DNA from: Escherichia coli
Lineage (GTDB): Bacteria; Pseudomonadota; Gammaproteobacteria; Enterobacterales; Enterobacteriaceae
Assembly (NCBI RefSeq): GCF_041248615.1
Contig: NZ_CP158426.1
Length of the DNA: 64,000 bases
Direction: 5' to 3' (one strand)
Shown: positions 1-64,000 of the stretch, piece by piece
How positions within the stretch are numbered: position 1 is the stretch's first letter
How the letters are laid out: every line of letters begins with the position of its first letter
The notes under the pieces: model-generated
Seen by the model: the letters and a program-made list of their open reading frames with translations, nothing else
Told to the model about the DNA's origin: nothing
Database searches by the model: none
Position numbers and translations under genes: made by a program

Positions 1-12513: not shown

Positions 12514-13305
12514 ATGATGAAAAATACAGGCTATATCTTAGCTCTTTGTCTGACAGCATCGGGGCATGTCCTGGCCCATGATGTCTGGATTACCGGCAAA
12601 CAGGCAGAGAACAACGTTATCGCAGAGATTGGTTATGGTCATAATTTCCCCTCAAAGGGCACGATTCCTGACAGAAGGGATTTCTTTGAAACTCCCCGGC
12701 TTTATAACGGGAAAGAGACAATAACGCTGAAGCCAACATCCACGGATTATGTCTATAAAATTGAGTCTGCAGGCAACGGTAATAGCTACGTTCTGTCAAC
12801 GAAAATGAAACCGGGATACTGGTCGAGAACCTCGTCAGGATGGAAGCCTGTCAGCCGGGAGGGCAGAAATGATGTGGCATACTGTGAGTTTGTGACTAAA
12901 TATGCAAAATCTTTTATTCCTGGTGAACAGCAGATGCCAGCACAACTCTATCAGTATCCAATAGGGGATGAGCTTGAAATCATTCCGTTATCCGATATCA
13001 GTCGTTTCGGTGAAGATGTGAAGCTGAAAGTTCTGTATAAAACTTCCCCGCTTGCCGGAGCCACTCTGGAGCTTGACTCTGTCAGTTATCTGAAATCATC
13101 CCGCCATACTCATGCGGCAGAGCATAAACATTCGGCTCATAAAGCAGAACTTACCTTTGTAAGTAATGAGGACGGTATCATCACTGTACCCTCCCTTCAT
13201 GTCGGGCAATGGCTAGCTAAAGTCAAAAATAAGAAAGTATTTCAGGACAAAAACCTGTGTGATGAAACTGTCGATGTGGCAACCTTAAGCTTCTCCCGAA
13301 ATTAA
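12514..13305 (+). CDS. periplasmic His-rich protein, likely partner of the TonB-dependent receptor (DUF4198-like, tentative)
   Basis: 263 aa, AGGA ribosome-binding site and ATG 19 bp after the receptor stop; signal peptide MMKNTGYILALCLTASGHVLA; His-rich stretch SSRHTHAAEHKHSAHK. Family name is from memory. Confidence 0.5.
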   Translation: MMKNTGYILALCLTASGHVLAHDVWITGKQAENNVIAEIGYGHNFPSKGTIPDRRDFFETPRLYNGKETITLKPTSTDYVYKIESAGNGNSYVLSTKMKPGYWSRTSSGWKPVSREGRNDVAYCEFVTKYAKSFIPGEQQMPAQLYQYPIGDELEIIPLSDISRFGEDVKLKVLYKTSPLAGATLELDSVSYLKSSRHTHAAEHKHSAHKAELTFVSNEDGIITVPSLHVGQWLAKVKNKKVFQDKNLCDETVDVATLSFSRN

Positions 13306-13418
13306 TAATACTATTCCTGCCCTGTAATTTACGGGCAGGGTATATCAACCGGAAATAGCCTACTGACATCCATGTATAAAGCCACATAATTATTTTGTTG
13401 ATGTATCTTACCTAATAC

Positions 13419-13863
13419 GTAAGCGTAAAGCCAATGCCGTCTGTAACTCCTGATCCTTGCAGACTAAATGTAAGCGCTCCTTCTGTGCCGTCTTGTGGTG
13501 GTTGTCCTGTCTGGCAACAATCGTGTCCATCTATTGATGGACACGAATGATGAATTCTCAGACAACAAAAGATATCACCGGCTTTCGCTCTTATTTTCCA
13601 GATGTATTGCGACTAATATTCGAAGAGCAATTATCTGTTCGGGCTATCGCACTGGAGCAGTTAGGCCTCAGTCATTCCACCGTTCATAATATCTTTCAAC
13701 GGTTTAATGCCTCTGGCATGTAAGCGTAAACCGACCGTTGTATTGACGCTTATTTATAGGGGAGAACTACGTTCCATGGCAGGAGTTCGTCAGTAAGCGT
13801 ACAGCCTGAACCGTCTGGTCAGAATCTGACGCATTAGACAAAGTGGTGTCCACAAAATAAGTA
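13419..13863. mobile_element. stack of IS66-family terminal fragments (several GTAAGCG… ends), including a truncated HTH orf1 start
   Basis: GTAAGCG-type IS66 termini recur at about 13419, 13471, 13720 and 13794. 13547-13723 encodes a 58-aa HTH fragment (…LSVRAIALEQLGLSHSTVHNIF…). 13720-13793 nearly duplicates the end seen at 14675-14750. Confidence 0.5.
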
Positions 13864-14265
13864 GTGGGAACCAAAGTGTCAGATATGCAGAAAAATGTGA
13901 CTCCCGGCAGGCGAAAAGGCTGCCCTAATTATCCTCCCGAATTTAAACAGCTGCTCGTTGCTGCCTCCTGTGAACCCGGGATATCCATCTCAAAACTTGC
14001 TCTTGAAAATGGCATTAACGCCAATCTGTTGTTCAAATGGCGACAACAATGGCGCGAGGGAAAGCTGCTATTACCTTCTTCAGAGAGCCCCCAGCTACTT
14101 CCTGTGACTCTCGATGCAGCTGCCGAACAGCCAGAATCGCTCGCAGAGGACCCGGAAACCCTCAGTATCAGCTGTGAGGTAACGTTCCGGCACGGGACGC
14201 TCCGCTTCAATGGCAATGTCAGCGAAAAGCTCCTGACTCTGCTGATACAGGAACTGAAACGATGA
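13864..14265 (+). CDS. IS66-family accessory protein Orf1 (TnpA-like)
   Basis: 133 aa; …PEFKQLLVAASCEPGISISKLALENGINANLLFKWRQQW… typical of IS66 orf1. Confidence 0.8.
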   Translation: MGTKVSDMQKNVTPGRRKGCPNYPPEFKQLLVAASCEPGISISKLALENGINANLLFKWRQQWREGKLLLPSSESPQLLPVTLDAAAEQPESLAEDPETLSISCEVTFRHGTLRFNGNVSEKLLTLLIQELKR

Positions 14266-14609
14266 TCCCGTTACCTTCCGGGACCAAAATTTGGCTGGTT
14301 GCCGGTATCACCGATATGAGAAATGGCTTCAACGGCCTGGCTGCGAAAGTACAGACGGCGCTGAAAGACGATCCCATATCCGGCCATGTTTTCATTTTCC
14401 GGGGCCGCAGCGGCAGTCAGGTTAAACTGCTGTGGTCCACCGGTGACGGGCTGTGCCTCCTGACCAAGCGGCTGGAGCGTGGGCGCTTCGCCTGGCCGTC
14501 AGCCCGTGATGGCAAAGTGTTCCTTACGCAGGCGCAGCTGGCGATGCTGCTGGAAGGTATCGACTGGCGACAGCCTAAGCGGCTGCTGACCTCCCTGACC
14601 ATGCTGTAA
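14262..14609 (+). CDS. IS66-family Orf2 (TnpB)
   Basis: 115 aa; MIPLPSGTKIWLVAGITDMRNGFNGL…, the conserved IS66 orf2 signature. The expected orf3 transposase is missing, replaced by the next IS66 element. Confidence 0.85.
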   Translation: MIPLPSGTKIWLVAGITDMRNGFNGLAAKVQTALKDDPISGHVFIFRGRSGSQVKLLWSTGDGLCLLTKRLERGRFAWPSARDGKVFLTQAQLAMLLEGIDWRQPKRLLTSLTML

Positions 14610-14704
14610 ATCTCTTTATCCTGGTTGTCACAGAATAAGCCCGGTAAAATACGGGCTTATGAACGACATCTCTTGTAAGCGTCAACGGAGCACCGTATTG
14701 ACGC

Positions 14705-16297
14705 TTATTTATTGGTGAGTACTACGTTCCATGGCAGGAGTTCGTCAACACAGTTGGAGGGCCATTCCGGCAGTACGCTCAGAATATGGCGCAGATACGC
14801 TTCCGGATCGATACCGTTCAGACGGCAGGTGCCGATCAGCCCGTACAGCAGTGCTCCACGCTCGCCGCCGTGATCGCTACCGAAGAACACGTAATTTTTC
14901 TTTCCGAGACAGACTGCACGAAGCGCTCTTTCCGCTGTGTTATTGTCCGCTTCTGCCAAACCATCATCACTGTAATAACAGAGGGCGTCCCACTGATTCA
15001 GTACATAGCTGAACGCTTCGCCCAGTCTGGATTTTTTCGACAGCGTGCCATTCTTCTCCACCATCCATTCATGCAGCGACGTCAGTAACGCTTTGCTTCG
15101 CTGCTGCCTGGCTGCAAGACGCTCTGACTCTGGTAATCCCCGTATTTCATCCTCGATGGCGTACAGTTCACTGATTCGCTTCAGGGCTTCTTCTGCCGTC
15201 GCACTTTTGCTGCTGATGTATACATCGTGGATTTTTCGCCGGGCATGGGCCCAGCACGCAACTTCTGTCAGTGCACCACCTTCACGTTCTGCACTGAACA
15301 ACCTGTCGTAACCTGTGAACGCATCCGCCTGCAGGATACCCCGGAAGGGGCGAAGGTGTTGCTCCGGGTGTTTCCCCTGCCGGTTCGGCGAGTACGCGAA
15401 CCAGACCGCTGGAGGAGATGACGAACCCACATTGCGATCATCCCGGACATACGTCCAGATACACCCTGTTTTCGCCTTTTTCTGACCCGGTGCCAGTACC
15501 TTTACCGGTGTGTCATCAGTGTGAACCTTGCGGGTATTCATTACATAACGGTACAGGGCATCATTCACCGGTGTCATTAACTGGCAGCACGCGTCAACCC
15601 AGTTGGAGAGTAAGGCCCGGCTCAGTTCGACACCCTGGCGGGCAAAGATTTCACTCTGACGATACAGTGGCAGATGTTCGCAGTATTTTCCCGTTAACAC
15701 GCGGGCAAGTAATCCGGGGCCCGCGATACCACGCTCTATCGGGCGGGACGGCGCCGGTGCTTCAACAATACAGTCACATTTTGTACAGGCTTTTTTTACC
15801 CGTTCTGTGCGGATCACTTTCAGGGCACTGCTCACCAGTTCCAGCTGTTCAGCGCTGACTTCCCCCAGATAATCCAGCTCACCGCCACACTCCGGGCAAC
15901 AGCTTTCTTCTGGCTCCAGGCGGTGTATTTCACGGGGAAGGTGTGCCGGTAACGGACGACGATGGCGCGACTGTCGCAACTGGCGGGGAACCTGAGGATC
16001 GTCTTCCCGCCCACTGTAACGATCGCTGTCCTGTTCACGTTGTTTCAGCAGAGCCTCAGCCAGTTCAACTTCACGACGCAGTTTTTCAGAACGGGTACCG
16101 AACAGCATCCGGTGCAGTTTTTCTATCTGAGCCCGCAGATGTTCTATTTCCCGTTCATCTTCTTCGATCTTTTCTTCGGCACGTGCCAGTGCAGAGCGCA
16201 GGAAGGCCTCCGTCTCTTCAACCAGACTCAGTTGCTGGTCTTTCTGACGGAGCTGGCTTTCCAGTTCTGCAATGCGAATGAGGTATTTCTGACTCAT
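14705..16297 (-). CDS. IS66-family transposase (Orf3/TnpC)
   Basis: 530 aa; N-terminal coiled coil, zinc-finger CCPECGGELDY, conserved core (…YRQSEIFARQGV…, …VACWAHARRK…). Confidence 0.9.
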   Translation of the reverse strand: MSQKYLIRIAELESQLRQKDQQLSLVEETEAFLRSALARAEEKIEEDEREIEHLRAQIEKLHRMLFGTRSEKLRREVELAEALLKQREQDSDRYSGREDDPQVPRQLRQSRHRRPLPAHLPREIHRLEPEESCCPECGGELDYLGEVSAEQLELVSSALKVIRTERVKKACTKCDCIVEAPAPSRPIERGIAGPGLLARVLTGKYCEHLPLYRQSEIFARQGVELSRALLSNWVDACCQLMTPVNDALYRYVMNTRKVHTDDTPVKVLAPGQKKAKTGCIWTYVRDDRNVGSSSPPAVWFAYSPNRQGKHPEQHLRPFRGILQADAFTGYDRLFSAEREGGALTEVACWAHARRKIHDVYISSKSATAEEALKRISELYAIEDEIRGLPESERLAARQQRSKALLTSLHEWMVEKNGTLSKKSRLGEAFSYVLNQWDALCYYSDDGLAEADNNTAERALRAVCLGKKNYVFFGSDHGGERGALLYGLIGTCRLNGIDPEAYLRHILSVLPEWPSNCVDELLPWNVVLTNK

Positions 16298-16327
16298 GGC
16301 CGTTTTTATAATGCGGCCAGGCGTTTT

Positions 16328-16678
16328 TTACAACATTGTCAGTGCGTTAAGGCGGAATGTTTTTGGCTGACGCCAGTCCAGCTTATCGAGGAGCATTGCC
16401 AGTTGCGAGCGGGTAATGGATACCTTGCCGTCACGTACCGCAGGCCAGATAAACTGGCCTTCCTCCAGGCGTTTGGTGAACAGGCACAGACCATCAGCAT
16501 CAGCCCAAAGAATTTTAACGGTGTCACCCCGTCGGCCACGGAAGATAAACAGGTGACCGGAGAAGGGATTATCATTCAGCACATGTTGTACCTGTTCTCC
16601 CAGTCCGTTGAAGGATTTACGCATATCGGTAACGCCGGCAACGAGCCAGATACGGGTACCTGATGGGAGTGAGATCAT
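16328..16678 (-). CDS. IS66-family Orf2 (TnpB)
   Basis: 115 aa; MISLPSGTRIWLVAGVTDMRKSFNGL…. Confidence 0.85.
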   Translation of the reverse strand: MISLPSGTRIWLVAGVTDMRKSFNGLGEQVQHVLNDNPFSGHLFIFRGRRGDTVKILWADADGLCLFTKRLEEGQFIWPAVRDGKVSITRSQLAMLLDKLDWRQPKTFRLNALTML

Positions 16679-17100
16679 CTTCCCCTCCCGGTCAGTTCAC
16701 GGATCAACACCGTGAGCAGCTCTGGCGATGGATTTTCCAGCGTCATGTTACCGTGACGGAATTCCACCTTGCAGGAACTGGCACTGACTCTGGTCTGAGT
16801 GGAAGTGGATAAAGACGGCGCAATGGCCGCCACAGGTTCTTTCTGCTCATCCGGCGTTATTTCTACAGGTAATAATTCAACGCCAGTGTCAGAAGAGGTC
16901 GTTACCGGAAGACGCCGCGAAACACGCCCTTCGTTCTGCCAGAGCCTGAGCCATTTGAAAATAACATTATCATTGACGCCATTTTCACGTGCAATCTGTG
17001 CAACACAAGCTCCAGGTTGTGATGCCAGTTCCACCATACGAAGTTTGAATTCATTCGAATAGTTTTTACGAGGTTCTTTTCGCCAGTCCTGTAATTCCAT
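16675..17100 (-). CDS. IS66-family Orf1 (TnpA-like)
   Basis: 141 aa; …NEFKLRMVELASQPGACVAQIARENGVNDNVIFKWLRLW…. Confidence 0.8.
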   Translation of the reverse strand: MELQDWRKEPRKNYSNEFKLRMVELASQPGACVAQIARENGVNDNVIFKWLRLWQNEGRVSRRLPVTTSSDTGVELLPVEITPDEQKEPVAAIAPSLSTSTQTRVSASSCKVEFRHGNMTLENPSPELLTVLIRELTGRGR

Positions 17101-17185
17101 ACTTAGATGTCCGTCTATATCAGATGGGCGTCTAAGTTACCAATTCTCGTCTGATGGCTACATACGGCGGTCAGTTTACGCTTAC

Positions 17186-18430
17186 CTTTATCCCGACAGA
17201 CGACGTATATTTACCAGTAAGGCCAACCCGGTTGCGCCCTTTGAACCAGAAGTCAAACGTCAGGCTGTCATGGCACTCTGTACACGACAAGTATCAGCCA
17301 GTGAAATCGCCAGGCGTATTGGTGTCAGTCGTGCGGTATTGTATAAATGGAAAGATAAAATTATCGGCAACAGTGCTTACCAGACTATGCGTAAACATAA
17401 CGAACCTTCCCTGGAGGCAGAACGCGATGCGTTGCGGGAGGAAGTCGCCCGACTGAATCAGGAAATACGCCGCCGGCAGATGGAGCTGGATATTCTGAAA
17501 AAGGCGGAGGAAATCATAAAAAAAGACCCGGGCATCAGTATCAGTCACCTGAACAACAGAGAGAAAACGAAGATCGCTGATGCCCTGAGACAAACATATC
17601 CCCTGACAGAATTACTGCATGTTCTGGGCCTTGCCCGTAGCAGTTATTTTTATCACCGGGCTGCACTGAAAGCCGGTGATAAATACGCCACGATACGTAC
17701 GATGCTGACAGATATATTTAACAGTAATTACCAGTGTTATGGCTATCGTCGCCTGCATGCGATGCTCAGGCATGAGGGGGGGCGGCTATCAGAAAAGGTT
17801 GTACGCAGACTTATGGTGGAAGAACAGCTTGTCGTCAGCCGTAACCGTCGTCGCCGCTACAGCTCATATTGCGGAGAAATCGGACCGGCTCCGGATAACC
17901 TTATCGCCAGAGATTTTAAGGCGGAGCAACCTAATCAGAAATGGCTGACAGATATCACGGAGTTCCACCTCCCTGCAGGTAAAGTCTGGCTATCATCGGT
18001 GGTGGACTGCTTCGATGGAAAAGTTGTGAGCTGGTCTCTCAGTACACGCCCCGATGCTGAACTGGTCAACACTATGCTGGATAGCGCTGTCGAAACGTTA
18101 AATGCTGGCGAACGACCGGTGATACACAGTGACAGAGGTGGGCATTATCGCTGGTCAGGCTGGCTGGAAAGAGTGAATGCAGAAGGTCTTATTCGCTCAA
18201 TGTCCCGCAAAGGATGTTCACCTGATAATGCGGCATGCGAAGGCTTTTTCGGCAGACTGAAAACGGAAATGTATCATGGGCGTAAATGGTCGGGCATCAC
18301 GCCAGAAAAGTTCATGCAGCAAGTGGATACTTACATCAGATGGTATAACGAGCGGCGTATAAAATTATCGCCGGGTGCAGTCAGCCCCAAAATGTACCGC
18401 CAACAATGCGGGCTGGAATGATAAAGCAGT
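17186..18430 (+). mobile_element. IS3-family element, 5'-truncated by the IS66 insertion (right end approximate)
   Basis: Only about 30 codons of an orfA-like frame remain upstream of the transposase ORF, starting directly at the IS66 terminus. Confidence 0.6.
17270..18421 (+). CDS. IS3-family transposase (OrfB-type DDE integrase with fused HTH region)
   Basis: 383 aa; HTH near the N-terminus (VSASEIARRIGVSRAVLYKWK), DDE-domain motifs (…WLTDITEF…, …HSDRGGHYR…, …SPDNAACEGFF…). Confidence 0.75.
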   Translation: MALCTRQVSASEIARRIGVSRAVLYKWKDKIIGNSAYQTMRKHNEPSLEAERDALREEVARLNQEIRRRQMELDILKKAEEIIKKDPGISISHLNNREKTKIADALRQTYPLTELLHVLGLARSSYFYHRAALKAGDKYATIRTMLTDIFNSNYQCYGYRRLHAMLRHEGGRLSEKVVRRLMVEEQLVVSRNRRRRYSSYCGEIGPAPDNLIARDFKAEQPNQKWLTDITEFHLPAGKVWLSSVVDCFDGKVVSWSLSTRPDAELVNTMLDSAVETLNAGERPVIHSDRGGHYRWSGWLERVNAEGLIRSMSRKGCSPDNAACEGFFGRLKTEMYHGRKWSGITPEKFMQQVDTYIRWYNERRIKLSPGAVSPKMYRQQCGLE

Positions 18431-19312
18431 CCAGGAAATCGTCCGCATCCCCAGAACGGTCAAACATCGTGGCGTTGACAACGGGTTCCTGAGTCCGGTG
18501 AAGCGCCGGTTACTGGAAAATGTTGTGTACGTCATAACAGAAACGGAGAGAAAAACGGCGATGCAAATCAGGCGGAGAAGGGTGTATCAGCGGTTACTGA
18601 AGGTTGACCCGCTGAAGTGCATCCTGTGCGGAGGTCAGATGCGGTTTACGGGGCTGAAGCGGGGCTACCGTCTGGCAGAGCTGGTCATGATGCATGAGCC
18701 ACTGGCACGACAGCGGGTATACAGCTGAGAGCCGCAGAGGGGAAGTTGCGTCCATTTTTTGAGGAATGGAGCAAAAAATCATCACAGATATAAAAAATCA
18801 ATCAATGAAAGCCATTTAATTGCCGGTGCATTGTGGATGCAGTCCTCATGGTACGTAACCAGAGTTGAATAAACATCCATTTTTTTGTGTTTTTTTAACC
18901 TCCCCGGGTTTTTAATTCCTGTCGATTAAAAGTGTTAGATTATTTGGTTAAGAGTTCTCTCGTCCTATTTATTCAGGCGTTATCACGGATATGCAGATCG
19001 CTAAGTCAGTTGTAAGAAAACCAGACAGTGCACATCATTATACCTAGGTCTTCTCTGGAAAAATACTTAGGAATAATTTATGTAAAACAGGTTGTCGTCT
19101 TCATGATTTAAACGCAGTACATATATATACTCTATAATAAATACAGGGAGTATCACGAGACGTCTGGATAAGAGGAATAACCAGAATAAATTGGTAAGGA
19201 ATAAAGACACTTATTTCTATTGAGAAAAAACATTCATCCTGATGTGATTAGTATCAATGAAATAATGTGCTTGTATGGTTGATAAAAAATGCATCACTAA
19301 AGAAAAAACAGT

Positions 19313-22300
19313 ATGAATAAGAATATACGAATTTTACAATTTCTGGTCAGTATACTTTATTCTGTGCAGTCTCATTTTTCTGGTGCGCAAACAATACAAC
19401 TGAATGGTAATGGTATACCTGAAAGTATAACCAGGAGTATTACAGGTGTTGATGGAAACGCGGCGCTTAATATCAGCGTGCCGTATAAAACAAGTTATAC
19501 TCAAAATATACTATCTGTTGAAAGCAGTATTAACATCAAAGGAGGAACAAGCAATACATCAATCGGTGGTGCAGGTGTCTACGGTGAAAACTTTACGCTA
19601 AATAATAATGGTAGTGTTTGGGGAGGAGATGGATATAATGGTGGAATTGCTGTTAGTGGCAACAAAATATCTATAAACAATTACAGAAATGTATATGGGG
19701 GTAATGGTCTTGGTGGCTCAGGAAGTAGCGGAGGTGCAGGGTTAAGCGGGGATGATATTATAGTTGATAATTACAGAAGTATATACGGAGGTGATGATGT
19801 AGGTGGGACAGGTGGTTCCGGTGTAACCGGTAGCAATATTACAGTGCATAATTCCGGAGGAATATTGGGCGGTAATGGCGTAAACGGTGGTGATGGTATT
19901 AATGGTAGTAATCTTTTCATTACTAACGACAACATGATATCTGGAGGATATGGAATAAAACAAGGGGGAGATGCTATTTCTGGAAATCAAATCACTTTGA
20001 ATAATAACGGTATTGTTCAGGGGGGATATGGCCCCGACGGTGGTTGCTCTGTTTATGGAGAAGATATCCATATTAATAATCATGGTAATCTTTCAGGATT
20101 ATATAATAGCCAAAAAGATGCTTATAATACATCAATAATTTTTTCTGGCGGGTATAATTCATTAGATATTTATTCAGATTCTGTGATTAATGGTGATATT
20201 AAACTAGCTAGTATACCTGTTAATGGTACAAATGAATTAATTATTAAAAACATCAATAACGCAACAGCAATTAATGGTGGGCTAATGATTGGGAATGGCT
20301 CATCTGTTTATCTGTCAGGCAAGAACTCCATTTTTAACGGAAATATAAGTATTGATGAAGACGCATCTATGAACCTGTCTGTAGGAAATGCTAATGTTCA
20401 CGCAAATACTATTACATTAAAAAGTGATTCATGGCTTAATATAGACACATCAATTAAGAACTGGACTCAGGACTATTACACATTATTGTCGTCAGACACA
20501 GGTATCTCGATCGCTGATAATAGTCACATTGTACAATACAATGTATTACTGACAGAAGGTGCTGAAAGTTATGTTTATACGTCTTTAAATGACGACGATA
20601 ACAAACTGATATCCATGCTGAGATGGAATAATACAAAAGGGATGGGATATGGAACCTTTAATATAGAAAAAGATGCCACTCTGAACATAGGCGTTTCTCT
20701 TTCCGATAATCTTTCACCTTTATTATATGATGGCTGGGACGGCAAAAGTCTGACAAAATCAGGTAATGGTACTCTTATACTTTCTGCAACAAACAATTAT
20801 ACAGGAAATACAGAGGTTAAATCTGGCGTATTAATTCTTGCTGCACCTGATGCTCTTGGTCGGACTGAGTATTTATATTTATCCCGTGGCGCAGAACTGG
20901 ATATGAATGGGTATCCTCAGACAATAAGCAAACTACTGACGGCTGCAGGCTCTGTGCTGAACATTCATGGCGGAAGTCTGATACTGAATAATGGAGGAGA
21001 ATCTGCAGGTACTATTGCAGGGGATGGTTCTCTGAACATAAATGGGGGAATGCTTGATATAACGGGTAATAATCGTAATTTTTCCGGTGTTTTTACCGTG
21101 AATAAGGGGGCTCATTTGGCTGTATCCACGGCTGATAATCTGGGGACAGCCTTTGTTGATAACTATGGCACATTAACTCTGAACAGTACATCAGCATGGC
21201 AGCTTACCAACAATATCAGTGGTTATGGTAATGTTCGCAAGACGGGAGCAGGTGCACTGAACATTAGCGATAACGCAAAATGGACCGGGATGACAGATAT
21301 TATTCAGGGGACAGTGATACTGGGGAACGCAGATTCACCGGTGATGCTCGGCAGTAACCAGGTCATTGTTGAAGAGCAGGGCAAACTCTCCGGGTTTGGG
21401 GGCGTTGCAGGAAATCTGAGCAATAGTGGTATAGTCGATCTCACTACATATATGCCGGGTAATATACTGACTGTCGGAGGGAATTACACTGGCAGAAATG
21501 GACTTATTCTCCTCCAGACAGAAACAGGTGGTGACAATTCGAAAACAGATCGTCTGGTGATTAAAGGTAATGCCAGTGGCCGTACCCGTGTCGCTGTTAC
21601 TCAGGCCGGTGGTACTGGTGCAGAGACACTTAATGGGATTGAAGTGATTCACGTCAGTGGCAATGCTGATAATGCTGAATTCATTCAGACGGAACGTATT
21701 ACAGCCGGAGCTTATGATTACATACTGAAACGTGGTCAGGGGATTAACAGCACTAACTGGTATCTGATTAGCAGAAAAGACATTCCTGTACCACAACCTG
21801 AAGCTGTACCGGAAAGCCATGATAATAATTTGCGTCCTGAGGCAGGTAGCTATGTTGCCAGTATTGCTGCTGCAAATAATCTGTTTGTAACGAATCTGTA
21901 TGAACGACAGGGACAGGAGTTGTATATCAGCCACATGACAGGAGAAGAAAATGAAGCAGGTATCTGGATGTATAATAAAGGAAAACATAATCGCTGGCGT
22001 GACAACAGTAGTCAGCTGAGAACCCGGGGGAATAGCTACGTTGTGTTAATAGGGGGAGATATAGCTCAGTGGAGCCTGAATGGTACCGATCGCTGGCATA
22101 CAGGTATGATGGCTGGCTATGGTCATAATAATAACAGTACGAATGCCCTGAGCACCGGATACCATTCGGAAGGAAGAATGAATGGATACACAGCGGGTCT
22201 TTATGCAACATGGTATGCCAATGATGAAACACACAATGGTTCTTATCTTGATAGCTGGCTGCAATACAGCTGGTTTGATAATCATATAAATGGAGAACGG

Positions 22301-22810
22301 CTGCCTGCTGAGTCATGGAAGTCAAAAGGGTTTACGGTATCTCTGGAAGCAGGATATTCATGGAAGGCTGGAGAGTTTACCGACAATTACAAGGGAAGTC
22401 ATGAATGGTATGTTCAGCCGCAGCTTCAGGTTGTCCGGATGAATGTAAAATCAGACAAATATCATGAAAGTAACGGAACCAGTATTGAAAATACCGGTAA
22501 CGGAAATATTCTCACCCGCCTGGGAGCAAGAACATGGCTTACCAGCAAAAACGGTAAAAATACGCGGTATGCGGTTCCGTTCAGACCATTTGTGGAGGCA
22601 CACTGGTTGCACAATAGTCGTGTTTTCGGCACCAGTATGAATGGTGTAAGTATATACCAGGATGGTGCGCGTGATATCGGAGAAATAAATGGTGGTGTTG
22701 TGGGAATGATAACACCAGAAGTAGCATTCCGGGCTGATGCAGGCATTCAACTTGGAGAACATGGATACCATAATACATCTGCCATGTTGAGTGTGGAATA
22801 TCGTTTCTGA
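19313..22810 (+). CDS. autotransporter adhesin (type Va secretion) with Gly-rich repetitive passenger domain
   Basis: 1165 aa, ATG start after an AT-rich leader; signal peptide MNKNIRILQFLVSILYSVQSHFSGA; passenger full of G-G-x-G / N-N-x-G repeats; C-terminal ~280 aa with alternating beta-strand pattern ending …SVEYRF, as in AIDA-I/Ag43-type beta-domains. Confidence 0.8.
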   Translation: MNKNIRILQFLVSILYSVQSHFSGAQTIQLNGNGIPESITRSITGVDGNAALNISVPYKTSYTQNILSVESSINIKGGTSNTSIGGAGVYGENFTLNNNGSVWGGDGYNGGIAVSGNKISINNYRNVYGGNGLGGSGSSGGAGLSGDDIIVDNYRSIYGGDDVGGTGGSGVTGSNITVHNSGGILGGNGVNGGDGINGSNLFITNDNMISGGYGIKQGGDAISGNQITLNNNGIVQGGYGPDGGCSVYGEDIHINNHGNLSGLYNSQKDAYNTSIIFSGGYNSLDIYSDSVINGDIKLASIPVNGTNELIIKNINNATAINGGLMIGNGSSVYLSGKNSIFNGNISIDEDASMNLSVGNANVHANTITLKSDSWLNIDTSIKNWTQDYYTLLSSDTGISIADNSHIVQYNVLLTEGAESYVYTSLNDDDNKLISMLRWNNTKGMGYGTFNIEKDATLNIGVSLSDNLSPLLYDGWDGKSLTKSGNGTLILSATNNYTGNTEVKSGVLILAAPDALGRTEYLYLSRGAELDMNGYPQTISKLLTAAGSVLNIHGGSLILNNGGESAGTIAGDGSLNINGGMLDITGNNRNFSGVFTVNKGAHLAVSTADNLGTAFVDNYGTLTLNSTSAWQLTNNISGYGNVRKTGAGALNISDNAKWTGMTDIIQGTVILGNADSPVMLGSNQVIVEEQGKLSGFGGVAGNLSNSGIVDLTTYMPGNILTVGGNYTGRNGLILLQTETGGDNSKTDRLVIKGNASGRTRVAVTQAGGTGAETLNGIEVIHVSGNADNAEFIQTERITAGAYDYILKRGQGINSTNWYLISRKDIPVPQPEAVPESHDNNLRPEAGSYVASIAAANNLFVTNLYERQGQELYISHMTGEENEAGIWMYNKGKHNRWRDNSSQLRTRGNSYVVLIGGDIAQWSLNGTDRWHTGMMAGYGHNNNSTNALSTGYHSEGRMNGYTAGLYATWYANDETHNGSYLDSWLQYSWFDNHINGERLPAESWKSKGFTVSLEAGYSWKAGEFTDNYKGSHEWYVQPQLQVVRMNVKSDKYHESNGTSIENTGNGNILTRLGARTWLTSKNGKNTRYAVPFRPFVEAHWLHNSRVFGTSMNGVSIYQDGARDIGEINGGVVGMITPEVAFRADAGIQLGEHGYHNTSAMLSVEYRF

Positions 22811-22831
22811 TGTGTCGGTAATGACTCCAAC

Positions 22832-46459: not shown

Positions 46460-47437
46460 TCAATCGCTCCCTTTCCGCCCTTCAGCTACAGGGTCGTTGT
46501 CGGCGATAACAAAACCTAAGTCCTGAGAGAATCTCTCTCGTGGGAATCCTTTAGCAGGTAAACCCATTGAATCATATCCACATCCGGGAACATTTGGTTT
46601 AGAGTCAATAAGGTCTGCAATTTGCCGAAGCCATGTTGATCCCGGACCAAGTCGTTTAACTAAGTACCAGATAATACAGATCGCGCTAAAAATCCTCTCG
46701 CAACTCTCTGGATGGAGATTAAGTCCGTCAAAGTATTCATTATCCGGTACTGGAACTCGGGGATGCTTTCTATTCCATATTCTGGAATGGTGAGCGCAAC
46801 GATTCCTTATGAGATTAAGGCACTTCAACCATTTTGCAAATGTCTGCTTATTATCAATGCCAAAACGACGTATAATTTTCCCCTGCATATGACCATTAAG
46901 CATCGCATAATATTTAGACATCTGACCAAAATCCCAGGTCTCCACCGCCACCCAAAATGGAATCTCCTTGCCTTGGCTTCGATGCCATTCAATACAGTCA
47001 TCTCTGCTTTCGTCTAATTTTACTTTTTGCTTATACACCCAATGCTCGAAGGCAGATGAGAATTTTGGATTAATGTATTTTGATGACATGTAGGCAAGTG
47101 GATCATTGCGACCAACCTCATGCGCGATGACTGAACGAACATGAATCTCTATTCTTTCGATAGCATCAATCATCAAAAGACGCAGTTTTTTGTCAAAAAG
47201 ATATAGATCGTACGTCTTCTCGAAACTGGTACCAGCAAGAAATCGGTCTGTTCTGTACGAAAGACCTTTATCTGTTGTCGCAATAATTCTTGATGGGTAC
47301 CAAAAACCTGACAATCGATAATATCCAACCTGCGACAGCTTACGTATCGCACGATTTCGATCATTGATAATCATGCCACGTTCAAGTAGCAATCCTAGCA
47401 ATTCGTGATAGTCCTTATGAGGCTTTGCGGCAATCAT
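46460..47437 (-). CDS. Abi_2-family (AbiD/AbiF-like) abortive-infection protein
   Basis: Start at internal ATG (MIAAKPHKDYHELLGLLLERGMIINDRNRAIRKLSQVGYYRLSGFWYP…); conserved blocks YYRLSGFW and LIRNRCAHHSRIWNRK are the hallmark of the Abi_2 (PF07751) family as I recall it. Confidence 0.65.
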   Translation of the reverse strand: MIAAKPHKDYHELLGLLLERGMIINDRNRAIRKLSQVGYYRLSGFWYPSRIIATTDKGLSYRTDRFLAGTSFEKTYDLYLFDKKLRLLMIDAIERIEIHVRSVIAHEVGRNDPLAYMSSKYINPKFSSAFEHWVYKQKVKLDESRDDCIEWHRSQGKEIPFWVAVETWDFGQMSKYYAMLNGHMQGKIIRRFGIDNKQTFAKWLKCLNLIRNRCAHHSRIWNRKHPRVPVPDNEYFDGLNLHPESCERIFSAICIIWYLVKRLGPGSTWLRQIADLIDSKPNVPGCGYDSMGLPAKGFPRERFSQDLGFVIADNDPVAEGRKGSD

Positions 47438-47809
47438 AGTGGCGAAACAAAAGATAATAAAAGGCCCGACCGTGAAACTCACATGCCTGAAATCGGCGGC
47501 GGAGAAACAGAGGATCGGGCTCGGTTGCCTGTAACTCTATCCGAAGTTATCCACATGTCAATGCACAGTTACTTAGGAAACTAACATAGATACTATCATC
47601 ACTCACGAAAAACCACTATATGTGGTTTTTATTCATATTGTTATCCACTACAGGCTGTGTCAATAACTTTTACCTATTAATTGGGTAATTTCTACATTTT
47701 CCTATGCTGGCTAGTTTCTCTACTGAAAAGTTGGCACTCCTTAATCGCTTTTCGGTTAATACTATCGGTCTTCATATTGCCAGCAGCATACGCCATCCGA
47801 TAATTTCTA

Positions 47810-48200
47810 TGCTACGCGCGCGTACTTGTCGCAAAATATCAGGCAAAGGCCAGATTCAGAACGTCGTGATAACCACCAGCACAACATGAGATGTCATGTA
47901 ACGCGATTTATCACACCAGATACATGTGATTGGTGTACCCGCATAAAACATCGTCATAGCGCGTCCTGTGCGCATATACGCCGATAATCAACACATCACC
48001 ACCACTCTGTCTTATGTAGAGAACAGTTTTATGGTGCTCCCCGCCATCGTGTGCGTACTGGTCGGACGTAGTTGCAAAATTTTTTGCAACTGATACCCCT
48101 CGCGCGCGTACTGGTCACGAAATTGGTGTTTTGCTGTGGCAGTGATATCAGAAAAATCTTCCTGTTTCACATAAAGCGGATATGCGCGTACTGTAACGGC
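47810..48200. promoter_or_regulatory. repeat-rich divergent control region between the Abi-like gene and the secreted-protein gene
   Basis: Four copies of GCGYGTACTKGT (about 47817, 48050, 48103, 48184) and a 10-bp-arm inverted repeat AGTTGCAAAA-TT-TTTTGCAACT at 48070-48091; no credible ORF. Confidence 0.45.
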
Positions 48201-48307
48201 CCCATCAACTGGGAGCGGATTTGAAATCCCGACCCAAGCTATGTACCAAATGCCATGTCTTGGATATATGATGATTGCCATTCTAAACAACGCTAAAGGG
48301 AGGGTTG

Positions 48308-48708
48308 GTGTGAATCAATTGAAGCGATTGGTTGTCTCCGGTTTATTATTTGCTTCTTTTGGAGCGAACGCTGAATGCTGGATTATTGGTGATCTGAAAG
48401 GACAAGAAGCCTCAAGTTCAGATGGGTATAACTATAAGTTATCATCTATACCAGATACCTTTCATTTGGTAATAAGTAAAGAGAAGGCGGATCTTATCTT
48501 GGCAAAAGATGGTATAGGTGGAGGTATTGATTATTACCCGCTATCTCCGAATGCCATGATGGGAAGAAGCTATCGAGATGGTCAACTGACGCTTGTCACA
48601 TGGGCAATCTCAAATGACGGAAAAGTGATCCATACACGAACAATTAGTCGATCTGATATAGGCTCATTTACAGGCTCATTTGTCGGCAATGTTAAAGGCA
48701 AGTGTTAA
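48308..48708 (+). CDS. small secreted/periplasmic protein (candidate superinfection-exclusion factor)
   Basis: GTG start at 48308 preceded by AGGGAGG; signal peptide (M)NQLKRLVVSGLLFASFGANA, then a hydrophilic ~110-aa domain. Function is inferred from position only. Confidence 0.45.
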
Positions 48709-48770
48709 TGTTCATAACTATTTGAAAAAAATACTAATTACTATTATAACCAACCATCCATGGCCATCTG

Positions 48771-50876
48771 TTATTGAGCTTCCTTTTGCGATGCTTGTGC
48801 TGCTGTGGTCAGTGATTGTGTGACCGTACTGATCGCTCTGTCATATGCTGTGCTACCTTTTGGCGTATTTGCCAGACGTAACAAGGCATTTCGTATAACA
48901 GGGCTTTCGTATGCCTTCGCTGCTCCGCCTACGGCACCAGCAGCAGGAACAACAAACGCAGCCGTTTTTAGCATCCCCGCTAATACTGCTGCGTTTATGA
49001 TGCCACCACCAACTAACAATCCATAAAGCTGCTGACCATTTAAGTTTTGAACGTTCGCTTTTGCCGCGTGTCTTGTATCGTTGAGGTATTTAATAACGCC
49101 GTCCAGTTCCTTTCCATGTACGCCTTTAAAGAAAGTTGCTGATTGCTTCCTGTTCCGGTGTAACGCATTAATAAACTTCTCAACACTGATATTTCCAGAC
49201 GGATCAGTCGCCTTATCTACAGCATTCTGAACTATAGCTGCTCGTGCGTTTTGCCTACCATTGTCATCCAGAAGCCTGTAAAGCTGAGAACGTTCTGATG
49301 GGCTTTGGCTAAAAACGAGTTTTGTTACATCCTCAGGCGTGGCCTTGCCGCTGGCTATTGCCTTTTGAACGCGCGTTCTTCCCATCATGTCATTGAATTT
49401 AGACCATGAGCGATCAACCCTTGCCATATTAATGGCTTCGTCTGCTCCAAGATTTTTGGCTACGGCTTTTTTCATATCCGCCGTATATGCCTTGTAGATA
49501 ATATCGCTGGCTTTCTGGAGCGTATCTTTATCAACAGTGTCAGATGACGCCATAAATCGCTTTCGAAGATCGGTTCTGTTTTCCCTCGCCAGACGCAGGT
49601 CATTTGGTCCGCTGGTGATATCGTCTTTAAATTGCTGCAAGACTTTTACCGCGGCTCTATCCTGAGATTTGCCCGGGCGGCTTAACACGGCAATCTGATT
49701 GTCGATAGCTTTTACCGTGTTTGAGAGATCGACAGGGGTATCCCCCATAGCGTCAATTATGCGGTTATATCGCTTTCCTGCTGCCTCAATGAATTTTTGT
49801 TGCCCTTTAGTCGCAGATTCATAAAGCTGTTTATCAGAAATGCCACCCAGACCATCGCTAAATGTTCTGACTAAATTTTCTCGTGCTTGTTGTTGATTCA
49901 GCCGATTCTTACCGGTTCCAAAAAAAGGAACTCTTTCGCCTAATGTCTGAGCCTGACTCTGCATAAAGGTTTTATCTTTCAACATGTCACTGGTCATTAA
50001 CGGCAGATTTCTTTCCGATGCAAAGTCGACAGCAGCCTTTGCTTCAGGCGACATATCACCACGAACAGCCCTCGAAACCGCACTCGCTGTATTTTCCAGC
50101 CCCTTACCAATACCACCAATGCCAGCAGAAATTACCGTTTGTAACGGATCAATATCTTCTCCACCAGCAAGGCTGGTGGCTCCCTGTAGTGCTAAATCTG
50201 TAGCTGCTGATTTCCCTATGGCCCCCAGCACCGTTCCGGCCCTGCCCGCTGGTGTAAACGCCAGCGCATTAGCCAGAAACGATGCCACGTCTTGCGGCGA
50301 TAAACCCGGCTTGTTCAGAGCATAATCACCGGATGGCAGGGAAACGATAGTGTTACCCTTCTCATCCTGCCTTAATTTCGCTCCCATGCTCTGAAGAATC
50401 TTTTCCTGAGATGCGTCAGAGCCGAAAAGTTGAGACCATCGAGCTTTTAGAGCATCCATGCTGAGTGAGGTTAACTCTGGGGCAAGGTCGACATTTTGCA
50501 GTCTCTCCATCTCTGGAGTCATTCGGCTTTCGCCTGTTATAGCATCGCGCATCGCAGCCCCAAGACTGGCTCCCTGTTCTGCTGAACGCTCAAGCCCCTC
50601 TCTTTGCTGAGTAGCTAACTTTGCATACCCTGACGCAAGAGAATTATCAGATGATGTATGTTGAATATTTTGAGTTGCTGATTGGTATCGGTCTATTTCA
50701 TTCGTTGATGGTAGTGGATAGGCAGCATAAAAAGCCTGCTTAGCCTGCTCTACACTTTCTCCGGCTTGCGGGGCAACGACTTCATTAAAGTATTGCTCCT
50801 GAGCCTGCGCTTTTTGTTCTGGTGCTAACGCCTGATACTGTGGAGAGGCGATAACATCTTTCCATGCTTTAGCCAT
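48771..50876 (-). CDS. large alpha-helical protein, possibly a P22 gp16-like ejection/internal virion protein
   Basis: 701 aa, A/Q/K-rich; its ATG overlaps the upstream stop (TAATG). Identified by size and order only, not by recalled sequence identity. Confidence 0.4.
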   Translation of the reverse strand: MAKAWKDVIASPQYQALAPEQKAQAQEQYFNEVVAPQAGESVEQAKQAFYAAYPLPSTNEIDRYQSATQNIQHTSSDNSLASGYAKLATQQREGLERSAEQGASLGAAMRDAITGESRMTPEMERLQNVDLAPELTSLSMDALKARWSQLFGSDASQEKILQSMGAKLRQDEKGNTIVSLPSGDYALNKPGLSPQDVASFLANALAFTPAGRAGTVLGAIGKSAATDLALQGATSLAGGEDIDPLQTVISAGIGGIGKGLENTASAVSRAVRGDMSPEAKAAVDFASERNLPLMTSDMLKDKTFMQSQAQTLGERVPFFGTGKNRLNQQQARENLVRTFSDGLGGISDKQLYESATKGQQKFIEAAGKRYNRIIDAMGDTPVDLSNTVKAIDNQIAVLSRPGKSQDRAAVKVLQQFKDDITSGPNDLRLARENRTDLRKRFMASSDTVDKDTLQKASDIIYKAYTADMKKAVAKNLGADEAINMARVDRSWSKFNDMMGRTRVQKAIASGKATPEDVTKLVFSQSPSERSQLYRLLDDNGRQNARAAIVQNAVDKATDPSGNISVEKFINALHRNRKQSATFFKGVHGKELDGVIKYLNDTRHAAKANVQNLNGQQLYGLLVGGGIINAAVLAGMLKTAAFVVPAAGAVGGAAKAYESPVIRNALLRLANTPKGSTAYDRAISTVTQSLTTAAQASQKEAQ

Positions 50877-52297
50877 TAATCACCCCATAGTGAAGAAAAG
50901 TTACTGCTGGCTGCTGGCTGTGATACCTGCTCAGATTGCGGCAATGTCTGCGACGAAGAAGCAGTTCCTCTGTCAACTGCTGAAATAACCCGCAAAGCAT
51001 CATAAGTTCGACCAGAAGCAGCTTTCAGCGAATTGAACTGGTTTTCCATCTTCCGGCGCTTGGTATCAATGGTTTTTGTGGAGTCGCCAGGCTGAGGGAA
51101 ATACATTTGATAATATTTTGACATTTCAGCAGGTGCGATAGCTGCCCCTGTTTCCTGACGGAGTATTGCCATTATTGCGTCATTAGCATTAACAACGTAT
51201 TGCTGCTCTGCTGGGCTGAGCGTTAAGTTAGCCAGCGTCCCATTACCCAAAGCATTATTAATGATCGCCACTCGCTGTGGGCTAAGCTGGTCTTTCAGTG
51301 TATCTATTGAATCAAGAGCATCCCTAACCCTGTATGCAAATCCAGCAGCTTTTTTAGCCCCATCTGGCGACTTTTCCATGATCTTTTGGGCTGTTGGCAA
51401 AGCTATTGGACGAAACCCATCTCCAGATATTGGCTGGTTTAGTTTTCCCTGCTCTTCACTTCCGTCTGTGTAGTATTTTGTGACAGTGCCATCATCGTTT
51501 TCTCTAACACTCATTAATTTTTTGGCGTTTGTATTAATTCCAGCCGCTGCCGCAAATGCCGCCGCCCCCTCTGGATCCGCCTTTAACATTTGAGCGTACT
51601 GATTGTAATTCTGCATTGCTGCTGTTGGTGCATATGCTGACGTTAACGCATTTGCTCGGTTAATATCCTGCCCTCTCGCCTGAAGTGCTTCGCTGGCCTG
51701 ATTGCTGCGGATTGTCTCTGCCAACTTGCCACGTTCAATATCCCGACCTTCCATTTGATCTTTGATATCGAAATACTTCTCATGACCGAGAGAAAACAGT
51801 GCCATACTACCAGCAAGCCGCTGGAATCCCTGTGGATCATTAACATGCATTTCGGCAACAGACTCAGGAGAAATTCCCAGGCGACGCATTTCATCTTCGT
51901 TATCTGCTATGAATTTTCCAAATGCCCCAGTTCCGAGCGAAGATGCGATTTGAGCACTAGTCGCAAGATGACCAATAGAATTTCTCTGGTCGTCATCAAT
52001 AAAGCCCATCCCTTTCTGAACGCTTTCAAATTCTTCTGGATACTCAGAAATAAGACTGCGCATTTTGTTTCTGTCTCCAGACTCAAAAGCCCCGGCATAT
52101 GCTTTCTGAAACTCTGCTTTACGCTGTTGTTGACGTGCCTGCTGATTAATCTCAGCAACGCCTCTTAGCCCCTGTAGCGCCATTAAACCTACGTTTGGCT
52201 GCTGCTGATACTGCACAGGCTGAGGAACGGAAGAACGAGGAGCATTATCATTTTGCGGTGCCATGCTAGGCAGCCCGCCAAGTTGCCATGTCGCCAT
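50876..52297 (-). CDS. possible P22 gp20-like ejection protein
   Basis: 473 aa (P22 gp20 is about 471 aa as I recall); TAATG coupling at both ends; Q/A-rich N-terminus. Confidence 0.4.
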   Translation of the reverse strand: MATWQLGGLPSMAPQNDNAPRSSVPQPVQYQQQPNVGLMALQGLRGVAEINQQARQQQRKAEFQKAYAGAFESGDRNKMRSLISEYPEEFESVQKGMGFIDDDQRNSIGHLATSAQIASSLGTGAFGKFIADNEDEMRRLGISPESVAEMHVNDPQGFQRLAGSMALFSLGHEKYFDIKDQMEGRDIERGKLAETIRSNQASEALQARGQDINRANALTSAYAPTAAMQNYNQYAQMLKADPEGAAAFAAAAGINTNAKKLMSVRENDDGTVTKYYTDGSEEQGKLNQPISGDGFRPIALPTAQKIMEKSPDGAKKAAGFAYRVRDALDSIDTLKDQLSPQRVAIINNALGNGTLANLTLSPAEQQYVVNANDAIMAILRQETGAAIAPAEMSKYYQMYFPQPGDSTKTIDTKRRKMENQFNSLKAASGRTYDALRVISAVDRGTASSSQTLPQSEQVSQPAASSNFSSLWGD

Positions 52298-52974
52298 TAG
52301 AATCCAAGCCCCCCAACAAGACCAATAAGCCCACCACCAATAGCGCCGGCCGCAGTTCCTATTCCAGGAACAACGGAACCAAGTTGCGCACCCGCTAAAG
52401 CGCCTGATGCTGCCCCACCAATACCACGCGCAAGACTGGATGGCTGCTGCGCCTGACCTGCACGAATAGCGCCAAGCCCCTGCAAGAGTTGTCCGGTATT
52501 ATTGGCGTAGTTTTGCCCTGCCGTTGCCTGCCCTGATGCCGCATTCATCCCGACATTTAGCAGGTTTCCATAATTTTGCATTTGCCCACTAAGCCAATTG
52601 TTATAAAGCATGGGCGCAATGGAAGATAACTGGTTACTGGTAGCTGTTGAGCCAAGCCCCCCGGTAGCTTCTGCTGAGACAAGGTTCTGATAACGGGCCT
52701 GATCTGCCTGTGTTTTATATAAACCAGAACCAAAGAAATCATTCGCGGCTTTATTCTGCCCTTCCAGAGTCATCAGTCCTTGTAGTTGTTGTAAAGCAGG
52801 CAATCCGACTTCTGCATACGGCTTGAGATTATTCATCACCGTATTCCACTGCTCGCGCTGCAAATCAATTGCCTGCTGCTGGGCCTTCGCCTGAGCTTTA
52901 GAGGCACCACCATCACCGCCTTTTTCGTATACGGCACGATTGAGATGTTTATGAGCTATATGGGTAATTAACAT
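52297..52974 (-). CDS. possible P22 gp7-like ejection protein with Gly-zipper C-terminus
   Basis: 225 aa (P22 gp7 about 229 aa); C-terminal Gly-rich hydrophobic segment GIGGAASGALAGAQLGSVVPGIGTAAGAIGGGLIGLVGGLGF suggests membrane insertion. Confidence 0.4.
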   Translation of the reverse strand: MLITHIAHKHLNRAVYEKGGDGGASKAQAKAQQQAIDLQREQWNTVMNNLKPYAEVGLPALQQLQGLMTLEGQNKAANDFFGSGLYKTQADQARYQNLVSAEATGGLGSTATSNQLSSIAPMLYNNWLSGQMQNYGNLLNVGMNAASGQATAGQNYANNTGQLLQGLGAIRAGQAQQPSSLARGIGGAASGALAGAQLGSVVPGIGTAAGAIGGGLIGLVGGLGF

Positions 52975-53429
52975 TCGCTGAATTCCTTATATTGTTGCCG
53001 AGTTAACTGATAAAGCGTTACGCCGACGGGTTTACCACATCTGATATAAGCATCATCAAGGTGACCAACACGGGTAGCGCCAAGCAAACGGATAATTGCC
53101 CGTCCGTATTTCGTGGTGTCAGGAACCATAGTGATGCTGTTAAGGAATGGTGAGTTTTCGAGAAGCCATTTGCAGAATAATCGATGCCCTTGCAGTGCAT
53201 ATTCACCACGGAATCCGGGGTCGTACACCGCATGGCATTCAACAATGCTATGCCAGAAGTTACGCACTTCATGAACGCCAGCCAGCACCAATCCTTCGTA
53301 GATGCCGAGATATACCGCATCAGGCTTGATGTAGTACGTGTGCCCCGGCTCAACAATATTTTCGGTATTGCCAGGATCGTTAAGAAAGGCCTGTAATCGC
53401 ACAGGGTTATCAATAAATTTTAGTTCCAT
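52968..53429 (-). CDS. hypothetical protein, first large gene of the operon (gp14-like by position)
   Basis: 153 aa, ATG start, 7-bp overlap with the next gene. Confidence 0.35.
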   Translation of the reverse strand: MELKFIDNPVRLQAFLNDPGNTENIVEPGHTYYIKPDAVYLGIYEGLVLAGVHEVRNFWHSIVECHAVYDPGFRGEYALQGHRLFCKWLLENSPFLNSITMVPDTTKYGRAIIRLLGATRVGHLDDAYIRCGKPVGVTLYQLTRQQYKEFSEC

Positions 53430-53445
53430 GCGATGCCATCCATTT

Positions 53446-53607
53446 TCACATACAGCCTGCCAGCGCCTTATCTATTAACCCTCGAGCAATTTCATGCAGA
53501 GTTGGCGCTACTCCAATTCCTGATTTTTTACGCTGCTCTTCCTGAATTTTCTTTATCGCTTCCATTTGCTTCTCACTTATCAATACCGGCTTTACTGAAA
53601 TAGCCAT
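53446..53607 (-). CDS. small ORF (53 aa) heading the operon
   Basis: Below the 60-aa track cut-off; ATG at 53607 preceded by AGGGGG; MAISVKPVLISEKQMEAIKKIQEEQRKKSGIGVAPTLHEIARGLIDKALAGCM; 16 bp upstream of the next gene. Confidence 0.35.
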   Translation of the reverse strand: MAISVKPVLISEKQMEAIKKIQEEQRKKSGIGVAPTLHEIARGLIDKALAGCM

Positions 53608-53620
53608 AACGCCCCCTTAG

Positions 53621-53640
53621 AACTGTATAAAACAACAGTT
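53621..53640 (-). promoter_or_regulatory. LexA-box-like palindrome upstream of the operon
   Basis: AACTGTATAAAACAACAGTT = CTGT-N8-ACAG with perfect AACTGT/ACAGTT arms, 14 bp upstream of the small ORF start. Confidence 0.45.
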
Positions 53641-53747
53641 ATTATAGTTTCACAAATCGCAATATTCATCATCGTAATTGCAAAATATGAAACAGATAGC
53701 ACAAAAAAATGCCACCGCTCAGTAGCTGGTGGCATCGTTCTGTGTGT

Positions 53748-53775
53748 CAGGTTTTGACAGGTTTTTTATGGACTC
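53748..53775 (+). terminator. hairpin plus T-run (plus-strand terminator-like) followed by conserved ATGGACTC motif
   Basis: CTGTCAGGTTTTGACAG then GTTTTTTATGGACTCTAAAAACT; a near-identical tail follows the hairpin at 59577-59606. Confidence 0.4.
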
Positions 53776-54053
53776 TAAAAACTATATTTATGGTGTCGCA
53801 TTACCCTTCACGGCAGGCGCTTTTCAGTTCTGCCCTTGCTTCTGGCTCCATTGGTAATTTGATTCGCGATCAGCTATGCGGATGGTTTGCTGAACAGGCA
53901 TAACAACTTCTCAGTGGCTGTTTTCTGAACTACGAAAATTTCGTAGTGCTCACTTTCAAAAACGTCACGCCCTTGTACACAGGATTTTACGAAAGTCTCG
54001 TAAAACACTCTCTGATGCCAGCCAGGTGTTGTGCGCATCAATTCAGTCACATT

Positions 54054-54169
54054 GTGTTGGTTCAAAATACCGTGTTGTTGGTTCAGTGTTGGTTCAATAA
54101 AAAGAATAAAATCCTTATAAAACAATACTCTTTACAAATTGAACCAACTGAACCAACTGAACCAACACC
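54054..54169. repeat. iteron cluster B, the inverted counterpart of cluster A
   Basis: GTTGGTTCA x3 then TGAACCAAC x3; 54130-54169 (CTTTACAAATTGAACCAACTGAACCAACTGAACCAACACC) is the exact reverse complement of 45764-45803; lies 22 bp past the primase-helicase stop. Confidence 0.8.
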
Positions 54170-54191
54170 TTTTCTACGCACATGAAGAAGC

Positions 54192-56948
54192 TCATTCTTC
54201 AGATGAGTTATAATCTCCTGGCTGGTAATTGAGTACATAAACGTTTATTTGTCGTCCCTGAATACGTGGTGATTTTCTTTGGTATCCACGACCGCTGTTT
54301 GGTGGGGTTAGCATCCCGGCTTTTTTCAACACTTCAGCAAACTGTTTTGCGTTGAAACCACATGCGATCTCCTTTTCAAATGTGGCCGGGAATGTGTAGA
54401 AAATCATTGGGCTTTCGTCATGTTCTCCACGCTGACGGTATCCGGCTAAATCTTTGATGGGCAAATCTGCCGGGCTGTATGGAAATGGTGCAAAACGGCT
54501 AAGCCCATAGGCATTAAGAAATGCCTCCGTTTGTTCAATAATCTGCTGATGCTCTTTGTTACCTGTGCCGAACTCGCGCAACCATGCGTTATAGCTGTGC
54601 TGTATCGCATCACGGCATGTCTGAGCATCCCAGCCTGTTACAACCTCGCCTAACAACAATGCGGCCTCCAGAATGGCAAATCGCGCGGCTACACGGTGAA
54701 CCTGCTCACCATAATCGGATGGGATCAGGCTTCTCCATCTGCTTTCGCAGTCACGAACGGTTTTAATAGCCTGTTGCTGGTGGTCTGCCAGCCATTTAAT
54801 CCACTCACGCCCGGACGCGCCGTGGTGATGCTGGTAAGCGTCTTTCAGTGCGTCTGCGTGCTGTTTTCCGTTCTGGTAATCGTGAAAGCGTACTGCTTTA
54901 CTCAACGGAATATTCAGCAGTCGCACCAGTTGCCCGGCTTTGGTTTTTCGCCCGGAAGTAGCGATAAATGTTTCTAAATCCATTTCTCCGGTGCTGATTG
55001 CCACTGTACGCCAGCGTTTTAGATCCCGGTTTCCACCATCTTTAGCGCCTTGCAGTTTCCCTACACCGTTAAATAACGCATAGGCAGACTGTGAAACGCT
55101 GACAGGATCAGCGCCCTGACCAACTTCATCAAGCGGCATTAGTCCGTCATTGTGGGCGGCGGCCTCATTTGCCAGCCCCAGCGCGGTTCCGTACCACGTC
55201 AGCCGCAGTAAATCAGGGTTGCCGTATAAGCTGCTCGCCACGTTTGCCGTGGTGGTCTTACCTGCGCTCGACTGCTCATAGAAATGAATGCCGAACCCGT
55301 CAGCGCCCACCAGCCCAATCAATGGCGCTGCCAGTGCTGCGCCGATCCCGGTCATCATTGAATAGTTACCAAAGGCCAGACGCGCCACGTTATCACGCCA
55401 GCTTTTCGCGCTCCCTGAGACGGTATATCCGGCTGCGGCTGAGCTTCTCCCGCTGAACAGCACAGGATTTTCAGGTGTTCCGATGATTTCCCCATCAGGC
55501 ATGATGTACGCTCCGCATTGCCAGCCAGTGGCATGAGCAACACGCCACAATTCACGAGAGCCACTGCGTTGTAGCCAGTCTGCCAGTATTGCTCTGAGGC
55601 TGCTTTTGGTCGTGACATTTACCCCACCAGCTTTAAGTGTGCGCCATCCTTCACGTTCACCAATATCAGCCAGTGGAATGGCAGCGGTTGTCGGCGTTTC
55701 AGAACCAAACGACAGCCAGCGAAGAATGAGATACTGGTCTTTATCGTCTCTGCCAGTACCGATAACGCTTAACGGAGAACATAACCAGCTTTCGTTATTG
55801 ATGATTTCTCCACTCTGGCTGTCAGCTCTCGGAGATACCCAATAAATACCATCCTCGCGGCTTTCTATTCTTGGTTTCAGTGGATCGGTATCCATAACCT
55901 TAAAATCGCTTCCCTCAATGGTCTGTGGCTCCTGTTTCACGCCATTACCCTGTGGTTGGTACATTGACTTATTGAACGCTTCTGTGGCGCATTTAATGCC
56001 GTGTTTTTGGTGGTAATCATTCCAGTCTGCTTTGTGATCTGTCGGGGGTAATGCCACCCATCCAGAAACAGATAAAGCTGCTTTTTCTGCTGCTATTCTC
56101 CCCGTGTTTTGTCTTCCTTCGCTGTGGTCGTTATCCGCAGCAATGATGATTTGTGCTGAAGGAAATTTATCCCGCAGTACCTGGGCGACATATAACAGGT
56201 TCCCGGCATCAATCGCCGCCACTGTCAGCGCCTCTGGACGAATTAAATGGGCAGATAATGCCGTTGCCAGCCCTTCTGCGATTAAGATGCTCTGTGTTGT
56301 TTCTGGTGCGTTTATGGCGTGATATGCCCCCCGCTTTGCTGAACCTGTCAGGAGTCTTTTTTCACCATGTGAGGTAATAGTCTGTGCTGCTGTGACTGCG
56401 CCGGATTTATCCACCAGCGCCAGCAACAGAGATCCATCGGGCAACACGGGGAATGTAAAATCACCTACCCCTTTCGCAACCAGATAATCAGATTTGCCGT
56501 TTACAGCCTTTCTGCGCATGTCATCAAACTGACGGGAAAACGTATCCCGTCTTTGTTGTTCGTCCTTCTCTGCCCTTTTCAGGCGCTCCTGTTCGCGTCG
56601 CTGGCGCTCGGTTTCCAGTTGTTCCCGTTTCTGGCTGGTGGCTTCTGGTGTTTCCGTTGTCCGGTAATCAATACCCAGAACATCAGCGGCAAGAAGCGCC
56701 GCCTCTGTTGTGTCGCAGTTATTTACGCGTTTAATTAAATCCAGCCCATCACCAGCGCCGCACTGATTACAGATGAAGCTACCGCGCCCGTTGTCATCGA
56801 ACCGGAATCGATCTTTGCCCCCACATGCAGGGCAGGGAGCATGACGGCGCGGAGAGTCAGGGACATTTATGTTCAGGCAGCCCAGCACATGAGGCCAGTT
56901 GTTTTCAGACGCACTGATAACCTGACGGATAAGATCAATGTTTCGCAT
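54192..56948 (-). CDS. primase/helicase of the integrative element (zinc-ribbon + TOPRIM + P-loop NTPase)
   Basis: About 918 aa from ATG at 56948; CPACGGKDRF…CNQCG zinc ribbon, TOPRIM-like IIIAADNDHSEGRQ, Walker A YEQSSAGKTT; iterons directly downstream. Confidence 0.8.
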   Translation of the reverse strand: MRNIDLIRQVISASENNWPHVLGCLNINVPDSPRRHAPCPACGGKDRFRFDDNGRGSFICNQCGAGDGLDLIKRVNNCDTTEAALLAADVLGIDYRTTETPEATSQKREQLETERQRREQERLKRAEKDEQQRRDTFSRQFDDMRRKAVNGKSDYLVAKGVGDFTFPVLPDGSLLLALVDKSGAVTAAQTITSHGEKRLLTGSAKRGAYHAINAPETTQSILIAEGLATALSAHLIRPEALTVAAIDAGNLLYVAQVLRDKFPSAQIIIAADNDHSEGRQNTGRIAAEKAALSVSGWVALPPTDHKADWNDYHQKHGIKCATEAFNKSMYQPQGNGVKQEPQTIEGSDFKVMDTDPLKPRIESREDGIYWVSPRADSQSGEIINNESWLCSPLSVIGTGRDDKDQYLILRWLSFGSETPTTAAIPLADIGEREGWRTLKAGGVNVTTKSSLRAILADWLQRSGSRELWRVAHATGWQCGAYIMPDGEIIGTPENPVLFSGRSSAAAGYTVSGSAKSWRDNVARLAFGNYSMMTGIGAALAAPLIGLVGADGFGIHFYEQSSAGKTTTANVASSLYGNPDLLRLTWYGTALGLANEAAAHNDGLMPLDEVGQGADPVSVSQSAYALFNGVGKLQGAKDGGNRDLKRWRTVAISTGEMDLETFIATSGRKTKAGQLVRLLNIPLSKAVRFHDYQNGKQHADALKDAYQHHHGASGREWIKWLADHQQQAIKTVRDCESRWRSLIPSDYGEQVHRVAARFAILEAALLLGEVVTGWDAQTCRDAIQHSYNAWLREFGTGNKEHQQIIEQTEAFLNAYGLSRFAPFPYSPADLPIKDLAGYRQRGEHDESPMIFYTFPATFEKEIACGFNAKQFAEVLKKAGMLTPPNSGRGYQRKSPRIQGRQINVYVLNYQPGDYNSSEE

Positions 56949-57306
56949 CACCGTACCCCACGTGGTCTATAGCGTTTGCGATATGGCTAACCAGCATCTG
57001 CCACTTGGTTATTCCGTAATCAGTCAGCATGCCATCATTGTTTAGCCACATATCAAATTCAGCGGTTGTCGCAAGTTTCCACTTATCGCCGTGGACAGTC
57101 CTCATTGCTGGGTACATGAATGCGCAAATCAGATCACAAACATCTGACGGCTTCAGAGATGTAGTAATGGTGCGTCCCTCTGGCGTCTGAATTGCCATTT
57201 TCTCTTCACCAGTAGAATGAAGGTTATGAATCCACACAGCACCAGCAATCTTTGCCACCTGCTCTCCGATTGCGGAGCTAAGCGCCATTTCTGCATTTTC
57301 ACGCAT
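56935..57306 (-). CDS. hypothetical small protein
   Basis: 123-aa ORF overlapping the primase start and the upstream ORF end. Confidence 0.4.
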   Translation of the reverse strand: MRENAEMALSSAIGEQVAKIAGAVWIHNLHSTGEEKMAIQTPEGRTITTSLKPSDVCDLICAFMYPAMRTVHGDKWKLATTAEFDMWLNNDGMLTDYGITKWQMLVSHIANAIDHVGYGDAKH

Positions 57307-57640
57307 GAGAACCTCCCGCTACAGTTGCGCCCATGTCATTAACCATGCTTTGCCATATCTCACGCCCGACGTCAGTCAATCCGTCCTTAGTGACGCAACG
57401 CTCAAGAAGCTCGATCCCCACGGTTTCCCACTGCGGGTAGAACACTTTCATGGCTGCCAGTGTGTAGCTATCGATCAGGCTGCGAACGCCTTTTACTCCA
57501 TTGACGATTTCCACACGTACGGCCTCGCCGTCCGCATCAACCATGAAATAGTCCCCGCCGCTGGTGGAGGTAATGTGGTTATACAGTGCCGACGCATACT
57601 TATTTGCCAGCGCATTCAGTCGGAAATTTTTAGTAATCAT
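57299..57640 (-). CDS. hypothetical small protein
   Basis: 113-aa ORF in the same overlapping chain. Confidence 0.4.
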   Translation of the reverse strand: MITKNFRLNALANKYASALYNHITSTSGGDYFMVDADGEAVRVEIVNGVKGVRSLIDSYTLAAMKVFYPQWETVGIELLERCVTKDGLTDVGREIWQSMVNDMGATVAGGSHA

Positions 57641-57650
57641 GGCTCCATCC

Positions 57651-58253
57651 TCAGTGCGTCACTGGTTCCGCTGGCATGCCGTTTTCATTCAGTTCAGCTA
57701 TAAAGCTGTTGTGAAGTTCAGCAAGCGTTTCACGACCAAATGGAGTCAGTGCTCCTTGTTCCACATCCATCATGGCTCTGTAGAAAATGATGGCGCGTTC
57801 TGTGCCAGACTCGATGCCAAAACGTTCTATCATCGCGCCCTCAATGTTGTTTGCCATAGCGAGGCGCTCTGCTACTGGATACAGCGGCATGGCGACGATG
57901 CCGTTGGAATAAACAGCCACTTCGGAAGGATTGCCAGTATCATCAATGATGCTGACAGTGCCGTTTTCCTCTCTCATTTCCAGCATGAATACTGTTGCGA
58001 TCAGCCATCTCCACATAATGACGTTATGCTGTGATGTGTAATCGAAATATCCCTGGTTGCCGCCATCGGCTATAGCGAGATGTATTGACATGCCTTCATC
58101 TGGTTTATCGTCATAATCCCCGGCATCCAGACGATTTACGGCATCAATATATGAGACGGTCTCAACGCGTTCTGTCATGCCATCGTTGCTGCGGTGCATG
58201 ATGTTTACGCCGTCAGGCGTTGCTTCTGCATGGAAGGTTAAGAAATTATTCAT
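57651..58253 (-). CDS. hypothetical protein
   Basis: About 200 aa from the internal ATG (MNNFLTFHAEATPDGV…), whose start overlaps the stop of the upstream ORF; the longer 235-aa frame is probably an over-extension. Confidence 0.4.
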   Translation of the reverse strand: MNNFLTFHAEATPDGVNIMHRSNDGMTERVETVSYIDAVNRLDAGDYDDKPDEGMSIHLAIADGGNQGYFDYTSQHNVIMWRWLIATVFMLEMREENGTVSIIDDTGNPSEVAVYSNGIVAMPLYPVAERLAMANNIEGAMIERFGIESGTERAIIFYRAMMDVEQGALTPFGRETLAELHNSFIAELNENGMPAEPVTH

Positions 58254-58467
58254 GTTTCGCCTCGCCTGAATGATTCTGTAACTCATATTTGCCCAACAAT
58301 TCGTCCGCTTCCTGAATAGCTTCTGGTACGCCATTGAGCAGTGACATAACCGCGCCAATCATTAACTTGTCTCTGTTGCTGGGGCTGGCCCCTTCAAGCC
58401 AGAACCCTAAAACAGTCTGAACCTGTTCGATGCGACATTGCGCTTCAATGAGCTGGATGTTGGTCAT
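58246..58467 (-). CDS. hypothetical small protein
   Basis: 73 aa; overlaps both neighbours. Confidence 0.4.
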   Translation of the reverse strand: MTNIQLIEAQCRIEQVQTVLGFWLEGASPSNRDKLMIGAVMSLLNGVPEAIQEADELLGKYELQNHSGEAKHE

Positions 58468-58727
58468 TTCGCACTCTCCACATCGATTAAACTGATATCT
58501 ATCAGGGAGGTAACTTTTTGTAGCCAGCTATTGATTACTGTCGCCTGCTCCCCTCCCACCGAGGGAATAATCTCATTCATCACATGAACCAGACCTGTGC
58601 GCGCTCTGGTAAGCCGTTCAGTCGCGCAATCTGCGGGAGTGAATGTGTCTGGATATGGCTCTTCACTCCCCAGCAATGATTCAATTTCCAGCTCACACGG
58701 ATGACGATAAATTAAGTTGATATTCAT
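58464..58727 (-). CDS. hypothetical small protein
   Basis: 87 aa; 4-bp overlaps. Confidence 0.4.
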   Translation of the reverse strand: MNINLIYRHPCELEIESLLGSEEPYPDTFTPADCATERLTRARTGLVHVMNEIIPSVGGEQATVINSWLQKVTSLIDISLIDVESAK

Positions 58728-58918
58728 TTTTCACCCCCAAGAATTACCAGCTCTGCACGGGCATCGTTAACCAAAGATGAGCACGCTTTAATCGCATCCA
58801 CGACATCAGTAGCGTCCATTTCTTCAGCCGAAAGACTGACAGCAACCAGGACAGCCGCTGCTTGCTCGATTAATTGAAGTGCGGACGTAAGGCGAGGGGT
58901 ATTAATTGAGTTATTCAT
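58724..58918 (-). CDS. hypothetical small protein
   Basis: 64 aa; 4-bp overlaps. Confidence 0.35.
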   Translation of the reverse strand: MNNSINTPRLTSALQLIEQAAAVLVAVSLSAEEMDATDVVDAIKACSSLVNDARAELVILGGEK

Positions 58919-59126
58919 TGGTTGCCCCCGTTTTTACTGGCATTTCGCCACCTTCCAGCAGGAAATGAACGTCACGAACGGCGAGATCCAATATCGCGAG
59001 TAACGCCTTCAGTTTTTCGTCTCGTGAGGGAGAGTTGCTCACCAGAATGTCATTAATCACTTCTGTCAGTGTGATGATCTGGCTTGTGCGTTCGAGGGGG
59101 TCCATATGCACATCGTAGGTTTTAAT
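58911..59126 (-). CDS. hypothetical small protein (C-terminal part of the tracked 342-aa ORF)
   Basis: Internal ATG gives MIKTYDVHMDPLERTSQIITLTEVINDILVS…, a plausible 71-aa protein; the upstream part of the long frame looks like out-of-frame translation of a structured GC-rich region. Confidence 0.35.
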   Translation of the reverse strand: MKTYDVHMDPLERTSQIITLTEVINDILVSNSPSRDEKLKALLAILDLAVRDVHFLLEGGEMPVKTGATNE

Positions 59127-59329
59127 CATGTGCCACCTCCATGCGGATACGACCAGCAAAAAAGCAGACGTGATCGCGCACCAGAGAACGGCGAGCATCG
59201 CGTTCAGACTCGGCAGCAATATGATGAATTTTGGCGGTAATTGTCGGGCAATCGCGGCGAACTGCGGCGATAATCCAGATAAATTGCGGTTTTTGGGTAG
59301 GGGTAGTAGCCAGCATGTGGCAGCCTCCT

Positions 59330-59610
59330 TGATTGATGGTTTATAGCCACCGCCGGAGGTCCTAAGCTCGCTGGCGGTGGACTGTACAGGGTTAGGACTA
59401 CTGGCAATCAAGGAAACCAGCCTGACCGAAGTCAGCCCCATACAGCCCACCATTGATAAGGTGTGCGTGTGCGCCGATACAAAAAAAGACGCTGGCGCGT
59501 CATGTATCGCCTCGATTGCCTGCGGGGTCCTAATCCCGGCACCCGTTTTATGAGGTGCCTTATAACCATAAACCGTGTTGCCGCATAACGGCAAGCTCTT
59601 TTTTATGGAC
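59330..59610 (+). ncRNA. candidate structured RNA / immunity-type region (C4- or P4 CI-like antisense RNA?), ending in a plus-strand terminator
   Basis: GC-rich segment with hairpins (CCACCGCC…GGCGGTGG), two copies of GGTCCTAA, long-range complement CCTTGATTG/CAATCAAGG, and a hairpin plus T-run at 59577-59606; sits inside an otherwise minus-strand gene chain. Confidence 0.3.
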
Positions 59611-59932
59611 TCCGAAAACTCACTATTGGAAGAACCAGATGCACAATACATCGCGCTCATTTCGTTAACGTCACGCGCATGGACGAAGGTTTTTGTGGAG
59701 TCACTACGCGAGAAGAGAAAGCCATCTACGACCAGAAATTCTCTGGCGCAGCCGCTGACCTTCTCAACGCTAACACCATCGACCGTAATTTCTGACATGG
59801 TTAAGGCATCCGCTCCTACCACCAGCAAATGACAAACTTTGCTTGTATCTGCTGTATTAATGCCTGACTTTGCTGTCATATTGCTGGATTTTGGCGACAT
59901 ACCAGCCAGTGAAAATATCTTCTTCTGGACGG

Positions 59933-60115
59933 TTAGCATTTGTTAACCTCCGCGAACTCCTTCATGAAGCGCGCCAGCGGTTGTACGCATGGCGATTGAT
60001 ACCCGTCGCGATAAAACGTCACTCGGTTGTGAGACACGCTTTCGACAGTAACGAGTGCTCCGTGGGCATCTTTGTAGCGTTTTTGTGGTTGTGGTATTCC
60101 TGTTGGCTTAGACAT
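59933..60115 (-). CDS. small phage protein (DUF4222-like, tentative)
   Basis: 60 aa from the internal ATG: MSKPTGIPQPQKRYKDAHGALVTVESVSHNRVTFYRDGYQSPCVQPLARFMKEFAEVNKC. Confidence 0.4.
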   Translation of the reverse strand: MSKPTGIPQPQKRYKDAHGALVTVESVSHNRVTFYRDGYQSPCVQPLARFMKEFAEVNKC

Positions 60116-60941
60116 TGAGCGCCTCCAGACGCTTGGCGAGCCAGCGTTGCGACAGGTGGGTGAGTTCTCCTTTGCGCTGCTCATATTCCATGCCCATATC
60201 AATTAACGTGATATTGGTGCTTTCGAGATATGAGAGGTGCTCAAGCTGTTCTGCGTTCATATGGTCGCGAGGTTCGCCAGAATAGCCATTTATCCGCGCC
60301 CACTGCTTAGCAGTTAGCCCTCCAAGAACGATACGAGAAATCATATTGCTCTCGTTTGTGTAGTGGTGTTGCTGCGTCGTTTTCCCCTGCTCGGCACGGG
60401 CCATATTCAGCGCATCGCACATTGGCTTAAAGTTGTTTGCGGCACTGATACGGGCTTTTAGCTGGCGACGATAGCGGGCGGCGATTTCAGGCACGCTACG
60501 CTGTAATTCTTCCTCGCACTGGATGAAATAACGACGGATAGCGCGACCCTGATCATTGCGTTCGATCATTGCCAGTTCTTTCGCCATTCCGACACTTAAC
60601 AGATAGTCTTTGCCGGGTCTGCCAGACTGCTTAATCTTGCTGTAAGCCGCGCCATTCGGGCTTTTCCCCAAATTTGGGGAAATTGTTTTATGGACTGAGT
60701 AATCGTGCCCAATGGTGAAGTCATATTCAGAGATGCGATCAGTGATCCATGTAGAGAAGTCTTTTCCCACGCCCAACGCTTTGTGTAACGCTTTTGCGCT
60801 AACAATATTGGTTTCACGCCCACCGATGTGACCAGGAATAACCGGGACAATTGCGGCAAATTCATTACCGTTAATTGTGCCCAGAGAGGCGTTCAGATGA
60901 GGGGCGGCCTCAGAAATTAATCTGCTTTTTTCGATGTTCAT
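60108..60941 (-). CDS. phage antirepressor-like protein (AntA-type N-terminus, KilAC-type C-terminal region)
   Basis: 277 aa; N-terminal block …NIVSAKALHKALGVGKDFSTWITDRISEYDFTIGHDY…; central …LLSVGMAKELAMIERNDQGRAIRRYFIQCEE… Domain names from memory. Confidence 0.55.
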   Translation of the reverse strand: MNIEKSRLISEAAPHLNASLGTINGNEFAAIVPVIPGHIGGRETNIVSAKALHKALGVGKDFSTWITDRISEYDFTIGHDYSVHKTISPNLGKSPNGAAYSKIKQSGRPGKDYLLSVGMAKELAMIERNDQGRAIRRYFIQCEEELQRSVPEIAARYRRQLKARISAANNFKPMCDALNMARAEQGKTTQQHHYTNESNMISRIVLGGLTAKQWARINGYSGEPRDHMNAEQLEHLSYLESTNITLIDMGMEYEQRKGELTHLSQRWLAKRLEALNV

Positions 60942-60953
60942 TTTCAGTCTCCG

Positions 60954-61385
60954 TTAGGCGGCGTTAAACGCGTCCGGGTAGAGTTTCAGAATGTCGGCAA
61001 TTTCCTGCTGAGAAAGTCCGTTGTGATCATTTATGTTCGCAAGATGGTTAACATGAGTGATCACTTTCAGAACATCACCACGGCAGGAGAAACGGTAGCG
61101 AAGGTGTGTTCCGATACCATCAGGATTCTTTTCGTCGATACGCTCCAGAGTGATTCCAAGCTGGCGTTCTAACTCTGTTGCATAGTTACGACCAGAAGAC
61201 AGACGGCAGTAGCGAAGAATGTCATTTTCTGTCCATCCCTCTATACCAGTACGCAGCATATAGACTCGGGCACGATGCTTTTTCGGTGTGCGCTTTGGTG
61301 CTTGAAGGGATTTTGTAAGGGGCGTAATATCAGATACGCGAATATCTGAATTAGCCGCCTGTAATGGGCGGTTTTTCTTTTCCAT
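60954..61385 (-). CDS. hypothetical protein
   Basis: 143 aa, immediately upstream of the antirepressor-like gene. Confidence 0.4.
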   Translation of the reverse strand: MEKKNRPLQAANSDIRVSDITPLTKSLQAPKRTPKKHRARVYMLRTGIEGWTENDILRYCRLSSGRNYATELERQLGITLERIDEKNPDGIGTHLRYRFSCRGDVLKVITHVNHLANINDHNGLSQQEIADILKLYPDAFNAA

Positions 61386-61603
61386 CAGGCCACCTTCCCG
61401 CGGCGTTCTGCCAGCCAGTTATTAATTTCCACCGCATCAAACGCAGTCACGTTATCTGTTAGCTTCACTGGGCGTGGAAGAGTGCCATTTTTAACCCATC
61501 TATCAATAGTAGGCAGTGAAACACCTAGCAATTCCGGCATGCGAAAGCGACGGATGTATCCAGTTGTTGGGATAGCTGATGATGCTGGCTTGTGTGCTGT
61601 CAT
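61385..61603 (-). CDS. AlpA-family (HTH_17) regulator/excisionase-like protein
   Basis: 72 aa, ATG start; …GYIRRFRMPELLGVSLPTIDRWVKNGTLPRPVKLTDNVTAFDAVEINNWLAERR fits the AlpA pattern. Confidence 0.6.
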   Translation of the reverse strand: MTAHKPASSAIPTTGYIRRFRMPELLGVSLPTIDRWVKNGTLPRPVKLTDNVTAFDAVEINNWLAERRGKVA

Positions 61604-61639
61604 ATCTCTAGTAACCTCTCTGATAGCTCATGAAGTTAC

Positions 61640-61940
61640 TTAAAGTTTAGTGGTTGCCCATACAGTATTTCTATTAAGACTAGAATCTATTGAAAGAAAT
61701 TATAAATCTATTGAAAAAATACCGATCCACTGAAAGATTGCAAATGCAGGTGGGATAATTATTTTCTTTATTTTCAATTAGTTACCAGTTTAAAAAATCA
61801 TTGTTTTATCAAAGAGTTATATCTTTCATCGTCATTCATCATGTTTTTACATTTCTTTTTATCTTTTATTATTCAATTGGTTGAGTCGGTTTATAATGGC
61901 TCATGATGGCTTAAAATGGCTAATGATAGCTGGCGTATCT
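61640..61940. promoter_or_regulatory. AT-rich control region with short direct repeats upstream of the AlpA-like gene
   Basis: Repeats of TCTATTGAAA (x2, plus CCACTGAAAG) near 61680-61740 and AATGGCT (x3) near 61895-61935. Confidence 0.35.
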
Positions 61941-62074
61941 TTTAGAGATGGGGTGATTACAGATGAACTAAGCCGAACAGATATAGCAATGGCTAGGCAT
62001 AGAATTATCTATGCTGGTGGAGATGGGTAAACAGGTAATGCCCCGCCATTGCTTTGGAGGGGCGTGAAAAGTGA

Positions 62075-62725
62075 TTAGTCGAGATCGTGGACAGCTAATA
62101 AAGCCCGTGAGATTTTTTCTAGGAATGTGGCTTTTGCTATTCCTTTATGGGATATCCCTTCATCCTTGATTAAGGTTTCTATGTCACGGTATATAGCTGT
62201 GCGATTAGGTTTCCCATTTTGGATGTAGGAAGATGAGCCTGATTTTTTTATCAGCAGATGTACTATCAACCCCATCATTTTCATTGTCCCGTTTTCCTCA
62301 TCCTGCTTTCTATGCTGCCCACGTCCGCTGCGGTTGGTTTCTTTGATGTAGTTTACTAACTGGAGTCCTCCAAGGTTTCGGGCTTTTTCTTCCCAGCCCT
62401 TGGTGCCACGCAAATCATCAATCGCTTCTGATATTTTCTGAACAATTATTTCTGGTGTATTTGTGTCAATAAATGGGTAAGAAGCTAAGAAAATATCAAG
62501 GGCATGGCAAGGCTCGTCTTTACTAGTTTTTTCACCTCTGTACACCTTGATAGCTCTGGCAAGATGAGTTCTGACAAAATCGACATATTCGAAATTTTCC
62601 TCAGGCACATCGCTAATGCGCATAGATGGGTTTAGGCCAGCCAAGGCCACAGCCATTTCATGAGGGGTAATCGATACAGATGAACAAAGCCGTTCGATTG
62701 GCGATTTTCTCAAGATGTTGTTCAC
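62075..62725 (-). CDS. hypothetical cargo protein directly downstream of the integrase
   Basis: 216-aa ORF whose GTG start overlaps the integrase stop (GTGA); no recognisable domain. Confidence 0.4.
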   Translation of the reverse strand: MNNILRKSPIERLCSSVSITPHEMAVALAGLNPSMRISDVPEENFEYVDFVRTHLARAIKVYRGEKTSKDEPCHALDIFLASYPFIDTNTPEIIVQKISEAIDDLRGTKGWEEKARNLGGLQLVNYIKETNRSGRGQHRKQDEENGTMKMMGLIVHLLIKKSGSSSYIQNGKPNRTAIYRDIETLIKDEGISHKGIAKATFLEKISRALLAVHDLD

Positions 62726-63990
62726 ATTTGCCTCCGGGCTTTATCGAATGGCGTTACGTTGTAGTCTTTCCCGCTTTCCAGTGCCACCAGCAGATCAGCC
62801 CACTGTGCCAGCGCAGCTTTACGCTCATCAAAATACTGATGGCGGTTATAAATCCCCTCCACACCCTTAATGCGATGATTGAGGCATCGTTCCGCTACGA
62901 CAGGATCAACACCCAATGCTGCTAAATGAGTACGTGCGGTACGCCGGAAGTCGTGAATCGTGAAATTAGGCACATCCGGCATTTCGGCGCGAACCTTAGC
63001 CAGTGCTACGGGTAAAGTGCTTTCCTGAATATGTGGGATCATTCTGTTTTGCATCTTCCTGGCTGGAAGCACCCATGCGCTATTACATGAAAAGGTGTGT
63101 AGCTCTCTCAACCATTCAACGGCTGGGGAAGGTAGAGGTATATCAATAGGGTCTCCGTTTTTGCTGCGTTCTTCCGGCAAATGCCATACCGCACCATCTA
63201 AATCAAACTCTTCCCATCGTGCGGCGCATAACTCCATCTTACGAACGCATAGTGCCAGCAATAGCTTAAATGTCAGTTCGTTCTGGCGGCTGAATCCTTT
63301 TGCGGTGCGCATAGCTTCGAATAGCCTGATAAGCTCATCGCGAGTTAGCCAACGGTCGCGGGAAACCTCTTTACCACCAGCATCAGATACTTCAAACGCT
63401 GAACAAGGGTTTATCTCCAGAGCGTGGCGTTTTATCCCATAGTCAAAGATACGGCGTGTCCAGCGTAATACATCTGTTGCTATCGTTGGTGCTCCTCGGT
63501 CAACGATACCTTTCAACATGTCGTCAATGTGGCGTGGCTTAACGTCCTCCACCTTCATATGCCCAATGCAGGGGTTAATATCCTTATCAATTCTCCGGCG
63601 AAGGATATCGGGATGTTTCCATCTTGGAAGTATCTGGCGCTCGAAGTATTCGGCGGCCAGATCTGAAACGCGCATGGCGTTTTTCTCAGCCTCCATTTTT
63701 GCCAGTGCTTCAGCTTTTCGTTCCTGTTTCTCTGCTGCTACGTCATAGCCAAGAGCAACTCTGGCTGACAGCTCTTTTGCTGTTTCTCTGGCTTTTGATA
63801 GTGACAGTTCGGAGTAAGAGCCTATAACCATAGCCCGCTGCTTTCCTGCGAGCTTATAGCGGAATCGCCAGAACGGGACTGTGTAGTTTTTTGGGTAGCA
63901 AATATAAAGGCCGTTGCCGTCTGCCTTGCCATCAAATCTGTCTCCCGCCTTTATCCATGCGCGGATCTGCATATCTGTGAGTTTTGGCAT
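62722..63990 (-). CDS. P4-type tyrosine integrase of the right-hand integrative element
   Basis: 422 aa, ATG at 63990; N-terminal arm-binding-like region (…GNGLYICYPKNYTVPFWRFRYKLAGKQRAMVIGSY…SLSKARE…); catalytic-region motifs incl. …HDFRRTARTHL… and …VAERCLNHRIKGVEGIYNRHQY…. Confidence 0.85.
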   Translation of the reverse strand: MPKLTDMQIRAWIKAGDRFDGKADGNGLYICYPKNYTVPFWRFRYKLAGKQRAMVIGSYSELSLSKARETAKELSARVALGYDVAAEKQERKAEALAKMEAEKNAMRVSDLAAEYFERQILPRWKHPDILRRRIDKDINPCIGHMKVEDVKPRHIDDMLKGIVDRGAPTIATDVLRWTRRIFDYGIKRHALEINPCSAFEVSDAGGKEVSRDRWLTRDELIRLFEAMRTAKGFSRQNELTFKLLLALCVRKMELCAARWEEFDLDGAVWHLPEERSKNGDPIDIPLPSPAVEWLRELHTFSCNSAWVLPARKMQNRMIPHIQESTLPVALAKVRAEMPDVPNFTIHDFRRTARTHLAALGVDPVVAERCLNHRIKGVEGIYNRHQYFDERKAALAQWADLLVALESGKDYNVTPFDKARRQM

Positions 63991-64000
63991 TGCGAATACC

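Follow-up and report, generated by a model that had tools for sequence, protein, structure and literature searches.

The block at positions 13419-17185 of the analysed window, a 64,000-nucleotide stretch of Escherichia coli contig NZ_CP158426.1, is best explained, with high confidence, as a 3,767-bp composite IS66-family transposable unit consisting of one complete element (E) and the dead fragments A-D. Comparison of occupied with empty insertion sites shows that the block has transposed as a single unit at least twice, making an 8-bp duplication each time. No description of this composite was found in the literature.

Termini and layout of the stack

IS66-family elements have terminal repeats of 20-30 bp that start with GTAAGCG, and generate 8-bp direct repeats on insertion (PMC11946415). 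The genes of classic members specify TnpA, TnpB, and a DDE transposase (PMC12888890). Within the block, whose placement by the sequence-only reading is borne out to the base, GTAAGCG termini lie at 13419, 13470, 13720, 13793, and 14675 on the plus strand and at 17185 on the minus strand. The 7-mer alone is not enriched across the window, where it has 10 matches against 6.5 expected, a count reached by 14 of 100 shuffles. The evidence for the termini is their clustering and extended homology rather than their frequency: six of the 10 matches fall inside 3.8 kb, and each of these runs on into a 22-27-nt terminal repeat of IS66 type. All six align with the ends of reference IS66-family elements, as the sequence-only reading of this DNA had anticipated, and in the alignment of 12 ends (reference elements included) G1-G7 and G21/T22 are invariant or nearly so. 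Each of the fragments A-D ends exactly at the start of the next element's intact terminus and keeps its own outward, left-facing GTAAGCG terminus; the complete, inverted E then closes the stack (Table 1).

Table 1. Features of the stack and its flanks, in window coordinates.
Feature	Position	Strand	Description
Left flank	13411-13418	.	CCTAATAC; homology to the uninterrupted UTI89 gene cluster stops here
Fragment A	13419-13469	+	Orphan left end of 51 bp, a terminal inverted repeat from an ISEc43-like member of the IS66 family
Fragment B	13470-13719	+	Leftmost 250 bp of an element of the IS66 family whose TnpA is long
Fragment C	13720-13792	-	Terminal 73 bp, tnpC side, of a relative of E
Fragment D	13793-14674	+	Leftmost 882 bp of an element resembling ISEc8; Pfam HTH_Tnp_1 and TnpB_IS66 matches
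Element E	14675-17185	-	Complete, inverted, 2,511 bp; probable ISEc23 isoform by comparison with a PGAP-labelled copy
IS3-family element	17186-18421	+	5'-truncated, abuts the unit; Pfam rve and HTH_21, NCBIfam transpos_IS3; first 8 bp CTTTATCC
IS91-family transposase	18483-18728	+	C-terminal remnant, from the RefSeq annotation of the identical NZ_LT599825.1 region; outside the unit

The dead fragments

Fragment A is identical to the left ends found upstream of tnpA-tnpB-tnpC in two other loci (L004 and L005), and the tnpC of L005 is labelled 'ISEc43 family'. We considered A and B as one contiguous fragment, as BLAST matches run 15 nt past A, and rejected this, the match being a gapped extension through an out-of-register shared 9-mer, GCTCCTTCT. 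On reading of the parent sequences, A ends at 13469. The open reading frame of fragment B (13547-13723) holds the first 58 codons of tnpA, with the stop codon supplied by fragment C; its product has an N-terminal match to the IS66 TnpA model NF038385 of NCBIfam (E = 4e-13). In NZ_CP196121.1 (L006), a complete element with tnpA, tnpB, and tnpC has a left end 90% identical to fragment B. Fragment C is 88% identical to 14675-14747, and 24 nt of it are 88% complementary to 17162-17185. Both the earlier count of at least three extra end fragments upstream and the assignment of the first 58 codons of an HTH orf1 to one of them hold, the fragments being A, B, and C and the truncated gene that of B.

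Fragment D retains its terminal repeat, an intact tnpA (13885-14265, in an ORF of 13864-14265), and an intact tnpB (14262-14609), together with the first 16 nt of tnpC (14659-14674). This agrees with the description of a plus-strand copy with orf1 and orf2 that lacks orf3 and is cut at 14674. Its left end, tnpA, and tnpB are ISEc8-like, at 98.8-99.1% identity to the ISEc8-type copies in pO145-13516 and pEA8_1 (PGAP labels their tnpC 'ISEc8 family'; these labelled copies, rather than an ISfinder entry, served as reference), from which D differs in comprising only the first 882 bp, with tnpC cut after 16 nt. An assignment of D as ISEc23-like, drawn from annotation strings, was discarded after direct alignment to pO145 placed D with ISEc8 and E with ISEc23. 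The two copies of the sequence-only reading are different species of the IS66 family, ISEc8-like and ISEc23-like, whose tnpA-tnpB regions are only ~70% identical. At their joint, nucleotide 882 of the ISEc8-like element is followed directly by the intact end of the ISEc23-like one. An IS66 pile is indeed present, as the sequence-only reading proposed, but simple insertion of the complete element into the other is not evident from the sequence, the distal ISEc8-like part and a duplication both being absent.

The complete element

The genes of element E are all intact (tnpC 14705-16297, tnpB 16328-16678, and tnpA 16675-17100) and lie between two GTAAGCG ends, in keeping with its earlier recognition as a complete inverted IS66-family element. 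Its products match Pfam HTH_Tnp_1, TnpB_IS66, DDE_Tnp_IS66, zf-IS66, LZ_Tnp_IS66, and IS66_C, with all four TnpC domains present, and the NCBIfam models for IS66 TnpA, TnpB, and transpos_IS66 all score above their cut-offs. At 17185, the tnpA-side end of E doubles as the right boundary of the mobile unit.

PGAP assigns E no IS name. Its organisation (tnpA-tnpB-tnpC), its terminal repeats, and the 8-bp duplications at its free-standing copies are those of ISEc23. Compared with the copy in pO145 that PGAP labels 'ISEc23 family' (not with an ISfinder reference), E is 97.5% identical in DNA and encodes the same TnpA protein (WP_000422741.1). The TnpC proteins are 97% identical with a 7-aa deletion, corresponding to a 21-bp (7-codon) loss from the N-terminal coiled-coil part of tnpC that leaves E at 2,511 bp against 2,532 bp. 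By ISfinder convention, isoforms share at least 95% nucleotide identity with the reference over the full length. Free-standing E-like copies, 98.7-100% identical to E, occupy three unrelated sites flanked by the 8-bp duplications ACAAGATC, CAAACATC, and GAATATGC, and one such copy is 100% identical to E of the window. The terminal repeats, the three-gene set, and the 8-bp duplications at other sites place E in the IS66 family, and E is a working, autonomous element that encodes TnpA, TnpB, and the DDE transposase TnpC.

Transposition of the whole stack

The complete 3,767 bp recur at 99.9% identity on two F-type plasmids, p14EC020b and pMS1679-1, between perfect 8-bp direct repeats (CTTAATTA on p14EC020b and TGTTTATC on pMS1679-1). 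On both plasmids the duplications begin exactly at fragment A, which forms the unit's outer left boundary. Removal of the unit and one repeat copy from pMS1679-1 yields an intact 73-codon traR ORF. The same operation on p14EC020b yields a 354-bp sequence with a single-piece, 100% match to uninterrupted IncF plasmids; at least 4,997 records cover at least 80% of this empty site. In strain 14EC020, the plasmid copy and a chromosomal copy with the window's flanks show no differences in 3,767 positions, and they share three differences from the window. The block thus behaves as a transposable unit: it is found at independent sites, its ends are exact, duplications flank it, and the empty sites are intact.

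Within PLSDB the full unit occurs in only two plasmids, and these two copies are the only ones with target duplications; with 2 events among ~119 copies, transposition of the unit is rare. A point against the unit reading, besides this rarity, is that duplications were not seen around any shorter unit (B-E, C-E, or D-E), although the inner ends look equally usable.

These observations bear on two other accounts of the locus. The stack could be an inert junkyard of static IS66 debris in which E alone is still mobile, which is essentially what the sequence-only reading held. Consistent with this, fragments A-D are immobile on their own, E alone (2,511 bp) is a far commoner mobile form, present on many plasmids, and no target duplication surrounds E or the pile within the window. 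The last point stands for the window, where CATCTCTT and CTTTATCC border E and CCTAATAC and CTTTATCC border the whole stack, but does not extend to the pile elsewhere, given the 8-bp duplications on two plasmids. Those full-length copies with their precise empty sites, and the identity of the chromosomal and plasmid copies in 14EC020, make the junkyard account very unlikely; it is refuted as a complete account and remains accurate for the chromosomal locus itself. Alternatively, the stack need not have transposed as a unit: recombination, homologous or illegitimate, or the transfer of a larger piece of the island could have brought it onto the plasmids. F plasmids are rich in IS66-family sequences that could supply homology, and some match is seen in 4,791 plasmid records. 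However, on both plasmids the new DNA begins and stops exactly at the outer pair of GTAAGCG termini, neither plasmid received any island flank, and each site has an 8-bp target duplication that is single-copy in the empty plasmids, a signature foreign to recombination. We consider this route extremely improbable, and favor unit transposition.

The chromosomal locus

The window represents an E. coli selC-island locus that is common to ~117 complete genomes. The stack is present in 117 complete E. coli genomes (119 records) and also in five metagenome contigs; given this recurrence, it is not an assembly artefact. In aggregate counts, 122 E. coli genomes have the junction between the left flank and the first bases of the stack, against 117 for the stack itself. 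Scanning metagenomes with the A/B junction recovered five contigs, all with the same left flank and all (5/5) in selC-island context. The chromosomal copies evidently share this context, and the stack was probably assembled at the selC-island locus.

DNA is missing on both sides of the stack. Past the left-flank point, UTI89 reads cctaatac/attggtagc... and continues into a CobW-family gene, and this continuation is absent from the window. On the right, IS3 copies elsewhere (L008 and L009) read ...ttaatgaa/ctttatcc... across the cut, and complete copies extend ~300 bp or more upstream, confirming that the neighbouring IS3-family element is truncated at 17186. An ancestral simple insertion into this IS3 element was rejected: the left junction it predicts, built synthetically from the left part of IS3 and the start of the pile, occurs in 0/5,426 E. 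coli genomes.

Proposed origin and mechanism

Every junction lies exactly at a terminus, which points to joints made by transposase, and the stack was probably built at the selC-island locus in this way. Either nested insertions whose right-hand remainders were later lost, or a series of end-mediated adjacent deletions, could have produced the joints. Such events would explain why there is no target duplication, why the DNA adjacent in UTI89 is missing on the left, and why IS3 is truncated on the right. No intermediate that would give the order of these events was found.

For movement of the whole unit, we propose that the transposase of E would pair its tnpA-side end at 17185 with the orphan end A at 13419, rather than with its own other end at 14675. 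The 27-nt repeat between fragment A and 17159-17185 is 78% complementary; A matches the 17185 end at 21/27 positions, equal to the 21/27 positions at which E's own two ends match. Moreover, the ISEc43-family transposase, the natural partner of an A-type end, is 89% identical to E TnpC. A point against this pairing is that both outer ends of the unit are 'left-type', namely the left end of A and the left end of E, an arrangement that IS66 elements may not permit. Transposition of the unit likely depends on E TnpC acting at 13419 and 17185. A different resident IS66-family transposase, for example of ISEc43 type, could instead mobilise the unit in trans. The A end is native to ISEc43-like elements, and E. 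coli genomes often harbour several members of the IS66 family; a query spanning the region, its flanks, and the remnants of IS3 and IS91 has at least a partial match in 5,063 of 5,426 genomes. The unit nevertheless has its own complete transposition gene set, identical to that of free-standing active copies, and its right end is E's own; we regard mobilisation by another element as unlikely and E TnpC as the probable agent.

The stack also raises the speculative and rather unlikely possibility of 'end homing', whereby IS66 elements would preferentially insert in, or delete into, terminal regions of resident IS66 relatives. Anecdotal support comes from five junction positions, which lie 23, 51, 73, 250, and 882 nt from a terminus in elements of ~2.5 kb, and from three independent ISEc23/ISEc8 joints, those of the window, pO145, and pEA8_1. 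In pO145 the insertion falls within the ISEc8 terminal repeat, with the duplication GAACCGTC. No enrichment was shown: at least 80% of the 3,767-bp pile, with adjacent ISEc8-like and ISEc23-like DNA, is present in only 19 of the 4,791 matching plasmid records. If end homing were true, stacks of outward spare ends would let an active element enlarge itself and carry neighbouring DNA.

Significance and comparison with known systems

Annotation of this region shows separate transposase genes and pseudogenes, whereas the actual 3.77-kb block is a single mobile unit, one that can disrupt plasmid genes (traR on pMS1679-1) and move between the chromosome and conjugative plasmids. Orphan IS ends left by old rearrangements can serve a related active element again, providing one route to IS growth and the acquisition of passenger DNA. 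The stack is ordinary IS biology with a neat twist and involves no new protein or mechanism; it is otherwise routine mobile-element biology in a junk region of a pathogenicity island.

The unit as a whole can be compared with passenger-carrying and compound elements. As in the tIS66 elements (e.g., ISPa75; PMC12888890), one IS66 module moves together with extra DNA lying between its functional ends. However, the passenger here is IS66 debris, including an intact ISEc8-type tnpA and tnpB, with no adaptive gene, and one outer end of the 13419-17185 unit is borrowed from another family member. Classical compound transposons such as Tn10 and Tn5, in which two complete IS bracket the cargo, likewise make joint use of ends from different IS-derived pieces. 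In contrast to these, the 13419-17185 unit has E as its only complete IS, with a 51-bp orphan end as its left boundary, and it is closer to surrogate-end or 'IS plus solo repeat' mobilisation than to a compound transposon.

Composition of the IS66-family stack

The interval 13419-17185 is a stack of IS66-family pieces, four left-hand fragments (A-D) followed by a complete inverted element (E). IS66-family terminal repeats characteristically begin with the heptamer GTAAGCG (PMC11946415). Here the heptamer lies on the plus strand at 13419, 13470, 13720, 13793 and 14675, and on the minus strand at 17185. It is not enriched across the window as a whole (10 matches versus 6.5 expected), and six of the 10 fall inside these 3.8 kb. 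Each of the six is the start of a longer repeat of 22-27 nt, and these repeats can be aligned to one another and to the termini of reference elements. The layout given in a sequence-only reading of the region is borne out exactly; its interpretation stands in part only.

All of the pieces have an intact left terminus. The right-hand cuts of A-D fall exactly at the terminus of the next piece, so that all four junctions look transposase-made. An orf1 start of 58 codons noted earlier indeed matches the N-terminus of long IS66 TnpA proteins, and the plus-strand copy described as lacking the transposase orf3 (D) retains just 16 nt of tnpC. The same reading placed a complete element inside the 3' part of a second copy: E does begin where D is cut, but the two are different IS66-family species.

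Features of the stack and its surroundings in the window
Feature	Coordinates	Length	Match or basis
A	13419-13469	51 bp	identical to left end of ISEc43-like elements
B	13470-13719	250 bp	90% identity to left end of complete IS66-family element with 225-aa TnpA
58-codon ORF	13547-13723		N-terminus of long-form IS66 TnpA (Pfam/NCBIfam)
C	13720-13792	73 bp	88% identity to tnpC-side end of E
D	13793-14674	882 bp	98.8-99.1% identity to left part of ISEc8-type elements; tnpC reduced to 16 nt
TnpA gene of D	13864-14265		Pfam/NCBIfam; RefSeq start 13885
IS66 TnpB gene of D	14262-14609		Pfam/NCBIfam
E	14675-17185	2,511 bp	97.5% identity to PGAP-labelled ISEc23 of pO145-13516
tnpC of E	14705-16297		all four IS66 transposase domains (Pfam/NCBIfam)
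tnpB of E	16328-16678		Pfam/NCBIfam
tnpA of E	16675-17100		Pfam/NCBIfam
IS3-family elements	5081-6309; 9018-10231		mapped from compared locus L001; one labelled ISEc31
TonB-dependent receptor	10525-12495		island gene
DUF4198 protein	12514-13305		island gene
Autotransporter	19313-22810	1,165 aa	island gene
Tyrosine integrase	24003-25187		mapped from L001
tRNA-Sec (selC)	25487-25581		mapped from L001; adjoins integrase

BLAST matches of A-type sequences that reach into B were rejected, being caused by a shared 9-mer 2 nt out of register: the parent of A (L004 3553-3565) reads ...AAAT TAGA GCTCCTTCT..., and B (13470-13484) opens GTAAGC GCTCCTTCT.... A 73-bp sequence 89% identical to C is found at a single site in the chromosome of most E. 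coli, K-12 among them, within a short remnant annotated as a 'transposase domain-containing protein'; it appears to be an ancient relic of an IS66-family tnpC end, conserved species-wide.

E belongs to the IS66 family by every testable criterion. Stand-alone copies, 98.7-100% identical, lie on unrelated plasmids between 8-bp duplications (ACAAGATC, CAAACATC, GAATATGC), which marks E as a live element. So far as PGAP labels permit, it can be classed as an ISEc23 isoform. The pO145 copy encodes the very same TnpA protein; the two TnpC proteins are 97% identical, that of E having a 7-residue deletion.

Transposition of the whole stack

Our main result beyond the first reading is that the entire stack is a functioning transposable unit. 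All 3,767 bp (13419 to 17185) are present at 99.9% identity on two plasmids, p14EC020b and pMS1679-1, and on each the copy stands between perfect 8-bp direct repeats (CTTAATTA or TGTTTATC). When the unit is taken out of pMS1679-1 together with one copy of the repeat, an uninterrupted 73-codon traR reading frame results; the same removal from p14EC020b leaves 354 bp that thousands of IncF plasmids carry without interruption, at identities of up to 100%. The earlier statement that there are no target duplications thus holds within the window, but not for the whole unit on these plasmids.

Strain 14EC020 also carries a chromosomal copy, flanked as in the window and identical to its own plasmid copy at 3,767/3,767 positions. 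Both copies differ from the window at three shared sites, and the pMS1679-1 copy has the same three differences and one more. Among the E. coli genomes searched, 117 have the end stack, in 119 records altogether, consistent with two strains having both a chromosomal and a plasmid copy.

Origin of the stack in the selC island

The stack lies within a selC (tRNA-Sec) genomic island of E. coli. The integrase gene stands beside selC and is followed by yicJ, yicI and yicH, placing the window at the selC-proximal end. The island is heavily IS-ridden, with several pseudogenes and two further IS3-family elements upstream of the TonB-receptor gene.

The left flank is homologous to the TonB-receptor/DUF4198 cluster of UTI89 up to ...CCTAATAC, beyond which UTI89 runs on into a CobW-family gene; this continuation was sought in the window and is absent. 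At its right end the unit borders directly on an IS3-family element (...GAA|CTTTATCC), of which copies elsewhere read across this joint, confirming the truncation reported at 17186. The junction predicted by simple insertion of the unit into the IS3 element had no match among 5,426 E. coli genomes. The left flank of the stack is shared by all five metagenome contigs that contain it, and the E. coli genomes in which this flank is joined to the stack (122) about equal those with the stack (117). From this flank and junction evidence, the simplest reading is that the stack was assembled at this locus. The left joint would date from the insertion of A, and the right joint may be younger, formed by recombination or an end-mediated deletion in which E took part.

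The module to the right of the stack, made up of the IS3 element, an IS91 remnant and the autotransporter, also occurs on the chicken E. coli plasmid pZ1323CEC0011-4 (L009 4737-10625). Its IS3/IS91 remnant part is 99.9% identical to the window over 1,615 bp, and its IS3 gene reaches ~260 bp farther upstream than the cut point in the window. Directly after the ISEc8-like tnpB stop, the 12-mer ATCTCTTTATCC (14610-14621) equals the left flank of E, ATCTCTT (14668-14674), plus its right flank, CTTTATCC (17186-17193), with a 3-nt overlap. This unexplained match is probably fortuitous or else due to a weak preference for such targets, the unit duplications TGTTTATC and CTTAATTA being likewise AT-rich.

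Mechanism and comparison with known systems

The unit inserts through its termini at 13419 and 17185 with the 8-bp duplication of the family. Transposition would most likely be carried out by the TnpA, TnpB and TnpC of E, with the orphan end A standing in for the tnpC-side end of E. Use of end A by these enzymes is suggested by its match to the 17185 end at 21/27 positions, the same score as the two ends of E together, by the 89% identity between the transposase of E and that normally paired with A-type ends, and by a gene set identical to that of recently moved free-standing copies. Mobilisation in trans by some other IS66-family transposase of the host cell is less probable than action by the enzymes of E itself. 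None of the copies found uses an inner end (B, C or D) as a unit end, which is unexplained.

Joints between IS66-family elements recur near the termini of relatives. Those of the stack are at distances of 51, 250, 73 and 882 nt from such a terminus. On pO145-13516 (L013 1478-4040), ISEc23 has inserted into the left terminal repeat of ISEc8, 23 nt from its start, with an 8-bp duplication, GAACCGTC; here, independently, one member of the family has again entered the end of a relative. Escherichia albertii pEA8_1 (L015 1501-5489) has the left part of an ISEc8-like copy and, next to it, a complete ISEc23 in inverted orientation, as in D and E, with the joint at ISEc8 nt 1,457 versus 882 in the window and no flanking duplication at this locus (CTTTCAGT versus ATATTTTT). 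Since no enrichment of joints near the ends of relatives could be shown, it is doubtful that IS66-family elements are drawn to such ends.

As a mobile-element mosaic the stack is genuine but unremarkable, and its one noteworthy property is that it moves whole; no description of this 3,767-bp composite was found in the literature. It differs from a classical compound transposon in having one complete IS only. It resembles the 'tIS66', an IS66 element carrying passenger DNA (PMC12888890), but its passenger is the debris of relatives and its outer end a borrowed one.

Follow-up and report, generated by a model that had tools for sequence, protein, structure and literature searches.

A conserved repeat module in a phage-satellite-like island of Escherichia coli, possibly a copy of a P22-type packaging signal

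In the chromosome of Escherichia coli NRZ14408, several direct copies of a short motif are gathered in the gap between an AbiD/F-type gene and a gene for a small secreted protein, which raises the question of what these repeats are for. We analyzed a 64,000-nucleotide stretch around them (hereafter the window, to which all coordinates refer), in which the gap extends from 47438 to 48267 (start annotated by PGAP) or 48309 (conserved GTG start). The repeats belong to a conserved non-coding stretch that most likely acts as a DNA site and that is possibly, judging by its sequence, a copy of the pac signal of a P22-like helper phage.

The gap lies inside an integrative element of ~19 kb inserted between dinD and yicC, a phage-satellite-like island present in about one tenth of E. 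coli genomes. The order of its genes is as follows: int (the integrase call is that of the RefSeq annotation), an AlpA/Ant/Ash region with the C4 and isrK antisense RNAs, a TOPRIM-DUF927 primase, the P22-like ejection genes gp14/7/20/16, the repeat module, a cargo hotspot, an RHH protein, ori-like iterons and PerC. When 20 ORFs of the element were scanned against PHROG, the primase, Ant and four P22-type ejection/virion proteins (gp14, gp7, gp20 and gp16) were recognized and no ORF matched a terminase, capsid, portal or tail family; homologues of sid, psu, delta or rpp were likewise absent from the ORFs scanned. The element carries what would be expected of a satellite mimicking a helper packaging signal: an integrase, genes for replication and a module related to a helper, but neither terminase nor capsid genes. 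Its gp7-like protein is at most 70–76% identical to Lederbergvirus gp7, and a literature search returned no description matching such an element, its helper-dependent induction or transfer included. The module itself is flanked by cargo slots, the AbiD/F cassette on the left and the small secreted-protein gene on the right, each of which has its own expression signals, so that the module is not needed for their expression. On the right, the bodies of the ORFs that follow the GTG at 48310 differ among genomes, which marks this position as a second cargo slot.

A preliminary description of the region had reported four direct copies of a 12–13-bp motif. These copies are real: a GCGCGTACTG core is found at 47818, 48051, 48104 and 48184 (spacings of 233, 53 and 80 bp). 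Two of them (47818 and 48104) show the exact pattern GCGYGTACTKGT, that at 48051 departs from it at one position (GTGCGTACTGGT), the copy at 48184 retains its first 10 nt only (GCGCGTACTG, followed by TA) and a fifth, weaker copy is present at 47959 (GCGCGTCCTG). The true repeat unit is longer than first reported, ~23–25 nt (CGCGCGCGTACTKGTCRCRAAAT); we refer to the motif as box A, which reads TTTCGTGACCAGTACGCGCG on the minus strand. Enumeration of the motif, as had been proposed, gave a frequency above that expected from composition. GCGYGTACT occurs exactly three times in the 400-bp stretch of the repeats and once elsewhere in the 64 kb, compared to ~0.77 occurrences expected for the whole window, and no shuffled sequence contained four; one 9-mer, with at most one mismatch, has five copies in the 419-bp core defined below, a number reached in 0 of 200 first-order Markov simulations (maximum, four). 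Copy 1 holds a perfect 12-nt palindrome, TACGCGCGCGTA. A sixth copy (45143–45165), outside the region first described, is part of an 87-nt paralogous segment: 48101–48187 and 45143–45225 are 69% identical (E 1.6e-4), and locus L004 has the equivalent of the 45143 copy at 4632–4675. The module is best described as a tandem array of degenerate units; on the minus strand, which also encodes the ejection proteins, each unit pairs box A with a pac-like box.

Table 1. Features of the repeat module and its surroundings (window coordinates).
Feature	Coordinates	Strand	Remark
Conserved non-coding core, 419 bp	47806..48224		Unannotated in most genomes
Box A copy 1, TACGCGCGCGTACTTGTCGCAAAAT	47813..47837	+	First backbone sequence beside the left cargo slot
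Box A copy 2, CGTGTGCGTACTGGTCGGACGTA, degenerate	48048..48070	+	
Box A copy 3, CTCGCGCGCGTACTGGTCACGAAAT	48099..48123	+	Version kept across genera
Box A copy 4, GCGCGTACTG, truncated	48184..48193	+	
Invariant block, 73 nt	48118..48190		0 variable sites among 12 distinct E. coli-type copies
pac-like box GAAGATTTTTCTGATATCACTG	48140..48161	-	Minus strand, 48161 to 48140
Conserved leader, RBS GGGAGGG, GTG start 48310	48225..48312	+	
Paralogous unit: box A + degenerate pac-like box	45143..45225	+	Downstream of PerC, near the left end of the element
Abi cassette promoter TTGACA-16-TAGAGT + hairpin leader	47463..47561	-	Upstream of the AbiD/F-type gene

The limits of the conserved core (Table 1) were obtained by megablast/blastn (query positions 357–775) and checked in an alignment of the copies. 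The core is present at 95–99% identity in 544 of 5,426 complete E. coli genomes, the flanking genes being exchanged on both sides, and it is kept at 80% coverage or more in 523 of the 545 matching records. On the left, conservation breaks off at positions ranging from 47745 to 47809, next to box A copy 1. Variation is unevenly distributed: the left half of the core contains 30 variable sites in 243 nt (~12%) versus none in the 73-nt invariant block (P ~1e-4 by a Poisson estimate). The palindrome noticed in the preliminary description, AGTTGCAAAA-TT-TTTTGCAACT (48070–48091), was recovered with 10-bp arms that are 100% complementary; across copies the arms are invariant, variation being confined to the two central bases (T, A, C or gap). 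The Ec387-type variant can dispense with the palindrome. Strain Ec387 (locus L006) has a 53-bp deletion spanning exactly copy 2 to copy 3, the pattern that recombination between the repeats would leave.

The core does not behave as coding sequence, in agreement with the initial view that the gap has no credible ORF. Non-triplet and single-base indels separate the copies, and the ORFs annotated in them differ in frame and length. No ORF of the core matched a Pfam or PHROG family or gave a phage tblastn match, and a protein search with the longest annotated minus-strand ORF returned 41 matches, all of them short ORFs of the same locus in various frames.

We then looked at box A outside E. coli, using 44 related loci fetched via the RHH gene (742 kb) and a threshold of at most 6 mismatches. 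The ~24-nt motif recurs in related elements of Providencia, Morganella, Xenorhabdus, Tatumella, Erwinia and Buttiauxella, within flanks that cannot be aligned: it is 75–96% conserved (0–6 mismatches of 24) in 14 loci of other Enterobacterales, i.e. in only 14 of the 44, and 17 of the 18 instances lie on the strand of the RHH gene. Most relatives have just one or two boxes. Minus-strand transcription is likely in the regions where the boxes lie, such as operon 3' ends; the Providencia box lies past the terminator of the upstream operon, one Morganella copy lies within the primase coding sequence, and Erwinia (L068) has 48-nt tandem units, each made of a box B and a box A, upstream of an Ash-like gene. 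Box B is also found in the window, ~30 nt upstream of the putative isrK promoter (59607–59621). Box A stays constant while the primases diverge (46–81% identity), and its conservation is similar to that of the RHH protein, its companion in every locus (60–79% amino-acid identity). Among 50,697 phage records, blastn found no real match to either the region or the motif, and a scan of viral contigs for three motif copies returned only eight near-identical E. coli-type copies and chance matches. The conservation of the motif across genera, the 73-nt invariant block and the maintenance of the core between exchanged cargo slots together support the view that the repeats constitute a selected, directional cis-element rather than a chance occurrence. 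Box A thus offers a concrete handle on what would be a new DNA–protein or DNA–RNA interaction in these elements.

The centre of the invariant block suggests what this cis-element might be. On the minus strand it reads GAAGATTTTTCTGATATCAC, which resembles the pac site of P22. According to the literature and the P22 record, that site spans 22 bp inside gene 3 and has the 12-bp consensus AAGATTTATCTG; a 17-nt regular expression for pseudo-pac sites, AA[GC][AG][TC][AT][AT][ATC][TC][TC]T[GT][ACG][ACG][ACG]TC, has been published from ~11 Salmonella sites. The 12-mer AAGATTTTTCTG (48160 to 48149, minus strand) has 11 of the 12 consensus bases and is the sole match with one mismatch or fewer in the 64-kb window; it deviates at position 8, where the published expression permits T. 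The E. coli box fails the 17-nt expression at position 14 (T) and thus agrees with it at 16 of 17 positions. Counted without gaps from the first pac base, the identity between the core and P22 is 16/22, 24/34 and 35/66. Statistically this likeness is modest, as 1 of 60 shuffles equalled the highest identity of any 34-mer of the core to gene 3 (24/34). The core matches 17 of 22 bases at the pac position of the E. coli P22-like phages Dewey and IME10.

The resemblance is closer in two relatives, from Buttiauxella (L047, which also carries gp14/7/20) and Symbiopectobacterium (L077). Both have GGAAGATTTATCTGGGGTC within 30 nt of box A, i.e. a perfect consensus that also fully matches the regular expression; in 1.5 Mb of sequence, chance would supply ~0.09 perfect pac 12-mers. 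Both regions can be aligned to the E. coli core (nhmmer E 8e-4 and 5e-3), and the alignment of the three genera shows AAGATT..TCAC..AGC conserved in non-coding units. When P22 gene 3 was used as the nhmmer query, the Buttiauxella locus was retrieved at E 0.3 and no match was obtained in the E. coli core. The composite of box A and pac box does not seem widespread, as a metagenome scan for box A with a perfect pac box yielded one further relative (of the Buttiauxella locus) and one chance match. Note that Providencia- and Morganella-type relatives keep box A without a recognizable pac box and that box A has no counterpart in P22 pac.

Our best reading, which we put forward tentatively as plausible rather than probable, is that the module is a tandem cis-acting array mimicking the pac site of a helper. 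During growth of a P22-like helper in the cell, the array would be recognized as a pac site by the small terminase of that helper, and headful packaging of replicated element DNA would start there and head toward lower window coordinates; that the helper would be P22-like, that its terminase would bind and that packaging would follow we infer from the sequence likeness. The preliminary description had suggested operator sites or a small-RNA locus: its view of the region as non-coding holds up, protein binding to the repeats is conceivable, the binders named (the RHH or PerC-like regulator) find no support here, and pac had not been considered. The pac-like box of the core shares with P22 pac the orientation of the virion-protein genes. 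It differs in that it lies in non-coding DNA of an element devoid of terminase, downstream of a gene 16 homologue, and in that it is embedded in degenerate tandem repeats and paired with box A.

Satellites that carry the packaging recognition sequence of their helper without the full machinery are well known, since P4 (with P2) and the E. coli PICIs share cos with their helpers. However, cos is cut at a defined position, whereas the array described here would be a headful pac signal. A closer parallel is provided by the PLE satellites, which mimic the pac site of ICP1 by means of a 71%-identical fragment with a 14-bp identical core located in a non-coding region (Boyd and Seed, bioRxiv 10.1101/2024.04.22.590561). 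In both cases the helper terminase is absent from the satellite, a short non-coding stretch is ~70% identical to the helper pac, and a near-perfect short core is kept among satellite variants. The host, the helper and the sequence are different, the E. coli candidate site is repeated, and PLE encodes packaging inhibitor and specifier proteins, none of which was identified in the E. coli element. If the array does mimic pac, this would explain the spread of a common island (~10% of complete E. coli genomes, with relatives across Enterobacterales) whose exchangeable slots hold anti-phage genes such as AbiD/F. A second example of pac mimicry by a satellite would then also be available, in model organisms, the Vibrio PLEs being the only one shown so far.

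The element also holds a true fragment of P22 gene 3, 107 nt long (59685–59791), on the opposite strand and starting exactly at the pac base. This fragment, which is antisense to the Ash operon of the element, could on sequence grounds be the working pac site instead of the array; under the wider and rather doubtful reading given below, it could additionally interfere with helper packaging.

A different explanation, which we regard as somewhat unlikely, is that an element-encoded protein binds the boxes as an array, be it the RHH protein, another regulator or a factor akin to a packaging specifier. The role of such an array might be to regulate or insulate the flanking cargo-slot promoters, or to tag the DNA for some other process. 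The repeats are direct and directional, border the cargo region and lie immediately 3' of minus-strand operons. The parallel conservation of box A and the RHH protein, the Erwinia units upstream of an Ash-like gene and the box B near the isrK promoter point in the same direction. Promoter prediction, as suggested at the outset, gave one promoter-like site (47777–47804, plus strand), present in some variants only, which abuts box A copy 1. However, in the other genera no conserved sigma-70 promoter was seen beside the boxes by inspection, the spacings listed above are not helically phased, and only 14 of the 44 RHH-fetched loci contain box A at the threshold of 6 mismatches. As for the binder, the promoter of the RHH gene (45990–46430) has its own, distinct palindrome, GTATAACAGTGTTATAC (45941–45957), which is conserved or co-varies across genera, whereas box A does not co-vary; this makes it the better candidate for the RHH operator. 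Structure prediction of the RHH protein followed by a PDB fold search gave no informative fold match, and nothing ties PerC to the motif. Known RHH operator arrays (Arc/Mnt, omega, ParG) similarly consist of short repeated boxes near an RHH gene, but the E. coli boxes lie 1.4–2.2 kb downstream of the RHH gene, beyond the cargo.

Less probable still, the core could be a decaying relic of small-terminase and/or primase gene fragments, devoid of present function, that survives because the copies are young and because it passively serves as a homology anchor for recombination between the cargo slots; the finding would then be an ordinary one. The overall divergence of the core (2–5%) is equal to or above that of the neighbouring genes, so that neutral decay may apply to most of its length, and frameshifting indels and the 53-bp deletion variant exist. 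Capture of gene fragments of this kind does occur, as the clear gene 3 fragment at another place in the element demonstrates. The minus strand of the core is weakly similar to residues 78–106 of P22 gp3 (tblastn E 0.41) and to a segment of the Morganella primase Toprim domain (KHFREQYAR; 30 residues, E 0.029 in a tiny database). Both specific origins were set aside as weakly supported: for the small terminase, the tblastn similarity was accompanied by no nhmmer match and by no intact homologue in the 44 related loci, and for the primase, the remaining matches were not collinear with this single one. Neither PHROG, Pfam nor tblastn searches back a coding origin. The relic account also has to face the invariant block next to a stretch with ~12% variable sites, a box A kept at the nucleotide level in one orientation across genera whose flanks are unalignable, and the pac consensus positions kept in the non-coding units of three genera.

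It is very unlikely that the motif acts as RNA, either as a seed or target shared by transcripts of opposite strands or as part of a long regulatory 5' leader of the plus-strand gene. The promoter-like site would start a plus-strand RNA exactly at copy 1, the core is followed by a leader conserved up to the ribosome-binding site, the surroundings of the box A copies are probably transcribed on the minus strand (operon 3' ends, the Morganella primase mRNA), and the element already uses the C4 and isrK antisense RNAs. By contrast, the promoter-like site is absent from many variants, the Providencia motif comes after the terminator of the upstream operon, and the loops of the C4 RNA are not complementary to the motif, which led us to reject the latter as a C4 target. 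The idea of a small-RNA locus, raised in the preliminary description, also finds no backing in the core: an Rfam scan of the window gave no match in the repeat region, no terminator was found, and the folding z-scores are unremarkable (-1.5 for the whole core, +0.3 and +0.5 for the invariant block). Among both strands of the core and its sub-blocks, unusual stability was limited to the palindrome (z = -2.75 for the plus-strand fold of 48040–48130).

A role of the repeats as origin iterons to which the TOPRIM-DUF927 primase-helicase would bind, as in P4 ori/crr, is scarcely credible. They do share with iteron origins (lambda, SaPI/PICI, P4 ori and crr) the presence of several direct repeats and an A/T-centred palindrome, one box A copy is located inside a primase gene, and part of box A (TGGTCAC or TGTTCAC) resembles the P4 type I iteron, TGTTCACC. 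However, the repeats are irregularly spaced, there is no AT-rich unwinding region (the GC content of the core is 46–49%), relatives mostly have one or two boxes, and the motif does not co-vary with the initiator, as it remains unchanged while the primases diverge, down to 46–55% identity. A much more origin-like structure lies 2 kb away, at 45768–45887: three TTGGTTCA repeats, an AT-rich spacer and three inverted TGAACCAAC repeats at 21-nt spacing, an arrangement found in five other genera.

Integrase arm-type sites were rejected on the ground that the copies lie 3 kb from the end of the element, and no likeness to sigma-54, LexA, CRP, IHF, DnaA, parS or relaxase nic sites held across the copies by inspection.

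Returning to pac mimicry, a wider reading would place the array in an undescribed satellite family, widespread in Enterobacterales, that has its own P22-type ejection genes and neither capsid nor terminase, carries defence and moron genes in two exchangeable slots, and captures the headful packaging of its helper by means of tandem pac decoys combined with box A. As a whole, this joint reading is rather doubtful.

Finally, the left part of the gap contains a real conserved RNA element, as judged from sequence comparison, to the left of the region first described. On the minus strand, the promoter of the Abi cassette (47561 to 47534) is followed by a hairpin leader (47522 to 47463) and a U-rich tail, and comparison of five alleles and genera shows compensatory changes in the hairpin, from A-U to G-C. 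This leader is a component of the Abi cassette, is separate from the repeat module and accompanies the abi gene alone. An AbiD/F-family gene with its own promoter and structured leader is reminiscent of the AbiF/AbiFr type III-like toxin–RNA antitoxin system, a comparison that is limited to the left 300 bp of the gap.

The window comes from the chromosome of E. coli NRZ14408, where a ~19-kb element that houses the repeats is inserted between dinD and yicC (see Table). Since none of its ORFs hits a terminase, capsid, portal or tail family, this element resembles a phage satellite or else a strongly reduced prophage; no description of it was found in the literature searched. Its family (window ~44900-64000, and the loci L002-L008 and L041-L084 fetched from other genomes or contigs) encodes P22-type ejection proteins or large transglycosylase/tape-measure-like proteins, is devoid of capsid or terminase genes, occurs in ~10% of complete E. 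coli genomes and occupies at least two integration sites (dinD-yicC and adjoining paoD); relatives marked by the ribbon-helix-helix (RHH) gene are found across Enterobacterales.

Table. Features of the element around the repeat-bearing core (window positions)
Feature	Position	Strand	Remarks
PerC	45443-45730	minus	
Three tandem TTGGTTCA(G) repeats	45768-45793		between PerC and RHH gene
Three inverted TGAACCAAC repeats	45837-45887		21-nt spacing; AT-rich spacer separates them from the tandem repeats
Perfect palindrome GTATAACAGTGTTATAC	45941-45957		overlaps likely RHH promoter
RHH protein, 146 residues	45990-46430	plus	
Abi gene	46460-47437	minus	
Non-coding gap			between Abi gene and small secreted protein gene
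Left part of gap	47438 to ~47745		moves together with abi gene
abi hairpin leader	47522 to 47463	minus	followed by U-rich tail directly before abi start codon
abi promoter	47561 to 47534	minus	
Core	47806-48224		nearly ubiquitous among carriers; without annotation in most genomes
Inverted repeat	48070-48091		
Pac-like box	48140-48161	minus	
Right part of gap	48225-48312		conserved leader, ribosome-binding site, GTG start
Small secreted protein	48310-48708	plus	
P22 gp16, gp20, gp7, gp14 homologues	48771-53429	minus	
TOPRIM-DUF927 primase	54192-56948	minus	
Small genes, Ash and AntA, with C4 and isrK RNAs	59370-59558	minus	
Box B	59607-59621	minus	upstream of putative isrK promoter
Gene 3 fragment	59685-59791		strand opposite to the core's pac-like box
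Integrase	62722-63990	minus	

The repeats are real and non-random. Of the four direct copies listed in the preliminary description, two match GCGYGTACTKGT exactly (47818 and 48104), one has a single mismatch (48051) and one shares only the first ten bases (48184), while a fifth, weaker copy lies at 47959; the inverted repeat reported with them, AGTTGCAAAA-TT-TTTTGCAACT, is exact. Enumeration placed the motif above chance: these 400 bp contain three of the four GCGYGTACT occurrences in the 64 kb (~0.77 expected in the whole window), and one 9-mer is present in five copies in the 419-bp core, a number reached in none of 200 Markov simulations. The true repeat unit, CGCGCGCGTACTKGTCRCRAAAT (box A), is longer than first described (~24 nt), and an extra copy is located 2.7 kb leftward (45143-45165) as part of a paralogous 87-nt stretch (69% identity, E 1.6e-4).

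The gap region is carried by 544 of 5,426 complete E. coli genomes; in 126 of the 544, a place spans 80% or more of the complete 871-bp query, the abi-proximal 300 bp of which are included. The left limit of conservation falls at 47745-47809, the right one at 48224-48235 or at the GTG start. As the three parts of the gap have different histories, the core lies between two slots whose contents are exchanged: AbiD/F, an ImmA-type pair and small genes are among the contents observed in the left slot, and the ORF bodies 3' of the GTG differ among genomes. In the window (48295-48312) and in four related loci (L004, L006, L007 and L008), the leader, ribosome-binding site and GTG are kept and the downstream ORFs are unrelated; by sequence, cargo genes are swapped precisely at the start codon.

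The core was rejected as a gene, in keeping with the initial view that it holds no credible ORF. Single-base indels at 47887, 48037, 48080 and 48210 distinguish its copies, as does a 53-bp deletion spanning exactly copy 2 to copy 3, and the few RefSeq ORFs beneath it vary in frame and length. No match was obtained with Pfam, PHROGs or phage tblastn, and among 5.8 billion proteins searched the sole hits were frame-variable ORFs of the same locus.

The divergence of the core is 2-5% overall, which is not below that of the neighbouring genes, so that its presence alone proves nothing. Among 12 distinct copies, 30 variable sites fall within 47808-48048 and none within the 73 nt between copies 3 and 4 (48118-48190; P ~1e-4 by our own Poisson estimate). 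A scan based on RHH protein alignments, with one genome per species, gathered 44 related loci (from Providencia, Morganella, Proteus, Xenorhabdus, Tatumella, Pantoea, Erwinia, Buttiauxella and others), whose flanks do not align to E. coli. These loci contain 18 instances of the 24-nt motif at up to six mismatches, several of them at just one to three; 17 of the 18 are co-stranded with the RHH gene, and the usual position is immediately beyond the final gene of a minus-strand operon, at the edge of variable cargo. None of 50,697 phage records contains the motif, and in E. coli it is nearly confined to this element family, three of the 546 matching records holding weak partial matches only. Judging from the invariant block and from the recurrence of the motif across genera, the core is probably under selection as DNA. 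In Morganella morganii (L059 14524-14547), the motif (2 mismatches out of 24) falls within the coding sequence of the TOPRIM-DUF927 primase, where it encodes KHFREQYAR directly ahead of the Toprim motif IIIAADND; at this position the DNA of the E. coli primase is different.

At the centre of the invariant block, the minus strand, i.e. that of the ejection genes, reads GAAGATTTTTCTGATATCACTG. The P22 pac site (headful packaging signal) is GAAGATTTATCTGAAGTCGTTA, with the 12-bp consensus AAGATTTATCTG. The core agrees with this consensus at 11 of 12 positions, the sole such match in the window, with the P22 pac 22-mer at 16/22, with the first 34 nt of the P22 pac region at 24/34 (ungapped), and with the pac position of the E. 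coli phages Dewey and IME10 (GAAGGTTTTTCTGACGTCACAT) at 17/22. In Buttiauxella (L047) and Symbiopectobacterium (L077), the minus strand carries, at most 30 nt from the motif, GGAAGATTTATCTGGGGTC, a perfect 12-bp consensus that also satisfies the whole of the published pseudo-pac regular expression (in the 1.5 Mb searched, chance would give ~0.09 perfect 12-mers). Homology of both regions to the E. coli core was seen with nhmmer (E 8e-4 and 5e-3), the conserved columns of the three-genus alignment being AAGATT, TCAC, AGC and the motif. The Buttiauxella locus additionally contains gp14, gp7 and gp20, and carries a tandem pair of such units, of which the second shares TACGCGAGCAGA with the P22 small-terminase gene (gene 3). 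Because of the pac matches and these homologous units, the module may be seen as an array of degenerate units, each made of a pac-like box and box A. Such an array would mimic the pac of a P22-like helper, a tentative reading to which we grant somewhat less than an even chance; its closest precedent is pac mimicry by PLE, the satellites of vibriophage ICP1.

Several observations limit the pac reading. The best 34-mer identity was equalled in one of 60 shuffles, nhmmer with gene 3 did not find the E. coli core, and the E. coli pac-like box fails one position of the 17-nt pseudo-pac expression. Unlike the module, P22 has no counterpart of box A, and box A is conserved in relatives devoid of a recognisable pac box; a metagenome scan with the composite (motif plus pac box) returned just one further relative. 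Moreover, a genuine fragment of gene 3 is present elsewhere in the element. It shares 87% identity with P22 across 107 nt, homology beginning exactly at the first pac base, and its pac position reads GAAGGTTTTTGTGGAGTCACTA. Its region (59661-59795, plus strand) includes a 38-residue ORF with an ATG (59679-59795), antisense to the Ash operon. This fragment could be a rival or second pac candidate, an antisense to the helper terS mRNA, or a relic.

Instead of mimicking pac, the core might be a binding array for an element-encoded protein, which we consider rather unlikely. This proposal draws on a second conserved box, box B (GAGTTTTCGGAGTCC then ATAAAAAAG), since box B-like sequences precede both the putative isrK promoter and, in Erwinia, an Ash-like gene. 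Box B adjoins the motif in Erwinia (L068 17700-17900), where the two boxes, B and A, are combined in 48-nt tandem units, and in Symbiopectobacterium (L077 12340-12370). The initial reading of a functional non-coding repeat region was upheld, but not the binders it named, RHH or a PerC-like regulator: the palindrome at the RHH gene's own promoter is a better operator candidate. Kept in Klebsiella, Providencia and Morganella loci, with two TGTCTTAC repeats instead in Pantoea and Tatumella loci, this palindrome co-varies across genera and is likely an operator. That the core, with its invariant block, is a relic is more doubtful still. An RNA-level role, akin to the small RNA locus first suggested, is very improbable, structured RNA being unsupported for the core. 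Finally, a replication origin at the core is hardly credible, as a textbook-like iteron structure conserved in five genera lies instead in the tandem and inverted repeats between PerC and the RHH gene, an architecture also present in L048, L049, L058, L062 and L066 and likely to be the replication origin of the element.

The Abi protein belongs to the AbiD/F family (PADLOC AbiD, 7e-58). The promoter and hairpin arrangement ahead of its gene recurs in front of abi homologues of Raoultella, Providencia and Rahnella and of a second E. coli allele, and the hairpin displays compensatory A-U to G-C changes (five alleles and genera). By its arrangement, the abi leader would fit the cis-encoded RNA partner that has been reported for AbiF; 47463-47561 (minus strand) is possibly an AbiFr-like RNA partner or an attenuator.

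In one metagenome contig (L035 6001-6285), a deletion derivative has a DUF4222 gene fused to the core minus strand at 'YPLYVKQEDF', everything between being lost. At the left end of the element, 44824-44988 (plus strand) resembles several primase alleles in their C-terminal region, weakly but recurrently (identity 25-30%; E 0.1-2.4, tiny database), and may be another gene relic. Lastly, the RefSeq 'ash family protein' CDS (58911-59939, minus strand, 342 residues) spans the isrK and C4 RNA genes and the terminase fragment; the real Ash protein probably starts at an ATG near 59315, preceded by the C4 target and a ribosome-binding site.

Follow-up and report, generated by a model that had tools for sequence, protein, structure and literature searches.

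A 20-bp palindrome at positions 53621-53640 of the window (the whole 64,000-nucleotide stretch of Escherichia coli DNA that we analysed) is probably a genuine LexA operator, gating the promoter of a cargo operon on a satellite-like integrative island. Every test that we ran supports the presence of a real LexA operator at this position. The operon downstream of the box encodes relatives of phage P22 proteins, and the best reading is that of a LexA-repressed "ejectosome" operon in a satellite-like element, analogous to the LexA-regulated operon I of the SaPIs of Staphylococcus aureus (Ubeda et al. 2007, as cited in PMC3152322). The features that bear on this reading are as follows.

44776-44795, minus strand: dinD SOS box, reading AACTGTATATAAACACAGTT on the dinD strand; serves as the internal positive control
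48771-50876, minus strand: gp16-position ejection/DNA-transfer protein, 701 aa (phrog_770, 8e-162)
50876-52297, minus strand: P22 gp20-like ejection protein (Inj_translocase), 473 aa (phrog_917, 2e-110; PF16928, 2e-57)
52297-52974, minus strand: P22 gp7-like ejection protein, 225 aa (phrog_598, 3e-70; P22_gp7, 8.5e-73)
52968-53429, minus strand: P22 gp14-like protein (DUF2824, "head morphogenesis"), 153 aa (phrog_651, 1e-66; DUF2824, 8e-62)
53446-53607, minus strand: orf53, a small conserved protein of 53 aa, first gene of the cargo operon in all relatives
53621-53640, minus strand: candidate LexA (SOS) box, reading AACTGTTGTTTTATACAGTT on the coding strand (53640-53621)
53641-53646, minus strand: perfect -10 hexamer, TATAAT
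53664-53669, minus strand: weak -35-like hexamer, ATGAAT
53647-53693, minus strand: 47-bp imperfect dyad, GTTTCA..TTGCAAT-N13-ATTGCGA..TGAAAC, spanning the -35 region
53700-53744, minus strand: intrinsic-terminator-like hairpin and T-run, between the primase/origin region and the operon promoter
54054-54168, no strand assigned: iterons, GTTGGTTCA in three copies per orientation, flanking an AT-rich spacer, just past the primase gene
54192-56951, minus strand: TOPRIM/DUF927 primase-helicase (phrog_1139)

The sequence-only reading had reported an SOS-box architecture, CTGT-N8-ACAG, at 53621-53640, and the dyad is there, read directly in the window inside a 20-bp palindrome (AACTGTATAAAACAACAGTT on the plus strand). 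This places the site near the Enterobacterales SOS consensus, TACTG(TA)5CAGTA (PMC6590174). The bare CTGT-N8-ACAG pattern is weak evidence, because it occurs twice in the window (at dinD and at the candidate box) with 0.71 occurrences expected. Scoring with a LexA weight matrix was the check that had been proposed for the site. Using a symmetrised matrix over the full 20-mer, built from reference SOS boxes that were not drawn from a curated database, we obtained a heterology-index-like (HI-like) score of 6.1, in the middle of the range covered by 28 reference boxes of E. coli (2.3 to 15.6; recA, 5.8; sulA, 5.6; yebG, 6.4; dinD, 3.7). In published distributions, HI values in K-12 have a low-HI peak at 7.3 and a background peak at 22.3 (PMC12527982), and SOS genes of Salmonella have values of 1.5 to 18 (PMC8072944). 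Of the approximately 64,000 positions in the window, only the dinD box, which had been named for comparison and which we found 32 nt before the dinD ATG, scored better than the candidate. In Markov-random sequence, 2 of 40 million positions reached the score of the box, equivalent to approximately 0.003 per 64 kb.

The box directly adjoins the perfect -10 hexamer, which had been missed previously, and is predicted from this arrangement to cover the expected transcription start, just past the conserved -10. The -35-like hexamer, 17 nt from the -10, has three of six matches, and its TGA is invariant (alignment A2). A consensus scanner called no sigma-70 promoter upstream of the operon because this -35 is too weak. 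The 47-bp dyad has 17-nt arms that are 76% complementary. It is kept in both class A and class B promoters and may be bound by a second regulator, a product of the island or of a helper phage. The 13 nt between the box and the orf53 ATG (53607), CTAAGGGGGCGTT, include a G-rich Shine-Dalgarno sequence; the distance originally given, 14 bp, was essentially right.

The operon contains orf53 followed by four large genes of 153, 225, 473 and 701 aa, as had been stated. All four belong by homology to P22 families, and their order, gp14-gp7-gp20-gp16, is that of P22. The stop/start overlaps described earlier were found between the large genes (ATGTTAA, 7 bp; TAATG; TAATG), but not at the junction of orf53 with the 153-aa gene, where there is a 16-nt gap. 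The gp14-like protein is 84% identical to gp14 of phage Kapi1. The closest sequenced-phage match of the gp20-like protein is only 52% identical (APSE). The gp16-position protein had no Pfam match; it is 67% identical to its counterpart in phage N7 over 91% of its length and, compared along the full length, 32% identical to the Sf6 DNA transfer protein at the gp16 position. All four large genes are intact, with coupled translation, and dN/dS values of 0.03 to 0.30 across the operon indicate purifying selection, with orf53 at 0.03. The orf53 product has an extended N-terminus and two helices, a ribbon-helix-helix-like (strand-helix-helix-like) topology; Pfam, PDB and fold searches with it gave no match.

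SOS control had been called unusual for structural phage genes. The remark was apt: the products are homologs of P22 gp14, gp7, gp20 and gp16, and Kapi1, which has the same genes, has no LexA-like site (best HI, 16.7). Such control had been called more typical of induction, toxin or defence functions. None of the five operon products matched any PADLOC defence model, and the best precedent is SaPI operon I, as it is cited in PMC3152322, and not toxin or defence genes.

Conservation of the box was assessed among related islands. The -10, CTGT and TATACAGT are invariant in the E. coli, Serratia and Citrobacter-like islands, and variation falls at two flank and five spacer positions. There were two haplotypes in E. 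coli (AACTGTTGTTTTATACAGTT and GACTGT...), one in Serratia (TACTGTGTCTATATACAGTT), and three in the Citrobacter-like islands (AGCTGTATCGTTATACAGTG, GTCTGT... and GGCTGT...). Synonymous divergence among these three groups is greater than 1.2, that is, saturated. Among sampled E. coli variants, indels fall in the G-run of the Shine-Dalgarno sequence and none in the box. TATAAT is kept in nearly all promoters of the family, with TAAAAT or TACAAT in some class B copies. Approximately half of the wider promoter family (Klebsiella, Raoultella and LR-33 type) has CTGTATAAATAT-CAGG, which is one base short for LexA (HI 14 to 25), so LexA control is not family-wide. The full box and P22-type ejection-protein cargo occurred together in 34 of 34 related loci and P22-type cargo in none of 19 loci with the one-base-short box, an association that is confounded by common ancestry of the loci.

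The setting of the cassette, with integrase, alpA and primase, was not recognised in the sequence-only reading. The operon is part of an island between yicC and dinD that is not a prophage. It contains an integrase, an alpA-type regulator (a match to the phrog_66 excisionase/regulator family, with the Phage_AlpA Pfam domain in relatives), ant, a C4-type RNA (Rfam matches: C4, 80 bits; isrK, 63 bits), the TOPRIM/DUF927 primase and the iteron cluster at 54054-54168. This cluster is probably the replication origin of the island, and a Serratia island shares the same iterons. AbiD and PerC are encoded at the far end; the AbiD match (PADLOC) is a separate downstream gene outside the operon. No packaging signal (pac or cos), TerS or att repeats were identified in the island, and encapsidation is therefore a conjecture.

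The promoter and box were present in 498 of 5,426 complete E. coli genomes (approximately 9%, or 1 in 11), including ETEC H10407, EAEC 042, NC101 and MP1, and the layout of promoter, orf53 and cargo recurs in Serratia, Citrobacter-like, Klebsiella and Raoultella islands. Alleles of gp20 and gp16 are exchanged as modules behind a constant promoter, and many islands carry a minimal cargo of these two genes. Class B relatives have TerS-like genes beside injection-protein cargo. In strain MP1, the recorded host of Kapi1 and our single example of co-occurrence with a P22-like phage, the island is on the chromosome; its gp20 shares only 29% identity, and its gp16 only 24%, with the Kapi1 counterparts.

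We propose the following mechanism. In the absence of damage, a LexA dimer over the +1 region would block initiation. Upon DNA damage, active RecA would cause LexA to cleave itself and the operon would be transcribed, together with derepression of a resident P22-like (lambdoid, SOS-inducible) prophage. The upstream dyad would probably be a second input, from island or helper. The island ejection proteins, aided by the island gp14, would then be loaded into procapsids built by the helper. It is known that foreign ejection-protein sets assemble into P22 virions, that gp16 and gp20 have to match each other, that a mismatched pair leaves virions non-functional even if they have taken up the foreign protein, and that escape from SieA is decided by the type of ejection protein (PMC10461980). 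The need for a matched pair fits the minimal gp20 and gp16 cargo of many islands. Particles containing island DNA could receive an ejection set unlike that of the helper, possibly permitting entry past SieA-type exclusion, or mismatched gp16 and gp20 could poison helper virions. The evidence is compatible with either outcome and does not decide between them.

Poisoning might also be the whole function. LexA control could be real and the operon an anti-phage or interference device and not a transmissible satellite, such that mismatched ejection proteins make an induced P22-like prophage yield non-infectious particles. The non-functional virions described above, the low identities between the MP1 and Kapi1 proteins, the presence of AbiD on the same island and the lack of an identified packaging signal or TerS speak for such a device. 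However, the operon matched no PADLOC defence model, and the island has a complete chassis for mobility and replication (int, alpA, primase and iteron origin) that is typical of satellites (PMC6092414). The TerS-like genes near class B injection cargo point to packaging and not to defence alone, and interference and transfer can coexist in known satellites. We consider a pure interference device unlikely.

It seems more doubtful still that the palindrome serves as operator for an island or phage repressor, such as an autoregulating 53-aa product, and looks like a LexA box only by coincidence. Mobile elements commonly encode small autoregulators that act on palindromic operators at +1, the ribbon-helix-helix-like orf53 is encoded directly downstream, and the wider family keeps the related but LexA-incompatible CTGTATAAATAT-CAGG at the equivalent position. 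However, a chance match to the LexA matrix at HI 6.1 would occur about once per 20 Mb, and a site this good should be bound by LexA in the cell regardless of what else binds it. In addition, no similarity to any DNA-binding family was detected for orf53, and the 47-bp dyad is a better candidate operator for an element-encoded protein, since the dyad and the N-terminal segment VKPVL of orf53 are conserved in both promoter classes and the box is not.

A third reading, already disfavoured, is that the cassette is a decaying P22-like prophage fragment beside an unrelated island, with a LexA-like site that has no regulatory role; structural genes with no capsid, portal, terminase or tail genes beside them, and copies interrupted by an IS element or an internal stop (UTME-9, H10407 and UPEC129), would fit decay, but this is very improbable given intact, coupled genes under purifying selection, a layout shared by 498 E. 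coli genomes and by islands of the other genera, gp20 and gp16 swapped as modules behind one promoter, and a box conserved where neutral sites are saturated.

A wider and more tentative interpretation can be offered, one that we regard as possible rather than probable. The islands may be an undescribed class of podovirus satellites that bring their own ejectosome instead of remodelling capsids, with modules swapped according to the type of helper and with LexA control in the branch that exploits SOS-inducible P22-like prophages. The modules would be P22-type gp20 and gp16 with or without gp14 and gp7, internal virion proteins of the Ab31/HTVC type, or hub or transglycosylase proteins plus TerS-like genes. 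With the ejection proteins of the island, satellite particles would get past SieA-type exclusion in lysogens of the helper, or the virions of the helper would be poisoned, or both. Direct LexA control would mean that the module is made exactly at helper induction.

Were LexA control of the operon confirmed, about 1 in 11 E. coli genomes would have a DNA-damage-inducible phage DNA-injection set outside any prophage, and SOS-inducing antibiotics would be predicted to turn it on. The known strategies of satellites would widen from hijacking of capsid, tail and packaging to DNA delivery, and the island would be the second independent satellite, after SaPI operon I, to connect the genes with which it exploits its helper to the SOS switch of the host. 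The island would further offer a testable system for how ejection proteins are chosen for P22-like procapsids and how their type sets sensitivity to superinfection exclusion.

The candidate box has much in common with the canonical E. coli SOS boxes (dinD, recA, yebG and umuDC): a palindrome of 20 bp that contains CTGT-N8-ACAG, an AT-rich spacer, a score in the verified range, and a predicted overlap with the core promoter or +1 region. In contrast to those boxes, which control repair, mutagenesis and cell-division genes, it is on a horizontally acquired island in front of phage ejection genes. The cassette resembles P22-like phages (Lederbergvirus; genes 14, 7, 20 and 16) in its gene families and their order, and in a mosaicism in which gp14 and gp7 are conserved and gp20 and gp16 are highly variable. 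In the phages, the ejection genes are inside a long late operon with no LexA site, whereas on the island they form a stand-alone operon that has a promoter of its own, begins with a small leader gene and includes no further virion genes.

The organisation of the island is similar to that of Gram-negative PICIs (EcCICFT073 type) and P4-like satellites, with an integrase at one end, then an alpA-type regulator and a primase/replicase with adjacent origin, and with accessory and defence genes at the opposite end. PICIs are defined by int at one end, alpA, and pri-rep with an origin, and by having no virion structural genes; induction of their alpA is helper-dependent and SOS-independent (PMC6092414). 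The island has this layout, but departs from the definition in its four P22 virion-assembly/ejection genes. Its C4/CI-clan immunity RNA resembles those of P4 and P1, and it has the P4-like combination of such an RNA with a primase-helicase. P4 carries sid, psu and delta for P2 capsids, and there were no PHROG matches to these among the island ORFs.

The parallel with SaPI operon I (PMC3152322) is one of control and not of gene content. The SaPI operon encodes TerS and capsid-size remodelling proteins, whereas the island operon encodes ejection proteins; the SaPI host is Gram-positive and has a different LexA motif, and the island is called satellite-like from its sequence. In SaPIs, the operon that exploits the helper is under host LexA and is turned on at SOS induction of the helper prophage, independently of helper activators; the island operon would share this control.

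We scored LexA-like sites by the Berg-von Hippel heterology index (HI; low values are LexA-like), using a symmetrised count matrix of 28 E. coli SOS boxes, which were not taken from a curated file. Reportedly they were listed by Lewis 1994 and Fernandez de Henestrosa 2000; known boxes were scored by leave-one-out. The pattern CTGT-N8-ACAG occurs at two sites in the window (dinD and the candidate box) against 0.71 expected, and on its own this bare pattern is weak evidence for a LexA site. With this uncurated matrix, the candidate box had an HI of 6.1. The sequence-only reading had proposed matrix scoring as a check on this palindrome, and the value falls inside the range of all known boxes (2.3-15.6; recA 5.8, sulA 5.6, yebG 6.4 and lexA 7.6). 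The candidate was the second best site in the window, after the dinD box (HI 3.7), and the next best had an HI of 9.1. When the window was modelled as a first-order Markov sequence, values of 6.2 or less turned up at 2 of 40 million simulated positions, or approximately 0.003 per 64 kb. The consensus of the 28 boxes, TACTGTATATATATACAGTA, agrees with the published SOS-box consensus (PMC6590174). The HI distribution in K-12 has a low peak at 7.3 and a background peak at 22.3 (PMC12527982), and SOS genes of Salmonella range from 1.5 to 18 (PMC8072944); these published ranges agree in placing the candidate box in the predicted binding class.

The box lies in a promoter region downstream of a primase gene:

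54192, minus strand: stop codon of the 919-aa TOPRIM/DUF927 primase
54054-54168: iterons, with GTTGGTTCA occurring three times in each orientation about an AT-rich spacer
53744-53700, minus strand: hairpin with a T-run
53693-53647, minus strand: imperfect 47-bp dyad with 17-nt arms, spanning the -35 region of the operon promoter
53646-53641, minus strand: perfect, conserved -10 sequence TATAAT
53640-53621, minus strand: candidate LexA box AACTGTTGTTTTATACAGTT, directly adjoining the TATAAT

The box is followed after 13 nt, GGGGG included, by the ATG (53607) of orf53, a 53-aa leader ORF, and then by four genes of 153, 225, 473 and 701 aa that are joined through ATGTTAA, TAATG and TAATG. The sequence-only reading had described this layout accurately overall, except that orf53 and the 153-aa gene do not overlap and are separated by a 16-nt gap. 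A consensus scan of 53300-54300 called no sigma-70 promoter. Because the -35 region is weak, this result is not evidence against the perfect and conserved -10.

The window matches the chromosome of E. coli NRZ14408 (NZ_LT599825.1) at 100%, and the promoter with orf53 is present in 498-500 of 5,426 complete E. coli genomes; strains 042, H10407, NC101 and MP1 are among the carriers. Searches for orf53 homologues recovered similarly built islands in Serratia (loci L007 and L008), on Citrobacter-like contigs (L013-L015), in Klebsiella michiganensis (L009-L012), in Raoultella (L019) and in E. coli LR-33 (L002). Scanning metagenomes with a promoter pattern that ignores the box gave 55 true family members among 100 matches; the same pattern run against one genome per species gave 15 loci, only two of them relevant. 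A scan of viral contigs returned 11, mostly prophage calls from isolate genomes; none of them added a variant of the box or pointed to encapsidation.

The promoters fall into two classes. Class A promoters have the full box, with the haplotypes AACTGTTGTTTTATACAGTT and GACTGT... in E. coli, TACTGTGTCTATATACAGTT in Serratia, and AGCTGTATCGTTATACAGTG, GTCTGT... and GGCTGT... in the Citrobacter-like contigs. Across these haplotypes the -10, the CTGT and TATACAGT are invariant, and two flank and five spacer positions vary. Synonymous divergence between class A islands is saturated (dS > 1.2), and conservation of the box against such a background is the footprint expected of a predicted LexA site. 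Class B promoters (Klebsiella, Raoultella and the LR-33 type) have (A/G)(A/G)CTGTATAAATAT-CAGG at the box position, with HI 14-25: the left half-site is perfect, and the right half is displaced by a single base and runs into the Shine-Dalgarno sequence. This sequence should not bind a LexA dimer, and LexA control would therefore belong to one branch of the family and not to all of it. The E. coli variants sampled had indels in the G-run of the Shine-Dalgarno sequence and none in the box. In strain UPEC129 (L035:3027-3040), the ISL3-family element ISEc53 is inserted inside the LexA box, directly after GACTGTTGTTTTAT, splitting the promoter from orf53; a ClbS/DfsB-family gene is adjacent.

The 47-bp dyad is kept in all family promoters, whether the LexA box is present or absent. 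Its conservation over the -35 region suggests a second regulatory input on the operon promoter, perhaps from a regulator that the element itself encodes. Both classes of promoter keep the dyad, as they keep orf53, and for this reason the dyad is preferred over the box as the putative site of the orf53 product or of another element-encoded regulator. Searches of Pfam, NCBIfam, PHROG, PDB sequences and the PDB by Foldseek found no family match for orf53. Its AlphaFold model has an extended N-terminus and two helices, a predicted topology that is ribbon-helix-helix-like, and its VKPVL segment is invariant across both classes. We set aside a role for orf53 as a LexA co-factor resembling gp7 of GIL01, since orf53 is equally conserved behind class B promoters without a functional-looking box.

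The four large genes encode P22-type ejection proteins in the order of P22 genes 14-7-20-16:

153 aa: phrog_651; DUF2824 (8e-62)
225 aa: phrog_598; P22_gp7 (8.5e-73)
473 aa: phrog_917; Inj_translocase (2e-57)
701 aa: phrog_770, "DNA transfer protein" (8e-162)

The 701-aa product had no match in Pfam; it shares 67% identity with the protein that phage N7 has at the gp16 position and, over its full length, 32% with the DNA transfer protein in that position in Sf6. There were no matches to the four proteins in NCBIfam or to the operon in PADLOC. Between islands, dN/dS of the operon genes is 0.03-0.30, indicating purifying selection. Compared with the MP1 island (window 48771-52297; L006:12464-16500), gp14 and gp7 are 99% identical, gp20 is 45% and gp16 is 22% identical; gp20 and gp16 of the MP1 island share only 29% and 24% identity with their counterparts in Kapi1, a P22-like phage. 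As judged from these identities, the ejection cassette is a mosaic, and in many islands the cargo is the gp20 and gp16 pair only. Work from the Casjens and Teschke laboratories found that P22 assembles with foreign sets of ejection proteins, that gp16 and gp20 must share a source, with mismatched pairs giving dead virions, and that the type of ejection protein decides escape from SieA exclusion (PMC10461980). The mosaicism and the islands with only gp20 and gp16 match these rules. A convergent 155-aa ORF after gp16 was considered as the counterpart of the signal-peptide gene after gp16 in Kapi1 and was found not to be homologous.

Behind the shared promoter and orf53, class B loci (L002, L009, L011, L019 and metagenome loci) have other cargo. 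This includes internal virion or injection proteins of other podovirus types (phrog_1044, 3003/342 and 684, for which Ab31 and HTVC-type phages gave the best phage matches, and also phrog_7694), and elsewhere a baseplate-hub-like or transglycosylase protein with TerS-like genes. Since the cargo differs behind a constant promoter and orf53, this slot is a modular bay, across genera, for functions in DNA delivery and packaging. The full LexA box accompanied P22-type cargo at all 34 loci with enough downstream sequence and the short variant at none of 19, an association that is perfect but not phylogenetically independent.

RefSeq annotation and our searches placed the operon in an island of approximately 19 kb between yicC and dinD:

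Integrase side: tyrosine integrase, hypothetical gene, alpA-type HTH gene, antA
Middle: C4/isrK RNA region, several small ORFs, primase and iteron origin
Remainder: ejection operon, convergent signal-peptide ORF, then AbiD and PerC, placed as follows
46460-47482, minus strand: AbiD-family abortive-infection gene (PADLOC, 8e-58), at the dinD-proximal end
45443-45730, minus strand: PerC-family activator gene, at the dinD-proximal end

By annotation and searches it lacks genes for capsid, portal, terminase, tail and lysis, and in gene content the element is an island rather than a prophage. Its ends have no tRNA, and an att search found only a 12-bp repeat, which is not convincing. A search for the P22 pac site found none. 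Integration sites of relatives differ (in MP1, a tRNA-Thr gene adjoining proA), and some have a DUF5906 replicase in place of the primase. The GTTGGTTCA iterons immediately after the primase stop are probably the island replication origin; these repeats are also present in a Serratia island (L007:9610-9700). Rfam matches to C4 antisense RNA (RF01695, 80 bits) and isrK (RF01394, 63 bits) at 59370-59558 (minus strand) suggest an RNA immunity module of P1/P7/P4 type. They lie inside the RefSeq "ash family protein" ORF (58911-59939), just downstream of antA, suggesting that this long-ORF annotation is at least partly spurious. The dinD-proximal end is variable, with RnlAB, Panacea-domain, Fic, YafO or SLFN/AlbA genes in relatives.

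Several other LexA-like sites were detected. Within the gp20-like gene, CCCTGTATGCAAATCCAGCA (51328-51347; HI 9.1; chance approximately 0.1 per 64 kb) is also present in the related gp20 alleles of loci L004, L005 and L023, and could reflect coding-sequence conservation only. The site TACTGTATGGGCAACCACTA (61648-61667, box on the minus strand; HI 12.9), with a perfect left and a poor right half-site, precedes the alpA-like gene (61603-61385) by 45 nt and adjoins two TTTCAATAGATT repeats and a TATAAT. Many related islands of both promoter classes have a box (e.g. AACTGGATGTATAGACAGTA, HI 5-10) that starts right on the stop codon of the integrase gene and precedes the alpA early region (L007:2686-2705, L008:2845-2864, L023:1143-1162, L013:8-27, L009:149-168 and L004:1113-1132). 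This box, which may bring island early genes under SOS control, is missing from the window island, whose integrase differs and which carries an additional gene. The LR-33 island, with no box at its cargo promoter, has two tandem strong LexA-like boxes (L002:5903-5944), TACTGTGTTTTTATACAGTC (HI 6.1) and TACTGTTCATAATCACAGCT (HI 9.3), in front of a gene for a 346-aa hypothetical protein that is preceded by an SSB gene.

The sequences establish how terminator, dyad, -10, box, Shine-Dalgarno and operon are arranged, what the genes are and that they are intact, and that the box is conserved. LexA bound over the +1 region would repress transcription of the operon, and RecA-stimulated cleavage of LexA would derepress it as an SOS-inducible P22-like helper prophage wakes. 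The island ejection proteins would then be loaded into helper procapsids. As to their purpose, we speculate with PMC10461980 as a guide that they could bypass SieA-type exclusion, sabotage helper virions, or do both. The one example of an island together with a possible helper is strain MP1, which has the island in its chromosome and is the recorded host of the P22-like phage Kapi1. The data here also fit a less likely reading, in which the operon serves purely for interference or defence; LexA would control it in that case too. The score statistics and the way the box is conserved make it unlikely that the box is an operator for a protein other than LexA. That the cassette is a decaying prophage fragment is contradicted by its prevalence, the selection on its genes and modular allele exchange.

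Taken alone, the candidate SOS box adds one more ordinary case to a known class. A direct precedent for LexA control of a satellite is SaPI operon I, which is LexA-regulated (PMC3152322). In its chassis the island is similar to the Gram-negative PICIs, with their int, alpA and pri-rep; in PICIs the helper phage, not SOS, induces alpA (PMC6092414). The island has structural genes, which by definition PICIs do not. Its C4-type RNA is reminiscent of P4/P1 immunity, and the P4 genes sid, psu and delta are absent. The literature searched on satellites, PICIs, DUF927 and P22-like phages (Lederbergvirus) in connection with ejection or injection proteins, which included a minority of subscription-journal papers, described no such islands. 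Unlike these known systems, the element would combine a stand-alone ejection-protein operon, predicted to be SOS-gated, with interchangeable cargo modules on a satellite-like island.

Follow-up and report, generated by a model that had tools for sequence, protein, structure and literature searches.

Within the 64,000-nucleotide stretch of Escherichia coli DNA analysed here (contig NZ_CP158426.1, hereafter the window), positions 48771-53429 carry four minus-strand open reading frames (ORFs) of 153, 225, 473 and 701 aa, exactly the set and the P22-like order that a first-pass annotation had described. The ORFs overlap head to tail. The start ATG of the 225-aa ORF lies within the 3' end of the 153-aa ORF, and the sequence TAATG forms both the 7/20 and the 20/16 junctions. 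RefSeq calls the same four coding sequences (“DUF2824”, “hypothetical”, “phage DNA ejection protein” and “injection protein”). The Ala- and Gln-rich composition initially attributed to the whole set holds for the 225-, 473- and 701-aa proteins (A+Q contents of 25.8, 22.0, and 21.4%, respectively) but not for the 153-aa protein (8.5%). The glycine-zipper end of the 225-aa protein is borne out, with five overlapping GxxxGxxxG motifs at residues 187-222, and this stretch aligns with the C-terminus of P22 gp7, which is likewise Gly-rich. The 701-aa protein has a hydrophobic segment near residues 625-660.

The leader ORF preceding the module is 78-100% identical between islands and gave no family match in the PHROG scan. 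Promoter signals for the module are limited to a -10-like TATAAT, located downstream of a terminator. On the other side, the small secreted-protein gene, for which RefSeq places the start at 48268, occupies the place of sieA in P22; in a related island (L002), the gene at the sieA-equivalent position bears a faint resemblance to SieA (E 4e-4).

P22 gene 14 and the genes for the ejection proteins gp7, gp20, and gp16 have true homologues in the four window genes. In PHROG scans, the 153-, 225-, 473- and 701-aa proteins match phrog_651 (gp14 family, E 1.2e-66), phrog_598 (gp7, E 3.2e-70), phrog_917 (gp20, E 2.3e-110), and phrog_770 (gp16, E 8.4e-162), respectively. With BLASTP, the gp7-like protein is 54-56% identical to gp7 of P22 and Sf6 (54-57% with that of Kapi1 included), the N-terminal half of the gp20-like protein 38-45% identical to P22/Sf6, the gp16-like protein 30-33% identical to P22/Sf6 gp16, and the gp14-like protein 23% identical to P22 gp14 (E about 1e-6). 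Closer relatives are found for the gp14-like protein in Kapi1 (83% identity to its gp14) and for the gp16-like protein in phage N7 (67%) and in a P22-like prophage at argW (L006; 92.7% identity to its gp16), while relatives of the gp7-like protein at at least 88% identity were found in islands only. The homology, first guessed from size and gene order, is thus real, all four families being matched, and the alternative that the ORFs encode unrelated membrane-targeting proteins is refuted. The product of P22 gene 14 is an assembly factor, itself absent from the virion.

With P22 (genes 14-7-20-16) and Sf6 (genes 10-13), the window module shares the protein families, their order, the overlapping junctions, the glycine-rich C-terminus of gp7, the conserved N-terminal domain of gp20 (MATWQ...), and a variable opposite-strand gene after gene 16, at the sieA place. 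It differs by the strong divergence of its proteins (23% for gp14, about 30% for gp16) and by its surroundings, since the tail-needle, head-completion, coat, and portal genes that precede the phage modules are replaced by a primase gene, an origin, a terminator, and the 53-aa ORF.

This module belongs to an island inserted in the 3' end of yicC and bordered by dinD at one end and by yicC, rph, and pyrE at the opposite end (Table 1). The empty site of DH5a (L010) aligns to both island junctions with a 21-bp overlap; a second copy of the att core lies at about 64179, and 44745-44974 matches “yicC” of island-free genomes. Among the island ORFs of at least 80 aa, PHROG scans detected no family of portal, coat, terminase, tail, or lysis proteins, as claimed at first, and no morphogenesis genes appear past the window, where yicC, rph, and pyrE follow the integrase. 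The picture is refined in one respect: packaging-related sequence is present after all, as untranslated fragments of two small-terminase (terS) genes within 59598-59791. The second iteron set contains six iteron matches vs. 1.25 expected, and 55 nt of it are 95% complementary to 54119-54173. Rfam supports the C4 antisense RNA (RF01695, 80 bits) and isrK (RF01394, 63 bits). Judged from sequence, the four genes at 48771-53429 make up the ejection-protein module of a phage-inducible chromosomal island (PICI) of the EcCIMP1 type, presumably a parasite of P22-like podophages of E. coli.

Table 1. Features of the island and of its left border, in window coordinates.
Feature	Position	Strand	Support or remark
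Left copy of the 21-bp att core, TTATTCAATGTTCTGAATCTG	44954-44974	.	Displaced original yicC 3' end
EcCIMP1-like PICI satellite island, about 19.2 kb	44975-64000	-	Runs 178 bp beyond the window, to about 64178
PerC/ANR-family regulator, accessory	45443-45730	-	Also in EcCIMP1 (PMC11773190)
Second iteron set, GGTTCAGTT GGTTCAGTT GGTTCAATT and further repeats	45760-45892	+	Inverted copy of the origin region, P4 crr-like
AbiD-family abortive-infection gene, defence cargo	46460-47482	-	PADLOC AbiD E 8.4e-58; phrog_2158
Small secreted-protein gene, 3' of the gp16-like gene, opposite strand	48241-48708	+	phrog_2651; signal-peptide-like N-terminus
gp16-like ejection (DNA transfer) protein, 701 aa	48771-50876	-	phrog_770
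gp20-like ejection protein, 473 aa	50876-52297	-	phrog_917; conserved MATWQ N-terminal domain, variable C-terminal half
gp7-like ejection protein, 225 aa	52297-52974	-	phrog_598; glycine-zipper C-terminus, island-specific lineage
gp14-like (DUF2824) head-morphogenesis/ejection-protein assembly factor, 153 aa	52968-53429	-	phrog_651; Kapi1 type
53-aa leader ORF, ahead of the ejection module	53446-53607	-	Kept in all islands examined
Rho-independent terminator, GCCACCAGCTACTGAGCGGTGGC then T run	53703-53733	-	Between replication region and ejection operon
Second, imperfect copy of the CUS-3-type terS motif	53762-53783	-	20/22
Probable replication origin, inverted iteron sets around an AT-rich spacer	54053-54173	-	Directly 3' of the primase gene
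P4-alpha-like primase-helicase (TOPRIM plus DUF927)	54192-56951	-	phrog_1139 E 2.4e-178
C4 antisense RNA (59370-59457) and isrK sRNA (59482-59558)	59370-59558	-	Immunity/regulation region
25-nt stretch identical to part of a CUS-3-type small-terminase gene	59598-59622	-	Candidate second pac site
Untranslated 118-nt fragment of a P22-type small-terminase gene	59674-59791	+	Candidate pac site
AntA/AntB-type antirepressor	60108-60941	-	
AlpA/excisionase-like HTH regulator	61385-61603	-	phrog_66 E 3.8e-7; at the place of the EcCIMP1 master regulator alpA (PMC11773190)
Tyrosine integrase, yicC 3' end-specific	62722-63990	-	phrog_1 E 1e-63; differs from the EcCIMP1 tRNA-Thr integrase

One of the two terS fragments is identical to terS genes of P22-like phages at the experimentally mapped P22 pac position. 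Its 22-mer at 59685-59706 (GAAGGTTTTTGTGGAGTCACTA) sits at the position of the mapped pac site, annotated in P22 at nt 4-25; the first 29 nt (the 22-mer plus 7 nt) are perfectly identical and the fragment overall is 92% identical, a match that alone is not statistically decisive. The type of TerS behind the 25-nt stretch was identified as CUS-3, and the exact CUS-3-type 23-mer occurs in 57 P22-like phage contigs, always within terS, as well as in 18 islands. Position and conservation together suggest that the terS fragments function as pac sites.

The nearest relative of the island is EcCIMP1, a PICI that resides in E. coli MP1 and that the P22-like phage vB_EcoP_Kapi1 mobilises (Pick, Stadel & Raivio, ISME J 2025, PMC11773190). 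EcCIMP1 excises in an AlpA-dependent manner and only in the presence of its P22-like helper Kapi1, travels inside helper particles, and is transferred by Kapi1 at low frequency, about 5e3 per ml (PMC11773190). Both elements are about 19-20 kb long, carry the same pac-like fragments, and have the same gene order: int, AlpA, a hypothetical gene, AntA/B, DUF4222, the Ash/Icd region, small ORFs, the TOPRIM-DUF927 primase, the 53-aa ORF, gp14, gp7, gp20, gp16, accessory genes, and PerC. Nucleotide identity is 97-98.6% over 52137-61395 (L007; 98.6% at 52137-59422 and 97.7% at 59479-61395), with gp14 99% and gp7 98.7% identical. In contrast, the integrase, AlpA, and the att site differ (the yicC 3' end in the window vs. 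tRNA-Thr/proA in EcCIMP1), as does the accessory cargo, with AbiD in the window island. The gp20 proteins have 48% identity, confined to the N-terminal 187 aa, and gp16 is another allele with no BLASTP-detectable similarity (701 aa in the window vs. 906 aa in EcCIMP1, where it bears a lytic-transglycosylase annotation). Of the readings first offered, a satellite keeping only ejection proteins is the best fit, its close relative EcCIMP1 being an experimentally shown satellite (PMC11773190).

Other satellites share parts of this organisation. Like the classical Gram-negative PICIs EcCICFT073 and EcCIEDL933, the window island combines an integrase and an AlpA regulator with a primase next to an origin, a PerC-like gene, a specific att site, and defence cargo at the far end, without structural or lysis genes. 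EcCICFT073 and EcCIEDL933 exploit cos-type lambdoid siphophages and carry, after the primase, a cos site and packaging-redirection genes (Rpp). In the EcCIMP1-like family, ejection genes follow the primase instead, and pac-like terS fragments are present. With P4, the island shares an alpha-like primase-helicase, a P4-type integrase, two iteron regions recalling ori and crr, a C4/CI-type RNA immunity element, and, in the form of the candidate pac sites, a helper packaging signal carried on satellite DNA. PHROG scans of the island ORFs found no homologues of P4 Sid, Psu, Delta, or Epsilon, and the helpers of the island would be P22-like headful podophages, whereas those of P4 are P2-like myophages with cos ends. 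Capsid-forming PICIs (cf-PICIs) make their own capsid, portal, and terminase, stealing tails only. They illustrate that satellites can encode their own virion proteins, but the window island encodes internal ejection proteins only, all else coming from the helper. Finally, the candidate pac sites recall PLE of Vibrio cholerae, which is reported to carry a helper-like pac site, mimicking that of ICP1 (bioRxiv 10.1101/2024.04.22.590561). Neither PLE nor cf-PICIs have any sequence in common with the window island.

The module is a conserved part of the island family, under purifying selection, with exchange of gp20/gp16 alleles. It is found in 16/16 sampled islands (the window, L002, L003, L007, L022-L027, L041, L072, L073, L102, L188, and L189), at two attachment sites; some islands have gp20 and gp16 only, and the module is damaged in L189 (cut by IS3) and L041 (truncated gp20). 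The same block also occurs at tRNA-Thr, where both the integrase and the primase are different. Among 5426 complete E. coli genomes, 454 carry the module leader region and 180 the exact window block. The dN/dS values are 0.07-0.15 for gp14, 0-0.12 for gp7, and 0.08-0.12 for gp16, while the primase gives 0.05-0.11. The gp14, gp7, and gp20 ORFs are intact even in the diverged islands L026 and L027, where dS is saturated and tblastn detects a gp16 relative at 65-66% identity. Alleles of gp20/gp16 are swapped between near-identical island backbones; identity of window gp16 to Kapi1 is 23-25% or undetectable, and the window gp16 gene is 92.6% identical in nucleotides to that of a prophage over 1.9 kb, the similarity ending 17 nt past the stop codon. 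The other origin proposed at first, a deleted P22 prophage joined to a P4-like backbone, may perhaps describe a distant past but misfits the element as it stands, given a module that is conserved and mobile and evolves under purifying selection.

It is very unlikely that the same module is an inert, functionless passenger left behind when a P4-like island recombined with a P22-like prophage. The recent gp16 exchange with a prophage and the existence of decayed copies (the IS3 insertion in UTME-12 and the truncated gp20 in L041) would fit such a remnant, but the ORFs are intact in the 180 genomes with the window allele set, every sampled island has the module, and its dN/dS, about 0.1, equals that of the primase. 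Moreover, the module survives swaps of integrase, primase, and att site, is retained in diverged islands with saturated synonymous divergence, and includes an island-specific gp7 lineage. Pick et al., who treat the module genes as hypothetical and “DNA-transfer-like”, suggest a possible packaging role, in which the proteins would redirect or assist packaging of island DNA; their place 3' of the primase is indeed where classical PICIs have packaging genes (PMC11773190), and the PHROG label “head morphogenesis” is attached to gp14 and to part of gp16. We give this role scarcely any chance, as all four proteins fall in ejection-protein families and show no likeness to TerS, Rpp, Ppi, or capsid-size factors, P22 packages its DNA without these genes (established P22 genetics), and the terS-derived DNA sites of the island can explain packaging recognition.

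Two further possibilities grant the proteins a function directed against phages. In one, satellite and helper ejection proteins would compete for procapsids and, non-cognate gp16 and gp20 not working together, the mixed particles would be poorly infectious and helper spread lowered, in parallel with capsid remodelling by other satellites. P22 with Sf6 gp16 alone or Sf6 gp20 alone gives <1e4 PFU although the foreign protein is still assembled (PMC10461980), and the island gp20/gp16 have 23-34% identity, or undetectable similarity, to the alleles of the known helper. However, EcCIMP1 leaves the Kapi1 titre after induction unchanged (PMC11773190), the satellite would suffer too, since poisoned capsids would also carry its DNA, and gp14 and gp7, not required for poisoning, are also retained in some islands; such interference appears improbable. 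It is likewise doubtful that the proteins, at or in the inner membrane of the resident cell, disturb the assembly of incoming P22-like conduits, thereby acting in superinfection exclusion and not as virion components. Some genes of EcCIMP1 show raised expression in Kapi1 lysogens (PMC12922286), gp16 is membrane-active (PMC10461980), and window gp16 has its hydrophobic segment. Yet the family also bears dedicated defence cargo (AbiD here) and, where P22 has sieA, a variable gene, and the retained assembly factor gp14 and the full phage operon layout fit a virion role better. To our knowledge, no decoy role of this kind is known for ejection proteins.

The reading that we favour, and hold to be probable, is that the satellite, packaged via borrowed pac sites, equips helper capsids with a DNA-delivery conduit of its own. 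During growth of a P22-like helper in the cell, the island would excise and replicate from its iteron origin with its own primase. The helper terminase would recognise the island at the borrowed pac sites and package it by the headful, with about two island copies per head. Island-made gp14, gp7, gp20, and gp16 would be loaded into helper-built procapsids, like the foreign ejection proteins in P22 hybrids. In the next cell, the island proteins would be ejected and build a trans-envelope conduit delivering the satellite DNA.

Foreign ejection proteins (E-proteins) do assemble into P22 virions and function there; gp16 has to come with its cognate gp20, whereas gp7 is interchangeable (Leavitt et al., PMC10461980). 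Two non-cognate gp16/gp20 sets mixed in one capsid could harm delivery. SieA targets gp16/gp20 and also blocks transducing particles, and partial escape from it was obtained with HK620-type E-proteins only (Leavitt et al., PMC10461980), so that escape is not general to divergent alleles. Because the helper already supplies a full set, the need of the satellite for its own ejection proteins is an argument and not an observation. By carrying a matched gp20/gp16 pair, the satellite would free its delivery from the allele of the helper, and it may also escape SieA-type injection exclusion in recipient lysogens.

The four large open reading frames of the module had been described in the first-pass annotation by their lengths (153, 225, 473 and 701 aa), their order, their Ala- and Gln-rich composition and a Gly-zipper. 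Recomputation of the reading frames and of the composition shows this description to be accurate, and the RefSeq annotation agrees with all four. The genes lie on a single strand in the order 14-7-20-16 with coupled head-to-tail overlaps, TAATG being found at both the 7/20 and the 20/16 junctions. Ala and Gln make up 21-26% of the 225-, 473- and 701-aa proteins, and the 225-aa protein has at its C-terminus five GxxxGxxxG motifs that overlap one another and align with the C-terminal Gly-rich tail of P22 gp7. The proposed homology to P22 gp14-gp7-gp20-gp16 is borne out by PHROG profile matches (E 1e-66 to 1e-162) and by BLASTP against the proteins of the annotated P22 and Sf6 genomes, to which all four proteins align with 23-56% identity (E 1e-6 to 1e-95). 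Identity is 54-56% for gp7, 38-45% for the N-terminal half of gp20, 30-33% for gp16 and 23% for gp14 (E about 1e-6). None of the four proteins is matched by any NCBIfam family, and phmmer searches of PDB sequences with the gp20-like and the gp16-like protein gave no match at E 0.01 or better. A similar set of all four proteins was not found in any cultured phage. The closest gp16 among cultured phages is that of phage N7 (67%), the closest full-length gp20 is that of the APSE phages (52%), and gp14 is of the Kapi1 type (83%).

The module belongs to an island that extends from window position 44975 to about 64178 and is flanked on both sides by a copy of a 21-bp core, TTATTC(G/A)ATGTTCTGAATCTG, made up of the 3' end of yicC. 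Starting from the integrase end, the gene order is integrase, hypothetical, AlpA-like, hypothetical, AntA/B, DUF4222 and an "ash family" region, followed by small ORFs, a TOPRIM/DUF927 primase, iterons, a terminator, a 53-aa ORF and the gp14, gp7, gp20 and gp16 genes. After gp16 come an opposite-strand gene for a secreted protein, then AbiD, a hypothetical gene and PerC. PHROG searches found no portal, coat, scaffold, terminase, tail or lysis family among the island genes, in agreement with the first reading of the sequence. Since yicC, rph and pyrE follow the integrase, nothing is hidden past the window, and the idea that the missing morphogenesis genes stand just beyond it is discarded. The podophage late-operon placement, after tail-needle gene 26, is also absent, the module being preceded by the primase, the origin, the terminator and the 53-aa ORF.

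The primase (phrog_1139, E 2.4e-178) is directly followed, 3' of its gene, by iterons. Together with an inverted copy they bracket 8.2 kb containing AbiD, the secreted-protein gene and the ejection operon. EcCIMP1 and other islands have the same iteron pair, and the arrangement resembles the ori/crr arrangement of P4. A C4 antisense RNA and an isrK sRNA are located inside the "ash family" ORF, the N-terminal part of which is therefore probably non-coding; the MP1 annotation has two genes here instead, one Icd-like and the other a partial ash. This region resembles the c4-icd-ant immunity arrangement of P1/P7. Direct repeats of 24 nt containing ATGTACAC, about 60-110 bp in from either end of the island, are probably arm-type binding sites of the integrase. 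At the accessory end, the window island carries an AbiD-family abortive-infection gene; in other members of the family, ImmA/IrrE, Panacea-domain or other genes are found there. The opposite-strand gene directly after gp16, which occupies the position of sieA in P22, varies among islands. It encodes a secreted protein in the window and, in L002, another E. coli island, a 204-aa protein that faintly resembles SieA. In search of a helper-type late promoter or Q-utilisation site, the region 53430-54191 was compared by blastn with 50,697 phage records, which gave only four short unrelated matches. A helper late promoter upstream of the module was dropped as a candidate, the consensus promoter scan being no better than shuffles.

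Elsewhere in the window, very low G+C (31-36%) is found at 3001-5000 and 19001-21000, one of these stretches being a few kb from selC. The selC gene is a classical island insertion site. These stretches may be other horizontally acquired segments.

Features of the window and of related islands (positions are those of the window unless a locus is named)
Feature	Coordinates	Strand	Remarks
tRNA-SeC	25487-25581	-	
24-nt direct repeats	45035-45058; about 64048-64071		L001 (window locus) 16265-16288, 35278-35301
Inverted iteron copy	45760-45892		95% complementary to the 54053-54173 set over 55 nt
AbiD-family gene	46460-47482	-	PADLOC E 8e-58
Post-gp16 gene	48241-48708	+	phrog_2651
gp16-like ORF	48771-50876	-	701 aa; phrog_770 (DNA transfer), E 8.4e-162
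gp20-like ORF	50876-52297	-	473 aa; phrog_917, E 2.3e-110
gp7-like ORF	52297-52974	-	225 aa; phrog_598 (DNA ejection), E 3.2e-70
gp14-like ORF	52968-53429	-	153 aa; phrog_651 (head morphogenesis / DUF2824), E 1.2e-66
Imperfect pac-like motif copies	51071-51092; 53762-53783		inside the gp20 gene; upstream of the ejection operon
Iterons	54053-54173		GGTTCAGTT GGTTCAGTT GGTTCAATT and inverted partners; directly 3' of primase gene
"ash family" ORF	58911-59939		342 aa
C4 antisense RNA and isrK sRNA	59370-59558	-	Rfam, 80 and 63 bits
CUS-3-type terS fragment	59598-59622		25 nt
Part of the P22-type terS fragment aligned to P22	59685-59791		87% identical to P22 nt 4-110
AlpA-like HTH regulator	61385-61603		72 aa; phrog_66 "excisionase and transcriptional regulator", weak (E 3.8e-7); EcCIMP1 alpA position
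Integrase	62722-63990		island end; yicC 3'-end insertion
Post-gp16 gene of L002	8061-8675		SieA-like match, E 4e-4
Tandem 31-nt pac-like units	L026 14290-14400; L027 14340-14440		stand in place of the fragment of terS that lies near the Ant region

EcCIMP1 is a 19,963-bp PICI inserted at tRNA-Thr in E. coli MP1 (Pick, Stadel and Raivio, ISME J 2025, PMC11773190). Its excision and circularisation occur only in the presence of the P22-like phage Kapi1 and need AlpA and its own integrase, and its transduction by Kapi1 is of low frequency, about 5e3 per ml (PMC11773190). EcCIMP1 is 98.6% identical to the window island over 52137-59422 and 97.7% over 59479-61395, where homology ends. The backbone common to the two comprises AntA/B, the Ash/Icd region, small ORFs, the primase, the 53-aa ORF, gp14 (99% identical) and gp7 (98.7%). 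In contrast, the gp20 of EcCIMP1 is 48% identical to that of the window over the N-terminal 187 residues only, and its gp16, of 906 aa, represents another allele, whose similarity to the window gp16 is below detection by BLASTP. Its integrase, AlpA and att site are also unlike those of the window island, the att site being at tRNA-Thr with the core TCCTATTATC instead of at yicC. Hence, on the strength of the shared backbone, the window island joins the EcCIMP1 family as a new member, with its own gp20/gp16 alleles, integrase, AlpA and att site. Among the explanations offered at first, a satellite that keeps ejection proteins is thus the right one.

Several traits of Gram-negative PICIs are found here, namely an integrase at one end, direct repeats, an AlpA-family regulator and an own primase with an adjacent origin. 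The absence of structural and lysis genes holds loosely, because the homologues of gp7, gp20 and gp16 are virion proteins in P22. For helper-induced excision, replication and transfer, the experimental case is EcCIMP1 with Kapi1 (PMC11773190), the window island being known from its sequence. P4-like satellites share with the island an alpha-like primase and ori/crr-like iterons, whereas their Sid, Psu and Delta proteins have no PHROG match in any island ORF. Capsid-forming PICIs have their own capsid, portal, head-tail connector and terminase, none of which is present in the window island.

The first-pass annotation had asked whether homologous operons are always embedded in full podovirus prophages. 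They are not: of the 80 best-matching gp20 loci in IMG/VR, 71 belong to full P22-like phage genomes and nine to islands, defined as loci with a primase and without a structural gene. Within these 80, the window gp20 has its six nearest relatives all in islands. Likewise, in IMG/VR, gp7 of the island type (88% identity or more) occurs only in islands, the gp7 proteins of phages being 54-61% identical to it. When one genome per species was scanned with the island gp7, a method that detects close relatives only, 19 loci were obtained. Full P22-like prophages, in eight other genera, accounted for 17 of them; the remaining two were an island-type locus (Escherichia sp.) and a spurious short match in Streptomyces. 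In 5426 complete E. coli genomes, the exact four-gene block is present in 180, the origin-to-53-aa-ORF region in 454 and the pac-bearing region in 483.

The module also moves between backbones and changes its alleles. In E. coli EC5502, a block of the window type (98-100% aa identity) is carried by a tRNA-Thr island with another integrase and a DUF5906 primase; tRNA-Thr is the EcCIMP1 insertion site, where the L002 island has the window-type module. In GN04275 and ETEC6, the yicC islands hold a gp20 (447 aa) and a gp16 (705 aa) alone; the pair belongs to another type and shows 75% and 41% identity with its Kapi1 counterparts. In UTME-12 the two-gene module is interrupted by IS3. The gp20/gp16 pair is always kept in islands, gp14 and gp7 being sometimes missing; six of the island loci retrieved (L003, L188, L024, L025, L072 and L073) have the pair without gp14 and gp7. 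Two diverged islands, L026 and L027 (primase 75% identical, GC 52-53%), keep all four genes. Between island copies, dN/dS is 0.07-0.15 for gp14, 0-0.12 for gp7, 0.08-0.12 for gp16 and, with few differences, 0.12-0.58 for gp20; it is 0.05-0.11 for the primase. In comparisons with the diverged islands, synonymous divergence has reached saturation and dN is 0.12-0.34 for gp14, gp7 and gp20. As judged from these comparisons, the module is a stable part of the EcCIMP1-like family, being conserved, selected and allele-swapping. Moreover, the window gp16 gene is 92.6% identical in nucleotides to gp16 of the degraded P22-like prophage at argW (L006), from about 230 nt into the gene to 17 nt past the stop codon, which indicates that the module recombines with helper-type phages. 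Such exchange is of the same manner as the mosaic exchange of P22-like phages.

The island further contains two fragments of terS, the small-terminase gene. The first, found by local blastn of the island against P22, corresponds to a P22 segment whose start coincides with that of the annotated pac site, within gene 3. Within it, the 22-mer GAAGGTTTTTGTGGAGTCACTA is exact in eight islands and in three P22-like phage contigs of IMG/VR, where it occupies nt 268-289 of a P22-type terS, matching the P22 pac position. This remnant, of about 118 nt, is untranslated. Counted from the pac position, it agrees with the three phages over all of the first 29 nt, and seven mismatches lie beyond. A 38-codon ORF that passes through this remnant, 59679-59795 (+), was rejected as a TerS-derived peptide, its differences from phage terS being almost all non-synonymous. 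In L026 and L027 only the pac-like part is kept, as two tandem 31-nt units downstream of gp16. The second fragment adjoins the first and is identical to part of the terS type of CUS-3, phiv205-1, vB_EcoP-720R6 and N7. An exact 23-mer of this type lies inside terS in 57 P22-like phage contigs and is also found in 18 islands, including a diverged one. Imperfect copies of the two motifs occur at two other places; that inside gp20, with 15 nt exact, could be due to chance, about 0.2 such matches being expected. From their position and selective retention, we infer that the two terS fragments are borrowed candidate pac sites for two helper terminase specificities. Kapi1 TerS is of the Sf6 type, which has no recognisable counterpart in the island, a search for an Sf6/Kapi1-type terS fragment yielding only chance 14-mers. 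Absence of a Kapi1-type pac copy may explain the low transfer of EcCIMP1 by Kapi1.

What the ejection proteins do for the satellite can be considered in the light of P22, where DNA entry depends on all three E-proteins (Leavitt et al., PMC10461980). E-proteins of very divergent P22-like phages assemble and function in P22 virions, provided that gp16 and gp20 are cognate, gp7 being exchangeable (PMC10461980). The islands having gp20 and gp16 only match this pattern. SieA blocks injection through gp16/gp20, that of transducing particles included, and E-proteins of the HK620 type partly escape it (PMC10461980). In islands, the gp20/gp16 pair varies between otherwise identical elements and is strongly unlike that of the known helper. 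The best-supported reading is that the satellite equips helper capsids with its own conduit proteins. It would load capsids built by the helper with these proteins and thereby control its own entry. Packaging would proceed via the two borrowed terminase recognition sites, of P22 and CUS-3 TerS types, and DNA delivery via the satellite-encoded conduit.

Other roles compete with an own conduit. The proteins might poison the helper, or they might exclude phages from the resident cell; in the published work, EcCIMP1 did not lower the Kapi1 titre, and it added to the superinfection immunity of lysogens (PMC11773190). They might also be an inert remnant, a reading to be set beside the IS3 insertion on one side and the dN/dS values on the other, or have a role in packaging, for which the terS fragments are separate candidates. 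If helper capsids do receive the satellite's own conduit, the most attractive candidate for its specific benefit is escape from SieA-type exclusion. The complete scheme is tentative, with the chances rather against it: helper capsids would be re-equipped with matched gp20/gp16, together with gp7 and gp14 in four-gene islands, and so gain entry into helper-excluding cells, such as lysogens expressing SieA-type proteins. The module would then act as a swappable "entry cassette", and the turnover of its alleles would stem from an arms race against systems of injection exclusion.

The family of the element was published in 2025, so that the island is not categorically new. However, the published description left the full gp14/gp7/gp20/gp16 set unrecognised and the packaging mechanism open (PMC11773190). 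What is new is the recognition of this full set as a conserved, selected, allele-swapping module, as well as the integration site and allele combination of the window island. Also new are two pac-like sites that derive from terS and supply a candidate packaging mechanism. A literature search for satellites with ejection proteins found the EcCIMP1 paper alone. As far as such searches show, this is the sole described satellite type that keeps the internal ejection proteins of a podophage and no other virion part.

Two other satellite strategies are capsid remodelling and capsid formation. If the own-conduit reading is true, these islands would represent a third one, in which the whole virion is stolen and only its internal DNA-delivery machine is replaced. 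Islands of the EcCIMP1-like family are present in about 8-9% of complete E. coli genomes, and they move defence genes, AbiD in the present case, and PerC-family virulence regulators between E. coli strains. The family could serve as a natural experiment on the incorporation of foreign ejection proteins, on the co-variation of gp16 and gp20, and on SieA-like exclusion as a driver of diversity.

Follow-up and report, generated by a model that had tools for sequence, protein, structure and literature searches.

Two short, nearly identical sequences recur in a 64,000-nucleotide stretch of Escherichia coli DNA (NZ_CP158426.1; hereafter the window), and the question they raise is what function keeps them alike. 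An earlier note took each to be the tail of a plus-strand hairpin, and proposed either two antisense RNAs with a common 3' module or a conserved minus-strand site of the nut/put or late-promoter kind. The shared tail of about 20 bp is real on exact alignment: the 22-base motif TTTTTTATGGACTCYRAAAACT occurs exactly twice in the window, and its copies (TTTTTTATGGACTCTAAAAACT at 53762-53783 and TTTTTTATGGACTCCGAAAACT at 59599-59620, plus strand) agree at 20 of 22 bases, with the differences confined to the Y and R positions. A search of the 64 kb at up to three mismatches returned no third match (0.00 expected, from 100 shuffles), and the pair is also family D10. Compared beyond the motif, the flanks of the two copies showed no similarity on either side. 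As the note had it, the genes of the region all lie on the minus strand, with copy 1 ahead of the LexA-box operon and copy 2 ahead of the small-ORF chain. The motif is a discrete element, some 22-24 bp long, with the minus-strand sequence GAGTTTTNNGAGTCCATAAAAAA(G):

53762..53783, minus strand: motif copy 1, AGTTTTTAGAGTCCATAAAAAA, non-coding, between the ori region and the early-operon terminator.
59599..59620, minus strand: motif copy 2, AGTTTTCGGAGTCCATAAAAAA, a 25-nt exact match to CUS-3-type terS once flanks are included.

Both copies belong to a PICI-type satellite, located between dinD and yicC, that has neither terS nor capsid genes. It contains an integrase, an AlpA-like regulator, an AntA/B-DUF4222-'Ash' zone with isrK/C4 RNAs, a TOPRIM primase with iterons, and the captured P22-like genes gp14/7/20/16 in a late zone. 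Its zone order (integrase and AlpA-like regulator, Bro/immunity RNA, primase and origin, late) is that described for Gram-negative PICIs (PMC10111431). Annotation and PHROG scans of 44.8-64 kb found no terS and no complete set of virion or terminase genes. The gp14 region is 97.3% identical to that of the Lederbergvirus vB_EcoP-720R6, and this 97% identity suggests that the helper is a P22-like phage. Three features of the satellite recur below:

48771..53429, minus strand: captured P22-like gp14, gp7, gp20 and gp16 (head completion/ejection), in the late zone.
59685..59791, plus strand: 107-bp fragment of a P22-type terS (gene 3), beginning at the pac consensus.
47819..48160, minus strand: distal cluster past the captured late genes, with a P22-pac-like unit, repeats and a motif-like site.

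Compared with the terS genes of many P22-like phages, the gene-3 fragment is 83-96% identical (best E 3e-28). It starts with GAAGGTTTTTGTGGAGTCACTACGCGAG, against GAAGATTTATCTGAAGTCGTTACGCGAG in P22 (P22 sequence from L424; pac consensus from PMC11226127), which shows that such elements retain pac-containing pieces of terS. The distal cluster holds a P22-pac-like unit, AAGATTTTTCTGATATC (48160-48144), three GACMAGTACGCG units and a degenerate motif-like GGAGCACCATAAAA (48040-48027), in the same layout as the array and motif downstream of gp16 in the relative L066. It had no blastn match in phages, and a regular expression for P22 pseudo-pac sites, allowing up to one mismatch, matched the window at chance rate.

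The hairpins themselves are present, but they are weak. At copy 1 the stem has 5 bp with two GC pairs, and the fold of the 38-nt stretch, at -5.4 kcal/mol (z = -0.13), is matched by 77 of 200 shuffles; at copy 2 a 6-bp stem reaches -9.9 kcal/mol (z = -1.45), and the T-run begins 4 nt past it. A plus-strand terminator scan did not call copy 1, and a loose scan marked the hairpin of copy 2 as terminator-like. At copy 1, it is the minus strand that has a strong terminator (-17.9 kcal/mol, z = -4.0; none of 200 shuffles as good). The copy-1 sequence had also been placed slightly off: it reads GTGTCAGGTTTTGACAGG, with TGTCA from 53745, not CTGTCAGG at 53748. The features here are:

53745..53763, minus strand: direct-repeat module AACCTGTCAAAACCTGACA, conserved in the satellite family, previously read as the copy-1 hairpin.
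53703..53736, minus strand: intrinsic terminator GATGCCACC...GGTGGCATTTTTTT, closing the early/replication operon.

The weakly folding hairpin at copy 1 corresponds, in the minus-strand reading, to a conserved module of the satellites, AACCTGWCAAAACCTGWCA, whose exact pattern occurs in 69 of 506 fetched loci, usually about 90 nt past the DUF4222 gene, and the copy-2 hairpin is the -35 (TTGCCG) and spacer of the predicted minus-strand isrK/C4 promoter. Both hairpins are thus incidental, and we rejected both as terminators; neither a stable GC-rich stem with a U-run nor a conserved hairpin, as a Rho-independent terminator would have, was found. That antisense RNAs with a common 3' module end at two plus-strand intrinsic terminators is therefore barely credible. 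Besides the loose-scan call, this model can point to a T6 run after each hairpin, but an RNA terminating in that run would exclude the shared tail, and the motif is conserved where the hairpins are not (L003, L066, group-2 and L086-type loci have different hairpins or none). Moreover, promoter scans of the plus strand and of the surroundings of copy 1 found none, and the plus-strand ATG begins no conserved ORF. What survives of the note's proposals is the minus-strand site, which is discrete, strongly conserved and always in gene sense, although the evidence favours a terS element over a nut/put or late-promoter one.

The motif matches, base for base, codons 48-55 (EFSESIKK) of terS, the small terminase gene of CUS-3-type P22-like phages. 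It lies exact at nt 142-165 of CUS-3 terS (FN394989.1), copy 2 has its 25-nt exact match in the terS of L007, and the motif is found inside diverse terS genes of phrog_309, a very large TerS family that occurs in podophages and in tailed phages of other kinds, across many hosts. We gathered terS genes by peptide patterns, so that the set is unbiased for codon choice. GAG-TCC-ATA-AAA is invariant in 33 of 33 unique coding sequences, and other conserved multi-codon residues vary synonymously. Across 78 unique coding sequences (mean amino-acid identity 54%, kinship ignored), the motif codons are nearly free of synonymous change: of the seven non-Trp third positions that are best conserved, five belong to them (C 100%, A 97%, T 90%, G 86% and A 81%, against a median of 0.49 over 140 columns), the Ser/Ala codon is always NCC, and the Ile/Leu/Val codon is NTA, which makes it a rare codon, in 97%. 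The exception is a synonymous TCT in the terS core of vB_EcoP-720R6, the Lederbergvirus isolate closest in gp14. To judge from these alignments, the motif is the single near-frozen synonymous stretch of the TerS family, kinship ignored and with that one exception, and the freeze points to a nucleotide-level function inside terS. We rejected an overlapping ORF as its cause, as the upstream +1 frame is open for anywhere from 2 to 81 codons; a positive control of the constraint on P22 gene 3 was underpowered.

These data suggest that the motif is a TerS recognition (pac) core that lets a helper's terminase package the satellite, a reading to which we give not quite an even chance. The motif would be the core of a site recognised by the CUS-3-type TerS family, at which headful packaging starts, and, as in P22, the phage would carry pac inside its own terS. 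With the motif and P22-type pac-like units both present, a P22-like helper of either TerS type could package the satellite DNA. Like a pac site, the motif lies in a phage terS and is conserved in nucleotides beyond what the protein requires (kinship ignored); no pac site of a CUS-3-type TerS was found in the literature searched.

The same codons could instead be held constant by translation. EFxESIKK(G) would then act while terS and the satellite 'Ash/eta-like' ORF are translated, through pausing at the rare ATA/NTA codon or dnaX-like -1 slippage on A_AAA_AAG, and copy 1 and the other non-ORF copies would be relics. We consider this decidedly unlikely. Copy 2 is in frame (EFSESIKK) within a 342-aa ORF annotated as 'ash family'. 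Wherever the context is of copy-2 type, the motif shares the frame of a long 'Ash' ORF, and it is in frame in three diverged satellite groups; the tandem copies of L086 read IEFFESIKGK and IEFLQSIKKG. With two of the three frames open across the motif, however, this agreement has weak significance, and the window, L066 and L003 all have exact copies that belong to no ORF; in the window, copy 1 has stop codons 2 and 4 codons upstream in the motif frame. As for slippage, A_AAA_AAG is in the zero frame and the -1 frame of CUS-3-type terS stops immediately (GGG TAA), but many members keep KCC-NTA-AA without the slippery run (CTA AAG, TTA AAG), and the -1 stop is not conserved, the Gly codon being GGT, GGC or GGA. 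We rejected a dnaX-type programmed -1 frameshift site, since the run occurs only in the IKK subset and its -1 stop is unconserved.

Exact copies of the motif are also present in diverged relatives of the satellite. Among 52 unique DUF4222 loci found independently of the motif, 27 carry it, 24 of them exact at all 22 fixed positions, and NN takes six values. It is exact, and in one case tandem, in a distant satellite family, and the diverged satellites L408 and L419 have variants that retain the terS-family core KCC-NTA-AA. Both L066 copies are non-coding. Across relatives the flanks are reshuffled and the orientation is constant, and P22-pac-like units stand directly upstream of the motif in L004, L124 and L066. 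Copy 1 is kept in all satellites with P22-like late genes, and a copy heading the late zone occurs in such satellites alone.

Blocks of homology often break at the motif: in L003 a flank of copy-1 type meets one of copy-2 type, in L004 homology is lost next to it, the BLAST matches H72 and H80 end at it, and L408 and L419 have common sequence only from the motif-like site onward. These breakpoints, and the finding that satellites have the motif exact or not at all, would fit a short shared sequence for module exchange between phages and satellites, by homologous or phage-recombinase action, to which no specific protein binds and which repeated exchange keeps uniform. We regard such a recombination patch as unlikely, because it leaves unexplained the synonymous freeze across terS genes of many hosts (38-68% identical) and the free NN as against 22 fixed positions. 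CUS-3-type TerS N-termini with variant C-terminal tails, furthermore, place the domain swap near residue 118, away from the motif. If the motif is instead a pac core, terminase cutting there would itself produce such breakpoints, and the resulting DNA ends would account for their frequency.

The pac-core reading thus draws on the identity to terS, the synonymous freeze and the lack of an overlapping ORF; on a satellite without terS that nonetheless has a gene-3 fragment starting at pac; on the constraint on satellite copies, some of them non-coding (window copy 1 and those of L066); on the adjoining P22-pac-like units and the tie of the late-zone-head copy to P22-like late genes; on the recombination of flanks at the motif; and on the precedent of terS-less E. 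coli PICIs, which share packaging-site sequence with their helpers (PMC10111431).

Copy 2 adjoins the immunity RNAs of the satellite:

59565..59604, minus strand: predicted isrK/C4 promoter, from direct sequence reading and homologous layout elsewhere.
59482..59558, minus strand: isrK-like RNA (P4 seqA-type leader with terminator; RF01394, 63 bits, E = 1e-11).
59370..59457, minus strand: C4/CI-type antisense immunity RNA (RF01695, 80.2 bits, E = 1.1e-14).

The predicted promoter, 41 nt upstream of the isrK 5' end, has its -35 TTGCCG at 59594-59589, an 18-nt spacer, its -10 TATGGT at 59570-59565 and +1 at 59558, with A6GAG at 59604-59596. It shares homology with a promoter-like arrangement preceding c4 in the P1-like phage L126, and its layout recurs in satellites, motif-bearing or motif-less. 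The motif might accordingly be an UP element or an activator or repressor site of this promoter; bound to it, helper TerS or satellite AlpA might couple helper infection to derepression of the satellite. The proximal UP subsite of sigma-70 promoters reportedly has the consensus AAAAAARNR, said to go back to Estrem et al. in 1999. At copy 2, A6GAG at -46 to -38 fits that consensus and the motif centre lies at about -52; the spacing is the same in E. coli group-2 satellites, and the 81 nt of motif and promoter (59542-59622) have no variable site across 12 unique close relatives. Only the last 9 nt of the motif fit, however, and the same promoter seems not to need the remaining 13-15 nt in motif-less relatives: half of the related satellites have it with the A-tract but lack the other part of the motif. 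Another satellite family has the motif 70-190 nt upstream of an isrK-like RNA, and the isrK/C4 loci of Stx and P1-like phages lack it. The match in position and sequence holds at copy 2 only, as no promoter lies downstream of copy 1, both L066 copies or the terS copy. A promoter-associated site is, in our judgement, improbable.

The proximity to immunity RNAs could also mean that motif RNA from the minus strand pairs with C4 or isrK, as a seqA/seqC- or a/b-type site, and GAGUCCAUAA does resemble the single-stranded C4 stretch AGUCCUAA. This resemblance is same-sense rather than complementary, though, motif duplex energies with C4 or isrK are no better than those of shuffles (fraction as good 0.12-0.58), and the predicted start of isrK is downstream of copy 2. 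Such pairing is very improbable, and we take it as already weakly refuted.

Several findings count against the pac-core reading itself. At the copy-2 position the motif is missing from about half of the related satellites, irrespective of their late genes, and many carriers have tape-measure or baseplate late genes, not P22-like ones. The TCT of vB_EcoP-720R6 breaks the terS core, the gene 3 control was underpowered, pseudo-pac matches are at chance level, and the in-frame motif may have a coding or recoding role in the 'Ash' ORF. A wider reading, in which the motif is the universal phrog_309 pac core, terS-less PICI/P4-like satellites as a class spread by free-standing copies of it, and P22-type pac-mimic arrays allow helpers with different TerS types, is possible, but we are inclined to doubt it. 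If it were true, TerS binding beside the immunity-RNA promoter could signal the helper's late infection to the satellite.

Known systems resemble this arrangement in part. As in the P4 CI/seqA and P1/P7 C4 loci, copy 2 lies directly upstream of C4/isrK homologues, and it sits within the 'Ash/eta-like' ORF, where P4 has its internal promoter. Unlike elements of that circuit, the motif is not complementary to C4/isrK, and it is absent from P4 and from the Stx and P1-like loci examined, which argues that it is not part of the immunity circuit. Like P22 pac in gene 3, the motif is a short asymmetric sequence within the phage's own terS, with recognition known for P22 and inferred here, and the satellite's gene-3 fragment starts at the P22 site. 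It differs in sequence (AAGATTTATCTG in P22, GAGTTTTNNGAGTCCATAAAAAA here), in a TerS family (phrog_309) with an N-terminal HTH predicted by PHROG matches, and in position, at codons 48-55, unlike P22 pac at about codon 90. Packaging sites common to terS-less E. coli PICIs and lambdoid helpers are known from EcCICFT073 (cos/Rpp) and 11capE/50icd (PMC10111431; PMC6739421), and the window satellite is like these PICIs in lacking terS, in carrying a candidate packaging-site sequence copied from or shared with the helper, and in its four-zone layout. There, however, the sites are of cos type, span a few hundred bp and occupy the distal island end, whereas the candidate described here is a 22-bp pac-type core in two or three places, one of them abutting an immunity-RNA promoter.

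The motif is a 22-mer, TTTTTTATGGACTCYRAAAACT on the plus strand, which occurs at 53762-53783 (copy 1) and 59599-59620 (copy 2) and whose sense strand is the minus strand. Allowing as many as 3 mismatches, the window has no third copy; the number expected by chance is zero. The earlier note had described a common tail behind two unrelated hairpins, and this tail is real: it is 22 nt long and mismatches only at its Y and R positions, with unrelated flanks and no homology beyond the 22 nt. The site given there for copy 1 is present, with its coordinates and first base slightly off (GTGTCAGG, stem from 53745). Copy 1 is non-coding: followed upstream, its frame meets stop codons after 2 and 4 codons. 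The 580-bp gap that holds it separates a TOPRIM/DUF927 primase gene (54192-56951) from a LexA-box promoter. Copy 2 lies within, and in frame with, an annotated 342-aa 'ash family' ORF (58911-59939).

The surrounding satellite is a 19-kb stretch from dinD to yicC whose genes are indeed all on the minus strand, as had been claimed for the region. It is organized as follows:

Tyrosine integrase and AlpA-like HTH regulator, minus strand
AntA/B antirepressor, DUF4222 and 'Ash' ORF with isrK/C4, minus strand
Small ORFs and primase, then inverted sets of 9-bp iterons
LexA-controlled 53-aa ORF, then P22-like gp14, gp7, gp20 and gp16, minus strand
Abi gene and PerC-family regulator, minus strand

No capsid, portal or terminase gene was found in the satellite. 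Its gp14 region is 97% identical to Lederbergvirus vB_EcoP-720R6, most of the region is present in about 350 of 5,426 complete E. coli genomes, and this island type has the Abi gene (defence cargo) downstream. Directly 3' of the primase stop, at 54060-54170, inverted 9-bp iterons (GTTGGTTCA twice; TGAACCAAC three times in tandem, the first imperfect) surround an AT-rich stretch, a probable replication origin resembling P4 crr/ori. An 87-aa satellite ORF (58464-58727, minus strand) carries the RefSeq name 'nicotinic acetylcholine receptor subunit beta', an evident annotation artefact. Separately, window positions 1-25600 hold a second island beside tRNA-Sec (25487-25581), unrelated to the motif, with its own integrase, many IS elements (IS3, IS66, IS1, IS91 fragments), a TonB-dependent receptor, an autotransporter and an 'inovirus Gp2 family' gene.

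Five further features lie near the motif copies or downstream of the late genes:

47819-48160, minus strand, distal repeat cluster downstream of gp16, with the same layout as in satellite locus L066
53623-53638, LexA box CTGTATAAAACAACAG, preceding the late zone
53703-53736, minus strand, intrinsic terminator near copy 1 (-17.9 kcal/mol, z = -4.0)
59370-59457, minus strand, C4 antisense RNA (Rfam, 80 bits)
59482-59558, minus strand, isrK-like RNA (Rfam, 63 bits)

The earlier note had read the two hairpins as plus-strand terminators, which we find barely credible: the plus-strand folding energies are -5.4 kcal/mol (z = -0.13) for the copy-1 stretch and -9.9 kcal/mol (z = -1.45) for copy 2, whose T-run begins 4 nt past the stem. 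The minus strand carries the layout AAAAAAGAGC-TTGCCG-18 nt-TATGGT, 41 nt before the isrK 5' end, so the copy-2 'hairpin' appears to be the -35 hexamer and spacer of a predicted isrK promoter; the layout is common to a P1-like phage and all related satellites. On the minus strand the copy-1 'hairpin' reads AACCTGTCAAAACCTGACA, a module found in 69 of 506 fetched loci. This direct-repeat module (AACCTGWCAAAACCTGWCA; 53745-53763, minus strand) is shared by many satellites, without exception in sense orientation; its usual place is about 90 nt 3' of the DUF4222 gene, with a GCCAC...GTGGC hairpin after it, whereas the window's module adjoins copy 1. The real terminator at copy 1 is predicted on the minus strand, where it would close the early operon immediately before the LexA-box promoter.

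That LexA box overlaps the TATAAT promoter of the 53-aa ORF (53446-53660, minus strand). Homologues of this ORF (50-100% identity; L364-L422) with a CTGTAT-containing box start the late zones of most related satellites, irrespective of which late genes come after, which suggests that satellite late genes may be under SOS control. The 'ash family protein' ORF (PGAP, minus strand) spans the promoter and the isrK and C4 RNA genes. Several PHROG 'transcriptional regulator' families match its residues 106-220, and these matches cover the translated RNA genes, so the families may be built partly from non-coding sequence.

In viral contigs, TTTATGGACTCNNAAAAC has more than 120 matching loci, and most of these fall within one gene, encoding a 146-aa protein directly upstream of a large terminase. 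This protein is the small terminase (TerS) of CUS-3-type P22-like phages (phrog_309, E = 2e-68; 98-99% DNA identity to CUS-3 records), and the opposite strand of the motif there reads GAG TTT NNN GAG TCC ATA AAA AAG, or EFxESIKK. CUS-3 has an exact 24-mer at terS nt 142-165, and copy 2 shares 25 consecutive bases with CUS-3-type terS and none outside them. A deletion relic of terS is ruled out, as the homology stops at the same bases on both sides in every context. A search of CUS-3 terS for half-site repeats found the motif alone, and a PDB search with CUS-3 TerS matched Sf6 gp1 by its C-terminal tail only, giving no structural clue to DNA recognition.

We gathered terS genes through degenerate peptide patterns, to avoid ascertainment bias. 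In the 33 unique genes that encode the ESIK peptide, its GAG, TCC, ATA and AAA codons never change, whereas other conserved multi-codon residues vary synonymously. Across 78 unique genes with a mean pairwise amino-acid identity of 54%, Ser is always TCC, Ala is always GCC and Ile/Leu/Val is NTA in 97%; NTA codons are rare. Of the seven non-Trp third positions that are best conserved in this set, five belong to motif codons (median 0.49 over 140 columns). P22 gene 3, taken as a control of the method, gave 80 loci at 98-100% protein identity, too alike for power. In the terS of vB_EcoP-720R6, the phage nearest the satellite's gp14, the site (L505 542-565) reads AAGTTTTCGGAGTCTATAAAAAAG: TCC has become TCT, a synonymous substitution within a core that is invariant elsewhere. 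Because synonymous positions at the motif codons are near-frozen, the data point to a function of the DNA or RNA sequence itself within terS. That this function is translational or recoding seems improbable: the slippery run A_AAA_AAG occurs in a subset only and the -1 stop is not conserved. We also rule out an ORF that overlaps in the +1 frame and is closed by the invariant TAA, since that frame is open for only 2-81 codons.

To survey satellites blind to the motif, we took loci via the DUF4222 protein (52 unique sequences). The motif lies upstream of the isrK promoter in 27, of which 24 are exact at all 22 fixed positions, while the NN positions take six values. Across motif and promoter, 81 nt hold no variable site among 12 unique close relatives, against about 15% in the flanks, as a promoter element might. 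The remaining 25 loci, whatever their late-gene type, carry a different sequence at this position and have only the A-tract and -35 in common; the promoter therefore does not need the motif, and we judge a promoter element highly unlikely. A role as C4/isrK target is remoter still, since pairing of either RNA with the motif is no better than with shuffles. A plus-strand small ORF from an ATG within the motif is not conserved: its length is 18 aa in satellite locus L003 and 10 aa in the group-2 loci, and only 7 aa where it runs antisense to terS.

In a distant satellite family (L030, L086, L090, L096) the exact motif precedes an isrK-like RNA by 70-190 nt, once as two tandem copies; the motif is absent from P4 and from other isrK/C4 loci, those of Stx and P1-like phages. 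Every copy in every satellite is in gene-sense orientation, and both copies of L066 are non-coding. At the late-zone head it occurs only in satellites with P22-like late genes, in three lineages (window type, L066, L408/L419); the L408/L419 site has diverged to AGTTTTGTAGCGCCATAAAC and AGTTTTGCAACGCCGTAAAC, retaining the terS-family core KCC-NTA-AA. Nothing motif-like was found at the late-zone head of satellites with tape-measure or baseplate late genes. Satellites lacking terS carry free-standing, oriented, strongly conserved copies of a nucleotide-constrained terS element. Flanks are reshuffled around it: with M for the motif and other letters for flank types, the window has A-M-C (copy 1) and B-M-promoter (copy 2), L003 has B-M-C, L066 has A-M-other and pac-array-M-C, and satellite locus L004 keeps the copy-1 neighbourhood without M. 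Such reshuffling would suit a pure recombination patch, a reading we hold to be unlikely; DNA ends cut by terminase at the motif would also give recombination breakpoints there.

Adjoining the motif copies, satellites hold sequences that mimic the pac site known from P22, where headful packaging starts. In the window, 107 bp at 59685-59791 (plus strand) are 83-96% identical to P22-type gene 3 (small terminase gene) and start exactly at the pac consensus (GAAGGTTTTTGTGGAGTC versus GAAGATTTATCTGAAGTC); this fragment is antisense to all local genes, within the 'ash family' ORF. L004 has a near-perfect P22 pac region (GGAAGATTTATTAGGGGTCGTTACGCGAG) ending 8 nt ahead of the motif, L124 a similar unit, and L066 a run of five pac-type units that leads directly into a motif copy downstream of gp16. 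The distal cluster combines a P22-pac-like AAGATTTTTCTGATATC and a degenerate version of the motif, GGAGCACCATAAAA, with three GACMAGTACGCG units that fall within 300 bp, where 0.5 would be expected over the entire window; tandem runs of its units, spaced by about 21-45 nt, also precede the motif in L014, L039 and L124. A blastn search with 47780-48260 found no phage homologue of the cluster. The P22-pac evidence is limited to BLAST-level gene-3 homology, as a P22 pseudo-pac regular expression at up to 1 mismatch hits the window at chance rate (5 observed, 4.3 expected). Contig-end positions were set aside as a biased proxy for pac. Inside the gp20-like gene, GGTTTTTGTGGAGTC (51071-51085, plus strand) repeats 15 nt of the pac-like core (59688-59702), with AAT in front of it instead of GAA; chance may account for the match (about 0.1 expected).

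We propose, tentatively and as somewhat short of probable, that the motif is the recognition (pac) core of CUS-3-type TerS. Helper TerS would recognise it on satellite DNA, and the helper terminase would then begin headful packaging from it. Against this count the roughly half of relatives without the motif at the copy-2 site, the in-frame 'Ash' copy, the one synonymous phage exception and the low power of the P22 gene-3 control. The literature searched holds no description of a CUS-3-type TerS pac site or of pac mimicry by Gram-negative PICIs. If true, the proposal would define a pac site at sequence level in a widespread terminase family, where we found none described, make start points of generalized and lateral transduction predictable in many E. 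coli prophages, and bear on movement of the island's defence cargo. It would also account for the packaging of pac-type Gram-negative PICIs that have no terminase of their own: the signal would be mimicked rather than the enzyme re-targeted. Should the pac reading fail, there would still be 12-18 nt whose synonymous sites are frozen throughout a diverse gene family, the mark of a functional element.

The satellite resembles the Gram-negative PICIs, which have a four-zone organisation with captured helper late genes (PMC10111431), in both respects. The motif sits beside the P4/P1 immunity RNA circuit and is not part of it. As proposed, it would work like the P22 pac site and like the cos sharing of E. 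coli PICIs with lambdoid helpers, as at most a putative member of either class.

Follow-up and report, generated by a model that had tools for sequence, protein, structure and literature searches.

A chain of eight small genes in the early operon of an EcCIMP1-family satellite of Escherichia coli, which appears to be switched by a P4-like antisense RNA

The window analysed here is a stretch of 64,000 nucleotides from Escherichia coli strain NRZ14408, in which a 19.2-kb element, running from 44954 to about 64199, is inserted at the 3′ end of yicC. Within this element, eight co-oriented ORFs of 64 to 200 aa follow each other on the minus strand from 59316 to 56935 and lead into a primase-helicase gene. 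The features of the region are the following:

54054-54166, no strand assigned: iteron cluster, three GTTGGTTCA copies and three inverted TGAACCAAC copies around an AT-rich spacer
54192-56951, minus strand: primase-helicase (TOPRIM + DUF927), last gene of the operon
56935-57306, minus strand: o123, 123 aa, overlapping the primase start; narrow distribution
57299-57640, minus strand: o113, 113 aa; phrog_37628, 1.2e-49
57651-58253, minus strand: o200, 200 aa, net charge -21; phrog_1515, 1.2e-47
58246-58467, minus strand: o73, 73 aa, acidic; phrog_20558 (function-unknown family), 2.9e-9
58464-58727, minus strand: o87, 87 aa, acidic; no family assignment
58724-58918, minus strand: o64, 64 aa, acidic (pI 4.2); no family assignment
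58911-59129, minus strand: o72, 72 aa, acidic; own Shine-Dalgarno site, ATG overlapping the icd stop by 8 nt
59122-59316, minus strand: icd64, Icd/Kil-like; NF033153, 3.7e-20, 71.7 bits (cut-off 25)
58911-59939, minus strand: Ash-family 'Eta-like' ORF of 342 codons; Pfam PF10554, 2.4e-14
59322-59335, minus strand: seqC-like target CAAUCAAGGAGGCU, the Shine-Dalgarno region of icd64; 14 contiguous pairs possible with the C4 loop
59370-59457, minus strand: C4/CI-type antisense immunity RNA, full length; Rfam RF01695, 80.2 bits (gathering score 45)
59482-59558, minus strand: isrK-family RNA, seqA-like leader of P4-type immunity; Rfam RF01394, 63 bits (gathering score 50)

A sequence-only reading of this DNA had described seven to eight small ORFs with stop/start overlaps of 4-8 bp, lying between an immunity region and the primase of a phage-like element and co-oriented with its integrase. 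The position of the array, between a C4/CI-type antisense RNA determinant and the primase, was borne out, as was the orientation, since integrase (62722-63990), primase and all eight ORFs are on the same strand. The overlaps are 8, 8, 4, 4 and 8 nt from icd64 to o200, in this order, and 8 nt between o113 and o123, so that six ORF junctions agree with the description, but o200 and o113 are separated by a gap of 10 nt; the overlap of o123 with the primase is 14-17 nt. Eight ORFs are present, and the ambiguity of the count comes from o72, which is nested as the in-frame 3′ end of the Ash-family ORF: the PGAP annotation of NRZ14408 has the 342-codon ORF instead of Icd and o72, and in strain G749 o72 is annotated as WP_072035456.1. 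A GGAGG-like Shine-Dalgarno site stands 5′ of every chain ORF start, and a sequence scan of the minus strand from 56935 to 59316 found no promoter-like or terminator-like site.

Several observations indicate that the chain is not a product of chance. PGAP calls chain ORFs as genes; the block 56935-59316 has a match in 567 of 5426 genomes, with at least 80% coverage in 253, and many E. coli genomes carry it at 99-100% identity; homologs of chain ORFs occur in Serratia, Yersinia, Klebsiella, Enterobacter and Citrobacter; and dN/dS is below 1 for all eight ORFs, with pooled values of 0.04-0.55. A lack of conservation in related elements, which would have spoken against the sequence-only reading, was therefore not what we found.

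The whole element belongs to a kind of E. coli phage satellite that was described only recently, the EcCIMP1-family phage-inducible chromosomal islands. EcCIMP1, the island of E. coli MP1 (Pick, Stadel and Raivio 2025, ISME J, PMC11773190), has been verified by experiment as the satellite of a P22-like phage: a helper induces it, it depends on AlpA, and phage Kapi1 transduces it. The chain ORFs were left uncharacterised in the paper describing it (PMC11773190). The early operon of the NRZ14408 element reads alpA, o143, antA, DUF4222, Eta-like (Ash), [icd, o72], o64, o87, o73, o200, o113, o123, primase, and nearly all of its junctions overlap. Shared with EcCIMP1 are the order alpA, antA, DUF4222, Ash/Icd, o64, o87, o73, o200, o113, o123, DUF927 primase, the genes beyond the primase (DUF2824, P22-like ejection genes, PerC), a size of about 19-20 kb and an identical o73 protein (WP_000181940.1). 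The two islands differ in integrase and att site (the yicC 3′ end in NRZ14408, tRNA-Thr next to proA in EcCIMP1), in the specificity of C4 loop and target (CAAUCAAGGA in the NRZ14408 element versus GUACAAGGA in EcCIMP1), and in the AbiD protein encoded by the NRZ14408 element. The same assembly also contains the element as an excised circle: a separate record of 19,226 bp is a circular permutation of it, and the attP core of this circle combines the two att cores, which are 21 nt long and diverged, in a crossover hybrid, from which we conclude that the element is active in NRZ14408. Directly after the primase stop comes the iteron cluster, which we take as a candidate replication origin on the model of those satellite origins that adjoin the primase gene.

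A small antisense RNA appears to act as the switch of the operon, as it does in satellite phage P4, whose CI and seqA relatives are detected by the Rfam C4 and isrK models (Mageeney et al. 2023, PMC10111431). The isrK-family RNA carries GGCAAUCGAGG (59510-59520), complementary to the C4 loop, and according to a terminator scan it ends 3′ in an intrinsic terminator, made up of a stem at 59488-59501 and a T-run behind it. In the C4 RNA, hairpin 2 has the loop UUUCCUUGAUUG; this sequence is element-specific and covaries with its target. EcCIMP1, phiP27, the Serratia element, the element L012 and P4 all have complementarity to their own loop at the equivalent position, six elements each having their own matching loop and target, and in a wider set the exact loop complement was present at the target in 64 of 77 distinct elements, representing 23 specificities, against about zero in a mismatched control.

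Behind the immunity RNA, icd64 is the gene translated first; its product, with a pI of 9.5, is basic, unlike those of the other chain ORFs. This protein is 43% identical to the C-terminal part of a P4 ORF annotated as cI (137 aa), which we take to be kil/eta. The suggestion of a host-takeover role has some footing for this first ORF, in that the Icd-like family is named for inhibition of host cell division. The Eta-like ORF, whose ATG overlaps the DUF4222 stop by 7 nt, spans isrK, C4 and, in another frame, the whole icd gene, and ends as o72. In relatives with enough upstream sequence, the Serratia element included, its frame is open for 302-356 codons. Of 64 elements, 38 (the P4 type) have the long ORF in the icd frame, 25 (the NRZ14408 type) have it in the +1 frame, and only one has it in frame 2.

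A similar arrangement is known from the immI region of P1 and P7 (c4, icd, ant), where an antisense C4 RNA, released by processing of the same transcript, blocks the icd ribosome-binding site and the genes downstream depend on icd translation. The matches of the NRZ14408 region to Rfam C4 and NF033153 are consistent with it, but what lies downstream is the small ORF chain and the primase rather than the Ant antirepressor, and an AntA-type gene is found upstream. The P4 left operon, i.e. PLL/PLE, eta/kil with the CI RNA, epsilon, orf151, cnr and alpha, has in common with the present one the isrK/seqA and C4/CI RNAs, an Icd/Kil-like gene in first position whose ribosome-binding site carries a covarying seqC-like target, a long Ash/Eta ORF that is coupled to the gene upstream, a protein with a Cnr-like domain, and a terminal primase with an N-terminal domain 34% identical to alpha (33.6% over 330 aa). 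There are differences as well. The Eta-like ORF is out of the icd frame, whereas eta of P4 ends in frame as kil; the NRZ14408 element lacks epsilon and orf151 and has five unrelated ORFs in addition; in the place of Cnr it encodes a protein of 200 aa, enlarged by an N-terminal domain and an inserted beta-hairpin; and the helper is P22-like, not P2-like, the element being devoid of sid, psu and delta.

In our opinion, the chain is fairly probably the translated body of the EcCIMP1-family early operon, of a design homologous to the P4 left operon, with a resting RNA gate and an AlpA-driven override by the Eta-like ORF. By analogy with the P4 logic (summarised in PMC10111431), a short constitutive transcript from a PLE-like promoter would be processed in the resting island to the C4-type RNA, which would block icd translation, so that Rho-dependent polarity would terminate transcription and keep the chain and the primase silent. 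Upon induction of AlpA by the helper phage, a transcript initiated upstream would be translated as the long Eta-like ORF, the ribosomes would override the RNA block, and stop/start coupling would carry expression through the chain to the primase. Since the Eta-like frame, unlike its P4 counterpart, is not that of icd, this logic may not transfer exactly.

The statement that none of the ORFs is recognisable has to be revised, first because of the Icd/Kil-like icd64, and second because the C-terminal domain of o200 is, on sequence comparison, homologous to the P4 copy-number regulator Cnr. The o200 family comprises 550 clusters (123 representatives at 50% identity); residues 7-66 of the protein form an N-terminal domain of beta/alpha type and residues 75-187, approximately, a C-terminal, Cnr-like one, which is helical and interrupted by a beta-hairpin, and the AF2 model of o200 has a pLDDT of 93.6 and a pTM of 0.88. 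The comparison with the P4 Cnr family gave an hhalign probability of 96.4% (E 1.2e-9), and the o200 family HMM matches 20 Cnr sequences (best E 2.5e-10); the Pfam DUF5375 model does not detect o200. The domain aligns with residues 8-102 of P4 Cnr (ORF106, Pfam DUF5375), i.e. nearly the whole protein, and the two share the C-terminal end P-x-x-H, but o200 has in addition a 70-aa N-terminal domain and a hairpin insertion of 25 aa. Its place in the operon, upstream of the primase, is equivalent: cnr lies between epsilon and alpha in 90% of P4-like satellites (PMC8628076), and in two variants and a 12-kb circular form o200 is directly upstream of the primase, as cnr is in P4. Homologs of o200 are also found in phiP27 and Stx phages, within the repressor-to-integrase early operon; these phages have O/DnaC/DnaB-type replication proteins and no P4-type primase, which argues against a primase-specific role. 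Cnr being a replication accessory protein, o200 is a match of the kind that the sequence-only reading had itself named as contrary to its proposal. No relatives could be recognised for the four smallest ORFs.

The neighbours o113 and o123 are probable paralogs (family hhalign 83.6%, E 8e-6). They are helical proteins and possibly distant members of a Cnr-like superfamily, but this link is weak: in hhalign against the Cnr-like domain, the merged alignment gave 53%, the separate families 23% and 0.6%, and the direct comparison with Cnr 0.6%. The o113 family (130 clusters across Enterobacterales, consensus C-terminus GGxxA) has homologs in phage phi467 and in a Yersinia lambdoid prophage. Variants with a 99.7% identical primase lack both o113 and o123, which are therefore dispensable for primase function. 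Among the small ORFs, o73 is the most conserved (43% identity to its Serratia homolog, dN/dS 0.04); o64 and o72 are each 41% identical to their Serratia counterparts, with a dN/dS of 0.27 for o72. For o87, the weak relatives are a 152-aa ORF of a Yersinia prophage (E 4e-5) and the family c84 (hhalign 54%). The PGAP label of o87, 'nicotinic acetylcholine receptor subunit beta', is a mislabel.

One could imagine that the chain is an anti-defence or anti-restriction island, whose small early proteins inhibit host restriction or abortive infection when satellite or helper enters. Its early position in the operon, the acidity of all seven non-Icd products (o200 with its net charge of -21 among them), a feature of many inhibitors and DNA mimics, the cassette-like gene turnover between conserved flanks, and the relatives of o200, o113 and o87 in temperate-phage early-left operons, a typical place for such accessory functions, would all fit. 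Yet o200 is homologous to a replication regulator, the predicted folds, judged by their secondary structure, would be helical bundles rather than the elongated shapes of the DNA mimics Ocr and ArdA, and general profile and structure searches matched no known anti-defence protein or fold, which is a weak argument, and gave no evidence for this part of the sequence-only reading. We consider such a function unlikely.

Another possibility is that the ORFs, which occupy the place of P4 epsilon and orf151, are directed not at the host or at replication of the satellite itself but at the P22-like helper, which they would derepress in the manner of P4 epsilon, interfere with, or shut out by superinfection exclusion. 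Near-identical elements differ in the composition of the chain, as expected if their helpers differ, but the ORFs show no similarity to epsilon (PF25738) or orf151, an AntA-type antirepressor is already encoded upstream, relatives of o200 and o113 reside inside complete phages, and EcCIMP1 leaves helper titre and CI expression unchanged (PMC11773190). This explanation, too, seems improbable to us.

A third explanation would make the ORFs little more than translated spacers, in which ribosome traffic shields the transcript from Rho and couples the primase to the RNA gate, the peptides having little function of their own. The tight stop/start overlaps would be accounted for, and so would the high turnover and loss: the Icd-to-primase slot is a mosaic of interchangeable small genes in related elements, with only four ORFs in the Serratia element and one or two in L072 and L075. 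Moreover, constraint is looser than on the primase (dN/dS 0.27-0.55 versus 0.08), and across element types the Eta-like ORF has kept its openness more than its N-terminal sequence. However, families are kept across genera at 40-60% amino-acid identity, o73 has a dN/dS of only 0.04, compact folds are predicted with high confidence for o123 and o200, and o200 and o113 persist in phages, in operon contexts of another kind. Hence we regard this explanation as very unlikely.

We thus return to the chain as the body of an RNA-gated early operon, in which we read the slot as a recombination-prone cassette region and the non-Icd proteins as stoichiometric protein binders, not enzymes. The Icd/Kil-like product would presumably arrest or kill the host by inhibiting its division, o200 would most likely act by binding to proteins and regulate either the replication initiator or, in the circular state, the copy number, and the two paralogous helical proteins o113 and o123, together with four small acidic proteins, would complete the set. 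Apart from the lack of a known function for most of its proteins, this early operon is mostly ordinary.

The eight co-oriented genes that precede the primase gene, named icd64 to o123 with the number giving the length in amino acids, are best explained as the coupled, RNA-gated early operon of a satellite of the EcCIMP1 type (EcCIMP1 being an experimentally verified satellite of a P22-like phage in E. coli MP1), laid out in the manner of the P4 left operon with the primase in last position. The sequence-only reading had pointed to a chain of small overlapping ORFs here and its observation was accurate, since we recovered eight ORFs, short overlaps and a GGAGG-like Shine-Dalgarno site ahead of every start. 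From first to last the junctions consist of overlaps of 8, 8, 4, 4 and 8 nt, a gap of 10 nt and a further overlap of 8 nt, while o123 and the primase gene overlap by 14-17 nt; the minus strand carries all genes of the region.

Genes of the chain and the primase gene
59122-59316, minus strand: icd64, 64 aa
58911-59129, minus strand: o72, 72 aa
58724-58918, minus strand: o64, 64 aa
58464-58727, minus strand: o87, 87 aa
58246-58467, minus strand: o73, 73 aa
57651-58253, minus strand: o200, 200 aa
57299-57640, minus strand: o113, 113 aa
56935-57306, minus strand: o123, 123 aa
54192-56951, minus strand: primase-helicase, 919 aa, directly after o123

The window corresponds to about 96001-160000 of the E. 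coli NRZ14408 chromosome (NZ_LT599825.1), where the 2.4-kb block formed by the chain is 100% identical. A match to this block was found in 567 of 5426 complete E. coli genomes, and in 253 it covered at least 80% of the length.

Immediately upstream of icd64 lie the two RNAs that characterize immunity of the P4/P1 type.

RNA genes upstream of icd64
59370-59457, minus strand: C4 antisense RNA (Rfam RF01695, 80.2 bits, above the gathering score)
59482-59558, minus strand: isrK RNA (Rfam RF01394, 63 bits, above the gathering score), with an intrinsic terminator at its end

Their P4 counterparts are the CI immunity RNA for the C4 model and the seqA leader for the isrK model (PMC10111431). For the loop of C4 hairpin 2 (12 nt, UUUCCUUGAUUG), 14 contiguous pairs are possible with CAAUCAAGGAGGCU, which is the Shine-Dalgarno region of icd64 (59322-59335), and 11 with a site in isrK (59510-59520). 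The C4 loop differs between EcCIMP1, phiP27, a Serratia island, a second E. coli type and P4, and in every one of them a matching target lies at the same offset. A search of viral contigs with the conserved icd start yielded 77 distinct upstream regions, among which 23 target 9-mers are represented; the exact complement of the target was present in the region's own C4 in 64 of the 77, against about 0 (maximum 2) when targets were swapped between specificities. This element-specific covariation of loop and target is direct comparative evidence that the immunity RNA targets icd64, with which the chain begins. By analogy with P4/P1-type immunity, the RNA would block translation and bring about premature, Rho-dependent termination. 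Whole-RNA duplex energies for C4 and the leader gave a z of only about -2.5 and were uninformative, because the calculation unfolds C4; the real evidence is the covariation count.

The product of icd64 matches NF033153 (Icd-like) over the whole profile (71.7 bits for a cut-off of 25, 3.7e-20) and shares 43% identity with the C-terminal part of a P4 ORF annotated as cI (137 aa), which we take to be kil/eta. P1 Icd and P4 Kil inhibit cell division or kill the host; on the basis of family membership, an Icd/Kil-like nature of icd64 is partly supported. In the window strain, PGAP does not predict Icd and o72 but a 342-aa 'ash family protein' (58911-59939), the frame of which begins 7 nt inside the end of the DUF4222 gene, crosses isrK, C4 and, in a different frame, the entire icd, and stops together with o72. 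The same interval is annotated differently in other strains: one (G749) has Icd, a 72-aa ORF and an Ash pseudogene, and MP1 has Icd and an Ash pseudogene, o72 being without annotation. With genes nested in different frames, each of the two PGAP readings may be correct in part. Wherever there is sufficient upstream sequence, the Serratia island included, the Ash frame is open for 302-356 codons, and among 64 distinct elements the long ORF across the RNA genes is in the icd frame in 38 and in the +1 frame, running past icd, in 25, the third frame being the longest in 1. The arrangement of the 38 elements is that of P4, in which kil forms the end of eta in the same frame, whereas in the window island it is the +1 frame that runs past icd; this difference from P4 is a real variant. 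In P4, the RNA-dependent termination is overcome when eta is translated from an induced promoter upstream (PMC10111431). Forti et al. are said to have reported the same in 1999. From the open long frame, the frame counts and this P4 logic we read o72 in two ways, as the putative nested end of an Eta-like ORF (the long Ash-family frame) and as a probable product of separate initiation, coupled to icd.

The element that carries the chain begins, according to PGAP, with an integrase, a hypothetical gene, an AlpA-type regulator, another hypothetical gene, an AntA/AntB antirepressor, DUF4222, the Ash-family protein and the chain; it continues with the TOPRIM/DUF927 primase, a small ORF, DUF2824 and homologs of the gp7, gp20 and gp16 types of P22 ejection protein, and ends with a hypothetical gene, an Abi protein, another hypothetical gene and a PerC-family regulator. 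The annotation shows no capsid, terminase, structural or lysis genes between attL (44954) and attR (64199). Gene set and order are those of an EcCIMP1-like PICI: the annotated window-strain region is collinear with EcCIMP1, which in strain MP1 has the same architecture and the same chain, with an o73 protein identical to that of the window. EcCIMP1 is a 20-kb phage-inducible chromosomal island that excises only upon induction of the P22-like phage Kapi1, requires its own alpA and is transduced by Kapi1; helper-dependent induction and packaging are shown by experiment only for that pair, and the chain ORFs are not treated in the paper (PMC11773190).

Other features of the island
48771-53429, minus strand: homologs of P22 gp14-like (DUF2824), gp7, gp20 and gp16 ejection/injection proteins, in a satellite without capsid or terminase genes
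46460-47482, minus strand: AbiD-type abortive-infection gene, island cargo (PADLOC, 8.4e-58)
45443-45730: PerC-family regulator, island cargo
54054-54166: candidate origin, with three direct GTTGGTTCA and three inverted TGAACCAAC around an AT-rich spacer, just 3' of the primase stop

The repeat cluster at 54054-54166 is likely to be the replication origin of the island. The ejection-protein module is common to EcCIMP1 and the Serratia island (L024), and the PerC homolog of EcCIMP1 is reported to silence LEE expression. Two related islands have the Rfam int-alpA RNA (RF02996) between integrase and alpA (L017, 1136-1203; L024, 3943-4013); a search of the window for it gave nothing at E<=0.1. Adjoining tRNA-Sec is a second island, unrelated to the chain (19313-25600), which contains a tyrosine integrase (24003-25187), an IS1 copy and a 1165-aa autotransporter (19313-22810), with IS3/IS91 fragments further left.

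The EcCIMP1-type island is active in its source strain. The same assembly includes a separate record of 19,226 bp, 'phage_14408_2' (NZ_LT599831.1), which is a circular permutation of the whole 19.2-kb island. Mapped back to the chromosome, this circle has a 21-nt shared junction, attL being at 44954-44974 and attR at 64179-64199, just past the window end; the insertion site is the 3' end of yicC. The attL and attR cores differ at 2 of the 21 positions and the attP core of the circle takes one variant from each, a hybrid that is expected for a real crossover. Circular record and hybrid attP establish site-specific excision and circularisation, with or without a helper. Another E. coli record, NZ_CP148430.1 (12,152 bp, circular, deposited as a plasmid), is a minimal relative of the island with o143, antA, DUF4222, Icd, o64, o87, o73, o200, primase, PerC and an integrase of the same family, and is devoid of o113, o123, the ejection genes and Abi; it points to an episomal state like that of P4 as a plasmid. 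Circles of 19-22 kb from Klebsiella carry an o200 homolog, and the one inspected also has antirepressor, DUF4222 and PerC genes. Judging by the excised circle and the 12-kb circular relative, such islands may be able to persist as episomes, a condition in which copy-number control would matter.

A remote relationship to such a control protein was detected for o200, which has 550 homolog clusters (123 representatives at 50% identity) across Enterobacterales. Its AF2 model (pLDDT 93.6) shows a small beta/alpha N-domain followed by four helices, with a beta-hairpin between the first and the second. The o200 family HMM matches the cluster of Cnr, the P4 copy-number regulator, in 20 sequences (best E 2.5e-10), and hhalign aligned the o200 family with a Cnr alignment at a probability of 96.4% (E 1.2e-9, 93 columns, Cnr 8-102, the hairpin being an insertion; 96.5% on repeat). 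Only profile-profile and family-HMM searches reveal the homology: against Pfam DUF5375 (PF17345), the Cnr family, o200 gave no match at E<=1, only 2 of 58 members of the o200 family matched, at E>=0.16, and precomputed matches on three homologs did not reproduce. As the gathering score was missed, we do not count o200 as belonging to DUF5375 in Pfam terms, and its Cnr-like nature is partly supported, on the basis of remote homology. Two other candidate relatives were discarded. Residues 54-110 of o200 had 10 matches in P0361, a 2073-aa RTX/VWA adhesin, where the similarity probably reflects composition, and E. coli K-12 YagK (208 aa, CP4-6 prophage) gave no match. In 90% of P4-like satellites a gene family including cnr sits between epsilon and alpha (PMC8628076). 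The position of o200 upstream of the primase would be compatible with a protein that binds the primase or another initiator and limits copy number. However, the o200 family also occurs in phages without a P4-type primase, and it is mainly for this reason that a role as a simple primase regulator is disfavoured.

The seven non-Icd ORFs fall in no Pfam or NCBIfam family, and the PHROGs families of o73, o200 and o113 are all of unknown function. Searches by Pfam, BLAST and hhalign revealed no equivalent of P4 epsilon (PF25738, Derepression) or orf151 in the chain, PDB sequence-profile searches with o113 and o200 found nothing, and a literature search by protein accession returned no papers. For o87 (WP_192459643.1), a satellite protein of 87 aa, the PGAP name 'nicotinic acetylcholine receptor subunit beta' is plainly an artefact of annotation. 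Two ideas about structure and descent were dropped. A ubiquitin-like beta-grasp in o123 had come from polyubiquitin chains, which matched at only 12-13 bits per domain, and the AF2 model (pLDDT 90), a helix and a hairpin followed by two helices, has no beta-grasp; paralogy of o72, o64, o87 and o73, considered on account of an SPSxRDKL-like motif seen by eye, received at most 25% probability in BLAST/hhalign comparisons. Pooled dN/dS against relatives, from comparisons that are not independent, runs from 0.04 (o73) to 0.55 in the chain and is 0.08 for the primase. All seven proteins are acidic (pI 4.2-5.6; net charge of o200, -21), and their size, charge and helical folds incline us to see them as small, stoichiometric binders of other proteins rather than as enzymes. 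The sequence-only reading had proposed host-takeover, anti-restriction or anti-defence roles; PADLOC, with its models of known anti-phage defence components, produced nothing but noise matches with the chain ORFs (E>=0.005). We found no support for an anti-defence role, which has a low probability in our view.

A downstream walk from the icd start through 138 distinct loci showed that the slot between Icd and primase is a mosaic, where o72, o64, o87, o73, o200, o113 and o123 occur in many combinations, together with further families (c20, c38, c42, c84, c85 and c99) and with P4 epsilon, orf151 and cnr. Three primase types (P4-alpha-like, DUF927 and DUF5906) follow these combinations. The slot of the Serratia island holds only o72, o64, o73 and o123, and some E. 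coli variants have neither o113 nor o123 though their primase is 99.7% identical. Proteins like o200, o113, o87 and Icd are also encoded by complete temperate phages (phiP27, Stx phages, phi467, CharmingMan and a Yersinia lambdoid prophage), in the operon that leads from the repressor towards xis and int, and some of these phages replicate via O/DnaC/DnaB-type proteins rather than a primase. One may speculate, although we would not bet on it, that in P4- and EcCIMP1-like satellites the slot is a fast-shuffling array of small acidic protein inhibitors, in which a Cnr-type helical domain has diversified (Cnr, o200, perhaps o113 and o123) into a superfamily that binds different replication initiators or helper or host proteins. 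Members of this superfamily would also have spread to lambdoid and Stx phages, into their early-left operons. If this were true, Cnr-like proteins would form a general class, not recognised until now, of modulators of phage and satellite replication or takeover, and with icd nested out of frame in an Eta-like ORF the islands would have found a second, distinct way to build the nested-gene anti-termination switch of P4.

Both the element and its regulatory design are of a known kind, with two modest departures: icd is nested out of frame, and the Cnr-like protein is expanded. Islands of the EcCIMP1 type are common, the chain block being found in about 10% of complete E. coli genomes, and they affect helper-phage immunity and virulence-gene expression (PMC11773190). 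The likeness of o200 to Cnr would give a first clue to the function of a family that numbers hundreds of members in prophages of Enterobacterales, Stx phages included. The way in which loop and target specificities covary predicts that co-resident satellites fall into immunity groups, and a P4-type RNA switch over the chain provides a concrete, testable model for how these islands are kept silent and how they fire.

Follow-up and report, generated by a model that had tools for sequence, protein, structure and literature searches.

Gene content around the segment

The window is the whole 64-kb stretch of Escherichia coli DNA that was analyzed, and the segment under study (59330-59610) lies in an island at about 45.4-64.1 kb of it, between dinD and yicC. 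The host element is a phage-inducible chromosomal island (PICI) resembling EcCIMP1, an E. coli PICI mobilized by the P22-like phage Kapi1 (PMC11773190): the two are syntenic, share their gene order from integrase to PerC and have several proteins identical by WP accession. Integrase and attachment site differ, EcCIMP1 being located at tRNA-Thr next to proA in MP1. A search for att repeats recovered a 12-nt repeat only, too short to call the island ends. No capsid or terminase genes are recognizable in the annotation of the island. P4-like satellites carry sid, delta and psu, whereas none of these is annotated in the island, which has P22-type ejection-protein genes. On the minus strand the order is an integrase, an AlpA-like HTH protein, a 143-aa protein, an Ant-family gene, a DUF4222 gene, a long open reading frame (ORF), small ORFs and a primase. 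The genes that bear on the segment are:

60108-60941, minus strand: AntA/AntB antirepressor-family gene, upstream of the RNA cassette
58911-59939, minus strand: 342-codon open frame called 'ash family protein' by PGAP, spanning IsrK, C4 and the leader
59316-59122, minus strand: Icd/Kil-like gene of 64 aa (ATG at 59316), the first gene downstream of C4
54192-56951, minus strand: TOPRIM/DUF927 primase-helicase of 919 aa, the last gene of the icd-headed operon

The Icd-like protein scores 71.7 bits on NCBIfam NF033153 (cut-off 25) and is 44% identical to P4 Kil in a direct comparison (E 4e-11); a tblastn search of the phage collection with its 64 residues gave no match at E <= 1e-3, a result of the small query and the size of the database. 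The primase-helicase shares 33% identity with P4 alpha over its N-terminal 359 aa (E 2e-41). An earlier note on this DNA had placed an antirepressor-like gene directly upstream of the segment; the gene is indeed upstream but does not adjoin it, as the DUF4222 gene and the beginning of the long ORF lie between. When 5,426 complete E. coli genomes are compared with the 1.3 kb around the segment, 996 of them show matches. The segment is GC-rich as described, by a margin that is real and modest (53.4% versus 47.2% for the island): GC content this high or higher is found in 9% of 281-nt windows in the island.

Two tandem small RNAs on the minus strand

The segment consists of two tandem small RNAs of a known phage family, an IsrK/SeqA RNA followed by a C4/CI antisense 'immunity' RNA, and all of its RNA features are on the minus strand; the earlier note had named no strand. 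In a scan of 54000-64000 with Rfam covariance models, RF01394 (isrK) reached 63 bits against a gathering score of 50 (E 6e-12, model 1-77 of 77) and RF01695 (C4) reached 80.2 bits against 45 (E 6.6e-15, model 1-87 of 87). These full-length matches bear out the suggestion in the earlier note of an immunity RNA in the segment, and the cI and seqA regions of P4, which were defined by genetics, match the same two models, RF01695 and RF01394, at 74.9 and 60.8 bits. The Rfam models found no second isrK or C4 copy elsewhere in the 64-kb window. The assignment is correct but ordinary, both RNAs being curated Rfam families. The features of the two RNAs and their surroundings are:

59594-59565, minus strand: candidate sigma-70 promoter (-35 TTGCCG at 59594-59589, 18-nt spacer, -10 TATGGT at 59570-59565)
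59578-59594, plus strand: terminator-like site followed by a T-run (terminator scan)
59558→59482, minus strand: IsrK / SeqA-type RNA (Rfam RF01394)
59558-59539, minus strand: IsrK hairpin 1
59538-59523, minus strand: IsrK hairpin 2, with box a1 in its loop
59533-59527, minus strand: box a1 UUAGGAC, in the loop of IsrK hairpin 2
59520-59510, minus strand: box b1 GGCAAUCGAGG, within IsrK
59501-59488, minus strand: stem of the IsrK intrinsic terminator, followed by U7 at 59487-59481 (terminator scan)
59457→59370, minus strand: C4 / CI-type antisense RNA (Rfam RF01695)
59414-59405, minus strand: b' UCCUUGAUUG, in the loop of C4 hairpin 2
59398-59392, minus strand: a' GUCCUAA, at the C4 3' joint
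59375-59372, minus strand: GCCA directly after the C4 closing stem, resembling a tRNA 3' end

We picked the candidate promoter by eye and then checked its coordinates. It matches the consensus at four of six positions in each hexamer, a simple promoter scan made no call, and its predicted start is near 59558. In about 70 distinct cassettes, that of P4 among them, a -35/-10 pair precedes a1 by a constant distance, and the place corresponds to P4 P_LE / P_isrK. A terminator, also mentioned in the earlier note, is present: the scan found two terminator-like sites in the segment, one per strand, of which that on the minus strand is the one ending IsrK. The spacer between IsrK and C4 is 24 nt. The terminator between the two RNAs looks efficient, and C4 output would thus hang on read-through.

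C4 has a Y-shaped architecture in which a 16-bp closing stem encloses two hairpins. The minimum free energy (MFE) of the 88-nt RNA is -42.4 kcal/mol (z = -4.4, with none of 200 shuffles as good), and the MFE structure equals the RF01695 family consensus. The stable hairpins that had been noticed are thus found in C4 and in the 311-nt region folded as a whole (z = -4.5), whereas IsrK alone is not unusual in stability (z = -1.0). The GCCA after the C4 stem would be consistent with excision by RNase P and tRNA-like ends.

Complementarity of the C4 loops to IsrK and to the downstream leader

The leader that follows C4 carries two boxes complementary to its exposed sequences:

59365-59359, minus strand: box a2 UUAGGAC, complementary to a'
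59380-59373 with 59354-59347, minus strand: alternative hairpin with a2 in its loop, its 5' arm being the 3' strand of the C4 stem
59335-59326, minus strand: box b2 CAAUCAAGGA, overlapping the icd-like Shine-Dalgarno AAGGAGG at 59330-59324

a' is complementary to a1 and to a2 at 7/7 positions each. b' UCCUUGAUUG and b2 CAAUCAAGGA are perfect complements (10/10) and form a 13-bp duplex of -18.5 kcal/mol when G-U pairs are counted, and b1 pairs with b' at 11/11 positions including one G-U. Two copies of GGTCCTAA had caught the eye of the earlier reader, and we found them on the plus strand at 59358-59365 and 59526-59533, the sole plus-strand copies in the window; they are boxes a2 and a1 seen from the opposite strand. 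Exact b2 has a single copy on the minus strand of the window, and a search for extra C4 targets in the window yielded no second exact b2 and 1-mismatch matches at chance level. No target box was found near the antirepressor gene in our search of the window.

Predicted duplexes of the C4 loops with the leader reach -29.9 kcal/mol, against -20.8 ± 3.1 for shuffled targets (4 of 500 as good), and those with IsrK reach -36.6 kcal/mol, against -18.9 ± 3.1 (z = -5.6, 0 of 500 as good). For the read-through transcript, two folds of nearly equal energy are predicted, one of -105.4 kcal/mol in which IsrK and the C4 loops are paired in cis over 24 bp, and one of -102.5 kcal/mol in which IsrK is free and C4 is Y-shaped. 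These mirror structures A and B of Gifsy-1 (PMC4825925).

Covariation among related cassettes

Relatives were collected by a pattern scan of IMG/VR (119 loci), to which we added P4, one Stx2 phage and two islands of E. coli; two chance pattern matches (L011 and L012) were excluded from the alignment. We counted 86 unique cassettes with 49 unique a'/b' combinations (26 distinct a' and 36 distinct b') on a conserved scaffold. Perfect complements of at least 7 nt lie in a locus's own flanks for a1 in 92% of loci, versus 8.5% when the flanks are those of loci of a different type. The corresponding figures are 86% versus 3.5% for a2, 71% versus 8.8% for b1, and 76% versus 1.6% for b2.

For covariation we aligned 59 distinct C4-plus-leader sequences, P4 among them, and scored the three C4 helices, a'-a2 and b'-b2. 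The modelled structure is 96.2% paired across these 59 sequences, versus 34-48% with the partners slid, and 30 of 43 pairs change on both sides; none of 500 shuffles matched the observed values. Within C4, pairing in the stems reaches 98-100%, and both partners have changed in 15 of the 27 stem pairs. Covariation extends to the target helices, where a'-a2 is 92.5% paired (6/7 pairs covary) and b'-b2 is 88% paired (9/9 pairs covary). In the relatives' alignment the alternative a2 hairpin is 91.5% paired, with four of its eight pairs covarying.

An open reading frame across the RNA genes

The long ORF at 58911-59939 exists as the earlier note said, but it is not the low-complexity, non-coding noise that the note took it for. 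Its middle part contains 40% S+P+L+A versus 37% for the whole ORF, so low complexity is not striking, and no stop interrupts the ash frame through C4 in 81 of 86 cassettes, versus 24 and 19 for the other sense frames. It contains no stops in the hypervariable segments (0/125, 0/48, 0/235 and 0/235 codons); in the other two frames, 70 stops were counted in total, between 0 and 25 of them in any one segment. When sequences were shuffled within the loops to test frame openness, P was 0.018 for b' and 0.14 for a'. The open frame is no accident, and it is the counterpart of P4 eta.

Pfam PF10554 (Phage_ASH) matches aa 124-219 of the ORF, that is nt 59570-59283 (E 5e-14), and the match is coextensive with IsrK, C4 and the leader. 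P4 presents the same picture, with PF10554 matching the eta ORF at nt 8704-8330, which covers seqA, cI and the start of kil; P4 epsilon belongs to another family, PF25738. 'Ash family protein' / PF10554 is what the IsrK-C4 cassette yields when translated. A satellite census used PF10554 to mark P4 epsilon (PMC8628076), work on Stx phages described Ash as a domain without known function (PMC8951638), and the EcCIMP1 paper treats the locus as 'Ash family protein' and mentions no small RNA (PMC11773190).

The frame relation to icd varies. Read from the P4 sequence, eta has an MMM start, is 197-199 aa long and ends with the 65-aa Kil, and this canonical in-frame eta-kil layout is found in 49 of 58 scorable relatives. 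In the window the icd ATG is instead in frame +2 relative to the ash ORF, which reads across icd out of register and is fused to the gene that follows (ATG 59129). Across the window's own family the ash frame is at -1 versus icd (CAC-ATG-CTG against P4 CATC-ATG); it has 342-355 codons in seven of eight members, and one member (L050) has the canonical in-frame version of 283 codons. For SX45 and for EcCIMP1, the PGAP annotation lists the ash ORF as a broken pseudogene.

The content of the ash frame behaves as RNA and not as protein, because its variation follows base pairing. In the N-terminal 115 aa of the ORF, variable sites by codon position number 13/15/17, with no third-position bias in what is a weak test; codon-position analysis in the window's own family does not separate even real genes from non-coding DNA. 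In our reading, the selected trait is an uninterrupted path for ribosomes coming from upstream and not a folded Ash protein. Gifsy-1 orf45 is conserved in nucleotides and variable in amino acids, yet it is translated (PMC4825925). The earlier note had held that a conserved protein across the segment would speak against an RNA. A conserved frame is there, but it does not refute the RNA, because RNA genes and an overlapping translated frame coexist in P4 and in Gifsy-1.

Comparison with known systems

P4 and the window are alike in the promoter, an RNA with a1 and b1 that ends in the same terminator hairpin, a C4-type RNA, a2, and b2 over the Shine-Dalgarno of a Kil/Icd protein of 64-65 aa, followed by small ORFs and a related primase. 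Both have an open frame across the RNA genes that is matched by PF10554. They differ in the spacer between IsrK and C4 (24 nt in the window versus 107 nt in P4) and in frame layout, eta being in frame with kil in P4 whereas the frame in the window is shifted and runs into the next gene. The boxes also differ (a = GUGAGAA and b = UUCACAGGA in P4; a = UUAGGAC and b = CAAUCAAGGA in the window), so different immunity specificities are predicted.

The family RF01695 is named after P1 C4, in which the logic is pairing of a'/b' with a2/b2 and b2 lies at the icd ribosome-binding site. The immI operon of P1 and P7 reportedly has the order c4-icd-ant. Like immI, the window encodes an Icd-like protein just downstream of C4, but no ant is coupled downstream of icd, where small ORFs and the primase follow, and the Ant-family gene lies upstream, beyond the mapped target boxes. 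The layout is that of P4 and not the c4-icd-ant type that the earlier note had in mind. Nor does its proposal that the RNA controls the antirepressor-like gene hold: the RNA does not control this gene because the gene is upstream of the RNA promoter with no target box nearby, and the covarying boxes are at the ribosome-binding site of the icd/kil-like gene.

The Gifsy-1 isrK-orf45-anrP locus was described by Hershko-Shalev et al. 2016, who report that IsrK is a structural homologue of the P4 SeqA RNA with a stable processed RNA, STnc1160, downstream (PMC4825925). Gifsy-1 shares with the window an IsrK promoter (a candidate in the window), a terminator (leaky in Gifsy-1) and a structured region at the C4 position, which pairs with IsrK in cis and in trans and has two alternative folds (both predicted in the window). 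In Gifsy-1 the region at the C4 position is STnc1160/orf45 and is translated, orf45 is coupled to the antirepressor gene anrP downstream of it, and the effect described is activation, with AntQ toxicity as its result (PMC4825925). In the window, by contrast, an icd-like gene and replication genes are downstream and the antirepressor-family gene is upstream of the cassette.

EcCIMP1 has an isrK-C4 cassette at the same place (81.1 and 69 bits), and its a/b specificity differs from that of the window. Among Stx2-type phages, 27 records have a C4 that is 96.6% identical to that of the window; some Stx-phage records with near-identical copies already annotate 'C4 antisense RNA' and 'isrK'. This identity starts at IsrK +1 and stops about seven codons into the first gene (59557 to ~59295), and outside the shared stretch the promoters and downstream proteins of the Stx2 phage and the island are unrelated. 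Identity is limited to the transcribed stretch, and therefore the transcribed cassette moves as a module. The a boxes and b2 are the same in the island and in Stx2-converting phages.

Proposed mechanism

Family membership, RNA structure, the complementarity and covariation of loops and targets, the open frame and synteny are observed at this locus. The segment is very probably an RNA immunity cassette of the P4 cI / P1 c4 kind on an EcCIMP1-like island, and the cassette most likely silences the replication genes of this phage-parasitic island.

We propose that a constitutive promoter at about 59594-59565 would start a transcript whose first 77 nt are IsrK, ended at the intrinsic terminator, and that read-through transcripts would carry the 88-nt C4. 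By homology with P4 CI and P1 C4, C4 would presumably be cut out by RNase P followed by 3' trimming. Its exposed a' and b' are predicted to pair with a2 and b2 in the downstream leader, and translation of the icd/kil-like first gene of the replication operon would be blocked because b2 covers its Shine-Dalgarno. If P4 is a guide, the untranslated transcript would then terminate early, in a Rho-dependent manner, so that neither the small ORFs nor the primase-helicase would be expressed and the island would stay quiescent. The primase-helicase is the presumed final output of the switch. IsrK could pair through a1 and b1 with the C4 loops in cis or in trans, acting as a competitor or anti-antisense RNA and making the switch bistable.

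Transcripts from the upstream operon of AlpA and the antirepressor may be translated through the cassette in the 'ash'/eta frame, and by analogy with P4 eta such transcripts should be insensitive to immunity, bypassing it by translation. In P4, eta translation is said to prevent termination of P_LL transcripts. Since the ash/eta frame is out of the icd frame here, unlike in P4, the bypass step may differ in this island.

Alternative explanations

A positive switch of the Gifsy-1 IsrK type is a possible reading that we consider rather unlikely, although it is partly compatible with repression and the two models are not exclusive. Here the fold paired in cis would be inactive, and short IsrK acting in trans would open a frame overlapping C4 together with coupled downstream genes, so that C4 would matter as mRNA structure and not as a repressor RNA. 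In-frame AUGs at 59453 and 59441 at the C4 5' end could be the equivalent of 'orf45', their distances to the predicted IsrK start being 106 and 118 nt, versus 107 and 120 for orf45 (PMC4825925), but no Shine-Dalgarno is visible before the AUG at 59453. The MFE of the read-through transcript contains the 24 IsrK-C4 pairs in cis, and the Gifsy-1 pairs proven by mutation (G28/G31:C162/C159) correspond to a1:a' here (PMC4825925). Translation of orf45 was demonstrated with a SPA tag, and the documented net effect of IsrK in Gifsy-1 is activation and not immunity (PMC4825925). Against this, icd/kil followed by primase is the context of P4 and not that of orf45-anrP, and the covariation of the loops with a2 and b2, with b2 over the icd Shine-Dalgarno, is what a repressor and its target predict.

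A far less probable explanation is that the island is decaying and the cassette an inactive relic with no current regulatory role. The ash/eta frame shifted relative to icd and the lack of recognizable capsid or terminase genes in the island would fit such a relic, but both RNAs match their models end to end, a'/a2 (7/7) and b'/b2 (10/10) are preserved along with the icd ORF and the terminator, and EcCIMP1, of the same layout, is excised and mobilized by a helper phage (PMC11773190). Least credible of all, and in our view very hard to sustain, is that the segment simply encodes a functional 'Ash family' domain and matches the RNA models incidentally. PGAP does call a 342-aa 'ash family protein' with a significant PF10554 match, and 81 of 86 relatives keep the frame open, without stops even in variable segments. 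However, what PF10554 matches, in the window as in P4, is the very stretch of IsrK, C4 and the leader, the 30 of 43 pairs that change on both sides do so by base-pairing rules, and the variable 'residues' are the a and b boxes, which covary with distant complementary boxes. The frame relation between ORF and icd varies among relatives, the ORF is a broken pseudogene in SX45 and EcCIMP1 by PGAP, its N-terminal part has no third-position bias (weak as that test is), and Gifsy-1 orf45 keeps its nucleotides while its amino acids vary (PMC4825925).

Implications

On the preferred reading, that of a repressing immunity cassette, the 26 a-type and 36 b-type boxes, which recombine as modules, form a catalogue of predicted immunity specificities. 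More speculatively, the cassette could govern lysogeny in EcCIMP1-type PICIs as a master switch, which AlpA-driven transcripts from upstream would escape by being translated through IsrK-C4 in the ash frame, with RNA crosstalk to Stx2 phages in addition; we regard this extended proposal as doubtful. If crosstalk were true, IsrK from the phage might lift repression in the island, or C4 from the island might shut down the phage operon, either of which would amount to RNA-based sensing of, or interference with, the helper phage. A megablast search of the phage collection, made to see if the helper or another phage has a C4 of the EcCIMP1 specificity, found no match, so helper sensing by a matching RNA is unsupported for that pair at this sensitivity.

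Control of EcCIMP1-type PICIs has so far been described for AlpA only, and these elements have been described through their proteins only. They carry a P4-type RNA switch before the replication module, and this switch offers a testable hypothesis for the quiescence of EcCIMP1-type PICIs.

Host island and other RNA genes

The cassette of tandem IsrK and C4 small RNAs lies in an EcCIMP1-like PICI, EcCIMP1 being an E. coli PICI that is mobilised by phage Kapi1 and occupies a different attachment site from that of the island studied here. The island and two other RNA genes found in the window are:

~45400-64000, EcCIMP1-like PICI between dinD and yicC
9050-9172, plus strand, isrC Hfq-binding RNA (Rfam, 150.2 bits, gathering threshold 39)
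25487-25581, minus strand, tRNA-Sec gene (selC)

Island genes include int, AlpA-like, Ant-family, DUF4222, primase, DUF2824, ImmA/IrrE and PerC-family genes, together with genes for P22-type DNA-ejection/injection proteins. The sole att candidate is a 12-nt repeat, ATTATGTACACC, at ~45080 and just past the window end, which is too short to define the ends of the island. The strong isrC match is unrelated to the IsrK-C4 finding. The selC gene is a textbook hotspot at which pathogenicity islands integrate.

Protein labels on the RNA cassette

The IsrK, C4 and leader RNA cassette is coextensive with Pfam PF10554 'Phage_ASH' (59283-59570, minus strand), as is the RNA cassette region of phage P4 (NC_001609, 8330-8704, minus strand). 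What PGAP calls 'ash family protein' has this same extent, as do several PHROG families labelled 'transcriptional repressor/regulator'. PF10554 is a domain of unknown function according to a study of Stx phages (PMC8951638), and a census of P4-like satellites took it as the epsilon marker (PMC8628076); the family of P4 epsilon is PF25738, not PF10554. The P4 RefSeq record has no annotation for any RNA gene, eta or kil and still carries a historical CDS over the CI RNA/kil region:

P4 8168-8584, minus strand, 'cI gene product (AA 1-137)', labelled 'transcriptional repressor'

This annotation is one likely origin of the misleading protein-family labels.

The ash frame, counterpart of P4 eta, is shifted relative to the icd-like gene in seven of the eight members of the window's own family; in these seven the shifted frame (59316-58911, minus strand) is open across the whole of icd in the wrong frame and fuses to the next gene (72 aa, ATG 59129).

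Hairpin at the candidate promoter and a module common to Stx2 phages

One feature overlaps the -35 element of the candidate cassette promoter and is kept across the island family, EcCIMP1 included:

59578-59604, plus strand, terminator-like hairpin, TTGCCGCATAACGGCAA plus a T-run

This predicted hairpin could block antisense transcription from reaching the upstream operon.

Comparison with Stx2-converting phages, using phage F039, revealed ~90% identity over 59295-59557 (minus strand), a module running from the predicted IsrK +1 to about seven codons inside the first gene. C4 itself is 96.6% identical, and the a boxes and b2, the C4-complementary target boxes, are identical. Promoters and downstream genes are unrelated. 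This pattern implies that the transcribed cassette is exchanged as a module between the island and Stx2-converting phages, and RNA-level cross-reactivity between the two is possible.
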